Part shown: positions 1 to 64,000 of the stretch, piece by piece
How the letters are laid out: every line of letters starts with the position of its first letter
Numbering within the stretch: position 1 is the stretch's first letter
Assembly (NCBI GenBank): GCA_002189035.1
Contig: NEEC01000012.1
Location: forward strand, 1,922,001 to 1,986,000
Direction of reading: 5' to 3'
DNA: 64,000 nt
Source: Utricularia gibba
Lineage: Eukaryota > Plantae > Magnoliophyta
Translations under genes and position numbers: made by a program
The notes under the pieces: model-generated
The model's database searches: none
What the model was told of the DNA's origin: nothing
What the model saw: the letters and a program-made list of their open reading frames with translations, nothing else

Positions 1-632
1 AGTATAAACTGAACTAGTAAAAAGTTCATGAAAAAAATATGTGGATTTGATTTTAGGATAAGGTGAATTTCAGCGATGAAGCAACATGTGAATCTTCTAG
101 TGATATGAGGTTGTACGTAATGGTTTTGAGTAGATGATAATATGATGATAAGATTTATTGATTTTATGGTTAGTCATTGAAGTGAGTTATTTATCTTAGA
201 TTAGATATTATCTCTTAAAATTGTAAATGTATTATTGATTCTTTATCTTACTTGTGAACGTTGTGTCAATCTATATTGATTGAGATCAATGGTGTATTAA
301 AAAATTGATATTGGATTTTATGTAAGCCAAAGAAGTCTAGCTATCTGGGTGTATCATGATGAACAAATTATGTATTTCTTATTTTTTATATTCGTTAGCA
401 TTATATATATATAAAATAAATAGTTTAATCCAACATCCGGAACATAACATAAAGTTCCAAACTTTTTAACATTTGAAAAATTTGTTCCTAATAAATATGT
501 ATATTATTTATATTTATATATTTATTTACATTTTTTCTAATCAGAAATATTTTGGCATAGTATCATTGGGCCATACTCAATTACACTTGACAATGCCTAT
601 CTAATAAACAATTATATTATAATATAACCATC

Positions 633-1204
633 TGATACGACCCTCCAATCAACAAGTGATTGGCAAACCAGATCTTGGTTGAAAAGAAACAATCCGTCGA
701 GAAAAAAGAAGTTGGCCCTCAAGGATTAAAAGATCCTTGCAACCCAAACTATGAAATGGTACCACACTCACAGAATTAAGGAATAAATTGGGAGTGATAA
801 ACCACACACTAGACACCACAAGTAAGGCTTGATAAGTCTAAGTTCTACAAGAACTCAAGGAAGGAGAATTTGCTCTCAAAAGTGATTATAATCAAAGTTG
901 TCCAAAACAAGAGTAAGGCCCTTCTTATATAGCTGAAGGATTGGGCATTATTGGAGGCAAAGTAGTCATAATAATGTATTTGGTCGTAATGGGCATTCTC
1001 TAATCAAGTTGATCCACTTTCATAATGTTGAATTCCATCCCAAACACCTCATAGCTTGGGTGATTGGCCCATAAGCTCTTAAGCACTTCTTGATTCCTTA
1101 TTGCTCTTGATCTAGTGATTGGCCCAACTGAAATCAATGAAGAATTATTGATCTTGTGTCCTTTGTCTTCATTGGAATAATCAGTAGCATCCATGATCTC
1201 ATCA
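633..1204 (-). repeat. 3' LTR of the CRM element
   Basis: Direct repeat of 6537-7108; 14 substitutions and no indels by hand alignment; PPT lies immediately internal. Confidence 0.96.
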
Positions 1205-4200
1205 TCCCCCCCCCCTTCTTTTAGCAGATTCATCCTTGAATCGTCACTATCTACATCACAAGGAACCAAGTCAGCAATATTGAATGTGGAATGCACCGAA
1301 AACTCACCTGGAAGATCAATCTTATATGCATTATCATTGATTTTCTCAATGACTTGAAAGAGTCCATCTCCTCTAGGTAAAAGCTTTGAATGTCTATTGC
1401 TTGGAAATCTTTCCTTTCGAAAATGTACTCAAACCCAATCTCCTGGTTGTAGAGTAACTTTCTTCCTATGCTTATTTGCTTTAGCTGCATACTCCTTGTT
1501 TTTGGCTTCCAATTGATTTCGAACCTTCTCATGTAGTGTTCTGATGGCTTCTGCTCTCTTAGCACCATCAAAACTACAAAATTCATCAGATGGCAAGGGC
1601 AACAAATCTATAGGAGCACAAGGATTAAAACCATACACAATTTCAAAAGGAGAACAACGAGTAGAAGAGTGTATTGCTCTATTGTATGCAAACTCAACAT
1701 GAGGTAAGCAATCTTCCCATGTTCTAATGTTTTTTTGATGATGGCACGAAGTAGGGTAGCTAGGGTTTGGTTTGTTACCTCGTTTTGTCCATCAGTTTGA
1801 GGATGACAAGTGGTAGAGAAAAGAAGCTTTGTTCCCAACTTACTCCAAAGTGTACGCCAAAAGTGGCTAAGAAACTTCGTGTCACGATCACTTACAATGG
1901 TAAGTGGCATACCATGAAGCCTAACAATCTCCCTGAAGAATAAATCAGCAACATGCGAAGCATCATCAGTCTTGTGACAAGGAATGAAATGTGCCATCTT
2001 GGAGAACCGGTCCACGACTACAAATATTGAATCCTTTCCCTTTTGAGTCCTCGGTAATCCTAAAACAAAATCCATAGAAAGGTCAATCCAAGGATAAAGA
2101 GGAGTAGGAAGAGGAGTGTACAATCCTTGAGAAGTTGATTTTGATTTGGCTTTCTTGCATATCAAACATCTTCCACAGATTTTTTCTACATCTTTTCTCA
2201 TGTGTGGCCAATAGAAGTGTTGTTGAAGCATGTCCAACGTCTTGGTGACCCCAAAATGTCCCATTAGACCACCACCATGAGCTTCTTTCACTAAAAACTC
2301 ACGAATTGAACATTGAGGAATACATAATCTGTTCTTTTTGAAAAGAAAATCATCTTGCCTATGGAAGTTTTCAAGAGATTTATGTTCAAATGAAAGATAA
2401 ATATCTTTAAAATCATGATCAAGACTGTAAAATTCTTTTATTGTTGACAATCCAAGAATTTGAGCATCAAGAGTAGCTAAAAGTGTGTACCTTCGTGACA
2501 ATGCATCTGCAACAATGTTCTCCTTACCTTTCTTGTATTTGATAACATAAGGAAAGGTATCAATGAACTCCATCCATCTTGCATGTCTTCTATTGAGATT
2601 TTTTTGACTCTTGACATGCTTCAAACTTTCATGGTCTGTATGGATAACAAACTCTTTGTGTCAAAGATAGTCTTTCCAAGTTTCAAGTGCTCTTACCAAT
2701 GAGTACAATTCCTTATCATAAGTTGGGTAATTGAGTGTAGCTACACCCAACTTTTCACTGAAATAGGCAATAGGTCGACCTCCTTGTATGAGAACAGCAC
2801 CTATTCCAACTCCAGAAGCATCACATTCAATTTCAAACGTGTTAGAGAAATCAGGTAATGCAAGTAAAGGAGCTGAGCTAAGCTTATCCTTAAATGTCTT
2901 GAAAGCATGTTCTTGTGATTCTCCCCACCAAAATTGAACATTTTTCTTCACAACCTCGTTCAATGGTGCAGCAATTGTGCTGAAATCCTTGACAAAACGA
3001 CGGTAGAAGCTAGCCAATCCATGGAAACTGCGCACTTCTCCAACTGTGGTAGGAGTTGGCCATTCTCTAATTGCTTTCACCTTGTCTTCATCTACTAAAA
3101 TTCCTAAATCACTTACAATATAGCCAAGAAAAGAGATTTTGTTTGTGCAAAAGTCGCACTTTTTGATATTAGCATATTAACACTCTTTTTTCAAGACGAA
3201 CAACACCTCACGTAAATGACATGTATGTTCATCCAGTGTCTTACTATACACAAGAATATCATCAAAGTAAACAACAACAAATCTATCAAGAAAGGGACGC
3301 AATACATGATTCATTAACCTCATGAAAGTACAAGGTGCGTTAGTCAATCCAAAAGGCATAACCAACCATTCATATAAACCAAACTTAGTTTTGAAAGCAG
3401 CCTTCCATTCATCCCCCTTTCTCATCCTAATTTGATGATATCCACTACGCAAATCAATCTTAGAGAAAATGCATGATCCATGTAATTCATCTAACATATC
3501 ATCAAGTCTAGGTATAGGATGACTGTACTTAACCATTATTTGGTTGATGGCTCGACAATCAGTGCACATTCTCTAAGTTCCATCATGATTTGGCACCAAT
3601 AATACTGGAACTGAGCATGGACTCACACTTTCCCTCACCAACCCCTTAGCCATGAGTTCTTCTACTTGGCATTGGATTTCTTTGGTTTCTTCAGGGTTGG
3701 CCCTATAGGCAGCCCGGTTTGGGATTTGAGCACCAGGAACAAGGTCAATTTGATGTTCTATTCCTCGGTATGGAGGTAATCCAGGTAATTTTTCAGGAAA
3801 AACATCATTGAATTCCTGCAAAACAAGTTTAATACAAGTAGGAAGATCCTCTTGTAGGTTAGAGTTGTGTGACAAAGGCTCTTTAAACAAGAGCAAAAGA
3901 AAGGGATTTCTGGCATGTAACACTCTTTTAACATCACTCATTCTTGCAATAAGGCATTCCACTTCTTTTTTTCTCACAACTCCTTCATTCACGTCTTTCT
4001 TTTCACTCTCTTTTTTAGGTGTTCTTTTCCTTTCTCGTGATATCTCTTTTTTCTCCCCCATACTCTCATCCCTCAACTCACCAAAAGATTTGATAGCAGC
4101 AGCAATCTTAACTTGATCTTCGTGTGCGCCTTTTGGAGATAAAGGCACCAATGTGATTGGTTTTCCTTTTATGGAAAAGGAATACTTGTTTGTATATCCA

Positions 4201-5835
4201 TCATGAATCACCTTCCTATCATATTGCCAAGGCCTTCCCAATAGTATGTGTCCAGCATGCATGGGCACTACATCACAAAGAACCTCATCCGCATACTTTC
4301 CAATTTGGAAAGCAACAAGAACTTGCTTATTGATCTTTACTTCACTCCCTTCGTTCAACCATTGAAGCTTGTAGGGATTTGGATGTTTAAGAGTAGGAAG
4401 ATGGAGTTTATCCACCATGAGAATACTAGCTACGTTTGTGCAACTGCCTCCATCGATGATTAGGCTGCAAACTTTTCCTTTCACAAAACAACGTGTATGG
4501 AATAAGTTTTCACGTTGCTCCTCCATTGGCTTAGCATCCATGGCTAAAGTTCTCTTGTTACCAAACTTTCACCAATGACATGTTGTTGTTCCCCATCATC
4601 TATCTCTTGTACTTCACTTCCACCTTCACTCTCAACTTCAGATTCAACATCTCCAGAATCCCTTAGAATCATGGTCCTCTTGTTTGGGCATTCCGAAGCA
4701 ATATGACCATGGCCAAGACATTTGAAACACTTGATATTTCGTGTTGGTCCAGAAGACTTAAATACTCTTTCCTGTTTTTGAGTATCTTGAGTGCCCTCTT
4801 TCATCGGTCCAAACTTGGTTGATTTCCCAAATGAAGGATAATTGGGTTTCTTCTCCTTACTTCCAGCAACATTCCACGAGGTAGTAGGTTTTGGATGGTC
4901 TCTATGTTGTCCCTTAGACCTAAGTTGCTTCTCAATCTTTATTGCAACGTGCAACATGTCTTCAATCTCCACATAGTGTTGCAACTTGACCACTTGAGAG
5001 ATTTCCTTGTTTAAACCATAGAGGAATCTTGCCATTGTAGCTTCCCTATCCTCTGTTATATTGTCTCGAATCATTAACACCTCCATTTCTTGCCAATATT
5101 CTTCCACGGTTTTGCTCCATTGGGTGAGCTTCTGTGGTAGTGGCTGGGAATGAACCTTTTTCTCATGATCCTCTTCATTTCAAGCCAAGTTCGAATTGGT
5201 TCTTCATCATTTCGTCTTCTATTGAGTACTATTTTGTCCCACCAAGTTATGGCATAATCTGTGAACTCAACAACAGCAAGCTTAATCTTCTTGGCTTCAG
5301 AATAGTTATGGCAATCAAACACGTGCTCCACACGAGTTTCCCACTCCAAGTAGGCATTTGGATCGTTTTTTCCTTGAAAAAAAGGGATTTTCATCTTGAT
5401 GTTTTCAAATTCCTTGGGTTCACGTGTGTGTCTACCTCTTGGTCTTTCATCATATCTCACACCACGTTTTGGCCTCCAATTTCTTTGAGATCTTTGTTCT
5501 ATATCATCACCACCAGATGAATCATACTCATCAGAGCTGTTTTTATTGTTTCTCCTTTGTTCACCATGCCTTGCCTCTTCAGCCTCAGATTCCGAATCTT
5601 TTTCTAGTTGAGAATTCTTTCTGCTATGATGTGTTGGAACTCTTGTTCTTCCATGAGAAACGCTGTCCTCTTCTTGCTTTTTGATGTTTTTGAGAGATTC
5701 ATCATGTTCCTCTAGTTTGAGGTGGATTTGCTCCATGCATCTCTGCAGTCTCCTAAATTCACTTTGCATTGCATTAAGTACGAAACGAACATCCATAGCA
5801 CCTGATTCTTCTGCAGGGTTGTTAGAGCTTGACAT
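1000..5835 (-). pseudogene. gag-pol polyprotein of the CRM element, broken into fragments
   Basis: Gag (KMKIPFFQGKNDPNAYLEWE; zinc knuckle [14 protein letters not shown]), protease (LIIDGGSC), RT ([26 protein letters not shown]), RNase H ([14 protein letters not shown]), integrase (HxxGxxGH...C..C, SMDFV, SDRD, DGQNE), C-terminal HSTFNIADL...GPITRSRA. Interrupted by in-frame stops and frameshifts. Confidence 0.95.
1205..1222 (-). other. Polypurine tract (PPT)
   Basis: Minus strand AAAAGAAGGGGGGGGGGA directly precedes the TGATGAGATC start of the 3' LTR. Confidence 0.9.
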
Positions 5836-6520
5836 TCTACTATAAAAGGAAGGAAAGAAAACAATGAAAGGAGGATAGAAGTAAAAGAAGAAGGAGAGAA
5901 TTTCCAAACCTCAAATCCTCTTGAACCTTAAAATTCAATAAACCTTAAATGATCAATCTAAGTGTGGTTCAAAGGGATAAGGATGGCTAGGATAATGAGT
6001 GAGATAAAGCAAATGAACAATATAGGATTCGGTGATGGTAATAGTAATTATGATTAGGTAAGAGTAAAAATGGAAAGATAGAGTGTAACTTGTTGTGTCT
6101 AGCACAAAAGAGGTAGGTAGACAATTGAAAAGAATTAAAAGGTAATATAAGTGTGACAATAGACAAAGTTGTACAATATTGACTTTTCTTTTGTTTGGTA
6201 AGCAGAAGATTGAATGGATTCAAATGACTAACTCCTTTTTTTTTACTTTTCTAGTGTGTGAAAAGTTGAAAATTCAATGAATTCGGCAGCTAACCTTCTT
6301 TCTCCCTTCAACACGTTTTTTTTTTCTTTTTGCAGCAATCCAAAAGAAAAGGATGGAAGAAACAAAGATAAGAAACCCCCCTTGGTTTTTCTTTTCAGAA
6401 GAAGAGATGAGCAAAAGACAAGATAACCAAATCAAGATAGATCTGGATTAGTTTCTTTTTTTTTTTTTTTCTTAGAATGAAACCACAACAAGATAGATAG
6501 TATATGAAGAAGAGAAAGAT

Positions 6521-6534
6521 TGGCTCTGATACCA
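6521..6534 (-). other. Primer-binding site, initiator tRNA-Met type
   Basis: TGGTATCAGAGCCA on the minus strand, 2 nt inside the 5' LTR. Confidence 0.93.
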
Positions 6535-6536
6535 CC

Positions 6537-7108
6537 TGATACGAGCCTCCAATCAACAAGTGATTGGCAAACCAGATCTTGGTTGAAAAGAAACAATCCG
6601 TCGAGAAAAAAGAAGTTGGCTCTCAAGGATTAAAAGATCCTTGCAACCCAAACTATGAAATGGTACCACACTCACAGAATTAAGGAAGAAATTGGGAGTG
6701 ATAAACCACACACTAGACACCACAAGCAAGACTTGATAAGTCTAAGTTCTACAAGAACTCAAGGAAGGAGAATTTGCTCTCAAAAGTGATTATAATCAAA
6801 GTTGTTCAAAACAAGAGTAAGGCCCTTCTTATATAGCTGAAAGATTGGGCCTTATTGGAGGCAAAGTAGTCATAATAATGTATTTGGTCATAATGGGCAT
6901 TCTCTAATCAAGTTGATCCACTTTGATAATGTTGAATTCCATCCCAAACACCTCATAGCTTGGGTGATTGACTCATAAGCTCTTAAGCACTTCTTGATTC
7001 CTTATTGCTCTTGATCTAGTGATTGACCCAACTGAAATCAATGGAGAATTATTGATCTTGTGTCCTTTGTCTTCATTGGAATAATCAGTAGCATCCATGA
7101 TCTCATCA
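6537..7108 (-). repeat. 5' LTR of the CRM element
   Basis: Copy of 633-1204; followed on the minus strand by the PBS. Confidence 0.96.
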
Positions 7109-8289
7109 CCATCAATTACACATTTCACCATATACATCAACCAAAATAATATATAATATAACCACCAACAACACCTTCACCATATCCATCAACCAAAATA
7201 ATATTTTGAAACATATCAATATCATCATCAAATAACATGTAATATTTTTTCCATCTCATCAATTGAAAGTTAGATATTTTGAAAATATTTTCATCCTGTT
7301 CCTTATCCCAAAATTTCCATATAGATTTGATTATGTTGATCGCCCTGTAGAGTTTAATGAACAATTTACAAGTTAATAACATTAAAATATGACTAATAAA
7401 TTAAATTTGCAAAAAAAAAAATGACAAGAGAAATGAATACATAGATCAAAACTTAAAATAAAAATAAAAATAAAAATAATAGTTATCAAAATTAACACCT
7501 TTTACAAATCAACTCGAAAATAAATTATTAAACGTAAAATAATAAATTAAGATTCAAAAATAAATCTTCTTTTATTATATAATAATTATTTTAAAACATA
7601 ACCAAAATTCACGCGCTCAACACGGGTGAGTCTCTTGAGCGTGGTCCAGTCGAAGGTGGATTTGATGAAGGCGAAACTGGAGAAGATGGAGGTGAAGTGC
7701 CGTGAAGTGGTGAAGTGTGGTGAACATGACATTTAATGAGTGTTTTCGAAAATTTTTAAAAGCTATTTTTATTTTTTAAAAGTAAAATTAATTTTATTTT
7801 AGAACACTTTTAATTGTAAAAGTAATTCTATCAAAAATATTTTTAAAATTATAACTATAAAAATTATTTTTTAAAAAATAAATAGTTGGTTACTTTTACT
7901 TTTCATTTTTACTTTTCAAAAATAATTTTGAAAAGTAAAAACAGATTTCAAAAATTTTTCAAAACACTAATTTAATGTTTTTTCTGTTTTTGGTTGACAC
8001 ATGTGGTCACGTATAAGTTTTTTGCACAAAACATTTTGTGGTTGTTTTGCAACTATTGATAGTTGTTTTTCATTTTTGGATGAATAAAGAAGTGCTGTGA
8101 ATTTTTTTTCCTCAATCCATGCTAGTAGATATGAATTAATATTAGTTAGAATTACTAAGATTTAAAATTGAGTTTAATGTTATCCCCGATTTAGATAAAA
8201 ATGAGTTTAGAAATATTGTTTATTTAAACCATCGTTTATATTATAGCTTGTTTAATAGATAACATACAATTTATTTTAAACATACAATG

Positions 8290-9717
8290 CTAGATCTGCA
8301 TCAAATGAAGGTTTCTATGACAAATCTCAGCAGAGTCTTGAGAGTCTAGATTGATGAGCTTCTTCTCCAGGAGGTTATCAATGGTGTCCTTCACACTCTC
8401 CTCAAGGCTAGTGAATTGAACACCCAGCGCCTTCGCTTTCTCATTCGACACTTGGACGAGAGGCTTCTCCAGTTGACCTGCAACCAAGCTGCACAACACA
8501 GACTAGAGCTCATGGGATCCTTAACGTTATCGCTCTGTACTCCTGTTTATCAGACAATCAATCACCTTGGTTGCCGGCCGAGGAGAGCAGGGTAGCGCCG
8601 GTGTATGATTTTCAGAATGTCAAAGGCGGCGACCACCTCTTGCACCAGACAGTAACGACCCTCGGCGGAGGATTTCTCCATTGCCAAGATATGCGCCTCC
8701 GCCACGTCTCTGACGTCGACGAACACCACTTGCCCCATGTGCATTCCATACTGTTCCCCCTTCCCTGCATCCTACCAAGAGTAAGAACCAGTACTGGGAG
8801 CTCGGAGAATGCAAGCCACCATTAGCATACCTTGCCGGATCAAGAAGAGGAAGGAGCCGGAGGAAAAATTGATGCTTGGTTGAAGGAGAGGACCGATGGT
8901 CAGTCCTGGATTTATTGTCACCAAGTCGAAGCCTTTTCCCTGCACGAATTTCATGGCTGCATCCTCTGCCAACGTTTTGGACAGCAAGTACCATTGCTGT
9001 CATGTAAGGAAGATGGAGCCAGCAATTCAGTAGCCTAAGTTCAGTTTGCATAAGCTAACCTGAGAGAGTAATAGACCATATATACCTCATTTTCTCTGCA
9101 GAATTCAGGGTCGGAGAACCAGGATTCATCAACTGTGCACCCCCCGGCAACGGCCTTTTTGCTAGCTAGAACTGAGGCCACTGAAGATGTGAAGACGACT
9201 CTTTTAATGGATGGCACCTTGGCACACGAACGGAGAACATTTAGTGTTCCCTCAACCGCCGGCTCTATGATTTCCTTCTGTAAATTTCACAATATGACCG
9301 TGTAGAGAGTCTTTTGGGATGAATAAGTGCAACAAGAACAGGAGAAATGGCGATGTGGGGGTAGACAGGACCTGCGGATCAATAATGTTTTCGAACATGA
9401 TGGGAGAAGCAGTGTGGAAAACAACATGACAGCCCCTGACAGCAGCATCAAAAGAGCCTTGCTCAACCAAGTCCGCCTGGAACAAGACCAGCCTTTCTTC
9501 AGCACCTTCAAGTGCTTTCAAGTGGTCAACCTTTCTCTTATCCCCTGTCAAGGCAGCAAGAAATGATCAGAAACGAGGTGGGATCGGAGAGGTGGAACCA
9601 GCGATTACCGATGTCGCGGACCGTCGCGTTTACAGTGTAACCACGCTGAAGCAGAAGCTTGACAAGCCACGATGCTATGAAACCAGAGGCACCCGTCACA
9701 CAAACCACCGTACCCAT
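8290..9717 (-). CDS. Cinnamoyl-CoA reductase-like / phenylacetaldehyde-reductase-type extended SDR (NAD(P)-binding Rossmann), about 345 aa
   Basis: 6 exons with GT-AG boundaries in phase: 9717-9609, 9544-9372, 9277-9086, 8996-8831, 8764-8566, 8488-8290. Motifs [50 protein letters not shown]. Lacks the true-CCR NWYCYGK motif. Confidence 0.92.
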
Positions 9718-10129
9718 TTTCGATTCGAAGCTTCTGCGGACCGTTCCTTGAGTCTGCCCTACTTTTTGTACCGGTGTCTCCGAAGATGACACATCATTCA
9801 AAGTGAAAAGGGACGGACACAAGTCATCGTGACGGGAAAAATCGTAGGCCACTCTTCACATTTGTGGTTGATAGAGTGTCCAATCGTGTGCCCGGTCCCC
9901 CATTTCGGAAGGAGTAGAGTGGAAGTAACTTCCACCTGCCGCCTGCGCATCTCCTTCATCGACACCTCACAACATGCGATTAACACTTGTTTTATTTTTT
10001 AATATGATTGTAGTTAATATTTACGTCAGAAATCGATGTAATTTTTATCATCTACATTCAATATATTTCCTTGTTTTTTTTTAATTCGAATTGATACCAA
10101 AACTAAACTTATATTGGGCACACAAGTCA

Positions 10130-10330
10130 TGCCATGAGTCAAACGCTTTGATACCAAATTTAAATTTAGTATTCCATAGATCGAATGAACGCACGTATGA
10201 AATTTAAGTACACAAAAAACATAAATTACATTAAAAAAAATTAGACTCAATTAATTACTAATGATTCATAATTTATTACATACTTGATTATATCATTTTA
10301 ATTTTTTCGATATATAATTGTACATTCTAA
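10130..10330. repeat. Dispersed AT-rich non-autonomous element; related copies at about 13465-13653, 13840-14024 and 36830-36982
   Basis: All copies share a ...gaacacatatgaaa(c/t)ttaagta(c/t)ac...-like core and end in ...ATTCTAACA; the other end and TSDs could not be resolved. Confidence 0.55.
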
Positions 10331-12455
10331 CAAAGACCAATGCGCATCTACTTCATATGCCTCCTCTGATGGAAACGAGGACCACAATTCGCCAAACAGC
10401 ACTGAAATTAAAGCTCTGGAGGGGTGGGTCGTCAAGATCGCATTCCATGAGATGGACGGAGCATCGCCCTGGTCTTCACCTTCTTCATCTTCCCCAGCTC
10501 CACCTCGTGGTATTTTAAAATGCCTCAGTAGAGAAAATTGTTGATATATAGTTTTTACAAATATTAATTTTGTGAAATACCATGAAGCGATTTGTGAAAT
10601 AAATCTTGTCAACATATTTTTTATTTTAAATTTATATTATATGTCATTTGATTCTTATATATTATTTGAATTAAGTTCATTTTTTTTATTTTAAATTTAT
10701 ATTATATATCATGTAATTTTTAATTATTATTTATATGAGTTACATATTCTCTTTATTTTAAATTTATATTACGTATTATTTAATTGTTTAAAATATTTTG
10801 GATCAAATGTTTATTTGTTATATATTTAACTAATTATATTATAAGAAGTAAATGATATCTAAGAAGTCAATGATATAATTCTAATAAAATAACAAAAAGT
10901 ATTTCATAAACTACATCAAAATTAAAATATATCACCAACTACACCTGCTCCATTGTCGTCATCCCATAAAATAGATAGACACGTGGACGGTGCAGACGCA
11001 CTGCAATGTGGGTCCAATTTGTTTTTTTAGAGGGCCTGGGCCAATGGACCCAAAAGAGACATGAACGGGTGATCCCACTGGATTTTTTCATGTTGATTCC
11101 CATTGGAACAACTGCACACCTCAGGTTAAAAATGAGAAATGGGGATTCAGTCTACAGGCGCGTAAGATATAGAGAAGAATTTCAATTGCAAATGTTTTCT
11201 GACTTTCAGGTTATCTACTAATGTGATACATTTGCTTAAACTGCGTCAAAGCAAACGAACTTTTTCTGATGCTTGCATTTGAGTGCCGTATTTCTTTTTT
11301 GTGTGTGGAATGGAGTGATTTGGTAATAGAATTCATCCTCTCATCAGACATTTGTCTTGTAAAAGGGTAATCAATTTTTGAGATGGTTTATGTGTTTGCA
11401 GTGTGGGACAATGGTGTATATTTTCTTGGCACGTTTTCTCGACTGCTGGCACATTGTCTCCATTGCCAGAAGAAGTCGGTTGTTTTCATGAAAAGGTTGG
11501 CGTTCTCATGTTGGATTTTCTACATTATCTCCATTTGCATAAGCAATAGTGTTATATTTTAGCATATAGTTAAAAAGTCTTAAAAAAAGAAAGATCTAAG
11601 AATAGCTCGACATGAATTGTGTTTGATTCAAAATAACTTTTTGTTTGTGTGGTATTAATGCAAAACAAAGATAACATCAAATTTTATGTGAAAATCTCAA
11701 AGGAAAAAAAATATCGGTGAAATATCACTCAAAAATGAATGAATTCAATGAAATCCAATTACAATTACAAGTCACACTCATAAACTTAAATCACACATTC
11801 TAATTTTAGAATTCAACCTCTTATATCTTGTAAAGTAAGTTTAGTTCTCTAATGAAAAAGATGTAGCTGAACATCGACATATCAGCTACAGGATTGTTGA
11901 CAAATAGAAAACAATCAAATCGTTTGATTGCTTATCTTAAACATGAGTCACATTTGATGAATTGAAATGAAAATAAATGACATCAACTATAAAAATAATC
12001 TCACTTGATCTCTCATCAATATTTCAACAAATAGTTATCTTCATGAATTCCAACATCAAAAAGGTTGGGGTTTTCTCCTACTTCTGTTAATGTTCAACAA
12101 GATCTTTATCTTGCTTCTTTGAATTTGCTGCACTTGGTAGGAAATAAGAAGAAGAACAAGCAAGGTTGGAATCAGTTTGCTAATTTCATTTTTGATCGGA
12201 GAGTGACTATATCAAGATCTCTATTGCATAATCATGCTCAACATCACAAGTAGATCTTTCGGTGTTAAACAAGTACATGGCTTGTGGATGAGGTCCTGCA
12301 GTATTTCAAATCCATGAACACTGCGTATCACATTCAACCAGATCAAGAGATATACAATTGTCTTGTAGTCTTGTTGGGTTTTGCTAGTCGAGCCAACGAA
12401 GCATATCAGGTGATCGAAGCCATGCCATTTATGCCTGATGAATCCGTATGGGGAG

Positions 12456-13275
12456 TGTTAGGAGGAGACAACCCGATGAGATAGAAGAAGAAACAACTCC
12501 TGCACCCCAAGCCGAAAGGAGAAGGTTGAAATACCATTTATACCTGATAAAAAAATCGTTTTTTAATTCAACATGTTTAATTCATTTTTATTTTACAGTG
12601 TAATACTTTAATTTGTGTAAAATCCAATTAAAAAGTTTACAAACAAATTCATTTTATGACATTTCGTCCAAAAACTCATTGTAATTAACTGGCACAAATA
12701 TTACTTTCTTTTTTATTAAATAATTATGTATTCTTTTGAAATAAATCATAAAAATTTTTAAATTATATTATAAGTGAATATTAAAAGCATTAAAAATTGA
12801 GAAAATTCACTTGAAATATAATTTTTTTTAAAGTAATACATAATTACTTAACTAAAAAAAGAAAGTAAACCAAATTATATTTGTGACAGTTAATTTTGAC
12901 AAGTTTTTTTATCGGAATACCATAAAATGAGTTCACTAATAAACTTTTTAATTGAATTTTACACAATTTAAAGTGTTCAATTGAAAAATGAATGTACCTA
13001 ATGACTTAAAAAGCAATTTTTTCTTAAATATTATAATATTTATTTTTACCTTTTGTAAGGATTGCTATTTTAAAATAGATGCAAATCTAGTAGGAGGAGC
13101 GGAGCACCTTGAATCTTGTGTTTTGCTGAGTTCTTCTCCCGGTTCAGGATAGGCCGAAGGAAGAAACCTTCTTTGCTGGAAAATGCCATCTCAATGCCTT
13201 TTCTGATATTCCACAACAAGCAACAAACTGGGCTAAATCAACCTCGAACCAGGTCTCAAACAAGCGACATACACA
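12456..13275. mobile_element. Solo LTR (820 bp) inserted in the PPR pseudogene exon
   Basis: Starts TGTTAG, ends ACACA; perfect 5-bp TSD GGGAG at 12451-12455 and 13276-13280; removing it restores the VWGA(L/F)LGAC codons. Confidence 0.85.
12525..13055. mobile_element. AT-rich foldback / Mutator-like MITE nested in the solo LTR; another arm at about 23700-23830
   Basis: Long imperfect inverted repeats, e.g. tgtgtaaaatccaattaaaaagttta (~12614) versus taaactttttaattgaattttacaca (~12940); boundaries approximate; no TSD found. Confidence 0.55.
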
Positions 13276-14627
13276 GGGAGCCCTTCTCGGAGCCTGTAAA
13301 GCGCACAAGCGTGCCGAGCTGGGGGAAATAGCTTCAACTATAGTGCTGGATTTGAAGCCAAATATTTCACAAACTTATATGGCAGTGTCAAACATTGATG
13401 CAGATGATGGGAAGTGGGAAGACTTTGCGGGAGTAAGAAAACTATTGATCTGTTCATAGTTGAAGATCACCTGAGTTGTTGAAATTCATGATCTGATGGA
13501 TTGGATGAACACATATGAAACTTAAGTATACAAAAAATGTGGATTACAATAGAAAAGATTAAACTTAATAAATTAATTGTGATATGTAATTTCTTATATA
13601 CTTTAATTATTCCACTTTTATTTTTAAATATGGTATTTTGTATTCTAACAACTGCTATCAAGTTGAACTAGTCTTTGATCTAGTTAAAAAAAATTTTTTG
13701 TCTGATTGTAGATAGTGTTCATATCATAGATCGATCTAATTTTTTTGTCGTTTAAGTTAAATGCATCTCATTATTCTTTTTTTTAACCAAAATTCAGACA
13801 AGAACGAAACATATCTTGGCCATCCAAGTCGGCAAAAGTAAATGCTCTGATATCATATTGAAATTTAGGATTCGATGAATTGGACGAACACATGTGAAAC
13901 ACACGTATACAATAAATGTGGATCATTAAAAGATTAAGCGCAATTGATTATTTATGATCTATAGTTTCTTATATAATTATCTATTTTAATTTTATTTTTC
14001 AATATAGTATTGTATATTCTAACACGATTAAGCGAGGAAGACATACAGTCATTGATAATATTATGTGGACTAGAGGGAACTTGAAGATGAATAGAATGAT
14101 CATCTCTAACTGGATTTGATCACAGTATTTTTACCATATTTAAGAGAGGGATCCAATAACATCAGAAATGCAGGTCAGTAAATCTCAAATTCGTCATTCA
14201 CTTTTCTCACATGGTTCCTGAAAGATGAGTAGCCGTACAATGTGATACTTTTCATTTTCAAAATGAAGTAATGCACCTACTTCAACACAGACAAAGAAAC
14301 CCGTCCCTGGCATTCCAGAGAAAAAGGGCATTCATTTTTGTTGCTGCCAGTTGTGGTGGTGATGACATGAGTAGTTGCACCTACCTAGTGCAATGTCAAG
14401 TTTCATTCAATAGAGAAATCATCCAATAAGTTTGTGAAAATTTAACTGAAGATCAGAAAAGCAAATGAGTGATTTGATAATGGAAGCTTGCAATGCACAG
14501 TTAACTGAAGCCATTAATGACCACATCGTTCTTATTCTCAAAGAGCATCAGTGAAAAGTAATGAAACTTGCAGCACATTTTCCTTATTCATAATGGAAGC
14601 TTGCAAGACTGATTCGGGGTCCAAGGG

Positions 14628-15170
14628 CTAAGCCTCCTCCACCCCCACGGCGGCTCCGGTGTTCATCTTTTTTTCCAGTGGTACTTCGACACCCTCCTGC
14701 TTCTCTTCATCACCAGCATCGACAGGCAATAGAGCGTTCTCCTCCTCCTTGTCGAGCTGAAAGGCCTCTACCGGGAAAGAGCGCGACAACCCAGCCGCCC
14801 GAAAGTGTATTTTCCCGGTCGGGGGATCATCGACGTCGATCCCGGTGAGAGTTATCCAAAGGAACATCTCCTTGGTCTTCACCCCGGTGAGTTTCTTGAT
14901 CTTCCCCGGCTCGACGTAGGCCGTGACCTCCCTAGCATACTGCGCTACCCGGTCGACTTTTTCGAAACGGTGCTGGGATTTCTCCCTCTGGATGAGCCAC
15001 ACGAAGCCGGTTTCCTTGATGTAGCCGGTCTCCTCGATGTCCTTGAGAGGGAGGAGACCCTCGGGAAGGCCGACTTCGGAGAGAAGGAATCGAGACCTCT
15101 CCCTGCAGATGGCGTCGCCGTGGTAGAGCTCCGAGGCGGCGGCCCTCATGTCGTCGGTGATCTTGGACAT
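14628..15170 (-). CDS. DUF538 family protein, SVB-like, 180 aa, single exon
   Basis: Intact ORF with DUF538 signature (LLSEVGLPEGLLPLKDIEETG...GFVW...GKIKKLTGVKTKE...SRSFPVEAF); resembles Arabidopsis SVB as recalled. Confidence 0.9.
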   Translation of the reverse strand: MSKITDDMRAAASELYHGDAICRERSRFLLSEVGLPEGLLPLKDIEETGYIKETGFVWLIQREKSQHRFEKVDRVAQYAREVTAYVEPGKIKKLTGVKTKEMFLWITLTGIDVDDPPTGKIHFRAAGLSRSFPVEAFQLDKEEENALLPVDAGDEEKQEGVEVPLEKKMNTGAAVGVEEA

Positions 15171-17147
15171 GGTGGTGGAGAGTGGTGGAAGAAAACAAAA
15201 CAGTGAGTGAAGTGTGTGTTGTGTATGTATAGGGATGCTGGAGGGAAATTGGTTGCCATTTATTTAGTATCACACTGACTGAACAAATTTAGGCTGTAAT
15301 GTAACATAAGATTTGATTGTCACCCGCTATTATTATTATTCATTATTTATTTTTCACAAATAAATAATATTTTATTTTATTTTTTTCACAAATAACTTCA
15401 ATATTAAAAAGATCCATAAATCAGAGATGATAATGTTTGATGTTTGAGGTGGTTGAAGGATTAATGATAGGGAATGGTATTTATTTCTGGTGTGAAATGG
15501 ACAGGTACCATTTTTGGTAGAAAGACAAGAAACACACATTTATTTATTTTTAATAAATGTTATTTACCACATTACTAGAAATTCAGGTTATTTACTTACC
15601 TGCAGCAATGTGATAGGATTATTTGGCAATTAATAGGATTCTTCCTCTCATCATAAGATGGATTATTTATTAATCTGTATTATTTATATTTAGAAAAATA
15701 AATTATTTTTAATTTAACTGGTACCAAAAATATTTTTTAAATTTTTATTGAATACAAGTTAAAATTAAAAAATATTGTATTTTCTTTTTAAATCTATTTT
15801 TATTTCAATATTTTTTTTAAAAAATAATACTCTCAATTTTATTTTTATAAAAAAATTATTCAAATTTTATTTCACACACTGCATTTAAATATACAAATAT
15901 ATATGGTTCGATTGGCATTAGCTTCTTTTTCATCTTTGTTTGTTGCTCGCATGGGAACAGGCAAAAGTGGAGTGTCATGTACAAATGTGTCCACTCTTTC
16001 ATTCTCTCACATACATTTGAATAAATTTTTTTTAATTAAAGATATCCATTTTTGTCACACCCGTTTGGCAAAGGAATTGAATGCTCACTCCTTTTTCATT
16101 AATATGAATTTTTATAAAGGGAAGTATAAATAGAGGCACTAATATGTTGCATATTTAAAATCTAAGCTTCAGAACAAGTCATTATTTGAGATCTTCTCCA
16201 AAAGCAATGACTTGAGTAAATCTTTCCAAAAAATATGGTAAGCACATGACTGACTTTATTAAGATATTATTATGTGATTCGTATATTTCTATGTAGAAAC
16301 GTTAATCTCCTTATGGACCCTTGATGACATTGGTCCCCATTATTTTGGATAATTATAAAATTAAAATTTCAATTATTTCATTTTTGATCTTATACTGACA
16401 ATATCAAGATCTCAATTACGAGATTATGCTCACCTTCAAAATATACAGAATGAAATTTTTTAGATAGATTGTCAGACTTTGGTTGAGAAGAAGCATAAAA
16501 CATCTCCAACTATTGCCAGGTAACTGGAGATCTTTTTGAGTCATCTGATGCTCACATGAAGTATTGATGTTGAATTTCGAAATATAGATGACAAGTAAGA
16601 AAAGCGGAGCAAAAAATCAAATCGCGTATAATATGCGTAAATGAGGTTGCAGGGGGTATTCTAGTCATTTCCTTCAGAACCCTTATATATATATATATAT
16701 ATTCTATGTTTCCACTTTTAGAATACCAATTCTTCCATTCGGTGCCTTTCCTGCACAGGACGACACTCGGCTACACCAGCGTGCACCTGGACCCAGAAAT
16801 TGTTGTAAACCGAATACTAAAAATGAGAAATGATCGAAATTTTAGGCATGTAAGCACACTATCTTGAAGTATTTCTTGATCTCTTAGAATTAAAGAAACT
16901 CTTCCATAACATGATATCGATTTAAAAATCAATTGAATATATATAATCTAATGTTAATGTAGTTGAAGCAAAATGAGACAACCGCTCGCCGCTACGCACT
17001 CACCCAAGTCTCCCAATTTCATGTGTCCCGTCTAGTTCTGCACTCGGTACCGAGCTTGTTACACACGGCACTGAGACCTGTTTTAAGTTCATCATCACCC
17101 AAAGTAGTACACACAATATAAAGGGCAACAGAACACACAGGTGGAAT

Positions 17148-17297
17148 ACTAAACTTGATAGTAACGGCCATCCAATTTCTTTATGCCATAATCCAATTGA
17201 ATATTTTTTTTAAAAAAAAAACATGTTTACTCAATCTTGTAACTAAATCCAAAATAGTCACACTTCTTACATTTGGTTTCAACAAACACATGCAATC
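17148..17297 (-). pseudogene. Remnant of exon 1 of the mitochondrial RPS6-family gene
   Basis: Aligns with 55112-55292, with an internal deletion of about 30 bp and no start codon. Confidence 0.85.
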
Positions 17298-17567
17298 CTG
17301 AAGATATATTTGAACATAAGCTTAAACATGTTGGAGGGAGCTTGCTCAAGACTAAAACTCACATTCAAATCAACTTCTAAAACCGATGACGTCATTCGTA
17401 CAAGAACAAAGGAACATGATGCAAACGAAAGAAGAGGGCATTGAAGCAAATGTGAGAATTCACTCATAATCAGAAAAATGGAACAGGTGCACAACAAAGC
17501 AAGCAACATATTAAATGAGAATAATGAAGGCCCGTGAAGAAGTATCTTGTGTAGTAATCATCGAAGA

Positions 17568-20500
17568 TCACTTGCTATCACTATAATCAAGTCCCAAGTT
17601 CTTTTTCATATCTTTAGAGAGACTGAACTGCAGGGTGTTATGCCATGGGAATAGCGTACGTGTTACAGGGAGTTTCCGTCGGAGGTCCTACAATAGTCGA
17701 ACAAGTGATAACAATCAAAAGACTAAGCAAGCACTTTGATGCTATGCTTTGAGGGGGGTGAGGATACTTGAAACATTGAAAACGAGAATATGTTGCAGAA
17801 AAACTAGAATAAAAATTTGAAGAAATTAGAGAAATATATGTTGATGAAAATTGATTTGTACATAAACTGAATCTATATATTGAACATGCATAAATCAATG
17901 GAAATACCTTGAAGGTTGTGTCTGGTAATTTGGAGTAGGAAGCCTAAAAATAAAACCATGCTGAGTAATTTAGAAAATTAACACTAACTTCAATATAATG
18001 CATAGGAGGATTACGACACCTGAAGGTAATTTAGATATTCTGTCTCGTGGTGACGAATTATATTAGTCAATGAAACTGCAGAATCATTGGGTGACTGAAA
18101 AATAACTAATCATTAACATTTTATTGATGAAAAAGTATACTAAGAAAGTAAAAATGCACTCAAATGCACCAAGATCTATCTTATATTAATATTTATCAAT
18201 ATCCAAATCCTGCAGAGGATAAATTCATACAGATTCCAATTACCTGAAGTATGGTTGAATCTTTGCACATTTTCTTTGTATCTAACTGCACATTACCCTC
18301 CTCAAAATAGTGAGCCTCTACCTGATTCAAACATATGGCATGTCATATTAAATCAAAGAGTATATATGATAATCATTAAACAATATAAACATAATTTTAA
18401 CCAAATGATTAAAGACACTACCAACAAATAAGGTATTTACCATCAGCTTGCCAGTTAATTCTATAATTTGTAAGTCATCATTGAACTTAATAACCCACGT
18501 AGACAACCAGCTACCATTGCTGAAAAAAATAAGATGGGATGCTGAAAATAGTTATACATTGAAACTACAAGTTATCTCCAAAAGAAAAAAGAACACAAAA
18601 TAAACATCCAAGAAATCATATTAGGTCGCTAACTCTAATCAAATACTTTATCTTGAAAAAAAAATTCAAAAAATCACAAATATAAATTATTTCAACACAT
18701 GCAGCATACCAAAAATTCTGAGGACTATTTTTAATGGAAGAAATCACGACAACAAGCTCAAACTCTGAGCCTCCTTCATCCCCTTCTTTTTCACTGGTAC
18801 AATACACACAACTTACACCCTTGGGATATGCTTCAACAACATACTTTATGATTTCAGCATCTAAGGCCCCCCTGCCAAATAGACCAATAATCATAGAAGA
18901 AAATCAAAATAAATTTGGGATATCCAAAGAAAACGAGAAAAAAACAATTCATAAATTTATTTGATAGAAATTTTATTAAACAAATGTTATCTTTCAATAT
19001 GATCAGAAAATGAAGCAAATACATTTCAAATACTGAGGCAAAAAAGAAAAGTTATCCCAAGTACATCCAGATGAAATTTCAAAAAAGTTTATGATTTGAT
19101 TTCACTATTTCAATAATTTATAATCAACAATTCCAGAATCTCGAGAAGTCTTAAAAAAAATCATTCATGAGAGAAAAAAATAGCAAACACAAAAATATCA
19201 AAAACCATATTTTCATCACAAAAAAATAGTAAAAATACCGATATTCCTCAACATATGAAGAAGAAAGCTCTTCATCAGTCGCTACTCTTGTAGATTCACA
19301 TACCTGAATAAGTAAGCACCATGTTTTAATAAAAATACAATATAACTTGGTATCTAATACTACCAAGCAAGCGGCACCTCAACAAGATGATGCAACAAAC
19401 CCAAGTTTTATCAAAATTCATCAATCTCTTATTAAATGTGTCAAGAAAAGAAAAAGCAAGTGAAAGTTTTAAAAAATTCAAAAACATCTGTTTGCTTATT
19501 CCCAAGCAACGAGCATCTAACTTTAAGAAATGGGTTATAGTTGAATCTCAAAAATAATTACAAATTAACAACACGTATGCTATAAAATTTACTGACTTGG
19601 ACAAATGGCTCACACTAGAAATCAGACAACCTTCTATGAATTTCTCAAAGATCACGGCAACCAGAAAAAAAATGTCCATATTTTTAGTGAAAATCTAAGC
19701 TTAAAATCCAAAAAATGGATGAAAATGAATTTATTCATGAACTATGCACATGCTACCATGAATAGGAAAAAACCAAGTTCACCTGTTTAACATGGTTAAC
19801 TATTGCAACTTGGGTAGTCCTTGGATCAAGATATTCGTTCTCAACAATCTCATTGTATGATGTAATCAAAACCTATAACGAAATATAAACTTTAATGATA
19901 TAAAATCCAAGAGAATTGATGCAACAATGCAACATTAGTCACCAAACTTAAAATATAATGACAATTACATAATTAACAAAAATTTTGTAGGTAACAAAGT
20001 AGTAGCTTAAAAATATTTGTGCAAACCAACATAATCACAATAAAAAAAACATAGAATAAATTTCTCATCAATTACAAGTTGTCGATTTCTCTAGGGATCT
20101 GATCTTCTTATATGTTAGCTACAAAACTAATAACTGTAAATTAAAAAGATACCATGCATATGGCAGATAAGATATATTCTCTCTGTAAACAATTTTAAAA
20201 AACTGTCAAACAGCTATAACAAAGATAGTACAGAAAGCAATAGAAATAAGAAGAACAACCTTTCACGCTTTCAATAAACATGTAGTTTCAAATTACCTCA
20301 CCGGTTCTATCAGGAAACTCAAGACAGATCATATGAGCCTTATTGTATATCGGAAATGCCTCTGCCGCAGCAGCTTCAAACAGCTTCTCATCCCTCAAAA
20401 GCTCCCTTACATCTGCATTTTCAAGAAAATGACTTATAAATCCATTATTGAGGCTTCAATTGTGAGCACAAAAGCAAATTGCAAACCTTTAGCGACATAA

Positions 20501-20592
20501 GAAATTTCACCAGCAGGAGAATTTAACAAAAACCATTTTGCGAATTCGATCTTCTGCTCATTAGTGACTTCCAACGCAGATTCTTCCTCCAT
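17568..20592 (-). CDS. CPA: F-actin capping protein alpha subunit, copy 1; open 308-aa frame
   Basis: 10 GT-AG exons: 20592-20487, 20412-20297, 19872-19783, 19303-19239, 18871-18710, 18519-18441, 18321-18244, 18094-18020, 17943-17908, 17687-17568 (927 nt). Motifs AKWFLLNSPAGEI, EYLDPRT, HYFEEGNVQL, DLRRKLPVTRTLFPW. Confidence 0.93.
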
Positions 20593-20761
20593 GATCTAAC
20601 AAACAAATTCAAGGATTTGAAAAAAAAAAGTGCACACTTTTAAATCCACGAATTATTTGGATTAAATTCTTCTTTTCAAAATTAATATATTATTAATTAT
20701 TAATTATGTTACATGATAAAATATGTTTTTTTTTAATTCTCATAAAAAATGTCACAAATAC

Positions 20762-22469
20762 CGGCTGATTGTATACATATTGATAAGACCGCTGGGAGTG
20801 CTGTGCGTGCTCCTGGTTAGCAACAGGTTGCCTATTCTGAACTTGCCTCTGCGGATTAGCATAGGTGCCAGCAGGCATACCTTGGCCCATTGAATTCCCA
20901 ATTGCACTAGAAGCCATATTTGCAAGGCTTTGCATGTTCTGAATGTTAGAATTTGGCCCAGGAATATTGGGCATGGTGCCACTCATAGCGGGAAGACCAG
21001 ATGACAAACCAGAAGAATTTGGAACGCCATTCAAAGCAATATCATTATGTAAATTCTGGGATGAAATCTGCAGCCGCGCCTGAGACTGACTGGAAACCAT
21101 CAGAAGTTGAAGTTGTTGGACCTGATTTTGTATTTGGGACTGCATGCTTTGAGAAGCTGCGTTAAGCATGCAGAGAGATTGAACATATGGTGACACAATA
21201 ACTCATATAAAACAGTGCATCATCATAAACACAGTAGCGTACAAGTACTTATTTCAAGATAAAAATAACCAGAGACGAAATCCTGGCAGCATTAACAGTA
21301 TAAAACAATTCATATTGTGCAGATAATAATCATGTAAGCAATACCAAGACATATTAGCAGACTACTGCTCGCTCCAAACAATCAAAAATAATAAAAAAAA
21401 AGATGATATTCGTCTGTGTTATGACTCTAATCAGATAACATGATAGAAACAACTTTTAGACAGGGCTCCGTATATTTCCTGTAAGATGAATGATTTGTAA
21501 TCCCTTTTCGGATACCAATACCACTTTACTTTATGATTTGGCAAGAAAACTAGAAGCTTTCCCAGAACTAGATTTTCAAATGGTCTTTAGACAGCATTCT
21601 AGCGATGCATGGAATCAGCTATGGAAAAAGTCTTTAAATCTGGCAAGTTATCAACCGCTCCAGTCAGGAAATCAATCCCCCCATAACTTGAAGCAGACAC
21701 TAATATCAAATCCAACTTGGACAATAACACCAGAAGACCCCTTAATCACATTCATTTGCAACAATCAAGAAGAGTTGAAAATTTTTCGGAGTATGCCATT
21801 GGATCCATAGGTATGCGATACACAAGTTGCCGGAATGGGTAGGTATATCGGCTCATCAATGATGAAAAGTTGAGGCTCATTATAAAGGGGATGGTGTGCC
21901 GGTGAGAATATACCGAGCCCAAATGCCACAAGAGCAAGGAGAGTCACCTTCTTAATGGCAACAACAAAAAAAAAAGAACTCTTTTCATATACTTCAGCGA
22001 TATTCTGTACCTGGGTCCTGCGAATTACTTCCACCACCAGGCTGCATAGAATCCGGATTCTGAGACTTTGTCTCCATAGTAAACATCTTCATAGATATTT
22101 TTCTTAGATAATCTGACTGTATGTCCAATTAAAAGACAACAGGAACGGTCATTATACATGTAACGCTCAGCGTGTACGCAGGAGGAAACAGGGGAAATTT
22201 CATTTAAACCTGGCTTGTTGCTGCGATGTATATCTTCTCCTCAAACCTGGCAGCGATTTTTTTGAGTTCTTGCAATCCCTCTGGTCCAGAATAAGGAAGA
22301 TGCCTCTTCAGCGTCTCCATTCTGCAATCGAAAGCATCATAATTGATACTTATCTCAAAGTCTTAAAAGACACTCTCCACCTAAACTTAAAACCTAATTC
22401 TTACATTTCATTCACAATTCTCTGCCTAGAATCTTGTTGCAGCTGACCCCTCCAATCACCGCCTTCCAT
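20762..22469 (-). CDS. MED15: 5' portion of a Mediator subunit 15 gene (KIX domain plus Q/S/N-rich linker); 3' part deleted; possibly the N-terminal exons of a MED15-CPA fusion
   Basis: Open, in-phase exons 22469-22405, 22321-22210, 22116-22011, 21156-20762 encode GDWRGQLQQDSRQRIVNEIMETLKRHLPYSGPEGLQELKKIAARFEEKIY...DYLRKISMKM. Sequence switches to the CPA upstream region at about 20760. The start codon is inferred. Confidence 0.85.
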
Positions 22470-24054
22470 TCCCGCGTTTGCCACCGGCTCAGCACCCACG
22501 ACCTGACCAGGAATTTGAACATGGGCATGCGTTCCTCAAATCGTTAAAAAAAAAAAAAAAACAACGCACAAAACCTTACAAAAAGAAGATGATGCACTGA
22601 AACTTTTCCGCTTCCAAAGTCAACTTTACGACGAAGAAAGAAAAAACAAGGTAACTACAATCAAGTTGGAAACGAAACAAAGGGATCAGGAATTTTGACC
22701 TAACGGATTGATTGGATGCTTGTTTAGACAGCAGCCGTCACGAAAATATAGCGATTAAATTGTTAATTATTCTCTCTAATATTAATTGTATTTAATTTTT
22801 CATTTTTTTAAATTCAGTGCAAAAGTATTATTTCATATATAATATCAAATGATATATACAATTAAATATTTATTTTCATCCTTAAAAATGATCCACACCA
22901 GACACACAACAATTTTAAAAGTAAAAATATATATTAAATATATAATAGTATTGAATATAATGAATTATATTCAAATATTTTTTAAATTAAAAAATTAAAT
23001 CTAATTTTTTTCCTATAATCAAGTATGTCGAATTAAAAATGATATGGTCAAATGAGATTATATTAATGTTTGATATTATACAAAAACTTAGAATATAATC
23101 TACCCAACTTATTTCATAATTTTTACTTAATTTATAAATATAATTTATTAAATGAGTAGAATCTAAATAAGTAGTTGTTGTGTGCATAACATTTGAAAAA
23201 ATTGATGACTTATTTTGATAAGTAGGCAAAGGTAACTTATAAAATAAGTTGGATTTTGAGTAGAAATATAAAGAAATTTAAAATAAGTAAAAATTAAATG
23301 AAAGTTTGAATAGAAATTATAAATAATTAAAAATTGGAATAATCTATAATAATTAATTTTAAAGAAAATATTTTTTTAAATCATGATATTTGATTTATGT
23401 TTATTTTACAGTTAAATACTTTATATTATGTAAAATCTTAACAAAAAATTTACAAATAAATTCATTCTATAGCATTACAACCCAAAACTCATAAGAACTA
23501 ACTATTACGATTATCATTCGCACTCACTTCTTTTTTTTGATTTAATAATTATGTATTTTTTTCAAAAAAATTTCTATAATTTTTAATAATTGTGCTGAAC
23601 CATAATTATTGAATCAAATATAATTTAAAAATTTTTATGATTTATTTGAAAAAAACACATAATTATTGAATAAAAAAAAAGAAAGAAGCTCAAATGATAA
23701 TTGTGATTATTAATTTTGACAAATTTTTTATCAGAATACCCATAAAATGAGTTTATTGATAAAATTATTTTATATAATCTAAAGTGTTCAACTATAAAAT
23801 AAAAAAATTCAAACATTGTAATTTAAAAAATAATTTTTCTTTATTTTTAATATATATTTTAAATTACAAGACAAAAAATAAATCGTACATATTATATTCT
23901 TAGATTAATAATATTAAAAAAATTGATATTTCTCTATTTGATTAATTAATGCATTAAAAATGATATGATGTAATTTTATTTTTTTAAAAATAAGTAGTAA
24001 TAAATAAAATGGACTCCCCCGTTCTTCCATCAGGTTCACTAGTTTGGTCGTCCA

Positions 24055-26880
24055 TCAATGCCTGAAGTGCCTTACTTGGGTGAAGACGAGTGCAACTCCG
24101 TACTTGTTGCAGCAGTCCACCGCGTCGGGATCCCTCAGGCTGCCGCCCGGCTCTGCGATCACGCCGACGCCGCTTCGACACGCTTCCTCCACGGCGTCGT
24201 TCCAAGCTGCGACGATGCACCACAACACAAAACTAAGAGGTGATGGAGGATTCCAAGCACGCCTTCTAGAAGGAAAATGTACCGAATGGGAAGAACGCGT
24301 CGCTGGCCAGAGCAGCTCCCGTGATGTTATCCCCTGCCTTCTTCATCGCAATCCTCAAGCTCTCGAGACGGTTCGGCTGGCCGCATCCCATACCGAGCAT
24401 GCAGTTGTTCTGTCCAAAATAAACTTGCTGCAGTGAAAACTAGTGAAGTGTGCAGGAAGTCAGGGGAAATGCAGACCTTGGCTATGACAATGGCGTTGCT
24501 CTTCACATGTTTTACGCAGAGCCATGCGAATTTGGCGTCGTCGAGTTCATTTTCCTGTGGGGATTTCTCTGAGCGGACACTGAACTGGATATCCTCCAGG
24601 CTTAGCTGATCTGCCTCCTGAACCAACCAGCCACCGCTGACTTGCCTCAGTGAAATCTTTCCTCCGGTGCTTTTGGTTGCCTGGAGGATTCTCAAGTTCT
24701 TGGACTTCCCTCGGAGTATTTCGAGGCCCTTTTCGGAGTACTTGGGAGCGATGATGATCTCATAGAACATGCGGGTTTCTCCATCAGTTGGACTCCTGAA
24801 CTCTCTTATGTCTCTGGCTAAATCCTGAGAAGCAAATAGGATGAATACATCGAAAGGCCTGAGGATTTTGCAACGATCAAAGTTACCATATGCCCACGAC
24901 ATGTTCATTCGTAAAAATGAGGAATGCGACATGCATTAACAACAATCCAAGAATCTGTTTGGTGCAACTTCAACTTCAGTTTTAATAAAATTACTTCTAG
25001 AAGTAATTCTCAGACAAAACACACTATTTTTACTTTACATAGAATTGAAACACTGAAATGCTTCTTCAATATAGAGAATCACTTTTTTTAGAGTTATCTT
25101 TTTAAAGATGCATCAAACAGATCTTAAGTTACGAAGTAAAAACTGCATGTTGAGGAGTCAGATGTGTGATACCTCGTCGACTTCAACATTGAAGGCCACG
25201 ATGCCTCCAAAAGCACTAACAGGATCTGCTTTTACAGCCAGTCTGTATGCATCCACAATATTGTCGCGCGACGCCACGCCACTGTCAAGACTGAGTGTTC
25301 GACCAGTCAAAGCTGACCGAGTTGGGTGTTTGAGACACGTTTCAAGACTATCCACTGCACATGTTAATCAGGCATTTCATGTGTTGAACGAGCTTCTGCT
25401 AAACTAGAAGATAATTTTGGAATATTGAAATAATACTGAGTAATAAAGACTACACAGCCGTTGAAAGTGGGCAAGTCAGTGGTTTCGCGGGTTTGTTAGG
25501 CTGTTGAGATCTGAAACTTGGTCTCATTACATGATCTCATTAGATACTGTTTTTATGTGAAGTTTGTTACTTTTGAGTCTATAAAAACTGATGTCCACAA
25601 CTTGTGTTTGTGTTTCCTTCATTGCAATAGACATTGTTCTTCATTTTCTTACTATTTCAATCCAAAACCCTCTTTTTATTGCTGTTTTTTTCTTTGCACG
25701 ATTTCCTGTTAGAGTTCATCCCATTTTTCATCTAACAGCCGCAAGGATTGGTATGCTTCACCACAACACAGGTTGGTTTGCTGAATTCGCATACACAGCT
25801 CCAGGCAGCATCTGCATCTAAGATATTGTTATACGAGAGCTCCTGCATGATGAAAACATTTCATGAGTCACTCATTAGCTGAAGCATGGTAAAAGACACT
25901 GCACTGAGAAACATATTTAGCAGAACCAAAAATGGTTACAAAATGATGCATTATGGGCAGAAACATAACAAGGAACAATAGGCTAAAGGAAAACAACTCA
26001 GGCTCAATGAAATAGGGGATTATCATACCTTTCCATGGTGTTGTACAGCAGAGGCAATGCCACCAGCATTTACCTCTGCTAAAGACTTATCAGCATAAAA
26101 TGCAGCTTTCTGGTGAGGGTTTTCACCATACCGAAGTGAACTAATGAGGGACAAAGGTACTGCCATGGCGGGGGGGAACTTGCCTGTGAAAGATTTTGCA
26201 CATTATACATTTAAATGCAAACTGCTACTCCAAAGTGGTGTATTCTTTTCACATCCATGGGAAACAATACGTTAAATGAACTGGGAATGAAGAAATTGGA
26301 ACTACCTCTTTCAGTACTCTTCCACAACGATTCAGAGACATATGAAGCAACATGCTGAAAAGCCTTCCAAGCAAGCCACCTACGAAACAGCTGGTCGTCC
26401 TGGTTGTTCTTCAAAAATTCTAATAGTGCTGGATAATCATTGCAGTCTACTACAACTAGAACATCCTTATGATTCTGCAGAGAAAAAAGAGACGTTTATC
26501 CACATTAGGAATATCAAGGAATCCGGCCTCAAACATATACACATAACAAAAAGTTACAGAGAAGAGAAAAACATGAAGATAATAACCTCCTCTATAAATG
26601 GAAGTCAGTATTTGATCAGGTTGCATAATGAAACCTCAAGAAGTTATAGTTTTACCCAGTTCTCAAAGAGGAAGTTTACAGGGTCCTTGGCGAAAACCAA
26701 AAAAGTTACTGCTCTGACTACGAAAAACGAAGCATCAGTGTTTGAGCCTCATTTACCTTAGCCGCATGGCAGGTCCACCAATATCGATATTTTCAATCCC
26801 ATCTTCAAAAGATACCCCACAAGAAGCGGAAACTTTATCATAGAAGGGATATAAATTAACTACGACTACATCAAATGTAC
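24055..26880 (-). pseudogene. purH: 5'-truncated AICAR transformylase / IMP cyclohydrolase (PurH) pseudogene
   Basis: Exons encode [71 protein letters not shown]-terminal exons are absent; about 10 bp are deleted after GGPAM (frameshift); the usual DSA is missing after QHVASY; a solo LTR sits in an exon. Confidence 0.9.
25283..25737. mobile_element. Solo LTR (455 bp) inserted in a purH exon
   Basis: TGTCAAGA...TCTAACA ends; 5-bp TSD GCCAC (25278-25282) / GCCGC (25738-25742), one mismatch; excision restores HTNPCG-VASRD. Confidence 0.85.
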
Positions 26881-27160
26881 CTGTAGAAACACAAGTTTAC
26901 ATACAAATGAAGGATTAGAGTAAGTGGCCAAAATATCTAAGAAAAAGACACCCAAACTCTATTTAAGTATATGTAAAAATTTGGTACTAATGTGTGTATG
27001 TGTGTGAGAGAAAGGTCATATTGACCACTTTGGTAGAATTATCAATAAATGAGCTAAATCACCCTCATTCATACAGATCAAAATCAATTGGATCTTTCAG
27101 TGTTAATCAATCGAGTACATGGTTTTTGGAGTTTGGGCTTCATTCTCTTCTTCTTCTTCA

Positions 27161-29127
27161 ATGGCAAAGATACCTGTAGGAAGAAGACAGGTTCCTTTTT
27201 TGTTCAACTCCCTAAACAAGTCAACTTCACACAGTATGTCAATTACACCGAAGTCGCCCTCGGTTTTAGCCACCAATCTCATTATGTCATACTTTGAGGC
27301 GGGCCTCGTCAGAGACGCACGAGCGTTGTTCGACGAAATGCCTCAAAGAGATGTTATCGCTTGGTCAGCCATGATAAGTGGTTACAATTCGTGTAACTTA
27401 CCGGAATCGGCGTGGATGACATTCTTGCACATGATGCGGGATGCTGCTCGAACGCAGCCCAATGAGTTCACTTTCTCCAGTGTGCTGAAGTCATGTAAGA
27501 GCCTGAATGCTCTTTGTCTTGGGGCGTCTGTTCACGGCCTAACAACTAAGAGTGGTGTGCTTGATAGTAATTATGTGAGTAACTCGCTTATGGATGTTTA
27601 CGGCTCTTGCTGCTATTCCATTGATAGGGCTCTTGCTGTTTTTGATGAAATTGTGTATAAGAATACGGTTTCCTGGACAACCTTGATTGCCAGTTTTACG
27701 CACCTTGGTGATTGCCATGGTGGCCTTCGAATTTTCCAACGAATGTTGAAGGTATGTTAGTACTTTCCATATCTACTGGATCTTCAGTCCCCACCAAGAA
27801 AACCATACTGTTGAACCAGCCATCTTTTGGGATTACTCCTTGTGGCTTTTCCTTTTCAATGGTATTTTGTCAAACCTGATGGTAAATGAGTGATCCTCTG
27901 TTATGCATTTTCCATCAACAGGAAAACGCTGAGATAAATACGTTTAACATTTCAATTGCGATACGAGCTTCTGCATCAACTGGTATAGAAGTCTATGGGC
28001 AGCAGATTCATGCTATAGCACTCAAGCATGGCCTTGTATCCAGCATACCCGTGATGAATTCTATTCTAGACATGTATGCAAGGTGCACTAGTTTGATGGA
28101 AGCAGATCGCTGTTTCGATCAGATGGTGGAACGGGATATAGTCTCTTGTAACACCATGATTGCCAGATATGAGAAACTAGATCCATATAAAGCTTTGTGC
28201 CTATTCTCTAGATTAGAATCCCAAGGCCTCACTCCTAACTGTTTCACATTTACCACAGTTGTAGCTGCAGCAGCTAACATGGCTGCCTTGGGAGTTGGAC
28301 AGCAGGTTCATGGAGGAGCTCTGAGACGAGGTCTTGATCTAGATGTTTGCTTAGGCAATGCTTTGGTCGACATGTATGCGAAATGTGGCAGCATTGTGAA
28401 CTCATGCAGAGTTTTCAACGAAATGCATTCAAAGAATGTTGTCTCTTGGACATCTATTATCAATGGGTATGGGAGCCATGGCCATGGCGTGGAGGCCATA
28501 CAAATGTTTGAGCAGATGATTCAATCTGGAGTCAGGCCTGATCGTATTGTCCTCGTTGCAGTCCTCAATGCCTGTAGTCATGCGGGGCTTGTAGATGAGG
28601 GCCTGCAATATTTCAAATCCATGATCGCTGCTTATGACATTCAACTAGATCAAGAGATTTATGGTTGTCTTGTAGACTTGTTGGGTCGTGCTGGGCGAGT
28701 CAACGAAGCATATCAGGTGATCGAAGCCATGCCATTTATGCCTGATGAATCGGTATGGGGAGCGTTTCTCGGAGCCTGTAAAGCGCACAAGCGTGCTGAG
28801 TTGGGGAAGCTAGCTGCAACCAGAGTGTTGGATTTAAAACCAAGCATTTCAGGAACTTACATGGCAGTGTCAAACATATATGCAGATGATGGGAAGTGGG
28901 AAGACTCTGCAAGGGTAAGAAAACTATTGAGAGGAATTGGAAACAAGAAAGAACCTGGAAAGAGTTGGATAGAGGTAAGCAGCCAAATCATCAGCTTCAT
29001 AGCTGCAGACAGATTGGGTCCTCACATTGAATCTGTTCATGAAACTGTAAACATACTTCGCCTGCATATGGAACCACCCCGACTCAGCCAGGAAGACATA
29101 CAGTTATTGGCATATTATATAAACTAG
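27161..29127 (+). CDS. PGN: PLS-class (E-type) PPR protein, PGN/PCMP-E64 (At1g56570)-like, about 598 aa
   Basis: Exons 27161-27751 and 27922-29127 join in phase 0; tandem P-L-S motifs and an E domain (WGAFLGACKAH...EPGKSWIE); strong resemblance to At1g56570 as recalled. An alternative ATG lies at 27119. Confidence 0.85.
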
Positions 29128-29441
29128 AGGGAACTTGAGGATGAATAGGATGGTCGTCAAACTCCATCATGCACAAAGCTACAATCAGAAGAGTTGGATT
29201 TAATTCAGAAAGGGATCCAATAACTTCAACCAGAAAAGATAGATTGATTCAGAGTAGGCAACCTCGGAAATTCAGGTCAGTAAATTGCAACTTGATACAT
29301 TTGCAATGCTTAATTAACTAAAGCCACAAATAACCACATCCTTGTTCTTATTCTCTAAGAGTACAGGTGAAGTAATGAAACTTTGAACACATGCTCCTTA
29401 TTCATAATGGAGAGTTTCAAGGCTGATTTGGGGTTCAAGGG

Positions 29442-29650
29442 CTAAGCCTCCTTCATCCCCATGGCAGCTACGATGTTCAAGTTTTCCAACAGTACTTCGA
29501 CACCCCCTGGTTCTCTTGATCACCAGCATCGACAGGCAATATAGCTTCTCCTCCCCATTGTCGAGCTGAAAGAGGCGTCCTTTGTCGGGAAATAGCCCGC
29601 AATCCAGCCGCCCAGAAATGGATTTTCCGAGTCAGCGGATCATCGATATC
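29442..29650 (-). pseudogene. 3' remnant of a DUF538/SVB-like paralog
   Basis: Aligns with 14628 to about 14838 with indels; the shared 3' flank extends from about 29090; the 5' part is replaced by AT-rich sequence. Confidence 0.85.
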
Positions 29651-30728
29651 TAGATATTTGGAATCAGAAACCGTGATTCCAACCTATGCGAAATCAATGG
29701 AATTAACAGTTCAAACCGATGATTCATCGGTTTATGTGGTATCAGGCATCCACATGTAGTTAAAGGTGTGTAAAATAGTCTTGAAAAATAAAAATTAATT
29801 CTTAGACACTTATATTAGCCATTATAGATGTCTAAAAATGATTACATACATCTTTAATAGTCATTTTGAAAATGGAAAAAAACATTTAAAAGAACAATCT
29901 GTTTTCAATACATTCATAACAATTTATGTGGATGTTTAGGAAATATTCTACATTTTTTAGAATAGTTTTTAAATATTTTTAACAGGTGTTATAAAAGTTC
30001 GAAAACATTCAATTTCGATTTAGATTTAATTCAACGTATTTAGTTCTGATTTCGATTCAATTTAAAGTTTAAAAATTCAATTTCAAATGGAAATCAAAAT
30101 TGAAATCGACAATGAACTACAGTTTATGAACCAACAGTTCATAGAAACCGTTTGATTCCAAATCGAAACCAATTGGTTCAGAACTGTTGCAACTCTATCT
30201 CAAAGCATCACTAAAAGATGCAATTTTTATGAGAGGGATTGGGTTCTCTTATAATTTTACCAGTTCAAAGATCAATTTGTGAAGCTATGGATGTTCTTTG
30301 TCAATTAGGTAGATTACATGTATTTCTTCTGTTCACCAAATCATATATTACTGCTCGAAATTAACGTAACAATTTCTTCTAATTCGGTCACAATTCTTGA
30401 TATCACATATATTGTTCCTGAAAACCATGTTGCACACAGCGAAAGTTTTCATCTTTTCAAGGTGCCCTGCGAGTTTAGAATGACTAAATCTTTCAGCTTC
30501 GATATGTGTAGCTCCGATATTGTTATATTGGCCTTTTTTTTTCTAAAACTGAGGATGTAGCGTTGGCTTATATGAATCTGCTAGTATAAATTGAAAAGGA
30601 ATTCAACAGTGGCCGCTCTAACTTCTCCTTATATTTTTTTCCTTTTTTAAGCAGCGAACAATGGACGCCGTGCTCAGGCGCATCTGCTAGCGGACTCCTC
30701 AACTGGCAGCCGAGACAAAATAAAAATA

Positions 30729-33700
30729 ATGCCCAAAGTCACCTCCAAGAGCTCCCCCGATCAGGATCAGGTGAATTCGCCTTCTTTTGCTCTCGAATGT
30801 CGTTGTGCTTCCTGTATTCTTCTTTTTTCCAACACGGGTTTCTGTTTTCGTGTCTCTGAAAAAGTGTTGCTTGCTCGATTACCAAACTTGAACATACCCA
30901 CGTAAATAGTTGGAGCCAGTAGCCTCCCTAAACGAAAAGAAAAAAAAAAAAAAAGAATGCTGCGATTTTTCATTCCTACCTAAGAAATAGAAGAAAAGTT
31001 TCTGCTTTCTGGTTTCATGGTGATAAGCCGGTATCTTTTTCGAGTTATATCAGGTTAAAGTCGAAAAGTGTATCACGGACACATGCGTTGGTTTTCTTTC
31101 TGGATTTTAGTATTACTATCGTTGGGTTAGCGTGCCATTTAAAGGAGGGATACCCTCGTTTGAAAGAATGCAGGCTGGAAATGAACAATGTAAATGATAC
31201 TTGAAGCCTGCTTTCCACGGCCCCATTAGTTAAATGGATCAATTTGGTGTGGCTCCTGCTTTTTTATGGGATGATTGTTAATTTTGATATTTGTTCCACT
31301 GTCTCCCTTGAACTTATCTGGATTGTTTTTCGTATGCAGGATGTTTTGAATAAATTACAGGATTGGGAAGTGCCATTTGCTGACAAAGAGAAACAAATGA
31401 GGTCAACTGATTTTGGGAAGGACAAGATTGTTAGTTCATTCCCCTCGCTTCGTGATGATTTTTTTGAAAGTAAAAACAATAGGGACAACCTGTTTCCTCT
31501 GTAGTGAATTATCATGTATAATTTGTTATTATTCTCAACTTGATGGAAGAGCTTTTTTTGGAGATTGTTATTATTTTCTCTCTAGAACATTACGTCATGC
31601 TGAAATTGAAGTTTGAAACTCCTTATGATTTATCTTTTTTCTCTGCCTTGGATATTTCGATTTCAGAAAAGTAGGAATGCTGGAAGTCGAGTTTCAGAGA
31701 GCACTCCAAGTGCTGTCAGTCAGTATGGTTATCTGAAGGAATATGAGGCTCTTAGTCAGTTATCAAGTAGAAGTAATTCTCAAGACAACTTTGTTGATGC
31801 GAGTTCTGAGAAGGAGATGGTATGCTTTTGCTCCAATCATTTCTTTGTTCGTGGCTTTCTATGGCATGATTGTGTCTGAGTTTTTGTAATTAAGATCATT
31901 TTATTGGAATTGGTGAATAGGGCAATCAATTTTTTAAGAAGCAGAAATTCAATGAAGCAATTGATTGCTATTCAAGAAGCATAGCACTGTTACCTTCTGC
32001 AGTGGCTTTTGCAAACAGGGCGATGGCATACATCAAAATTAAAAGGTACACATTTTTTATGCTTGGTTAAATTTGAAACTTGTACTGATAGACACTTGCA
32101 ATGTGGCAAAAGATTCCATGAGGCTGAGAATGATTGCACTGAAGCCTTGAACTTAGATGATAGATATATCAAGGCATATTCTAGACGAGCAACAGCAAGG
32201 AAAGAGCTAGGTAAACTCAAAGAAGCAATTGATGGTCAGTATTATTTTCAAAACTTGATTTTTAATTGCTTCTGAATTATTCACTGCTTCTTCTCATTGA
32301 CTGTGGTGGATTTAAAAGCAGATGCTGAATTTGCATTAAAGTTGGAACCGAAAAACCAAGAGCTAAAGAAGCAGTATGAAGAATCAAAAAAGTTACTTGA
32401 GAAGGTCTGAGTTTTACCTAGCGTTGAGAATTAAAATTCTCCTTCTTTTGTGATCAGAAATCAGATGGTGTCTAGTGGATTTGAAACACTACATTTAAGG
32501 TCTGAGCATTATTCCTTTAGTTTTCAACTGCCATTTCTTGGAGTAGTTTTGCCATTATTCTTCCGCATGTGATTGCACATCCGAATGCTTTCACATGAGC
32601 TGAAGTCGTTGTTCATTGAAGTGGAGAACTTGATTTTCTTAGATTTCTGTGGCATGGAAAAGTTATTCCCTGGAAAGTTTTTATGCTGCAATCTCTGTTC
32701 TCTGCCAATGCTTCCTACGTTTCAGGAAATCTTGAAGAAGTTGTCTGGGGCAACTTCTGGTTCCATGGATATATCTTTACAGGGAAAGTCAAAAGCTGAC
32801 AAAAGTAACAGTGAGCAGAAGCTCCCACCTGCCTCTTCCACTTCTTCTGGAAGAGTGACTGAGCTAGGCAATTCTCACGTGGTCTGTCATTCAACTTTTA
32901 TTTTGAAACCTGATACATATCGTATCTCAGCTTCATTTTCCTAATCTGATATTAAACATAAACTAGTTAAAAAACAAGAACAATCTTTCTGCATTTTTCT
33001 TAAAAAGGGGTTGAACTTTTGGAACATGCATCCACTTGAATGATCTAACCTTGCATTATATTTTTTTCTTGGTCCTTGATAATTCGTCATTGTATCTTAC
33101 CTGCAAAAACATTTGACAGGATTATAATAGTAGAACATCTCAGTCCAAGACAAATCTGGAAATGGATGAACACAATATAAGCAGTAATAGATTTAATGCT
33201 GACGCTGGCAAAGAGGGCTCAAAGGTTTGATGATTTTCTACTTACTGTATCTACATCCCAACCCGTGGGTTTATGTGTTCAATTATTCTGAGTGGAATGT
33301 TGAACTGAATTTATAACAAAGTGGGCTAGTCCTGCTTCGTTCTGTATACACCCATAGAAGCCTTTAATGAGGAAGAAGCATTACTATTTTCTTGTATGGT
33401 GTTTCAAGTGCTATTCAGTAGATGCAGGCTCTTATATTGTGTGTTTTTTTTTTCATAATTTTCAGTGGGTGCTCTCCAAGTCTCTAACTGATCTTCCCTC
33501 CCAATTCTAACAGAGGAAACTTGCTGACCAAAAGGAGATATTGAGGGCATCAGTTCAAGAGCTGGCCACCAAAGCAGCTAATGTTGCAAAGGCTGAAGCT
33601 GCAAAAAACATTGTTACGCCAACTTCAGCATATCAATTTGAGCTCTCCTGGCGTGGACTTTCTGGTGATCCGCATTTGCAGGCCCGCTTGTTAAAGGTCA

Positions 33701-34418
33701 ACACACGTTGATGTTATGTTATTTGCTGTCCATCTATTTGCAGCTTGCCGTAGAGATTCACTTTTTTGGAACTAAAAACCCCTGTTGGTGGTTTAGAGAG
33801 ATCACACAAATTTACAAAAAGTGTCATGCCTCCTTTTATGCAGGCAACTTCACCGTCCACATTGCCTGGGTTATTCAAAAATGCTCTGTCAGCTTCATTA
33901 CTTGTTGAGATCGTTAGGTGCATCAGCACCTTTTTCCAGTAAGATGCTCATATTATAACATAAGCATGCTTGTCTTTCCCTCATCGATTATCATGATGAC
34001 ATCTTTCGCTCTGTATGCAGAGAAGATACAGCTTTAGGCATTGAATACTTACAGTGGTTGACCAAAATCCCAAGATTCGACATGATCATCATGTGCCTTC
34101 CCTCTGCTGACAAAGATGGTATGTAACGTATCTCAGTAATTTCAATATTTTCTGCTTCTGGATGAGAGCAATAAGAATTTCTCTGCACGTGGGAAACAAC
34201 CCCTTCTTCTACCCACCCTGTTTGGTCATGGATCTTGTCATCTCTGCAAGCTGGGGCACATCAACCACAGAAAGTATTAGCAGCAGCAGCATTCCTTTCT
34301 GAGCACTGTTTTCTTTTGAATTGAAACAGATATTACCAGGATCTGGGACGAAGTCTTCAGCCCGTACAGTGTAGCTAAACTGGGGGACCTGCGCCCAAGA
34401 TTCTGCCCAAAACGTTAA
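30729..34418 (+). CDS. TPR5: RPAP3-like carboxylate-clamp TPR protein (TPR5/At1g56440-like), 12 exons
   Basis: Exons traced with GT-AG sites (first 30729-30770, last ends TAA 34418): LQDWE, KEMGNQFFKKQKFNEAIDCYSRSI, CTEALNLDDRYIKAYSRRATARKELG, and a C-terminal RPAP3_C-like region (SAYQFELSWR, PRFDMIIMCL). Confidence 0.9.
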
Positions 34419-35586
34419 TGGGGTTCTACTACTAGTTCAGAAACCAGACCCCAGTTCCAGCAGCGCAGTAGTAGAGTGTAATTTACAACTTTTTGAGAGG
34501 CAGAAAAGTAATATCATATACTTCTTATGACCCGACCCGAAGCCGTTGAAGAAGCCCAGTATTCCCCGGCCCAATAAGCCGTTGATGAATGATGATGATA
34601 TCTCGTACACATAAATTAATAAATAATATAATTAAAATATATAAATGGGAGGATTGATGCAGTGCCTTATCTTATCCCAATGAACAAGTAGCACGCATCC
34701 CGACGGAGGGGAAGCTGGGCTTCCCACGCTTCCTCTATTTTAAACATTTTTTTTTGAAAAATAATTCGAGCAATTTCTTTTTTAAAAAAAAGCATAAATC
34801 TAGAAGCGATTTTTTATAACCAAGAATTTATTTATAAACATATAATTTTATTTTACTGAAAAATGTTTTTTTTATAATTATAACAAAACAAAAGTCTTTA
34901 TGTCCATGAAAAACAAAAAAATAATTATTTTTTAGCTGATGTCATGAGTCACTCCTCAAAATCAAATAAATTATATAAAATTATTCATTTTTAATTTTAT
35001 TTAAAAAAAATTTCATAAAAACAAAATATGACTCTTGACCCATTTTAAATACACGATAAATCGTTATTCAATGATCATTTAAAACCTAGATTAAATAGAA
35101 TAATCACATAAATCTTTAATAAATCATTTTCTTATCGATCATGATTCAAGACTCTCATTTTAGCTGGAGTACAATTCACCTAGGATAAATTTTTAAAATA
35201 TTTAATGAATTATCTATTTAAATCATCAAATATATGAAGTAATGTGAAAAGTAGAGATTTGGGGGAATCCTAGGGCCAATTTAGGATGAGTTGACTCTCA
35301 AGCCTATATGTGAAACCACAGGATGCTTCTGTTTGACATTCAATATTCAGGATAAAAAAAAATTTATTCCATTATTTTAATAATTATTCATTCTCATTCT
35401 ACTGTTGAATAATTGCGCATGATACCACTTTATTTTAATATATTATATATATAGTTTTTTTTATCATGGACACTCCCTGGATGATGAGTCCAATTCATTA
35501 GAAATTCAGCAATAAATCAGGTTTTTTTATTATAAAAAAAAAAAAAAGGTACCAGTGGCCGCGCGAGTCTCGTTGTACCCTTCTCT

Positions 35587-35594
35587 TATAAATA
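35587..35594 (+). promoter_or_regulatory. TATA box of the NAS gene
   Basis: TATAAATA located 72 bp upstream of the ATG at 35659. Confidence 0.6.
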
Positions 35595-35658
35595 CCAGCG
35601 AGTCTCGGCGAGAAAACCTCAGAGGAGTGTACGGAGGGGCAGCTCTCACCGGGAAAAA

Positions 35659-36704
35659 ATGGTGTGCGCTTCCGATCCCCTGGTTCAAAAAATCACCGAG
35701 CTCTACCGCAAAATCTCCGCCATCGACGACCTTCGCCCATCGGAAGCCGTGAACTGCCTCTTCTCTCAACTCGTGCTCCTCTGCATTCCGCCGCACCCGA
35801 TCGACGTCACTAATCTCTGCTCCTCGGTCCAAGAGATCCGCCAGAACCTGATCCGTCTCTGCGGCCAAGCGGAGTCTCTATTGGAATTCCACTTCTCCGC
35901 GATTCTCTCCCAATTTCCGCTCCCACTCGAGCAGCTCAACATCTTTCCTTACTACTCGAATTATCTCAATCTCTCTCGCCTTGAGTGCTCGCTGCTCCGG
36001 CGCCACTCCGCTGCACCACGCCGCCTCGCGTTCGTCGGATCTGGCCCGCTTCCGTTGACCTCCATCGTCCTCGCGAAGCACCACCTGAAATCCACCGTGT
36101 TCCATAACTTCGACATCGACGCCGATGCTAATTCCGCCGCCGCGCGTCTGATCTCCGCGGACTCCGATCTCTCGCGGCGGATGTCGTTCATCACTCAGGA
36201 TATCATGGATGTGCCCGCGGCGGTGCTGAGGGAATACGACGTCGTCTTCCTGGTAAAATATCAACGGAGCTTAGTCAGTAGTCACATACAAATAAGCCAA
36301 CCAAACCATCGGTCGGCATCAAGATCATAATTGTCATTTGTTTTTTTCCCCCCTTCCAGGCCGCGCTCGTGGGGATGGACATCGAGGAGAAGATGAACGT
36401 GATCGACCATCTCGCCGCCAACATGGCGCCGGGGGCCGTCTTGATGCTACGGAGCGCGCACGGCGCTAGGGCTTTTTTATACCCGGTGGTGGAGCCGCGA
36501 CACCTCAAGGGGTTCGAGGTGTTGTCGGTGTTCCATCCCACCGACGAGGTGATCAACTCCGTCGTGGTGGCGCGGAGGTGCGCCAAACCGGGGCACCTGG
36601 TCAGCGGAGGGCAAGCTTTGCTGTGCAGCAAGTGCGCCGGCGTGGAGTCCTTCAACGCCCTTAGCCTCGTGGGAGAGGTCGGCGCCGAGGATCACATGTG
36701 CTGA
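35659..36704 (+). CDS. NAS: Nicotianamine synthase, 312 aa, two exons
   Basis: Exons 35659-36252 and 36360-36704 (107-bp GT-AG intron, phase 0). Motifs FPYYSNYLNL, AFVGSGPLPLTS, YDVVFL|AALVG, LRSAHGARAFLYP, FHPTDEVINSV, LLCSKC. Confidence 0.95.
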
Positions 36705-39700
36705 AACCAAGGCAGCTTGTATTGTACTCTGGTGTGGTGTGGCGGTGCTGGAGTCGTGCGCACCAGCTTACTCGCCATTGTGACGCTTTACTTTCAAGTT
36801 GAACACAATAAACGCGTATGCATGATTAAGGATCATGGTAAAACGAGCCTAAAATTCAAGTATATAATAAACGTGAATTACAATATAAAAAATCAGATTC
36901 AATATATTATTAATTATCTATAATTTATTATATACTTGATTATATCAATATTATTTTTTAATGTGAAATTATGTATTCTAACAGTTAATAATGGTTAAAC
37001 GCAACCCCTAGACTCTATTCCTTCGGGTCTTTTCAAAAAGTGATCATCATAATTTTATTTCTCACATACTAAAAACAATTTTATGTATATATTGGTCATT
37101 TTTCTCACACAATTTTTTAATACATCACTTCTCTATATCCGACTTCAAAGGTTAGCGACAGTGTTTTAAAAATGGTAAAAAGCCATAGCTTGAAGTTGAA
37201 AAGGTTCATCCATCAATAAATTTTTCACCATTTTTCTGATATTAATCCGGGATTTATAAATATTTAAATGAATTAAATTGAATCTAATATCGAATTAAAT
37301 CCATAATGGGAAAAATGGATCACACCCATTTTTTTCTATTTAAATATTACTATCCAAAACAAAATGGGAGCACATGTGATCAAAAGTTGCCTTGGGGTGA
37401 ATATGAGGTCACCGCATTTATATTAATACTATTTTTGGGTTCAACACCTTCTTACAAATAAGGAACTTTTCTAAATTTATAATCTGTTGGTTCAATACTA
37501 TTTCTGTCTAGATGTAGAAGTTGTTTCAAAGATGCCTTTTATGTGGTGGAAGTACGGAATGGAGTATAAACCTAATGGTTGGCTGGTCTGTCTTTCTATC
37601 AATTCAATTTATTTAGAAAAATGGTCATCCATACAATCTTTATCATATAGTGAATTAAAATTTTTACATTATTTTTATCACACACTCAAGATTATATGAC
37701 CCCATTTCTAATAGACCGCTCTAAATCTATTGTAATAATTATAATGGAACAAGAGGTGGGTATTAGAGTGATAGTTTATATAAAGAAGTATTCTTTAATC
37801 TTACATGAGACATTTTTTTCAAAATAATAGATCGTAAAATTGTGAGAATTGAATATTAAAGCAAATAATATTATGCAAGTCGAGGATGTGCCATTATATT
37901 TGGTATTAGAATCAAATTCAAACTTGTAACCAGCAATGGGACAAACCTCAACGAGGCGAATCCCACATCAATAACAGATGACGTACAGGAACAATTTATA
38001 TTAAAGGATCTTCCTTAATTTTGTATGAGATTTTTTTCCGAGAAAAAGAAAATATAAAATCGTGAGAATTGAATATTCAAAACATACAATATTTTGTAAG
38101 AGGAGAATGAATAGTTACATTGATAACCACATATTTAATAGATGACTTTCAATCGATTGTAATAATTATAATGGAACAAGAGGGGTAACGTGAAGGCTTA
38201 GTACAAGTGTGTTAGCGACAGTTTGGATGGTAGTAACGCTGGTCAAGATGCCCCCAAATCCAAATCCAAATCCAAGTGCCAAAATGTGACTGCTGGGCCT
38301 CTAGGGCTTGATTTCGACAACTTTCCTGTCCTGCTCGCTCCCTCTCCTGTCTTACGCCGTGTTTGATTGAGAGATTTAAAATATAGGAGAATACTTTAAT
38401 AGAAATATATAGATGAGATGAAATGTGTTTGATGGATGGAAAATAAATTATTTATATAAAAAGTATAATTATATCATCATAATTTTGTAATGTAAATAAC
38501 AAAGTAAGAAGTAAAAGGTTTAAAATATCAAGCAAGCCATTAATATATCTAAAACTTAAGAATCTTAATCTCAGCCCTTTATAAATCTTATGGGTCGGTT
38601 CTATAATTTGAATTGTACTTGAGATTATATAAGATAGAATCAATTTTAAGATTTTAAAATTATGTCGTATAAAATTATATTATATTAAATTATTTATAAT
38701 TTAATTTTATGGTATAAATGTATTTTTAAAATAAATAAAAAATAATTAATCTCTTATTTAATCATTGAAATAAATATTCAATAATTTCTTAATTTAATCA
38801 TAAAAACTAAATTTTTGATTTAATTATATAACAGTTAAAGATTAAAATCTTCAAAAATTAAATAGAATCGCACAAGCCCTATCTCATTTTTTACATATTG
38901 GGTTATGATATACCTACTAACATTTCTCCCCTAAAAAACACCCATCCAAAAGGAATTGCACAAATGGAAAAGAATGGATTGAATGCAGCGAGCGTAGAAG
39001 ATTTATGGAAATTTTCTTCTATCTCCTTCAAAGAATGCTACTAAACATTATACATCCAATAAGAAAGAAAACTCTATATTCTCTTTCTACACACCACTCA
39101 AACTCAAACTGGTAATCCTCTAGTTTGGCAACATGGAAACATGTGTGTCCCATGATGTCAATGAACAAAACAATCAATTTTGGTTTGATTGATGATCTAA
39201 GAAAGTGGAGGATTATCATAAGGTGATTGATGGGTAGATTCTTATGCATGAATTCCAACATGCCCAACAATCCATGTAGCTTGAAACTCAAAATGTATGT
39301 AGATTTAGGGTTTTGTCAAATGTGTAGAGTGAGTTTAGGTTATACCAAGTTTTAGATCCGGGTCGGGTTCTTTTTTTTCTTTCTTTCTTGTTCAAATGCA
39401 TACTACGTATGACACGGTTTAATCCGAATCATACGAGTAATATTTAGTATTCAGGTTTTAGGGCTCGGACAAATAGTTGCACAAGACAACCTTTTGTTTA
39501 TGTTCTTTCTTGCATGTCTATTCAATATTGATGGTCGAGATCTACTACCAGATGGAAGTTGTGTTTTATTAGACTTGTGGATCGCGCTCTGCACAAATGT
39601 GTGGACTCGAGATGATGATGCACAGATAAGGAAATCTGATAATAAAAAAGAACCCAATGTTTTAAATCGTCAAAAAAAACTATGAATCACTTATATAAAC

Positions 39701-41763
39701 GATCAGAGACTTGGATAATTCAATCGTGATTGAATCGTTTATTTTTTTTTCTACGTTAAATCACAAGTGCATATTATGTTTAAACAAAACATTTTTAAAA
39801 TTTCTATAGAAGTATAGTAATCTTGGATCATTTAGAAAAATGACCATTGATATTTTCTATATCATACACTCGGACCAAAAAAATACATATAAAATGTTCA
39901 TTTTTTCACACAATATCTTACGTATGACCATTTTTTTTAATTCATCAATTAATCTCTTCCCAATTTTTGTTGAGTTCAAAACCCGAGACAGGAAAAAACG
40001 TGTTGTTGTCCAGACAAATTGGCATCGTGTGACGTAACAAAAACTAGAATTTCGGTGAGTGATCCCCTACACTACGCTGGTCCTGGCATGAAAACAATTA
40101 TGTAAAATGCGACTACTCGACACAGAATTTGATATGACGTTTTTGTAGCTTACTTAGAAGTGGTCCCACTTTCAGACAATGCAAAATGCAACCACTCCAC
40201 CTACAAATATGATTTGGACAACTTCCTTATCATCATCAGAGTGGCTCAGGCTCTTTGTCCATTTGCACTTCAAGGTTAGAAACTCAATGAGGAGCTGACG
40301 GTCTCAATGAGGAGCTGGTTTTGGGCCATTCCTTTCTCACAGTATCAGTCTCAACACAAAGCCCAGACACTAACCTTTGCTGTGATGGCACCAAAACTTG
40401 CATGGTTGCATATAGACTTCAGGGGAGTAGGTGGAGTCCAACTTGATTCCTGGGTAGTCCAATTTTCAGTTCATATAGAAATCACAGACTGCTGTTGAGA
40501 AGGAAGAAGACGCTGGATGACTAACTGTCCAGCAAGAAGATTTTTGAATGTCTTCTTTCCAACAGAACAATCGAACTTCCTGAAAATTAACTAGCCAAGA
40601 AGGAAAGCATCCTGAAGAAATGATTGGACCTACAATGTCATGAACTTCCTCTGCTGCAAAATTTGCAGCCTTTGCGCCTTGTTCTCAGTGGTTTTTGCAG
40701 CAACCTTAGCATTAAGCCTTGAGAAGGAGCGTGAAGCAGACCAAAAGCTTTAATCCTCTTATTCTCTGCACGGATGGGCCTAACGCTGTCTCCATGTCCG
40801 AATTTTTCAAGCAATGAATGCAGGCAAAGAGTGTGTATATAAAAGGCAATGAGGAAAGGTTGAACAATACAGACCGAGGAATTGGATATAAGAGGAGGAT
40901 GAATATGTCTCACTTGGAAACATCAGGTTAGACTATTGGAGAAATTCAGATGGGATCCAGATATATGCAAAGAGGCAAAGATGGGATTCTTTCAACACAC
41001 ATTGATCCATGAGACCTGAAACACGTTATGGGCATCACAAAATTCTAATTATTACAAAATTAGAATTTTTGGGAACTCTAGACTCAAACTGAATCTCTGG
41101 AGAGTGCTGATTGTGAAACCATAACGAAAACACTAGGCTCAGATAGCTTCCTTCTGTGTAAAAGGGAAAACAAAGGGATTCTTTCAACAGAAATTGATCC
41201 ATGAGACCTAAACACCTTTTGGGCATTACAAAATTCTAGCTATTAATAAAAAAATCTCATCTTCAATAAAAAAAAAAAAAAAACAATCTGGGGGCATATG
41301 AATAACTTCAGGTACCAAACACAGCAACAGAGCTACAATTAAAAAGACAGCATATGCCGCTTTACCAGTCAAACCGAGAAGAAAAATCTCCAAAAACAAA
41401 GACAGCGAACTGAATCCTCCGCTTCAGGAACAGCAGCGGCATGCACAATTTCCATCGAAGGGTTTGCGACAAAAACCTCCATATCGAAAGCCCACCGCAG
41501 GCATCAATTTTCCATTTTCGCCCTCAAATCTTCAGAAAAATACGATTATAACCCAAAAGCTTTACTAAAACACGTAAATTACCCGCAAATGTTGTAAAAA
41601 TAAACTTTTACCCACAAATCTTTCAATAAATGATGAAAAGTGCCCCTAGAATTGAACGGCAAATGCCCACTGGATTCACCTGGAGGACAAATCGATGAAA
41701 CCTCGCCAACAGGATTCCATCTCCGGACTTCGAATTCATCACAAACACTGCACCAGCTCCAGT

Positions 41764-41770
41764 TATATAA
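41764..41770 (+). promoter_or_regulatory. TATA box of the USP gene
   Basis: TATATAA located 79 bp upstream of the ATG at 41843. Confidence 0.5.
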
Positions 41771-41842
41771 CGCAATGGCTTCCTCGCAAGATCTGCGATC
41801 TTGTGCTACAACTGCTGTTTCTCGTTGCAGATTCGAATCAAC

Positions 41843-42713
41843 ATGGGGCGAAAGATTTTGGTGGCGGTGGATCAGAGTGAAGAGAGCGCCCACGCGCTCA
41901 CGTGGTGCCTCAAGAGCTTGATCGATTGCCGCGATACCCTCGTTCTCGTCTTCGCCAAGGAGACTCCCGCTGTATACTCCGCTACGGATTCATCAGGTAG
42001 CTCAGTTAGAGCAAGTAATTTCAGTTACTTTACACTCCGGTGACCGAGAAAAAAAGTGTTGCATTTTTGCTTAGTGATTTCACTTCTCTTTTTTTTCCGA
42101 AGATGATTCGTTGTCCTTAGTAGGACTCCCGGTGTCCTCTAGTATAATCGCGACGATGGAAGGGTACGTCAATGAAATTGCCGCCGGAGTTATGAAGAAG
42201 GCCACCACACTCTGTAAAAAAATCAATGATGAGGTACTCTAGCAAACCTGCTGCTAATACTTCCCATCTACAATGTACTGGTAGTGTGAATCTGTGTACC
42301 AGATTGTACAAACTGTTGAATCATAGAGAGACAATTTTGCATATGCAGGTCATGGTGGAGACGATCGTAGAACACGGTGATCCGAGGGATGTTATTTGTG
42401 AAGTAGCTGAGAGGATGAAGGTGGACTTTCTAGTCATGGGAAGCCATGGCTATGGTCTCATAAAAAGGTGATTACTTTACGATGAAACTTCATACCCACG
42501 TTTAGTTACTTGTAGGTGATCACTGTTATACAAAAAAACATAGCTGGGTATCCATGTTTAGCCATTGGTGATCACTGTTGTTTGGTTAACTTTATGGTGG
42601 TGACCTGAATGTTGGCTTATGAAAACAGGGCTTTTCTGGGAAGTGTGAGCAACCACTGTGCGCATAACGCGAAGGTCCCTGTTCTGATAATCAAGATGCC
42701 GAATAGTAATTAG
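41843..42713 (+). CDS. Universal stress protein A-like (USP), 155 aa
   Basis: Exons 41843-41996, 42124-42233, 42349-42467, 42629-42713; motifs ILVAVDQSEES, GDPRDVICE, LVMGSHGYGLIKRAFLGSVSNHC. Confidence 0.93.
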
Positions 42714-43233
42714 CTTCCTTTGTGCATCACTTTGGTTGTTTATTGGATACAAAATCATTTTGTTTCAATGCAGTTGTTTCTGTAACATCATCCCGATTTG
42801 CTGTAAAGGCACTCTCCTTAATCATCCTGGCTTTAGTTCATCATTTTTTATATGTCTGCCATCTCTGCTCTCGCTGGAAACCAGCAGCTTTTGCAGAAAA
42901 TGCGAACCACAATATCTGAAAACCTAGAAGGGAAGAGGCACATGAAGATGATGATGACCAAGGGCATTATCGTCATCCCCCACGTTTAATGAGAGTTACA
43001 TTTTAAAATAATTAGCTTAAAAAATTAGATTTGTCTTTCTAGAATCAGCAGCATTTGATGTTTTTCAAACAATTTGACTTTTCAAGTGACTGATTCTTGA
43101 AAGACGGTTGACGTTTTAGAATCAAAATGCAAGTGGGTTACGTCACCTTTAATTATGCATAATTTTAATGTTTTTTAAACACAAATTATATATATATATA
43201 TATATATTTTGTATCATTCAAAAACAGTAAAAA

Positions 43234-43236
<3 letters not shown>

Positions 43237-43264
<28 letters not shown>
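43237..43264. repeat. (TA)n microsatellite; others at about 16685-16702, 43188-43206 and 61768-61786
   Basis: Direct reading of the sequence. Confidence 0.85.
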
Positions 43265-43269
<5 letters not shown>

Positions 43270-43543
43270 TATTTTATTAAATTTTATAATATAACTTTAT
43301 GTTATTACAAAACAAAACCTCAAACTGATTCTATTCTACATAACTTAAAACATAACTTAAAATTACAGAACAGACACTAAGAAGGTGTAATTCGTATCAA
43401 AGTTAACAGTTTTCTTTGTAAGTTATCAAATCAATACAAATTTCAAGAACCAAATGATTCTGAGAAGCTCCAGGGAACATATCAAGTGAACAGAGGGAAG
43501 TGATTCCCAGTCATTCATTGGGAACTGGGTGGACGTGATGAGA

Positions 43544-45513
43544 TCACGAGTAGAGTCCACCGATTCGACCGTTGAACCCTGAAGCAGCTACACCATGGGA
43601 ACTGGAAGTAGTAGAAGAGTGGCCACTAAAAGCTTCCCCCCTGATGCTAGTAGAAAACACATCCCTATTTGGTGGGGCGGATGGAGAAGTTATCAATGAG
43701 CCCAGAAGATCTATTCCTGTTGCTCCAGGTGCTGCTGCTGCATTCATGCCATTCTGTCGATTTCCGAAATTCCGGATTTCAAATATCTGGCGATATATCC
43801 TTCTTCTGTTGAAAAGGGTGGAGCCGAATGTTGGTGAAGTTCCTCGCATCTGCGGAGTGGAGCTTCTAGGTGATGGAGTTGGGGGAGTTTCTGGAACATA
43901 CGCCTCGTTGAGATCAAATGGTTCACGAACTGCGTTAGCAGATTGTGAACCAACTGGGGTGGAATGGATATGGTTGCTTGCTCCATTCTCTGGAGCAGCA
44001 GCCGTTGGCCTGCAACCGTTACAATACCAATTCCCCTCTGGTACTTCGTTCAAGCCAACACAGTAGGTGTGTGCTGATGAATCGCAGAGATCACAAAGAA
44101 GCATGACTGCATCATTCCCACCTTGATGGCACTCAGTACAGAGAACATTCTCATAGGGATCAAGATAGCCCCTAAGCTCTTCTTCGGATGGTTGATAAAC
44201 CTGTGATTCCAATAAGGAATAATTATATTTGCACAGGTAGTAGATATACAAGTATTGTGGTCTTCACATTGCAACTAGGTTATTCTAGTTATCATACCTG
44301 ATCCCGCTCAGGAACTGGAAAAATAGCATCTCTAGTGTCATGTATACCATCAGACCGCATCGTCCTCGTGATGGTTGCAAACCTTTGCTTACAGAGGGGA
44401 CAACGAGATTCTACCTTCGACCACTCCATTATGCATGTAAAACAAAAGAAATGGGTGCAAGAACTCAACACTCCTACAGCCTTTCTCTTCCCTTCTTCCG
44501 ATAGGCAAATACCACAAACCTGCTTCACCACTTGCACCTTCATTTCCACCACCTTCTGCTTACCCTTCCTCCCCTGGTCTTTTATTTTTAGAGGTGACTC
44601 TTCCTCTTTCACTGTCTCCAACAAAGTAGATCTCCTCAAACCTGCTGTTGGTCTTTCACAAAATTCATTCGACTCTCTAATAAATTCACTTTCCTCCTCA
44701 GACATTGTAAAGTCCTCATCATCATCATCTTCGTCATCATCATCAGATGAAACTTGACACTCAAAATCAGAATCAGAACTCACGTTTGAATCCCTTCTAA
44801 CACAATTCATGTCCCTGTTTTTCTTTTTTGTGCAGTTCTTTTTCTAGGGTTTAACTTCTTGGCTGAAGTAGATCTATTTCTCTTTGGGACTTGCTTCTTC
44901 TTTGGCTCATCAATGTTTGTTTCCATTTCCTCGGATGGTATAAAATCCACATCATCAGCATCATCATCATAATCTTCCTCATCTTCCACATATTTAGACA
45001 TGCCTTCCTCCCCAGCATTGTGGATACCAGGAAGCCTAGTCCTTGTTTTCTTGAGACGGGGTAGTTTCTTTCTAGGTTTCCTGTCAGTAAATTCATCCCT
45101 TTCTTCTCTAAACCAATCCACATTACAGGAATTTATCTCTTCTTCGGCACCATTACTTTTTGTCCCATCAGAAACGGAAAAAGAATCTGTATATATCTTT
45201 TTCTTTATTGGCTTCATAGGAACTATTTTACCTCTACTCTGAGTCTTTTTTCTCTCTCTTGGCATCCTAACCTTCTCAGTGATCTCTTCTATCCATTCCT
45301 CCTCCTCCTCCACATCCTCTTCCACAAATTCCCCAAACTCTCCTGGGATTCATCCTCTGCAAGCCAAGAGACACAGTCCTCCTCTTCGGATTCATCCAAG
45401 GCCTCATCTTCATCTACTTTGTAATCTTCGTCAGAATCGTCAGAAACAAATTTATCTCCTTGATACCTATTCTTTCTCTTACGCTTGTGTTCTGTTTTCC
45501 CCTCGTTTGCCAT
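43544..45513 (-). CDS. RING-H2 plus PHD finger protein with acidic N-terminus (At3g05670-like); two apparent 1-bp frameshifts
   Basis: Exons 45513-44298 and 44200-43544. RING CGIC...CTHFFCFTCIMEWSKVESRCPLC; PHD CTEC...CDLCDSSAHTYC...WYCNGC. The frame breaks at 45331-45334 (G4 run) and at 44818-44829 (A5/A6 runs). Confidence 0.85.
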
Positions 45514-47481
45514 CTGCACAAGCCACAGGCATTCAAAAAATTAGGAAAATTAGGTATTTTCATGGTCAAGAAGCTTTTACTCAGCCCTCTTTAAATTTCA
45601 ACAAAACAAAGTTGCACATCAGAACAGATCCACTTCATCTACGACGAATCTACGTACTTGAGCGCAAAAACATCAGCCTCAACGAAAGAGAAACAACCAG
45701 TCCCCGGACCCTAAAAGTACATTCAGGAATACTATAGGGCAATAAAAACTGTACCCATAAAAAAACCCTAATTCATCAAAAGCACCTTCTGACAGTCCCA
45801 TCAAAGGACACAATCAAAAGCAACCAACGCGATCTGATTCAACCACCACCAACAAAATCAACAGAAACCCCAGATCCCAATCAATCTAACGAAATCGCCT
45901 TCCCCTCCTCACCAATACGACTGTATATTATTAAAGAACCTTCCATGGGTAAAAATGAAAATACCAAGTCAATGACAAAAACCCATTAACGAGACACAAA
46001 ATAGCACCTTCGATATTGAAAAATTCTTCACACCACAGCCCCTCAATCAGTGCGAATCGGAGGGATTGAAAGAAATTCGAATCCCGATGCAATATCTTGA
46101 GAGTGGCGCAAGCCCAGGAGGGGGAGGGAAGAAACCACAAAAGGGGCTGACTTCTGCAAAAATGTGTGCTTCGCTCTCCCTCGGGACTCTCTTACTCTAA
46201 TATATCTCGGATATATTATTAAACTGAAACGGCCGAAGAAGAAATTCTGTTTGAAATCAAGTTTTAGCATTACATATCTCAATTGTTTTAGTTTTTGATA
46301 TAAATAATCATTCTCTCACAAACCTACATAAATTAATAATATTATTTATTAATACAAAAGCATACCAACAATTTACATAAATTTTTGTCAATTGATGCAA
46401 TATGAAATAAAAAAGGAAACTCGACGACATAAATTTGTAAAGTTTTTAAAATTGGTGGAATTAATCTTCAATCTTTAATGAAAATGACATAATTAATTTC
46501 TATTGATATATTTAGTACTTAAATTTTGATGTACTGAGCACATTTAGTACCCAATTTTTGACATCGAAAACATATTTAGTCTTCATTTTTTTAATTTAAT
46601 CATTTTTTGTTCCTATTATTTAAGTATAATTTATAATTGATCCTTAATTTTTAAAAATCAAATATATTTGATCCCCATTGTTTAATAATTTGACAAAATT
46701 AAATAGTGTTTTAGAAAATTTTTAAAACATATTTTTATTTTTCCAAATTATCTTATAAAAGTATAAATATGAAATAAAAGTAATCAATTTTTTAATTTTT
46801 CAAAAATAACTTTTATAGTATAATTTTAAAAACGTTTATGATAAAATTAATTTTATAATTAAAAATATTCTAAAATAAAAATATTTTTATTTATGAAAAG
46901 TAAAAATAATTTTAAAAAATTTTTCAAAACATTGTTTTAATTTCTATTTTTGCTGACCATCATCGACCACCACCGGCAGCATCCCTGCTAGCGACGGCCG
47001 GAGATCGATTGAAAATAGTAAAATTAAATTGAAGATTGATTTTGCTACTAGTAAAAATAGTGAGAATTATTTTTTACCAATTTTAAAATAGTGAAGACCA
47101 ATTATCAACGGTTATGAAATAGTGGAGATTAACATAATGTTTTAATAAATCAATTATGATATTTAGGTAAATAGTAGTGACTATTGTTGTAATTTTTTCA
47201 AATAAAAAATATATTCTATAATATTTATTATTTTTGAATTCTAAAATTGTGCAATTTATTATTTCTAAGTTCGTGTTCCGTTTCTGGGTCCTTGTGATTC
47301 CTCCCGGTCTGAGGCTCAGCGTACCTGTAATGCAACCGACCTTAGTTCGATCCTGAGCTTCTTCCCAATTCCGGTCGATCGGGAAATTTGACTCTGAATA
47401 CATATCAATCCCAAGTTCTCATCCTTGGATCTAATACCATCTGTAGAGGTTCCTTGCTTTGATTCTTGAAGATTGGTTATC

Positions 47482-49951
47482 ATGGCGACAAGGAATCGGA
47501 CAATTTTGTACAGAAAGTATAGAGATGCATTGAAGAGTGTCAGGTTACCGGCGGGCTCAACGTCTTCGAGCACCGGTGGAGGAGGTCCGGTGATCCAGAT
47601 GTCAACAACCTCTTTTCTTAACCCAAAAAGAACATACGCTCGCTTGGATACCGAAGATCCTGGAACATCTGGGTGCGTTGAACATTTTACCATTTGATTA
47701 GTGCGTGAAATCTGGTACGATGATTGACTGATCATTTGCGGGGATGATATATTCTGCCTTTTTCCTTGCGATACTTCCAAGATCGTGAGTGGCATTTGCT
47801 TTAGGGAGTTGATTTCGAGTAACTCTAGTTGATCTCTGTTAATGTGAATGTTTTTTTCTTGTAGTGATTTGGTCAATGTGAAGTTTTTTATCTTCTTCTC
47901 CGACCTTGGCGGAGTTTATGTCATGGTTCGGTTAATTTCATATCTAGTTTGTGATTATGTGGTAGAATGAAGCCGTTTGTTCCTTGTTTCCGGAGGGTAA
48001 AGTTCATTACCTTATAGGAGCCCATTGATTTGATGTGTTTCCTCTTGTGTGATTGGGCACCATACTTCTGCAAACTCTGATGCCTGTGAATGCGTGGCAA
48101 CTGACAGAAAAATAGTTATAATAGATCAAAAGACGAAGGGAAGAAGACAGCGTTACCTGCCAGGAATTTATCGTGATTGTATACATTAGTTAGATCCTCA
48201 CTAATGTATGGTTTGATGCAATTTTATTCCTAGGATTGTGTTAGGCTCTAAAGATGTGTTTTTGAAGCAGTGTGAGCACAGTGGCAGTTGGTTTGCCACC
48301 CGCCTGGGTGGATGTATCTGAAGAAATTGCAGCAAATATTCAACGCATGAGGCTAAAGATGGCTGACTTGGCAAAAGCTCATGCTAAGGCTTTAATGCCT
48401 TCTTTTGGAGATGGTAAAGAAGACCAACAACGGATTGAATTACTCACAAATGAGATCACAGAACTCTTAAGAAAGTCGGAAAGAAGATTACAAAAATTTT
48501 CTGCTGCTGGACCTTCTGAAGATTCAAATATCAGGAAAAATGTCCAGGTATGAAATTTGTACTGGAATATTTCCCTCTTTTACACCTTCAGAATATGAAA
48601 TAAATTTCTGAATGCTATGAGCAAATGGTTCTAGCAGATGCTGCATTTATATTCACCACCATGAGTTTGTCTAGGCATAGTACTATACCTTCATTTGGAA
48701 GGAGACGGCCATATCAATCTGAGCGTTTTGAGTTTCATGAGACAGTTGTGTTTCCAATTATTGAAGTATTTTCTGCACTTGCAATGATGTGTAGGACTTA
48801 TTGTGCTATCTTCTGCCATTTTTGCTACTCCCGAACATTTTATGTTAGTATTCAATCTTTAGTTCTTTTTGTACTTATGACGTTTATTCTGTTGCAGCGA
48901 TCATTAGCTACTGACTTACAGTCACTTTCCGTGGAGCTACGTAGAAAACAATCCACATATTTGAAGCGACTTAAACAACAGAAAGAGGTGGTCATGATTA
49001 ACTCCGTCTCTGGATCTAGATGTGTATAATTTTGTTGCATATTTTGTCATTTTATTTGAAGTTGATCAATAGATTATATCTCTGTCATACTTATCTTCAA
49101 GTTTTGACAAGTGTTGCTATTTTGTAGAGTTCAGATGGGGTTGATTTGGAGATGAGCTTAAGTGGAAGCCAGTCTAAAAGTGCAGATGATGATTTTGATG
49201 ACGTTGTGAGTAGATAATTCTTGTTTTGCTAATATTTGTTCCGCTTTGGATATAATCTATTCATAATCAAGAGTTTATTGTTGAGCATTAGTAAGTTTCG
49301 TTCATACCTGAGGTGGTGCTTGACGACTCATGCTTCTTTTTGTTCTGTTTAGGGTTTGAATGAACACCAGATGGCCAAACTAAAGAACAGCGAGGTGCTC
49401 ACTGCAGAAAGAGAAAGGGAAATTCAACAGGTGATCAAGATCTGTCACTGCTTTGTCCCTACTTCTCCATCTTTCCCTCTATAACATGTTGCTCCCAGGT
49501 GGTGGAATCAGTTAATGAACTCGCCCAAATCATGAAGGATTTGTCTGTATTGGTGATTGACCAGGTTTATGGCCGCATGCCCCTCTTTTCATGTTATTTC
49601 TGGTGTGGTTTTCACTGAAGGCTGTTGTATCCCTTGAGCAGGGGACCATTGTCGATAGGATAGATCATAATATAGCAAATGTCGCAGCCTCAGTGGAAGA
49701 CGGGTTGAAGCAGCTTGAGAAGGTTCCTGCTTTATCATCTCATATCCTTTTTTTTTTGTATTTTCTTCTTTACTTCTACTTTTATCAATCTTTACGTGGA
49801 GTTGAATGGTAAGACTGATGGCTAGACTCTATGCACATTTCAGGCAGAGAAAAGCCAAAAACAGGGTGGCATGGTTATGTGCGCTACAGTACTGGTAATC
49901 ATGTGCTTTGTGATGCTAGTTCTCTTAATTCTGAAGACTATACTATTCTGA
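47482..49951 (+). CDS. SYP4: Qa-SNARE syntaxin of the SYP4 (SYP41/42/43, Tlg2/STX16) group, 8 exons
   Basis: MATRNRT start, LPPAWVD, KAHAKALMPSFGDG, ESVNELAQIMKDLSVLVIDQGTIVDRIDHN, C-terminal TM segment; GT-AG exons in phase. Confidence 0.93.
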
Positions 49952-50484
49952 GATTTCAATACATCCGATTCTTGTGTAAGTCATACCAGAAGCAATTTTC
50001 CGTTACATCCCAAGTTTCCCTCCTTTAGGTTATAGAATCCACAGGATGATCATGAGACTTTTTGTGCGTTGTTTACTTTCTGTACGTGGTTTATTGATAT
50101 GTTACCTGGATCCACATTTTCAAGTTTTCACCGGCATATTCAAGAATTTTGAACCAGTTGCATCAAAAGTTCTCCAGTTTACGATTCACTTGCTCAAACA
50201 ACCGGATCAGAAACAGTTTGAGGTCTTGAACACATTCCTATCTAGCAAGAACAAGGGAATTGTTCTTAAAATTCCACAGATCAGGAGGTGTACATCAGTG
50301 AAATTACAATGGTATTAATCCCAATTGTTTCACAATTGATAACACGATGATGACTAAAGGATGGAGTGAATACATGATACTTAACCATCCTTGCACTTTT
50401 TGGTTGTAACAAACAACCAAATGGAAGCTAAAGAAGACTTTGGTTAATCAGATAGTAGCTGACTGATGCTTGATCACAGTGATG

Positions 50485-52065
50485 CTACTCGAAGCATTGC
50501 TGAATCAGTTTCCATACCGGCATCTTAAGGTCAAATGTTAGCCTCTGAAGCACGAGTGCCAATACATTGACGTCTGATAGCGCGCGATGCGCTGAGCCAA
50601 TCAAAGGAATGTTGTAGTACTCCCTCAAGGCTTGTAGTGTATGCTTGGTAGGAGCTTGATCCCCTGAAATTCAGAAAAAAAGGCAACAGAAAATCTTTCA
50701 TCAGTGCAGCAAATGAGAGATCAATTCACAAGCAGCTTTTGAGCCTAGATGCTGCTCAAGAGGAACCCGGCTGCCTACGCAAGTGGAGCAATAGAAGTGG
50801 GGAACAGACCTAAGGACTTGGACAAGGAACGAGCAAGCTGGCAAGTGTCAACAAATAGGCAGTAAGGAGGTAACTCATAAGAGCAGCGGCTGAACTCCTT
50901 CTTCAGAAAGGGGACATCAAATGTGCGTCCGTTGTGAGATACAAGAATCACATTACCACCAGGGATTCGCCGGCTCTCAAGATACTCCAGCAGGATGGGA
51001 ATGAAATCTTTCATCCTACAGTCAATCATGAATGAGACTTTGTTATGCTTCAATGATTAAGCTGGATTCCCTTTACTACAATAAGGGCTTTTGTAATATA
51101 AGGCAATAACCATGCTGCGTTTCTAGAACAGAAAAACACCCAAATGGCTTGAATGTTACAGAGACTGTAGAGGAAAGGGGAATCAACTCAATGTTTGAAT
51201 GTAAGGACATTTTCATGTGCACCAATTCCATTGCTTCTTTTTGTCCCAAAGATTTTGCACATATTCTACTACTTGACACAGGGAAACATGAGCTTCAATA
51301 AACAAACAAGGCCAAACTAAGAATGAAAAATGTCTTATTTTCAAACTCATGATGAAAGAGAAAATCCCTTCTTTTCAACTAACACAAGTGCTGCTAAACC
51401 AAGAAGCTGCCCATGCTCTAAGATGTAAAATCTATTAGTCACCTGGGCACATCAGATCTGTTCACCATGCGAGTCGAAATACCGTGAATACCCTCATTCG
51501 GCACATCACGCTCCGGATTTATGAGTGTTTGAAAAGTGCTGTATTCACCCCCTCGGAGATCTTGACAAGCAAATTCAACTATCCTATCCTTTTCTCTGCT
51601 GAACCCTGTTGTTTCAATATCAAAACAAATTACTGTACAACGCTGGGCCAGGTCAATGTAATGCTGGTCAGATTCAGGTTCCGTTCCTGTGGTTTCAACA
51701 TCATATGTAGTCAACATGGGAGCAGCACTTCGAGAAATAATCAATTTTCTACTTAATTTTCTGCTCCCTTCTGTCTTCTCGGCTCCTAGTTTAGAACTAC
51801 TTGACTTGGTTCTTGTTACAGCAATTACTTCAGGAGTAGTCCCTAAACTCCTGTTGCTTCCTCCAGACTTTGCATTTGAAGTTTTCCGGGTGTATCTCCT
51901 GATGTATCCGCCTTCAAGATCATAGTTTGAACAAAGTGTCCTAAATGAACTTCTTCCCTTAATCCTACCTAATCTATGAAGAGTACCCCAACATGAGTTT
52001 GCTAATAAATTCCATCTCCACTGAGGATACTGCACAAGAGATATGCACATGGAAATTGTCCTCAT
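50485..52065 (-). CDS. DPD1: Organellar DEDDh exonuclease DPD1-like, 335 aa
   Basis: Exons 52065-51443, 51015-50810, 50663-50485; transit-peptide-like N-terminus; ExoI FDIETTG, ExoII HNGRTFDVPFL, ExoIII HRALSD. Confidence 0.9.
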
Positions 52066-53464
52066 CTGAGCAACCACAGGTTGAGGAGATATAAATCACC
52101 TAAAAGGACAGCATACGTGAGACCCAAATTCTTGAAATGGCAAAAAGCATAACAGGAAACATGCCACACTTCTTCGATACTAAATCCATACACAAAGGCC
52201 TCATGAGACTAAGACATTTTCTGGCGTAAAATTATGGTTTCACTTACAATTTAACAGTGAATAAAAACAAATCCTCCAAGTACATGACTTCAGTAGTTAA
52301 TAAGCCAGTAAGGAAAAGAATACTGTCTAAACGAAACACTGCCAAATAGGGTCGACAAAGTCGAACAATATCTAAACTGCAGAAATTAATAAGCTTTATT
52401 CAAGACAAAGATCTGTCTCCATCCTTTTCTAGGCACAAAACGATCATTTCATGTATCACACACAAGGCATCATCATAATGAATAACTGTGGATTTCTATG
52501 CTTAAGGTTCCAAGTAAAGACGGATAAAAATTCTTGACATCGCTGATTCATGTCATAACAGGAAAAACTACACCCTAAAAAAGTCTGGCATTCCATTAAA
52601 GCCTCCCCATTCACATTAACAAAATCAACGTGAATCAATGAAGATCCGAAATGCAAACCCTAAAAAGCCTGCACATGAAAACAATCACAACCCACCAACA
52701 ATCCAATCGCACAACTTCTTCAAACCAAAAAACAAGCGCATAAACAACTAGGAGCCTGAAGTACGGAATTCAATGGGCGATGAAAACAAGTAAAAGGAAT
52801 TACCTGAACGGCAAAGCATTGACCCGAAAACTGAAAAATATACAAGAAGCACAAGCGTGGGGAGTTGGGTCGAATGAACCAGCCAAGGAATGGGCACAGT
52901 TGTGCACGTTCACGTTAGTGCCGGTAGCCCGCCCGAGTTGTGGGATCCGATCCAAGTCCGTTGTCCGAATAACCAACCACCCCTCCTCCTCCCTCTTACT
53001 CAATCCGATCTTGATTCCGTACCAGGGGACGTGCCTTTTACAATTTAGACAATTTACATGATTTCAAATGATAAATGTCTGAAAATATTTATTAATAATA
53101 TATTTTAGTTACTTATGTTTATATAAATACACGATTAAAATTGAAATTATATTTAATAGACATATTTTTAAAACGTGCATTTAAAATAAATTATATTGAT
53201 AAAATATTTAAAATAGATTAAAAAAACAAATCTCATTGAATTAAAAAAAAACTTATGTGAAAAAAAATTGAAAAATATGATTAAAAGGACCATATCAAAT
53301 ACCGTTTAAACACTTAAACAAAATGAAATATGAAATATCAAAATAAATAAATAAAACATATCACACACCGTTTAAAACTTTATGATAAAAAAAATTATTA
53401 GTGAGTTAAATATAGGTGGGTTGAAAGTGTTCTTTTCTCTTTATTTATTACTTTTGCATTAAGA

Positions 53465-54520
53465 ATTGGAGATAGTTAGCCCCACCTATGGCTGTGAATG
53501 CTAATAGGGGTAGGGTGTGGAAATAGTTTGGCTTTAAGACGGGTGGGCACACCAAATCGGGTCAACCCGACTCGACTCCGGTTTGATAATCAAACCAATA
53601 TCCAGTGGATGGAGTACCAAAGTTATGCTGATTCCTTAGGGCTTCTTTAGATTTCATTTCATGTGCAAAGAAAACTCAAAATCTTACTGTTCTGTTCATT
53701 GGCTTAGACCTGTTGGTGGTCTCCCTTCTGGGGGAGGCTTCAGGGAGCTTGCTCAAGACTAAAACTCACATTCAAAAACATATTTTTGCTTATTCACAAG
53801 CAAGGGGCATTCTGGCTCAGACAACTGGGTTATAGTTGAATCCTGACCACAATTACAACTTAACAACAGGTATCCTATAAAATTTACTGGTCACATGAAT
53901 GGCTCGCACTGGAAATCAGAGAGTGCCTCATCCATCAATTCAGCCTTCTCTTGAATTTCTCAAAGACCATGGCGTCTAGGAAAAAAATGTCCATATTTTT
54001 AGCGAAAATGTAAGCTAGAACCCCAAAAAATGGATGGAAACGAACTTATTCACGAACTATGCACAGGCTACCATCAACTGGAAAAGACCAAGCTCACCTG
54101 TTTCACATGGTTAACTATTGCAACCTGGGTAGTCCTGGGATCAAGATATTCGTTCTCAACAATCTCATTATATGACGTAACCAGAACCTACAAAGAAATA
54201 TAAACTAACTGATGTGAATCTCAGAAGAATTGATGGAACAATGCGACACAGGTCACCAAGCTTGAAACAAATTGGAAACTACATAAATATCGTAAAAATT
54301 TGCAGATGCCAAGCTAGTAGCTTAAAAATATTTGTGCAAGCCAATGAAATCACAGTCAAAAAATCACTGCATAGATTTCTCATCAATTAGCAGTTCGCCT
54401 TTTCTTTAGGGATCTGAGCTTCTCACATGTTAGCTACAAAACTGATAACAGTAAATTAAAGGGATACCATGCATCTCGCAGATAAGATCGGGCCTTTCCA
54501 TAAAAAATTAAAAAAAAAAA
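53465..54520 (-). pseudogene. Internally deleted third CPA copy: 3' flank fused to intron 3, exon 3 (54098-54187) and part of intron 2
   Basis: 53465-53772 matches about 57745-58032; 53772-54500 matches CPA intron 3, exon 3 and intron 2 (about 60148-60725 and 19480-20175). Exon 3 is open with both splice sites intact. Confidence 0.88.
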
Positions 54521-54753
54521 CTAAATCCAAATTTCAATGCCAAAAATGAAAAAACTTATAAACTAGGGATACCATAAAACAGCATAAAAATCAAATTTTT
54601 TGAATGTTAATCCGAGAAAATCGTGCACTTGAAAAAGCTATTGCAAATTTGAGTTCGGAAATGCATGGCAGTGTTTTGACAACGAAATCATAACTAAATC
54701 AACATAATGTTTCCAATAAATGTGAAACGCTCTTGAGCCAGTTGATGCACATG

Positions 54754-55301
54754 TCATTCATTTCTACCAGCTTTGATTTTTGAGTATCCAATTTCAGCAT
54801 CATCTTCTTCATCTTCATCGTCATCTTCTGTTGTTTCTCCACTATGAGATGAACTTCTGAAAAGCTTCAAATCCGTATCAGCTTCAAAATCACTGAAAAG
54901 ATCCTCTCCAATTTTCACATCACGGTGTTTAATCAAAAGCCATCGCAGCAATCTATCTTCCTTGTTCAGGTAGTACAGCTCACTGTTGAAGCTTGGTGGT
55001 GTCATCATCGTCATTTGCATCAATTGAGCCTACACAAATAATAATTCTATGTTCATCATCATGCAGAGCAGTCCAGATAATACAAAGAGCAATTGAACTC
55101 ACAGATGGCACACTAAACCTGATAGTAACGGCCATCCAACTTCTTTATGCCGTAACCCAATTGAACATTCCCAAAGGACTTCACATCAGCAAGAACTCCA
55201 TTTTTTCTAAAAACATGCTTCCCCAATCTTGTAACTAGATCCAAAATAGCCACACTTGTTACATTTGGTTTCAACAAAAGCATGCAGTCATAAATAGGCA
55301 T
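54754..55301 (-). CDS. RPS6: Mitochondrial ribosomal protein S6 family (bS6; At3g18760-like), 152 aa
   Basis: Exons 55301-55119 and 55029-54754; MPIYDCMLLLKP...SFGNVQLGYGIKKLDGRYYQ...YLNKEDRLLRWLLIKHR; acidic tail; probable 5'-UTR intron upstream. Confidence 0.9.
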
Positions 55302-55911
55302 TTTTTCCTTGATTGATTGTGCTGAAGACCTGCAGCAGGCTGATAATTAGTCTTAGTTGAATATGGATAATCATCCAAATTTCGCTAGCTCCCACTAGCA
55401 GCCAAATCCCCCATACACATGCACCCGAACCCAAAGTGGCCCATTTCAAGAATTTCAATAAAGAATAAATCTTACGGCAACGCTACGAGTTATATTCCTC
55501 GATAAACCTTACGAACTCGATCCATGTCAAAAGAAATACAAGTAGGCAAAAAATTATAAAGCGAAACATAAAACTCAATTCTCAGTTTCACAACCCAGGC
55601 ACGCAAGGGAAATCCATTGAAAAGAATAAGAAGTAAGAAAAAGAGAAAGCCATTCATATCACCTGGGTGCCGACAACTTTCCCAAAGCGGCTGAAGACGC
55701 TTTCCAGCTGCCGGTCTATCTCGTCTGCCGCTAAACCACCGATGAATATACGGTTTTCCTACTGCTCCGCCATCTCTACGCTCTAAACTCAATGACCGAA
55801 AAGGAGCATCAACCAATAGAGAATCAAAATTCAAACAAAGCTCAGAAAACTCAGAAACGCAGCAAAAATACCACGGCCGTGGATCCACAAGCTCATTGGA
55901 TCCAAGAACGC

Positions 55912-55973
55912 GGCCCATGCCGCCTACTACTCGGGCCTAGCCCGTGATCCAAGACTTTATTCTTGTTGGCCCA
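55912..55973 (-). promoter_or_regulatory. Site II (TGGGCC) elements upstream of RPS6
   Basis: GGCCCA at 55912-55917 and 55968-55973, plus CGGGCC between them; site II/TCP motifs are typical of ribosomal and mitochondrial-protein promoters. Confidence 0.55.
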
Positions 55974-56338
55974 TGACCCCATTTGTACCTCTGTTTAATA
56001 TAATTTTTTGATACTTAGAAAATATTTTTAATAAATTAAAATTCTGAAACTTATTCAAAAAATTGCATCAAAGATCCAAATTTTTTATTTAATAGCAAAA
56101 ATGGTCTCCATTATTTGATGTGATTGATCTCCATTAGTAAAATTGATTCCTAACATTTTACTTATCAAGCATAATTGATCATTAAAATTTAAGATATCCC
56201 ACATAATTAGTTCTCAAAATTTTATATCCTCGTTATTTTTAGTCCTCATTGTATGCGTACCATGCATATTTGGTCCTTGATGTTAAAAAACTAGACATGA
56301 TTGGTTCTTGATATTTTAATATTTGGCATAATTAATGA

Positions 56339-56773
56339 TGTTGTGGTTGAAAATCAATATTCGAACAAAGACCGATTTTTGGGTTATGAGTACTGTCGGG
56401 GGCATCATATCCAGTTAAAATTCTAGTGTTTTGGGGTGATGCGATATGGTCGACAGAAATGAAAAGAGACAAGGGATTTTTATGTGGAAATTGTCGAGAA
56501 ATGAAAAAACCTCAGAGCTGTCGGAACTTATCGAAAGATGGTTTCACTAAATAGAGAAGTAGAAGAAATACAAGTTAAAGAACCTGGAGTCCAACCTTTT
56601 CTTTTTCAGGATTTCTTATATTTATAGGAGAGTTTGATCTGATCGAATTTTGAATTCTGTAGGTGTCAGCTATTTTCTGTGGTTGCTATACGTACTGTGG
56701 TCTTACTTTTCGAATAATCGTTACTTGCTTTGTCATTGTCATAATTCGATCACTTTTCAAACTATCCACAACA
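56339..56773 (-). mobile_element. Probable solo LTR (435 bp), copia-like ends
   Basis: TGTTGTGG...CCACAACA perfect 8-bp terminal inverted repeat; internal CTATAAATA on the minus strand; no matching TSD (AATGA versus ATCGC). Confidence 0.65.
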
Positions 56774-58213
56774 ATCGCCATTGACAAACTCTGACAGTTA
56801 TTGGCCTGTCAGTTTGCACTAGTCCGTCAAAACACCTTTAGATTACTTTTCATAGACCGATTAAACCAATCTAATTTAGACCCCATCAAATGCCCAAATA
56901 ATATTGACATTATAAATTCCCATTATTTTTATTTTTTTATGTTGGTTCCTATTGTAAATATTCATTTTTTCATAAACCTAATTTTTTGTTTTTTTTTTTG
57001 CAAAATAGGTTGATGCACTCTTATTACCCATATTCTTATATGATACCAGTTGCTTTGAATATCCAAACTTCATAATCTTACGTTTTTTACTTTTGAGAAA
57101 AATATTAATTTAAAATTAAAATAATCATTCTATTTAAACATATTATTTCTCGTTTATAATCAATATAGAGTATCATCATTAGATCTATTGCCTTACATTA
57201 TTCTAATCTTAAACAATTAGCATTTTCGTTAAATACGACTTCATTCCACTATTGGTACGAGCCCTATTTGTCGTTCATCACTTGTCATCGCCGATGCTAA
57301 TGTGGCAATCGGCACCACGGTGTGCAATGCTCCCATCGGCAGCCACAGACAGCCAGCTGCTGTGTCGACTTGTGGCCATGCAGTTTGGATTTGATCCTGC
57401 TTGGTCAAAAGGCAAAAAATTGAATCTATTTTGTTTCAATTTATTTTAATTTATTTAAGTTTAATATTATCATACCTTTCATAATTTAATATTAAATCGA
57501 AAATCATAATTAATTTTTTTCATTATGTGCTTTGAAAAATACTTATTCTAGGGTCTTAGAAAATATTTGTGTAAATTTTATTGCGTTGTAATGTTTAAAT
57601 TATAAATTCGTTTGATGATAATTTGAGTGAAAATATGAATTTTTTACTTAATGGAAAATAATCCCTAAATAATATTAGCACTATAGATCCCCAATCTATA
57701 ATTTGAATGTTTTTTCTCCTTTATTTATTAATTTTGAATTTAGAAGTGTGAGGTAGCTAGCCCCACCTATGGCTATAGATGCGAATAAGGGTAGAAAGTG
57801 GAAATAGTCTGGTTTATAGACGATCGGGCACACCAAATCAGGTCAACCCGACCCGACTCCGGTTTGATAACCCAACCAAGCTATCGATGCTGATTCATTA
57901 GGCTCCCTTTAGATTTCATTTCATGTGCAGAGAAAACTCAAAATCTTGTGTTCTGTTCGTCAACTTAGACCTGTTGGTGGTCTCCCTTTTGGGGGAGGCT
58001 CAGGGAGCTTGCTCAAGACTAAAACTCACATTCGAATTGATATAAGAACAAAGGAAAACGATGCAAACAAAAGAAGAGATCTTTGAAGCAAATGTGAGAG
58101 CTCACCCCTAAATCAGAAAAATGGAAGAGATACACAACAGAGCAAACAGCAGATGAAATGAAAACGATGAAAGCTTGTGGTAGAAAAGTACCTTGTGTAG
58201 TAGTCATCAGAGA

Positions 58214-61129
58214 TCACTTGCTATCACTGTTATTGAGTCCCAAGTTTTTCTTCATATCTCTAGAGAGACTGAACTGCAGGGTGTTGTGCCATGGGAATAG
58301 TGTACGTGTTACAGGGAGCTTCCGCCGGAGGTCCTGCAATAGTCAAAAAAGCGAAAACCATGAAACTGCTAAGCATGCATTCTAGCGCTGTGCTTTGAAA
58401 GAAGAGGTGGCTACTTAAAACATTGAAACAAAGAATATGCTGCAGAACGATTAGGATAAAGATTTGAAGGAATTGGAGAAACTTATGGTGATAAAAATAG
58501 ACTTGTACATAGACCAAATCTACATGTTGAAGATAAATAAATCAATGGGAATACCTTGAAGGTTGTGTCAGGTAATTTGGAGTAGGAAACCTGAAAACAA
58601 AATCACTTCCAGTAAAATAGAAAGTTAATACCGAATGCATTATAATGCACAGGCAAAATGTGACACCTGAAGATAGTTTAGATATTCTGCCTCGTGGTGA
58701 CGAATTATGTTAGTCAATGAAACTGCAGAATCATCAGGTGACTGAAAAATAACTAATCATTATTGTCTGTTTAATCAGAAAGTACTCTAAGAATGTGAAA
58801 ATGTCTCCCCACCAAGATCGATTTCATGTTAGTATTTATCTATATCAAATTCTGCAGAGGATAAATAAATGTGGATTCCAATTACCTGAAGTATGGTTGA
58901 ATCCTTGCACTCTTTCTTTGCATCTAACTGGACATTGCCCTCCTCAAAATAGTGAGCCTCCACCTGGTTCAAACAAATAGCATGTCTTACTGAATCAAAC
59001 AGTATATATGAAATCATTAAACAACAGGAAAATAATTTTAACCAAATAACTGAGCACTGTACCAACACACAAGATATTTACCAGCAGCTTGCCTGTTAAT
59101 TCCACGATTTGCAAATCATTCTTGAACTCCATAACCCACTTAGACAGCCAGCAACCATTGCTGCAAAAAAAAAAAAAAAAAAGAGATGGGACGCTGAAAA
59201 TAGGTTGTACGTTGAAGTTACATGGTATCTCCAAAGGAAAAAGGAAAAAAGAATAAGCATAGAAAACATCGTGTTAGATTGTCCTCTTCAACCAGATATT
59301 TCATCTTGGAAGCAAGACCGAAAAACCCACAGATGTAAACTATTTCAACACATGCACCATACCAAAAATTTTGAGGAGTATTTTTAATGGAAGAAATCAC
59401 AACAACAAGCTCAAACTCTGAGCCTGCTTCTTCCACATCTTTTCCACGGGTACAATACACAGAACTTACTCCCTTGGGATATGCTTCAGCAACATACTTC
59501 ATGACTTCAGCATCTAAGGCCCCTCTGCCAAAAAGAACTTTAATACTAACAGAAGAAAATCAAGATAAAGCTCAGCATATCCAAACAGAACTAGGAAAAG
59601 AAACAATTCATAAATCTCCTTCACAGAAATTTTATTAAAAAAAGATTGTATTTTAACATGATCAGAAAATGAAGCAAAGGCATTCCAAATATTGAAGTAT
59701 AAAAGAAGTCCAGTTATGCCAAAGACATCCATGTGAAATGTCAAAGGGTTTATGGTTAAATTTCACTAAAATCGATAATTTCAGTCAGAAAGCCAAGATC
59801 CCGAGGAGCTTAAAAAAAATCACTCATGAGGAAAAAACGCAAAAATATCATGAAGCACAATTTCTTGGCAAAAAAAATAAAAAATAAGCATCAAAAGTAC
59901 CGATATTCTTCAACATATGAAGAAGGAAGCTCTTCGTCAGTGGCTGCTCTTGTACCTTCACATAACTGAACAGGGAAGCACCATGGTTTAATAGGAATAT
60001 AGTGTAGTGCTATCTAACACTATCAAGCGAGTGCCACTTCAGCAAGATGAAGCAACAAGCATCGTTTGTATCAAAATCCATCACTATTTTATTCAATTTC
60101 ATGATCATGTCAAGAGAAGAAAAAGTAAATGGAAGTTTTTGGGAACTCAAAAACATCTTTTTGCTCATTCACAAGCAAGGAGCATTCTAGTTCAGGCAAA
60201 TGGGTTATAGTTGAATCCTGGCCACAGTTACAGCTTAACAACACGTATCCTAGGCTGGATACAAACTGTTCACGAACTACGCACATGCTAGCATCAAAAA
60301 GGAAAAGAAAAAGCTCACCTGTTTTACATGGTTAACAATTGCAACCTGGGTAGTCCTGGGATCAAGATATTCGTTCTCAACAATCTCATTGTATGACGTA
60401 ACGAGAACCTATAAAGAAATATAAACTAAATGATGTGAATCTCACAAGAATTGATGGAACAATGCGACACAGGTCACCATGTTTGAAACAAATTCGAAAC
60501 TACATAAATATTGAAAAATTTGCAGATGCCAAGCTAGTAGCTTAAAAATATTTGTGCAAAAGCCAATGAAATCACAGTCAGAAAATCACTGCATAGATTT
60601 CTCATCAATTAGCAGTTCTCGATTTCTTTAGGGGTCTGGTCTTCTCACATGTTAGCTAGAAAATTGATAACCGTAAATTAAAAGGATACCATGCATATAG
60701 CAGATAAGATCTGGCATCTCCATACAAAATTAAAAAAAAACTGTCGAACAGCTACAACAAAGACAACATAGAAAGCGATAGAAACTAAAAGAGCAACTTT
60801 TCACACTTTTAATAAACGCGTAGTTCCAGATTACCTCACCGCTTCTATCGGGAACCTCAAGACAGATCATGTGGTCCTTATTGTACACCGGAAACGCCTC
60901 TGCCGCGGCGGCTTCAAATAGCTCCTCATCCTCAAAAGTTCCCTTACATCTGCATTTTCAGGAAAACAACTTACAAATCCATGCTTGGGGCTTGAGTAGT
61001 GCGCACAAAAGGATATTGCAAACCTTTAGCAACGTAAGAAATTTCACCGGCCGGAGAATTTAGCAGAAACCATTTTGCGAATTCGATCTTCTGCTCGCCG
61101 GTGACTTCCGGCGCTGATTCTTCCTCCAT
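58214..61129 (-). CDS. CPA: F-actin capping protein alpha subunit, copy 2; one 1-bp deletion in exon 2 (pseudogene or assembly error)
   Basis: Same 10-exon structure as copy 1 with all splice sites intact. Exon 2 (60949-60835) is 115 nt versus 116 nt: AGGGATGAG has become AGGATGAG, giving a stop within exon 2. Confidence 0.88.
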
Positions 61130-63839
61130 GATCCGACAAACAAATTCAAGGATTTGAAAAAAAAAAGTGCAAACTTTTGAATCCACAGATCAGGCTCCCA
61201 TCATCATTTGGGTTGAATTCTTCTTTTCAAAATGAATATATATCATTGATTATTAATTACGTTACATAATAGAAAGTGTATTTTTTAATTCTCATGAAAA
61301 ATGTCACAATTTCAAATTGAAGGGTCCGTCCCAAGTTATGTCAAACATTATTCCCGTGCTTGCCTTTTGGGGATATGAATTAAATGAATTCAGATTATTT
61401 AAATATAATTTATTCGTATATTTCCTACATCTACTTATCATTTAAAAATTCGTAAATATAGATTTTGAAGAGATTTGTTGGATAAAAGAAATAAAAAACT
61501 ATTTTGAAATATTTACATAAAATTAAAAATAAATTAAAAAGTACTAATTTGTTACTTTTGCAGAAATAATTCTTTCCGTGTAAATTTAAAAGTATTTTTA
61601 TTTTTGAAGTTGAAAACGTCATAATGCAAAATTGTTTTTATTTTACAAAAATAGAAATGGATCTCATGAAATTTTTCAAAAGGGTGATTTAGAAAATCTT
61701 TTGATGTGTGTTGATTTTATTAGAATAAATAATTATACATTCGAAAATTAAAATAATAGTATTAAATATATATATATATATATATTATAAATTAATAATA
61801 ATGGATTAGATTTATTTTTTTAAAAAAATATTATTCATATTTATTGTGTATTGAAATTTAAGGCATGGTCATTCAACTCATCAAACTTAATTTGAACCTA
61901 TCTTTCTTTTTGGGAAGGTGCAATGCACACTACAACTGCAAACAGATTTCACGAGCCAGTCTTTGGCGGTGTTTCTGGTCATGTTTCTGATAACCAGCTC
62001 TGGATTAGCAGCACGACAGATGAACATTCACCTCTGTTTAAGTAAAGCCAGTAGAATAAGGGCTAAGAGTAGATATGGGTAAGGATACTGGTGAATTTAA
62101 ATATTCATTGATCTGTCATAAGTCAAACACATTACCCTTAATTATACAACATTGATACGAAATGAATCTATATAATACATAGGTACGAGTAGATTCGATA
62201 TTTTTTACTAAATGAGTTGAACAACTCAATCAATTGAATCTAGAATTTATGAATTAAATTCGATTCATGATAATATATATAAATTATATAATGATTCGAG
62301 TCAACTCATGATTTAAGATGAATGTAATATATTAAATTGTATTCATTTAATCACAATTTTTTCATTAAATCGTAATTTTTTTATGTTGACTTGACGTATT
62401 CAACTCATATGTCCATTTCTACCTCCCAGCCAGCAAATGATAAGAGCTAGGCACTTCATCCTGTATTACTGAATAGAGCACCCCACTTTGCATATATTAG
62501 GGATACAAGCATCTTCCACTCATCTAAAGGGTAAAGCATGAATGGTTTACAACGAAATCGACTAGCAAGAATCACAGCAAATGCTCTTGAGTTGCCGTAA
62601 GTGGAAGAAGATAACTGCAAAATCAGTAGGAGACTTGTTTCTGGTTTAGCAATCACAGACAATATTGCAAGGAAACAAAGTGATGATTCCAAAACCAGCA
62701 CAAGGAGAGGCCCTGCGACCCAACAAGCTGAGCTAATAACTCCAGTTATTATTACATAGGAAACTACTTTCTATAAAGTCCCTTAATATTCAAAAACTTG
62801 GGAAACACCAACTTAGTTTTAATCCCCCAAACAAAACTTTGATCAATGAGATGGGAAACGAAAGATGATCTTGGCCCTCTATCCGCTCTTCAACCATGAT
62901 GAAACAGCTAAGATAACAAGAGAACCACCCCACCCCCAACAAAAATGTAAGATCATTTGCATTGTACATGTTAAAAATTGAAACTTTACATAATAGCTTG
63001 TTTTGAAAACTTAGATCGAAAAACAAGAAAAGTAAAAGAAAACATACCAGTTTTACATAAAAACTCGAGATGAGAGAATATCACGGGTAATGAAGTCGTT
63101 CATCACTACAAAAGAAAAGTTTTTAAAATTACAATACTTATAAAATAAAATAATTAAGTAAGAAAATAAATGTAAATAATATTAAATTTCTTAAAAGAAA
63201 AGTCTTATATCTTATATTGTATGATGTCGTATGAAATAAACATCATGTCTTGTTATTATATTAAATTATGATAACTCAAATTATAACAAATTGAAGACAT
63301 TAACCCAACAAAAAATGTTGAAACCATTATGTTCACACAAAAAATGGAACCATCCATGACCTTTGAATGGCTAAAAGTTGCGCCAGAGAATCCAATCATT
63401 AGTCATCAAAATTGTAGAACTGATGAGATGGGTGTTGATAGGAATTGCCTGAACTCCAACTCTCTACTTACATCAACATGATGATGAACATTGATAAGTG
63501 TATCTGCTTCCATTCTGAGATTTGAAGCGCACAGCATTACAACAAAAAAGTCAAGGATCCATACGAGTTCAATCAAAATAAAAAATTTGGAGCTATGAAT
63601 CGATCTAAAGTTTTAACTTCAAAGAACAATCCAATCCATCACAAAATCTAATTTAAAAAAAAAACAATCTTTACTTTCTTTGATGGGGAAGAAGGATGAA
63701 TTTTGTGGCAAGACTGATCATGGTGACTGGTGAGTGCTCTCTCTACAATATTATTTATTAGGAAGAAAAATATATCCATATTGTACAAATTAGCAATGAG
63801 GTGTCGTCTATGCAAATTTATCCCTTTCAGGGTTTAAGC

Positions 63840-64000
63840 CTCATATGCAATTATAATGGCCGCCGCCGCTTCTATTGCCGTCACCGTCGTGTCTTCTGGT
63901 TCAGGTTGTGGCTTTTCGAGCAAGCCTGAGCCGTGCATCACCTGCGCTAGCTTGTTTGCTATCCGCCGTCGAACTGCCTGGCCATTGAGCAAACTGGTAC
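63840..64000. other. GC-rich coding-like segment cut by the window edge
   Basis: Open on + from ATG 63856 (MAAAASIAVTVVSSG..., transit-peptide-like) and open in two minus frames; the flank resembles a minus-strand 3' UTR. Strand and product unresolved. Confidence 0.35.

Follow-up and report, generated by a model that had tools for sequence, protein, structure and literature searches.

The window analysed here is a stretch of 64,000 nucleotides from Utricularia gibba, and its reverse strand carries the 5' part of a MED15 gene followed immediately by a complete gene for actin capping protein alpha (CPA copy 1), together with a second, conventional CPA gene and a partial CPA fragment (Table 1). 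The four MED15 exons provide 678 nt, or 226 open codons, and the ten exons of CPA copy 1 (20592 to 17568) provide 927 nt with the frame intact. Joined through an ATC codon (Ile, 20595-20593), the two form a coding sequence of 1608 nt in 14 exons whose sole stop is the terminal one. The predicted product of 535 aa consists of 226 aa of MED15 (a KIX domain and a Q/S/N-rich linker), the Ile, and 308 aa of capping protein alpha, with the junction peptide YVYNQP-I-MEEESALEV. All 14 exons and the stop-free 535-aa frame were located as the first-pass annotation, made from the letters alone, had placed them. The stop codon sits in the last exon, and so a signal for nonsense-mediated decay is not expected; the 3'UTR reaches approximately 17300-17345.

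Table 1. Features of the MED15-CPA locus and related CPA sequences (positions in the window)
Feature	Position	Strand	Remarks
5' leader of chimeric mRNA	22470..22694	-	RNA contigs extend to ~22694
Exon 1	22405..22469	-	ATG corresponds to Met30 of canonical MED15a; KIX domain begins; RNA joint 22321/22405
Exon 2, KIX core	22210..22321	-	Pfam KIX_2 E=9e-14; RNA joints
Exon 3, end of KIX	22011..22116	-	Pfam KIX_2 E=1e-5; RNA joint 21156/22011
Exon 4	20762..21156	-	First 131 codons of the long Q/S/N-rich exon of MED15; truncated by the rearrangement breakpoint
New 166-nt intron	20596..20761	-	Former CPA promoter and 5'UTR; joint in 4 RNA runs
ATC codon and complete 10-exon capping protein alpha gene (copy 1)	17568..20595	-	308 aa plus stop
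CPA copy 2, conventional paralogue	58214..61193	-	Own 5'UTR of at least 64 nt; spliced, expressed
Third, partial CPA fragment	53742..54517	-	Exon 3 region with flanking introns

The exon structure of both halves is that of their relatives: exons 1-4 agree with MED15 of Olea and Castilleja, and CPA copy 1 agrees with copy 2 exon for exon. The MED15 part is 66% identical to MED15a of Sesamum across 225 aa. When the exon peptides were compared with Pfam, pieces of F-actin_cap_A were matched at profile positions 20-54, 58-87, 107-151 and 239-263, and the KIX_2 and F-actin_cap_A matches fell on separate exons. The CPA part thus covers full-length PF01267 (profile positions 20-263), including the C-terminal actin-binding region, and its last exon retains LRRKLPVTRT..W, aligned to residues 258-271 of CapZ alpha-1 (LRRxLPVTRT..W).

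CPA copy 2 has a 1-bp deletion in a homopolymer of exon 2, near 60929, in the assembly. Since the missing base is present in the RNA, the deletion must be either an assembly or a polymorphic indel. With its frame restored by the RNA, copy 2 is not a pseudogene, and the idea that the fusion is the sole CPA of the window was dropped; copy 2 is a normal CPA gene with a transcript of its own. The suggestion that neighbouring duplicates have decayed does not hold universally, as a DUF538 open reading frame at 14628-15170 is intact; an exact-sequence look-up of this frame found nothing on record.

Homology between the CPA copies (19734-20757 to 60269-61309) stops at the MED15 edge, which is where the first-pass annotation had set the switch from MED15 to CPA upstream DNA. 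The donor GT of the intron (20761-20760) lies at the breakpoint itself. In MED15 of both Olea and Castilleja, exon 4 continues for at least 70 codons beyond this position, and the donor therefore arose at the breakpoint and is not a native MED15 donor. The alignment also bears out two details proposed earlier, that the donor (CG/GTATTT) is identical to that of CPA exon 4 and that copy 2, with gtCGG, lacks the acceptor AG that copy 1 has at 20597-20596 (gttAG/ATCATG).

The fused message was found in RNA at exactly the predicted splice. The joint from 20762 to 20595, with 166 nt removed and GT..AG ends, is present in all four RNA runs, which come from two studies and two accessions, at depths of 37.7 (run X1), 33.2 (X2), 46.2 (X3) and 87.7 (X5). 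A single contig of ~409 nt links MED15 exon 4, by way of CPA exons 1 and 2, to CPA exon 3, and all 13 introns were seen spliced as RNA joints, with continuity from exon 1 to exon 14 resting on overlapping k=31 contigs rather than single long reads. Among the two accessions the second has the same junction and differs by several SNPs, and in run X5 the junction is accompanied by a SNP at 20763 that changes P226 to Q. The contig depth of the fusion is 1.3-3x that of CPA copy 2.

Besides a lack of transcripts across 20762, the first-pass annotation had raised three objections to itself, namely silent MED15 exons, a start site belonging to CPA within 20600-20760, and misassembly, and each can be answered from the reads. 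RNA depth over the MED15 exons is equal to that over the CPA exons. No RNA was found within 20596-20761 in any of the four runs, where bin depths equal the exon-only expectation and no contig ends. No transcript of CPA copy 1 other than the fused message could be detected; because contigs are good evidence for presence and poor evidence for absence, a minor private start site may exist. As for the assembly, independent DNA runs from a 2013 and a 2019 study contain words from the intron and from the genomic junction (the fraction of junction 31-mers present is 0.43-0.68 in DNA runs vs 0.25 in RNA runs), so the junction is not a misassembly.

Two other accounts were weighed against the fusion. 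It could be argued that MED15 and CPA copy 1 are independent genes, each with its own promoter and terminator, and that the fusion is a minor by-product of conjoined read-through, and indeed ~165 bp of DNA from upstream of CPA, including a TATA-like motif, persists inside the new intron. We regard this as very improbable: the depth at the joint equals that of both flanks in all four runs, the intron is devoid of RNA and of contig ends, and a 14-nt stretch around the mapped 5' end of copy 2 is missing from copy 1. The unspliced MED15 frame, moreover, would stop 20 codons past the breakpoint, and RNA running on in this way was not seen in the contigs. That the junction is an artefact of assembly, or the RNA joint derived from elsewhere in the genome, is more improbable still, close to negligible. 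The assembly does contain at least one homopolymer indel error (that in exon 2 of copy 2) and differs from the RNA in the leader, but on either side of the joint the RNA contigs agree with the window throughout (0 mismatches) and carry the ATC of the copy 1 5'UTR, not that of copy 2, and the junction words recur in the DNA runs of both studies. We estimate the probability that the locus is a real, transcribed, in-frame chimeric gene, and that the fusion accounts for most of what CPA copy 1 produces, at about 85%.

In the 5' leader the RNA lacks 22505-22576 (72 nt) and has TA in its place. This segment includes both out-of-frame ATGs (22528 and 22522) and part of a relic of the 29 N-terminal codons of ancestral MED15, recognised by tblastn from the match of Castilleja MED15a residues 8-53 to 22535-22398. 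The earlier caveat about an upstream ATG at ~22528 consequently has no bearing on the RNA that was seen. A canonical intron was considered for the gap and rejected, because TA stands in its place in the RNA and the ends cannot be matched to any GT..AG pair; the source of the leader RNA may be a different allele or a near-identical second copy.

The MED15 part ends at codon 226, and its orthologues carry PF21539 near residue 1000. By blastn and tblastn, no further MED15 sequence, whether a Med15_C region or a full MED15, was found in the 64-kb window. The Med15_C region anchors MED15 in the Mediator tail, and without this C-terminal domain the predicted fusion protein should not be a Mediator subunit. 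A contig of exon 3 has a loose end at 22011, with a 30-nt continuation absent from the window, and run X5 has excess depth over exons 1-3; together these point to a related MED15 transcript that shares exons 1-3. A simple tandem duplication with its left breakpoint in MED15 is unsupported, there being no 3' part of MED15 to the left of block A. In the short flanks upstream of Olea and Castilleja MED15 the purH fragment had no match that would indicate purH-MED15 synteny, and look-ups of Sesamum and Salvia MED15 found nothing on record.

The chimeric gene was formed by duplication at the DNA level, as it contains parts of two parents with their introns kept. A rearrangement where an old local CPA duplication ends set a MED15a-type 5' portion 165 bp before the ATG of copy 1. 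The captured portion comprises the promoter and leader, exons 1-3 with KIX, and 131 codons from the start of the long exon 4. The GT at the breakpoint acts as donor and an AG located 3 nt ahead of the CPA start codon as acceptor, and the former promoter and 5'UTR of CPA have become the new 166-nt intron. Transcription would then be driven by the captured MED15-type promoter and translation would begin at the KIX ATG, and the product would most likely be a CPA subunit with a flexible N-terminal KIX extension. The Q/S/N-rich linker is disordered. In the CapZ structure (e.g. PDB 1IZN) the stalk contains the CPA N-terminus, which is thereby remote from the C-terminal region that binds actin, and it should therefore be possible for the fusion protein to pair with CPB and to cap filaments.

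Comparison of the two CPA copies gave Ka 0.064, Ks 0.335 and Ka/Ks 0.19 (bootstrap CI 0.12-0.29; 0 replicates reached 0.5), with 39 amino-acid differences. Indels between them number 24 events in 1941 intron nt vs 0 in 927 CDS nt, where 5.7 CDS indels would be expected if copy 1 were neutral (P=0.003). The substitution pattern indicates that the CPA moiety is under purifying selection since the duplication. The KIX domain is conserved, with a Ka of 0.056 vs a Ks of ~1.4 on its branch, which includes time before the duplication. The parental MED15 of the species was not found, and the constraint on CPA could thus largely predate the fusion. Copy 1 has also drifted toward AT and is poor in CpG (60 vs 19 strong-to-weak changes), which could be a trace of past methylation.

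In a further reading the mRNA is real and the fusion is young and not (yet) functional: copy 1 would have spent most of its past as an ordinary gene, until a recent rearrangement put a MED15 fragment in place of its promoter, and the 535-aa product would be neutral or decaying. The parental MED15 seems to share identical k-mers of exons 1-3, suggesting a recent MED15 duplication; a pairwise measure of CPA constraint is not divisible by time; copy 1 shows the AT drift and CpG loss described above; and copy 2 supplies normal CPA. Set against these are the recurrence of the junction in a second accession, itself distinguished by several SNPs, an acceptor made by two substitutions and exactly in frame, the fusion being the dominant, higher-depth CPA transcript, and the absence of stops and frameshifts from both halves. 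On balance we consider a young, functionless fusion unlikely, though it deserves to be kept in mind. That the fusion protein is made and functional stands, on present sequence evidence, at roughly even odds. A stronger proposal, in which KIX-linker-CPA exists as a protein, forms a pair with CP beta and serves a new role kept by selection beyond the replacement of a promoter, must be considered quite doubtful. Such a role might be to tether transcription activators to the ends of actin filaments, to act as a KIX decoy under actin control, or to recruit capping protein into the nucleus or into condensates of the activator or Mediator type.

The locus is an unusually well-resolved natural case of the assembly of a new multi-domain gene: a breakpoint within a coding exon gave the donor, two point changes the acceptor, and a promoter with its 5'UTR the intron. 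By this route a complete and still-constrained cytoskeletal gene has acquired a domain that binds transcription factors together with a new promoter. If the protein is made, it joins activator recognition of the Mediator type to the capping of actin barbed ends, two functions that to our knowledge have not been found joined.

The absence of a known KIX-CPA fusion, suggested earlier, was consistent with database searches from the MED15 side. In a phmmer search of 1.84 billion representatives with MED15 exon 4, 55 matches were obtained (best 59% identity) and F-actin_cap_A was present in 0 of the 10 scanned; a word-index search with exon 4 alone had no match within the range of 72-229 aa; and a KIX-plus-linker search (Fraxinus P0002; candidates of 432-1375 aa) gave 461 matches, with PF01267 in 0 of the 120 listed. 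The KIX-CPA architecture is therefore unseen among the annotated proteins covered by these searches, and a literature search on KIX with capping protein, and on Utricularia with these genes, found no report.

Two known fusions share one partner each with the gene described here. An N-terminal ubiquitin-CP alpha fusion gene occurs in the chlorarachniophyte alga Bigelowiella natans (PMC6332867); its partner, ubiquitin, is probably cleaved off, its origin is different and no KIX domain is involved. MED15 also forms the 5' end of the MED15-TFE3 fusions of human renal carcinoma (PMC12538908, PMC6881588), but those fusions are somatic cancer translocations with a transcription factor as partner and, unlike MED15-CPA, are not heritable.

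Among new genes born by duplication and fusion, a close parallel is Sdic of Drosophila, a chimera of AnnX and Cdic (review PMC3395120). In both cases two unrelated genes were duplicated at the DNA level and then fused, one parent supplied the 5' or regulatory parts and the other the bulk of the coding sequence, signals for new exons and introns arose from sequence that was formerly non-coding or differently used, and an intact parental gene, or here its possible equivalent CPA copy 2 (parent or paralogue), lies nearby. The coding region of Sdic, however, derives from Cdic only, whereas both parents contribute folded or coding parts (KIX and full CPA) in one frame to the MED15-CPA fusion, which differs also in its plant host and in having a whole new intron made from a former promoter and 5'UTR.

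All genes of this finding lie on the minus strand (features of the window are collected in the table). Rebuilding the exons and the frame reproduced the 14-exon, stop-free coding sequence of 1608 nt claimed in the first-pass annotation: the four MED15-type exons total 678 nt, or 226 open codons, and joining 20762 to 20595 carries them into copy 1 of CPA, the gene for F-actin capping protein alpha, with the terminal stop as the only one. The product is 535 aa long with the junction peptide YVYNQP-I-MEEESALEV. The donor CG/GTATTT, the acceptor gttAG/ATCATG and the gtCGG at the corresponding site of CPA copy 2, the conventional paralogue, are all as that annotation described them. Pfam KIX_2 matches exon 2 (E=9e-14) and exon 3 (E=1e-5), and F-actin_cap_A matches the CPA exon peptides tested at profile positions 20-54, 58-87, 107-151 and 239-263. 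The last exon of copy 1 can be aligned with residues 258-284 of CapZ alpha-1, and the LRRxLPVTRT..W motif is kept.

Features of the window (positions in nt unless marked kb)
Feature	Position	Strand	Remarks
Ty3/gypsy-type LTR retrotransposon	627-6830 (about 0.6-6.8 kb)	minus	gag and integrase ORFs
Epimerase-like gene	about 9 kb
Block A (duplicated neighbourhood)			PPR fragments at 12.3-13.4 kb, intact DUF538 ORF, CPA copy 1
CPA copy 1	20592 to 17568	minus	ten exons, rebuilt; 927 nt, 308 aa, frame intact
MED15-type exons 1-4	22469-22405, 22321-22210, 22116-22011, 21156-20762	minus	rebuilt from sequence
Repeat	23.4-23.8 kb
purH fragment	24.3-24.9 kb
Block B (duplicated neighbourhood)			PPR, DUF538-like, NAS, PHD, exonuclease, partial CPA (53.7-54.5 kb), CPA copy 2
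Third CPA copy, partial	53742-54517		exon 3 and flanking introns
CPA copy 2	58214-61129	minus	by similarity to copy 1

Nine RNA runs, all from one organism, match the stretch, and Logan contigs from four of them (X1, X2 and X3 from one study, X5 from another) were compared with 17300-22900. All 13 predicted introns appear as RNA joints bounded by GT..AG (minus strand). Transcripts crossing 20762, which had been predicted, were found in 4/4 runs as an exact splice, 20595/20762, that skips 166 nt, and a single contig (about 409 nt) links MED15 exon 4 with CPA exons 1 and 2 and continues into exon 3. The gene is thus a real, expressed, in-frame chimera, and CPA copy 1 is expressed mainly as the fused mRNA. 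A mere by-product of read-through is a very improbable account of this transcript: contigs over the joint have depths of 37.7, 33.2, 46.2 and 87.7 in X1, X2, X3 and X5, near those of MED15 exon 4 (34, 29, 52-59 and 102-114) and of the CPA body (41.6, 32.3, 34.6 and 62.2). In every run the depths of bins 20479-20665 and 20666-20852 equal those predicted from exons only (in X1, 109/187 x 37.7 = 22.0 and 91/187 x 37.7 = 18.4), so there is no assembled RNA within 20596-20761 in the four runs, where any private CPA start, a possibility raised earlier for 20600-20760, would lie.

A misassembly at the junction had been named among the findings that would refute the fusion. DNA runs of the 2013 and 2019 studies contain 0.43-0.68 of the 31-mers of 20540-20860, junction words included, and the RNA runs contain 0.25, where exonic words alone would give about 0.33; the genomic junction is therefore real, its intron being present in DNA and absent from RNA, and an artefact has almost no probability left. 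An apparent 2-nt shift of the joint in X5 was rejected: the junction is unchanged apart from a C-to-A substitution at 20763 (CCG to CAG, P226Q), and segment lengths are conserved (134+111 vs 136+109). X5 differs at four further coding sites, and the same fusion is therefore present in a second accession.

By bin arithmetic, the segment 22505-22576 is absent from the RNA leader in 4/4 runs, and contigs of X2, X3 and X5, from both studies, have TA in its place. A canonical intron was rejected because no GT..AG pair fits; the 72-nt gap thus resembles a deletion allele or a near-identical second copy, with a difference in the assembly as a further possibility. The missing segment holds part of a relic of the ancestral N-terminal codons of MED15 and the out-of-frame ATGs at 22528 and 22522, so the caveat of an upstream ATG fails for the observed RNA, whose leader of about 160 nt has zero upstream ATG. 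In X1-X3 one contig continues from the end of exon 3 (22011) into 80 nt that match nothing in the 64-kb window, the joined sequence reading ...QDP/DPSSQMGNSG, and in X5 the depth over exons 1-3 is 3-4 times that of the fusion junction. Together these suggest a related or paralogous MED15 transcript whose exons 1-3 are identical, and possibly a young MED15 duplication.

Comparison with the Olea and Castilleja MED15a loci places the breakpoint. In both, exons of 152, 112 and 121 nt precede a long exon 4 (at least 515 nt), which continues, intron-free, for at least 70 codons beyond the site equivalent to ...QQYLY(S/N)QQ, where exon 4 of the fusion stops. The breakpoint therefore lies within MED15 exon 4, and the GT donor is not a native MED15 splice site. 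Similarity of CPA copy 1 to copy 2 extends from the 3' flank to 20757 (61309 in copy 2), ending at the MED15 edge, and the donor falls within the 3-5 nt that separate MED15-like sequence from sequence resembling the CPA upstream region; two substitutions distinguish the AG acceptor from copy 2. Unspliced, the MED15 frame would meet a stop 20 codons beyond the breakpoint. The first ATG and 29 N-terminal codons of ancestral MED15a have degenerated, leaving a relic at 22535-22470 with an in-frame TGA, and the conserved Met30 is the start of the fusion. No MED15 3' part was found within the 64-kb window.

CPA copy 2 as assembled carries a 1-bp deletion in exon 2, not mentioned in the first-pass annotation, that breaks the frame: one base is missing from a G-run at 60925-60930. 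In a comparison of RNA contigs with 56600-62500, the only contig over exon 2 (run X3) has the missing base, at 60929; copy 2 is thus a normal CPA gene with a homopolymer indel in the assembly. It is spliced and expressed, at depths of 16.5, 11.3, 15.4 and 46.2 in the four runs, about one third to three quarters of copy 1. Its mRNA reaches at least to 61193, 64 nt upstream of the ATG; in copy 1 the counterpart of this 5' region has become part of the new intron and lacks about 14 nt around the point matching 61193. The third CPA fragment is a mosaic, closer by place to copy 2 (93%) or to copy 1 (80-88%), and retains about 150 nt of intron 3 lost from copy 2.

Between CPA copy 1 and frame-corrected copy 2, 98/927 nt and 39/308 aa differ, giving Ka 0.064, Ks 0.335 and Ka/Ks 0.19 (bootstrap 95% CI 0.12-0.29; 0/5000 replicates reached 0.5); had copy 1 been neutral since the duplication, the ratio should be 0.5 or more. 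In the introns the two copies share 76.6% identity and differ by 24 indel events over 1941 aligned nt; no indel occurs in the CDS, vs about 5.7 expected if copy 1 alone could decay (P=0.003). Branch estimates from three taxa for the MED15 part are Ka 0.056 and Ks about 1.4 for KIX, and Ka 0.25 and Ks 0.72 for the linker, like normal MED15; this branch spans time before the duplication and so does not prove constraint after fusion. That the fusion is young and not yet tested by selection is unlikely but deserves some weight. Copy 1 has drifted towards AT, with 60 strong-to-weak vs 19 weak-to-strong differences, 18 CpG vs 28 and a gene GC of 0.31 vs 0.37; of the 98 coding differences, 52 have C/G in copy 2 and T/A in copy 1. 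This suggests that copy 1 once went through methylation-type C-to-T decay or that its mutational regime changed.

We infer that a captured MED15-type promoter drives transcription and that the 535-aa protein is made. It would work as a CP alpha subunit, KIX forming a flexible extension at its N-terminus, and, lacking the Med15 C-terminal region, should be unable to act as a subunit of Mediator. No protein joining KIX to CP alpha was found among the best 120 of 461 KIX/MED15-like matches or among 10 domain-scanned matches to a representative protein library, and a literature search returned no report of one. The fusion is well supported at the RNA level, and the kind of gene is already known: its mode of origin is that of Drosophila Sdic, a classic duplication-fusion gene (PMC3395120), and in Bigelowiella an N-terminal domain is likewise fused to CP alpha, although the partner there is ubiquitin (PMC6332867). 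Gene fusions with MED15 as the 5' partner are known from human tumours.

The nearest matches to the MED15 part are from core Lamiales (Sesamum 66%, Salvia about 64.5%, Castilleja 63%), and the nicotianamine synthase (NAS) ORF is closest to Genlisea aurea (71%), so the plant probably belongs to the Lentibulariaceae, the bladderwort family. Neighbouring duplicates had been described as decayed; this does not hold for the DUF538 ORF at 14628-15170 in block A, which is intact (180 aa, Pfam E=2e-31) and has a partial counterpart at 29301-29646, so not all have decayed. Other apparent frameshifts, such as those in the split PPR (27119-29127) and the short NAS ORF (35659-36330), may be assembly indels, not decay. 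A repeat of about 450 bp, probably a transposable-element remnant, is present in two copies (72% identity), one interrupting the block A PPR fragment (12549-12992), the other upstream of the MED15 fragment (23362-23803). The Ty3/gypsy-type element has 300-nt terminal segments, 98% identical and 5904 nt apart.
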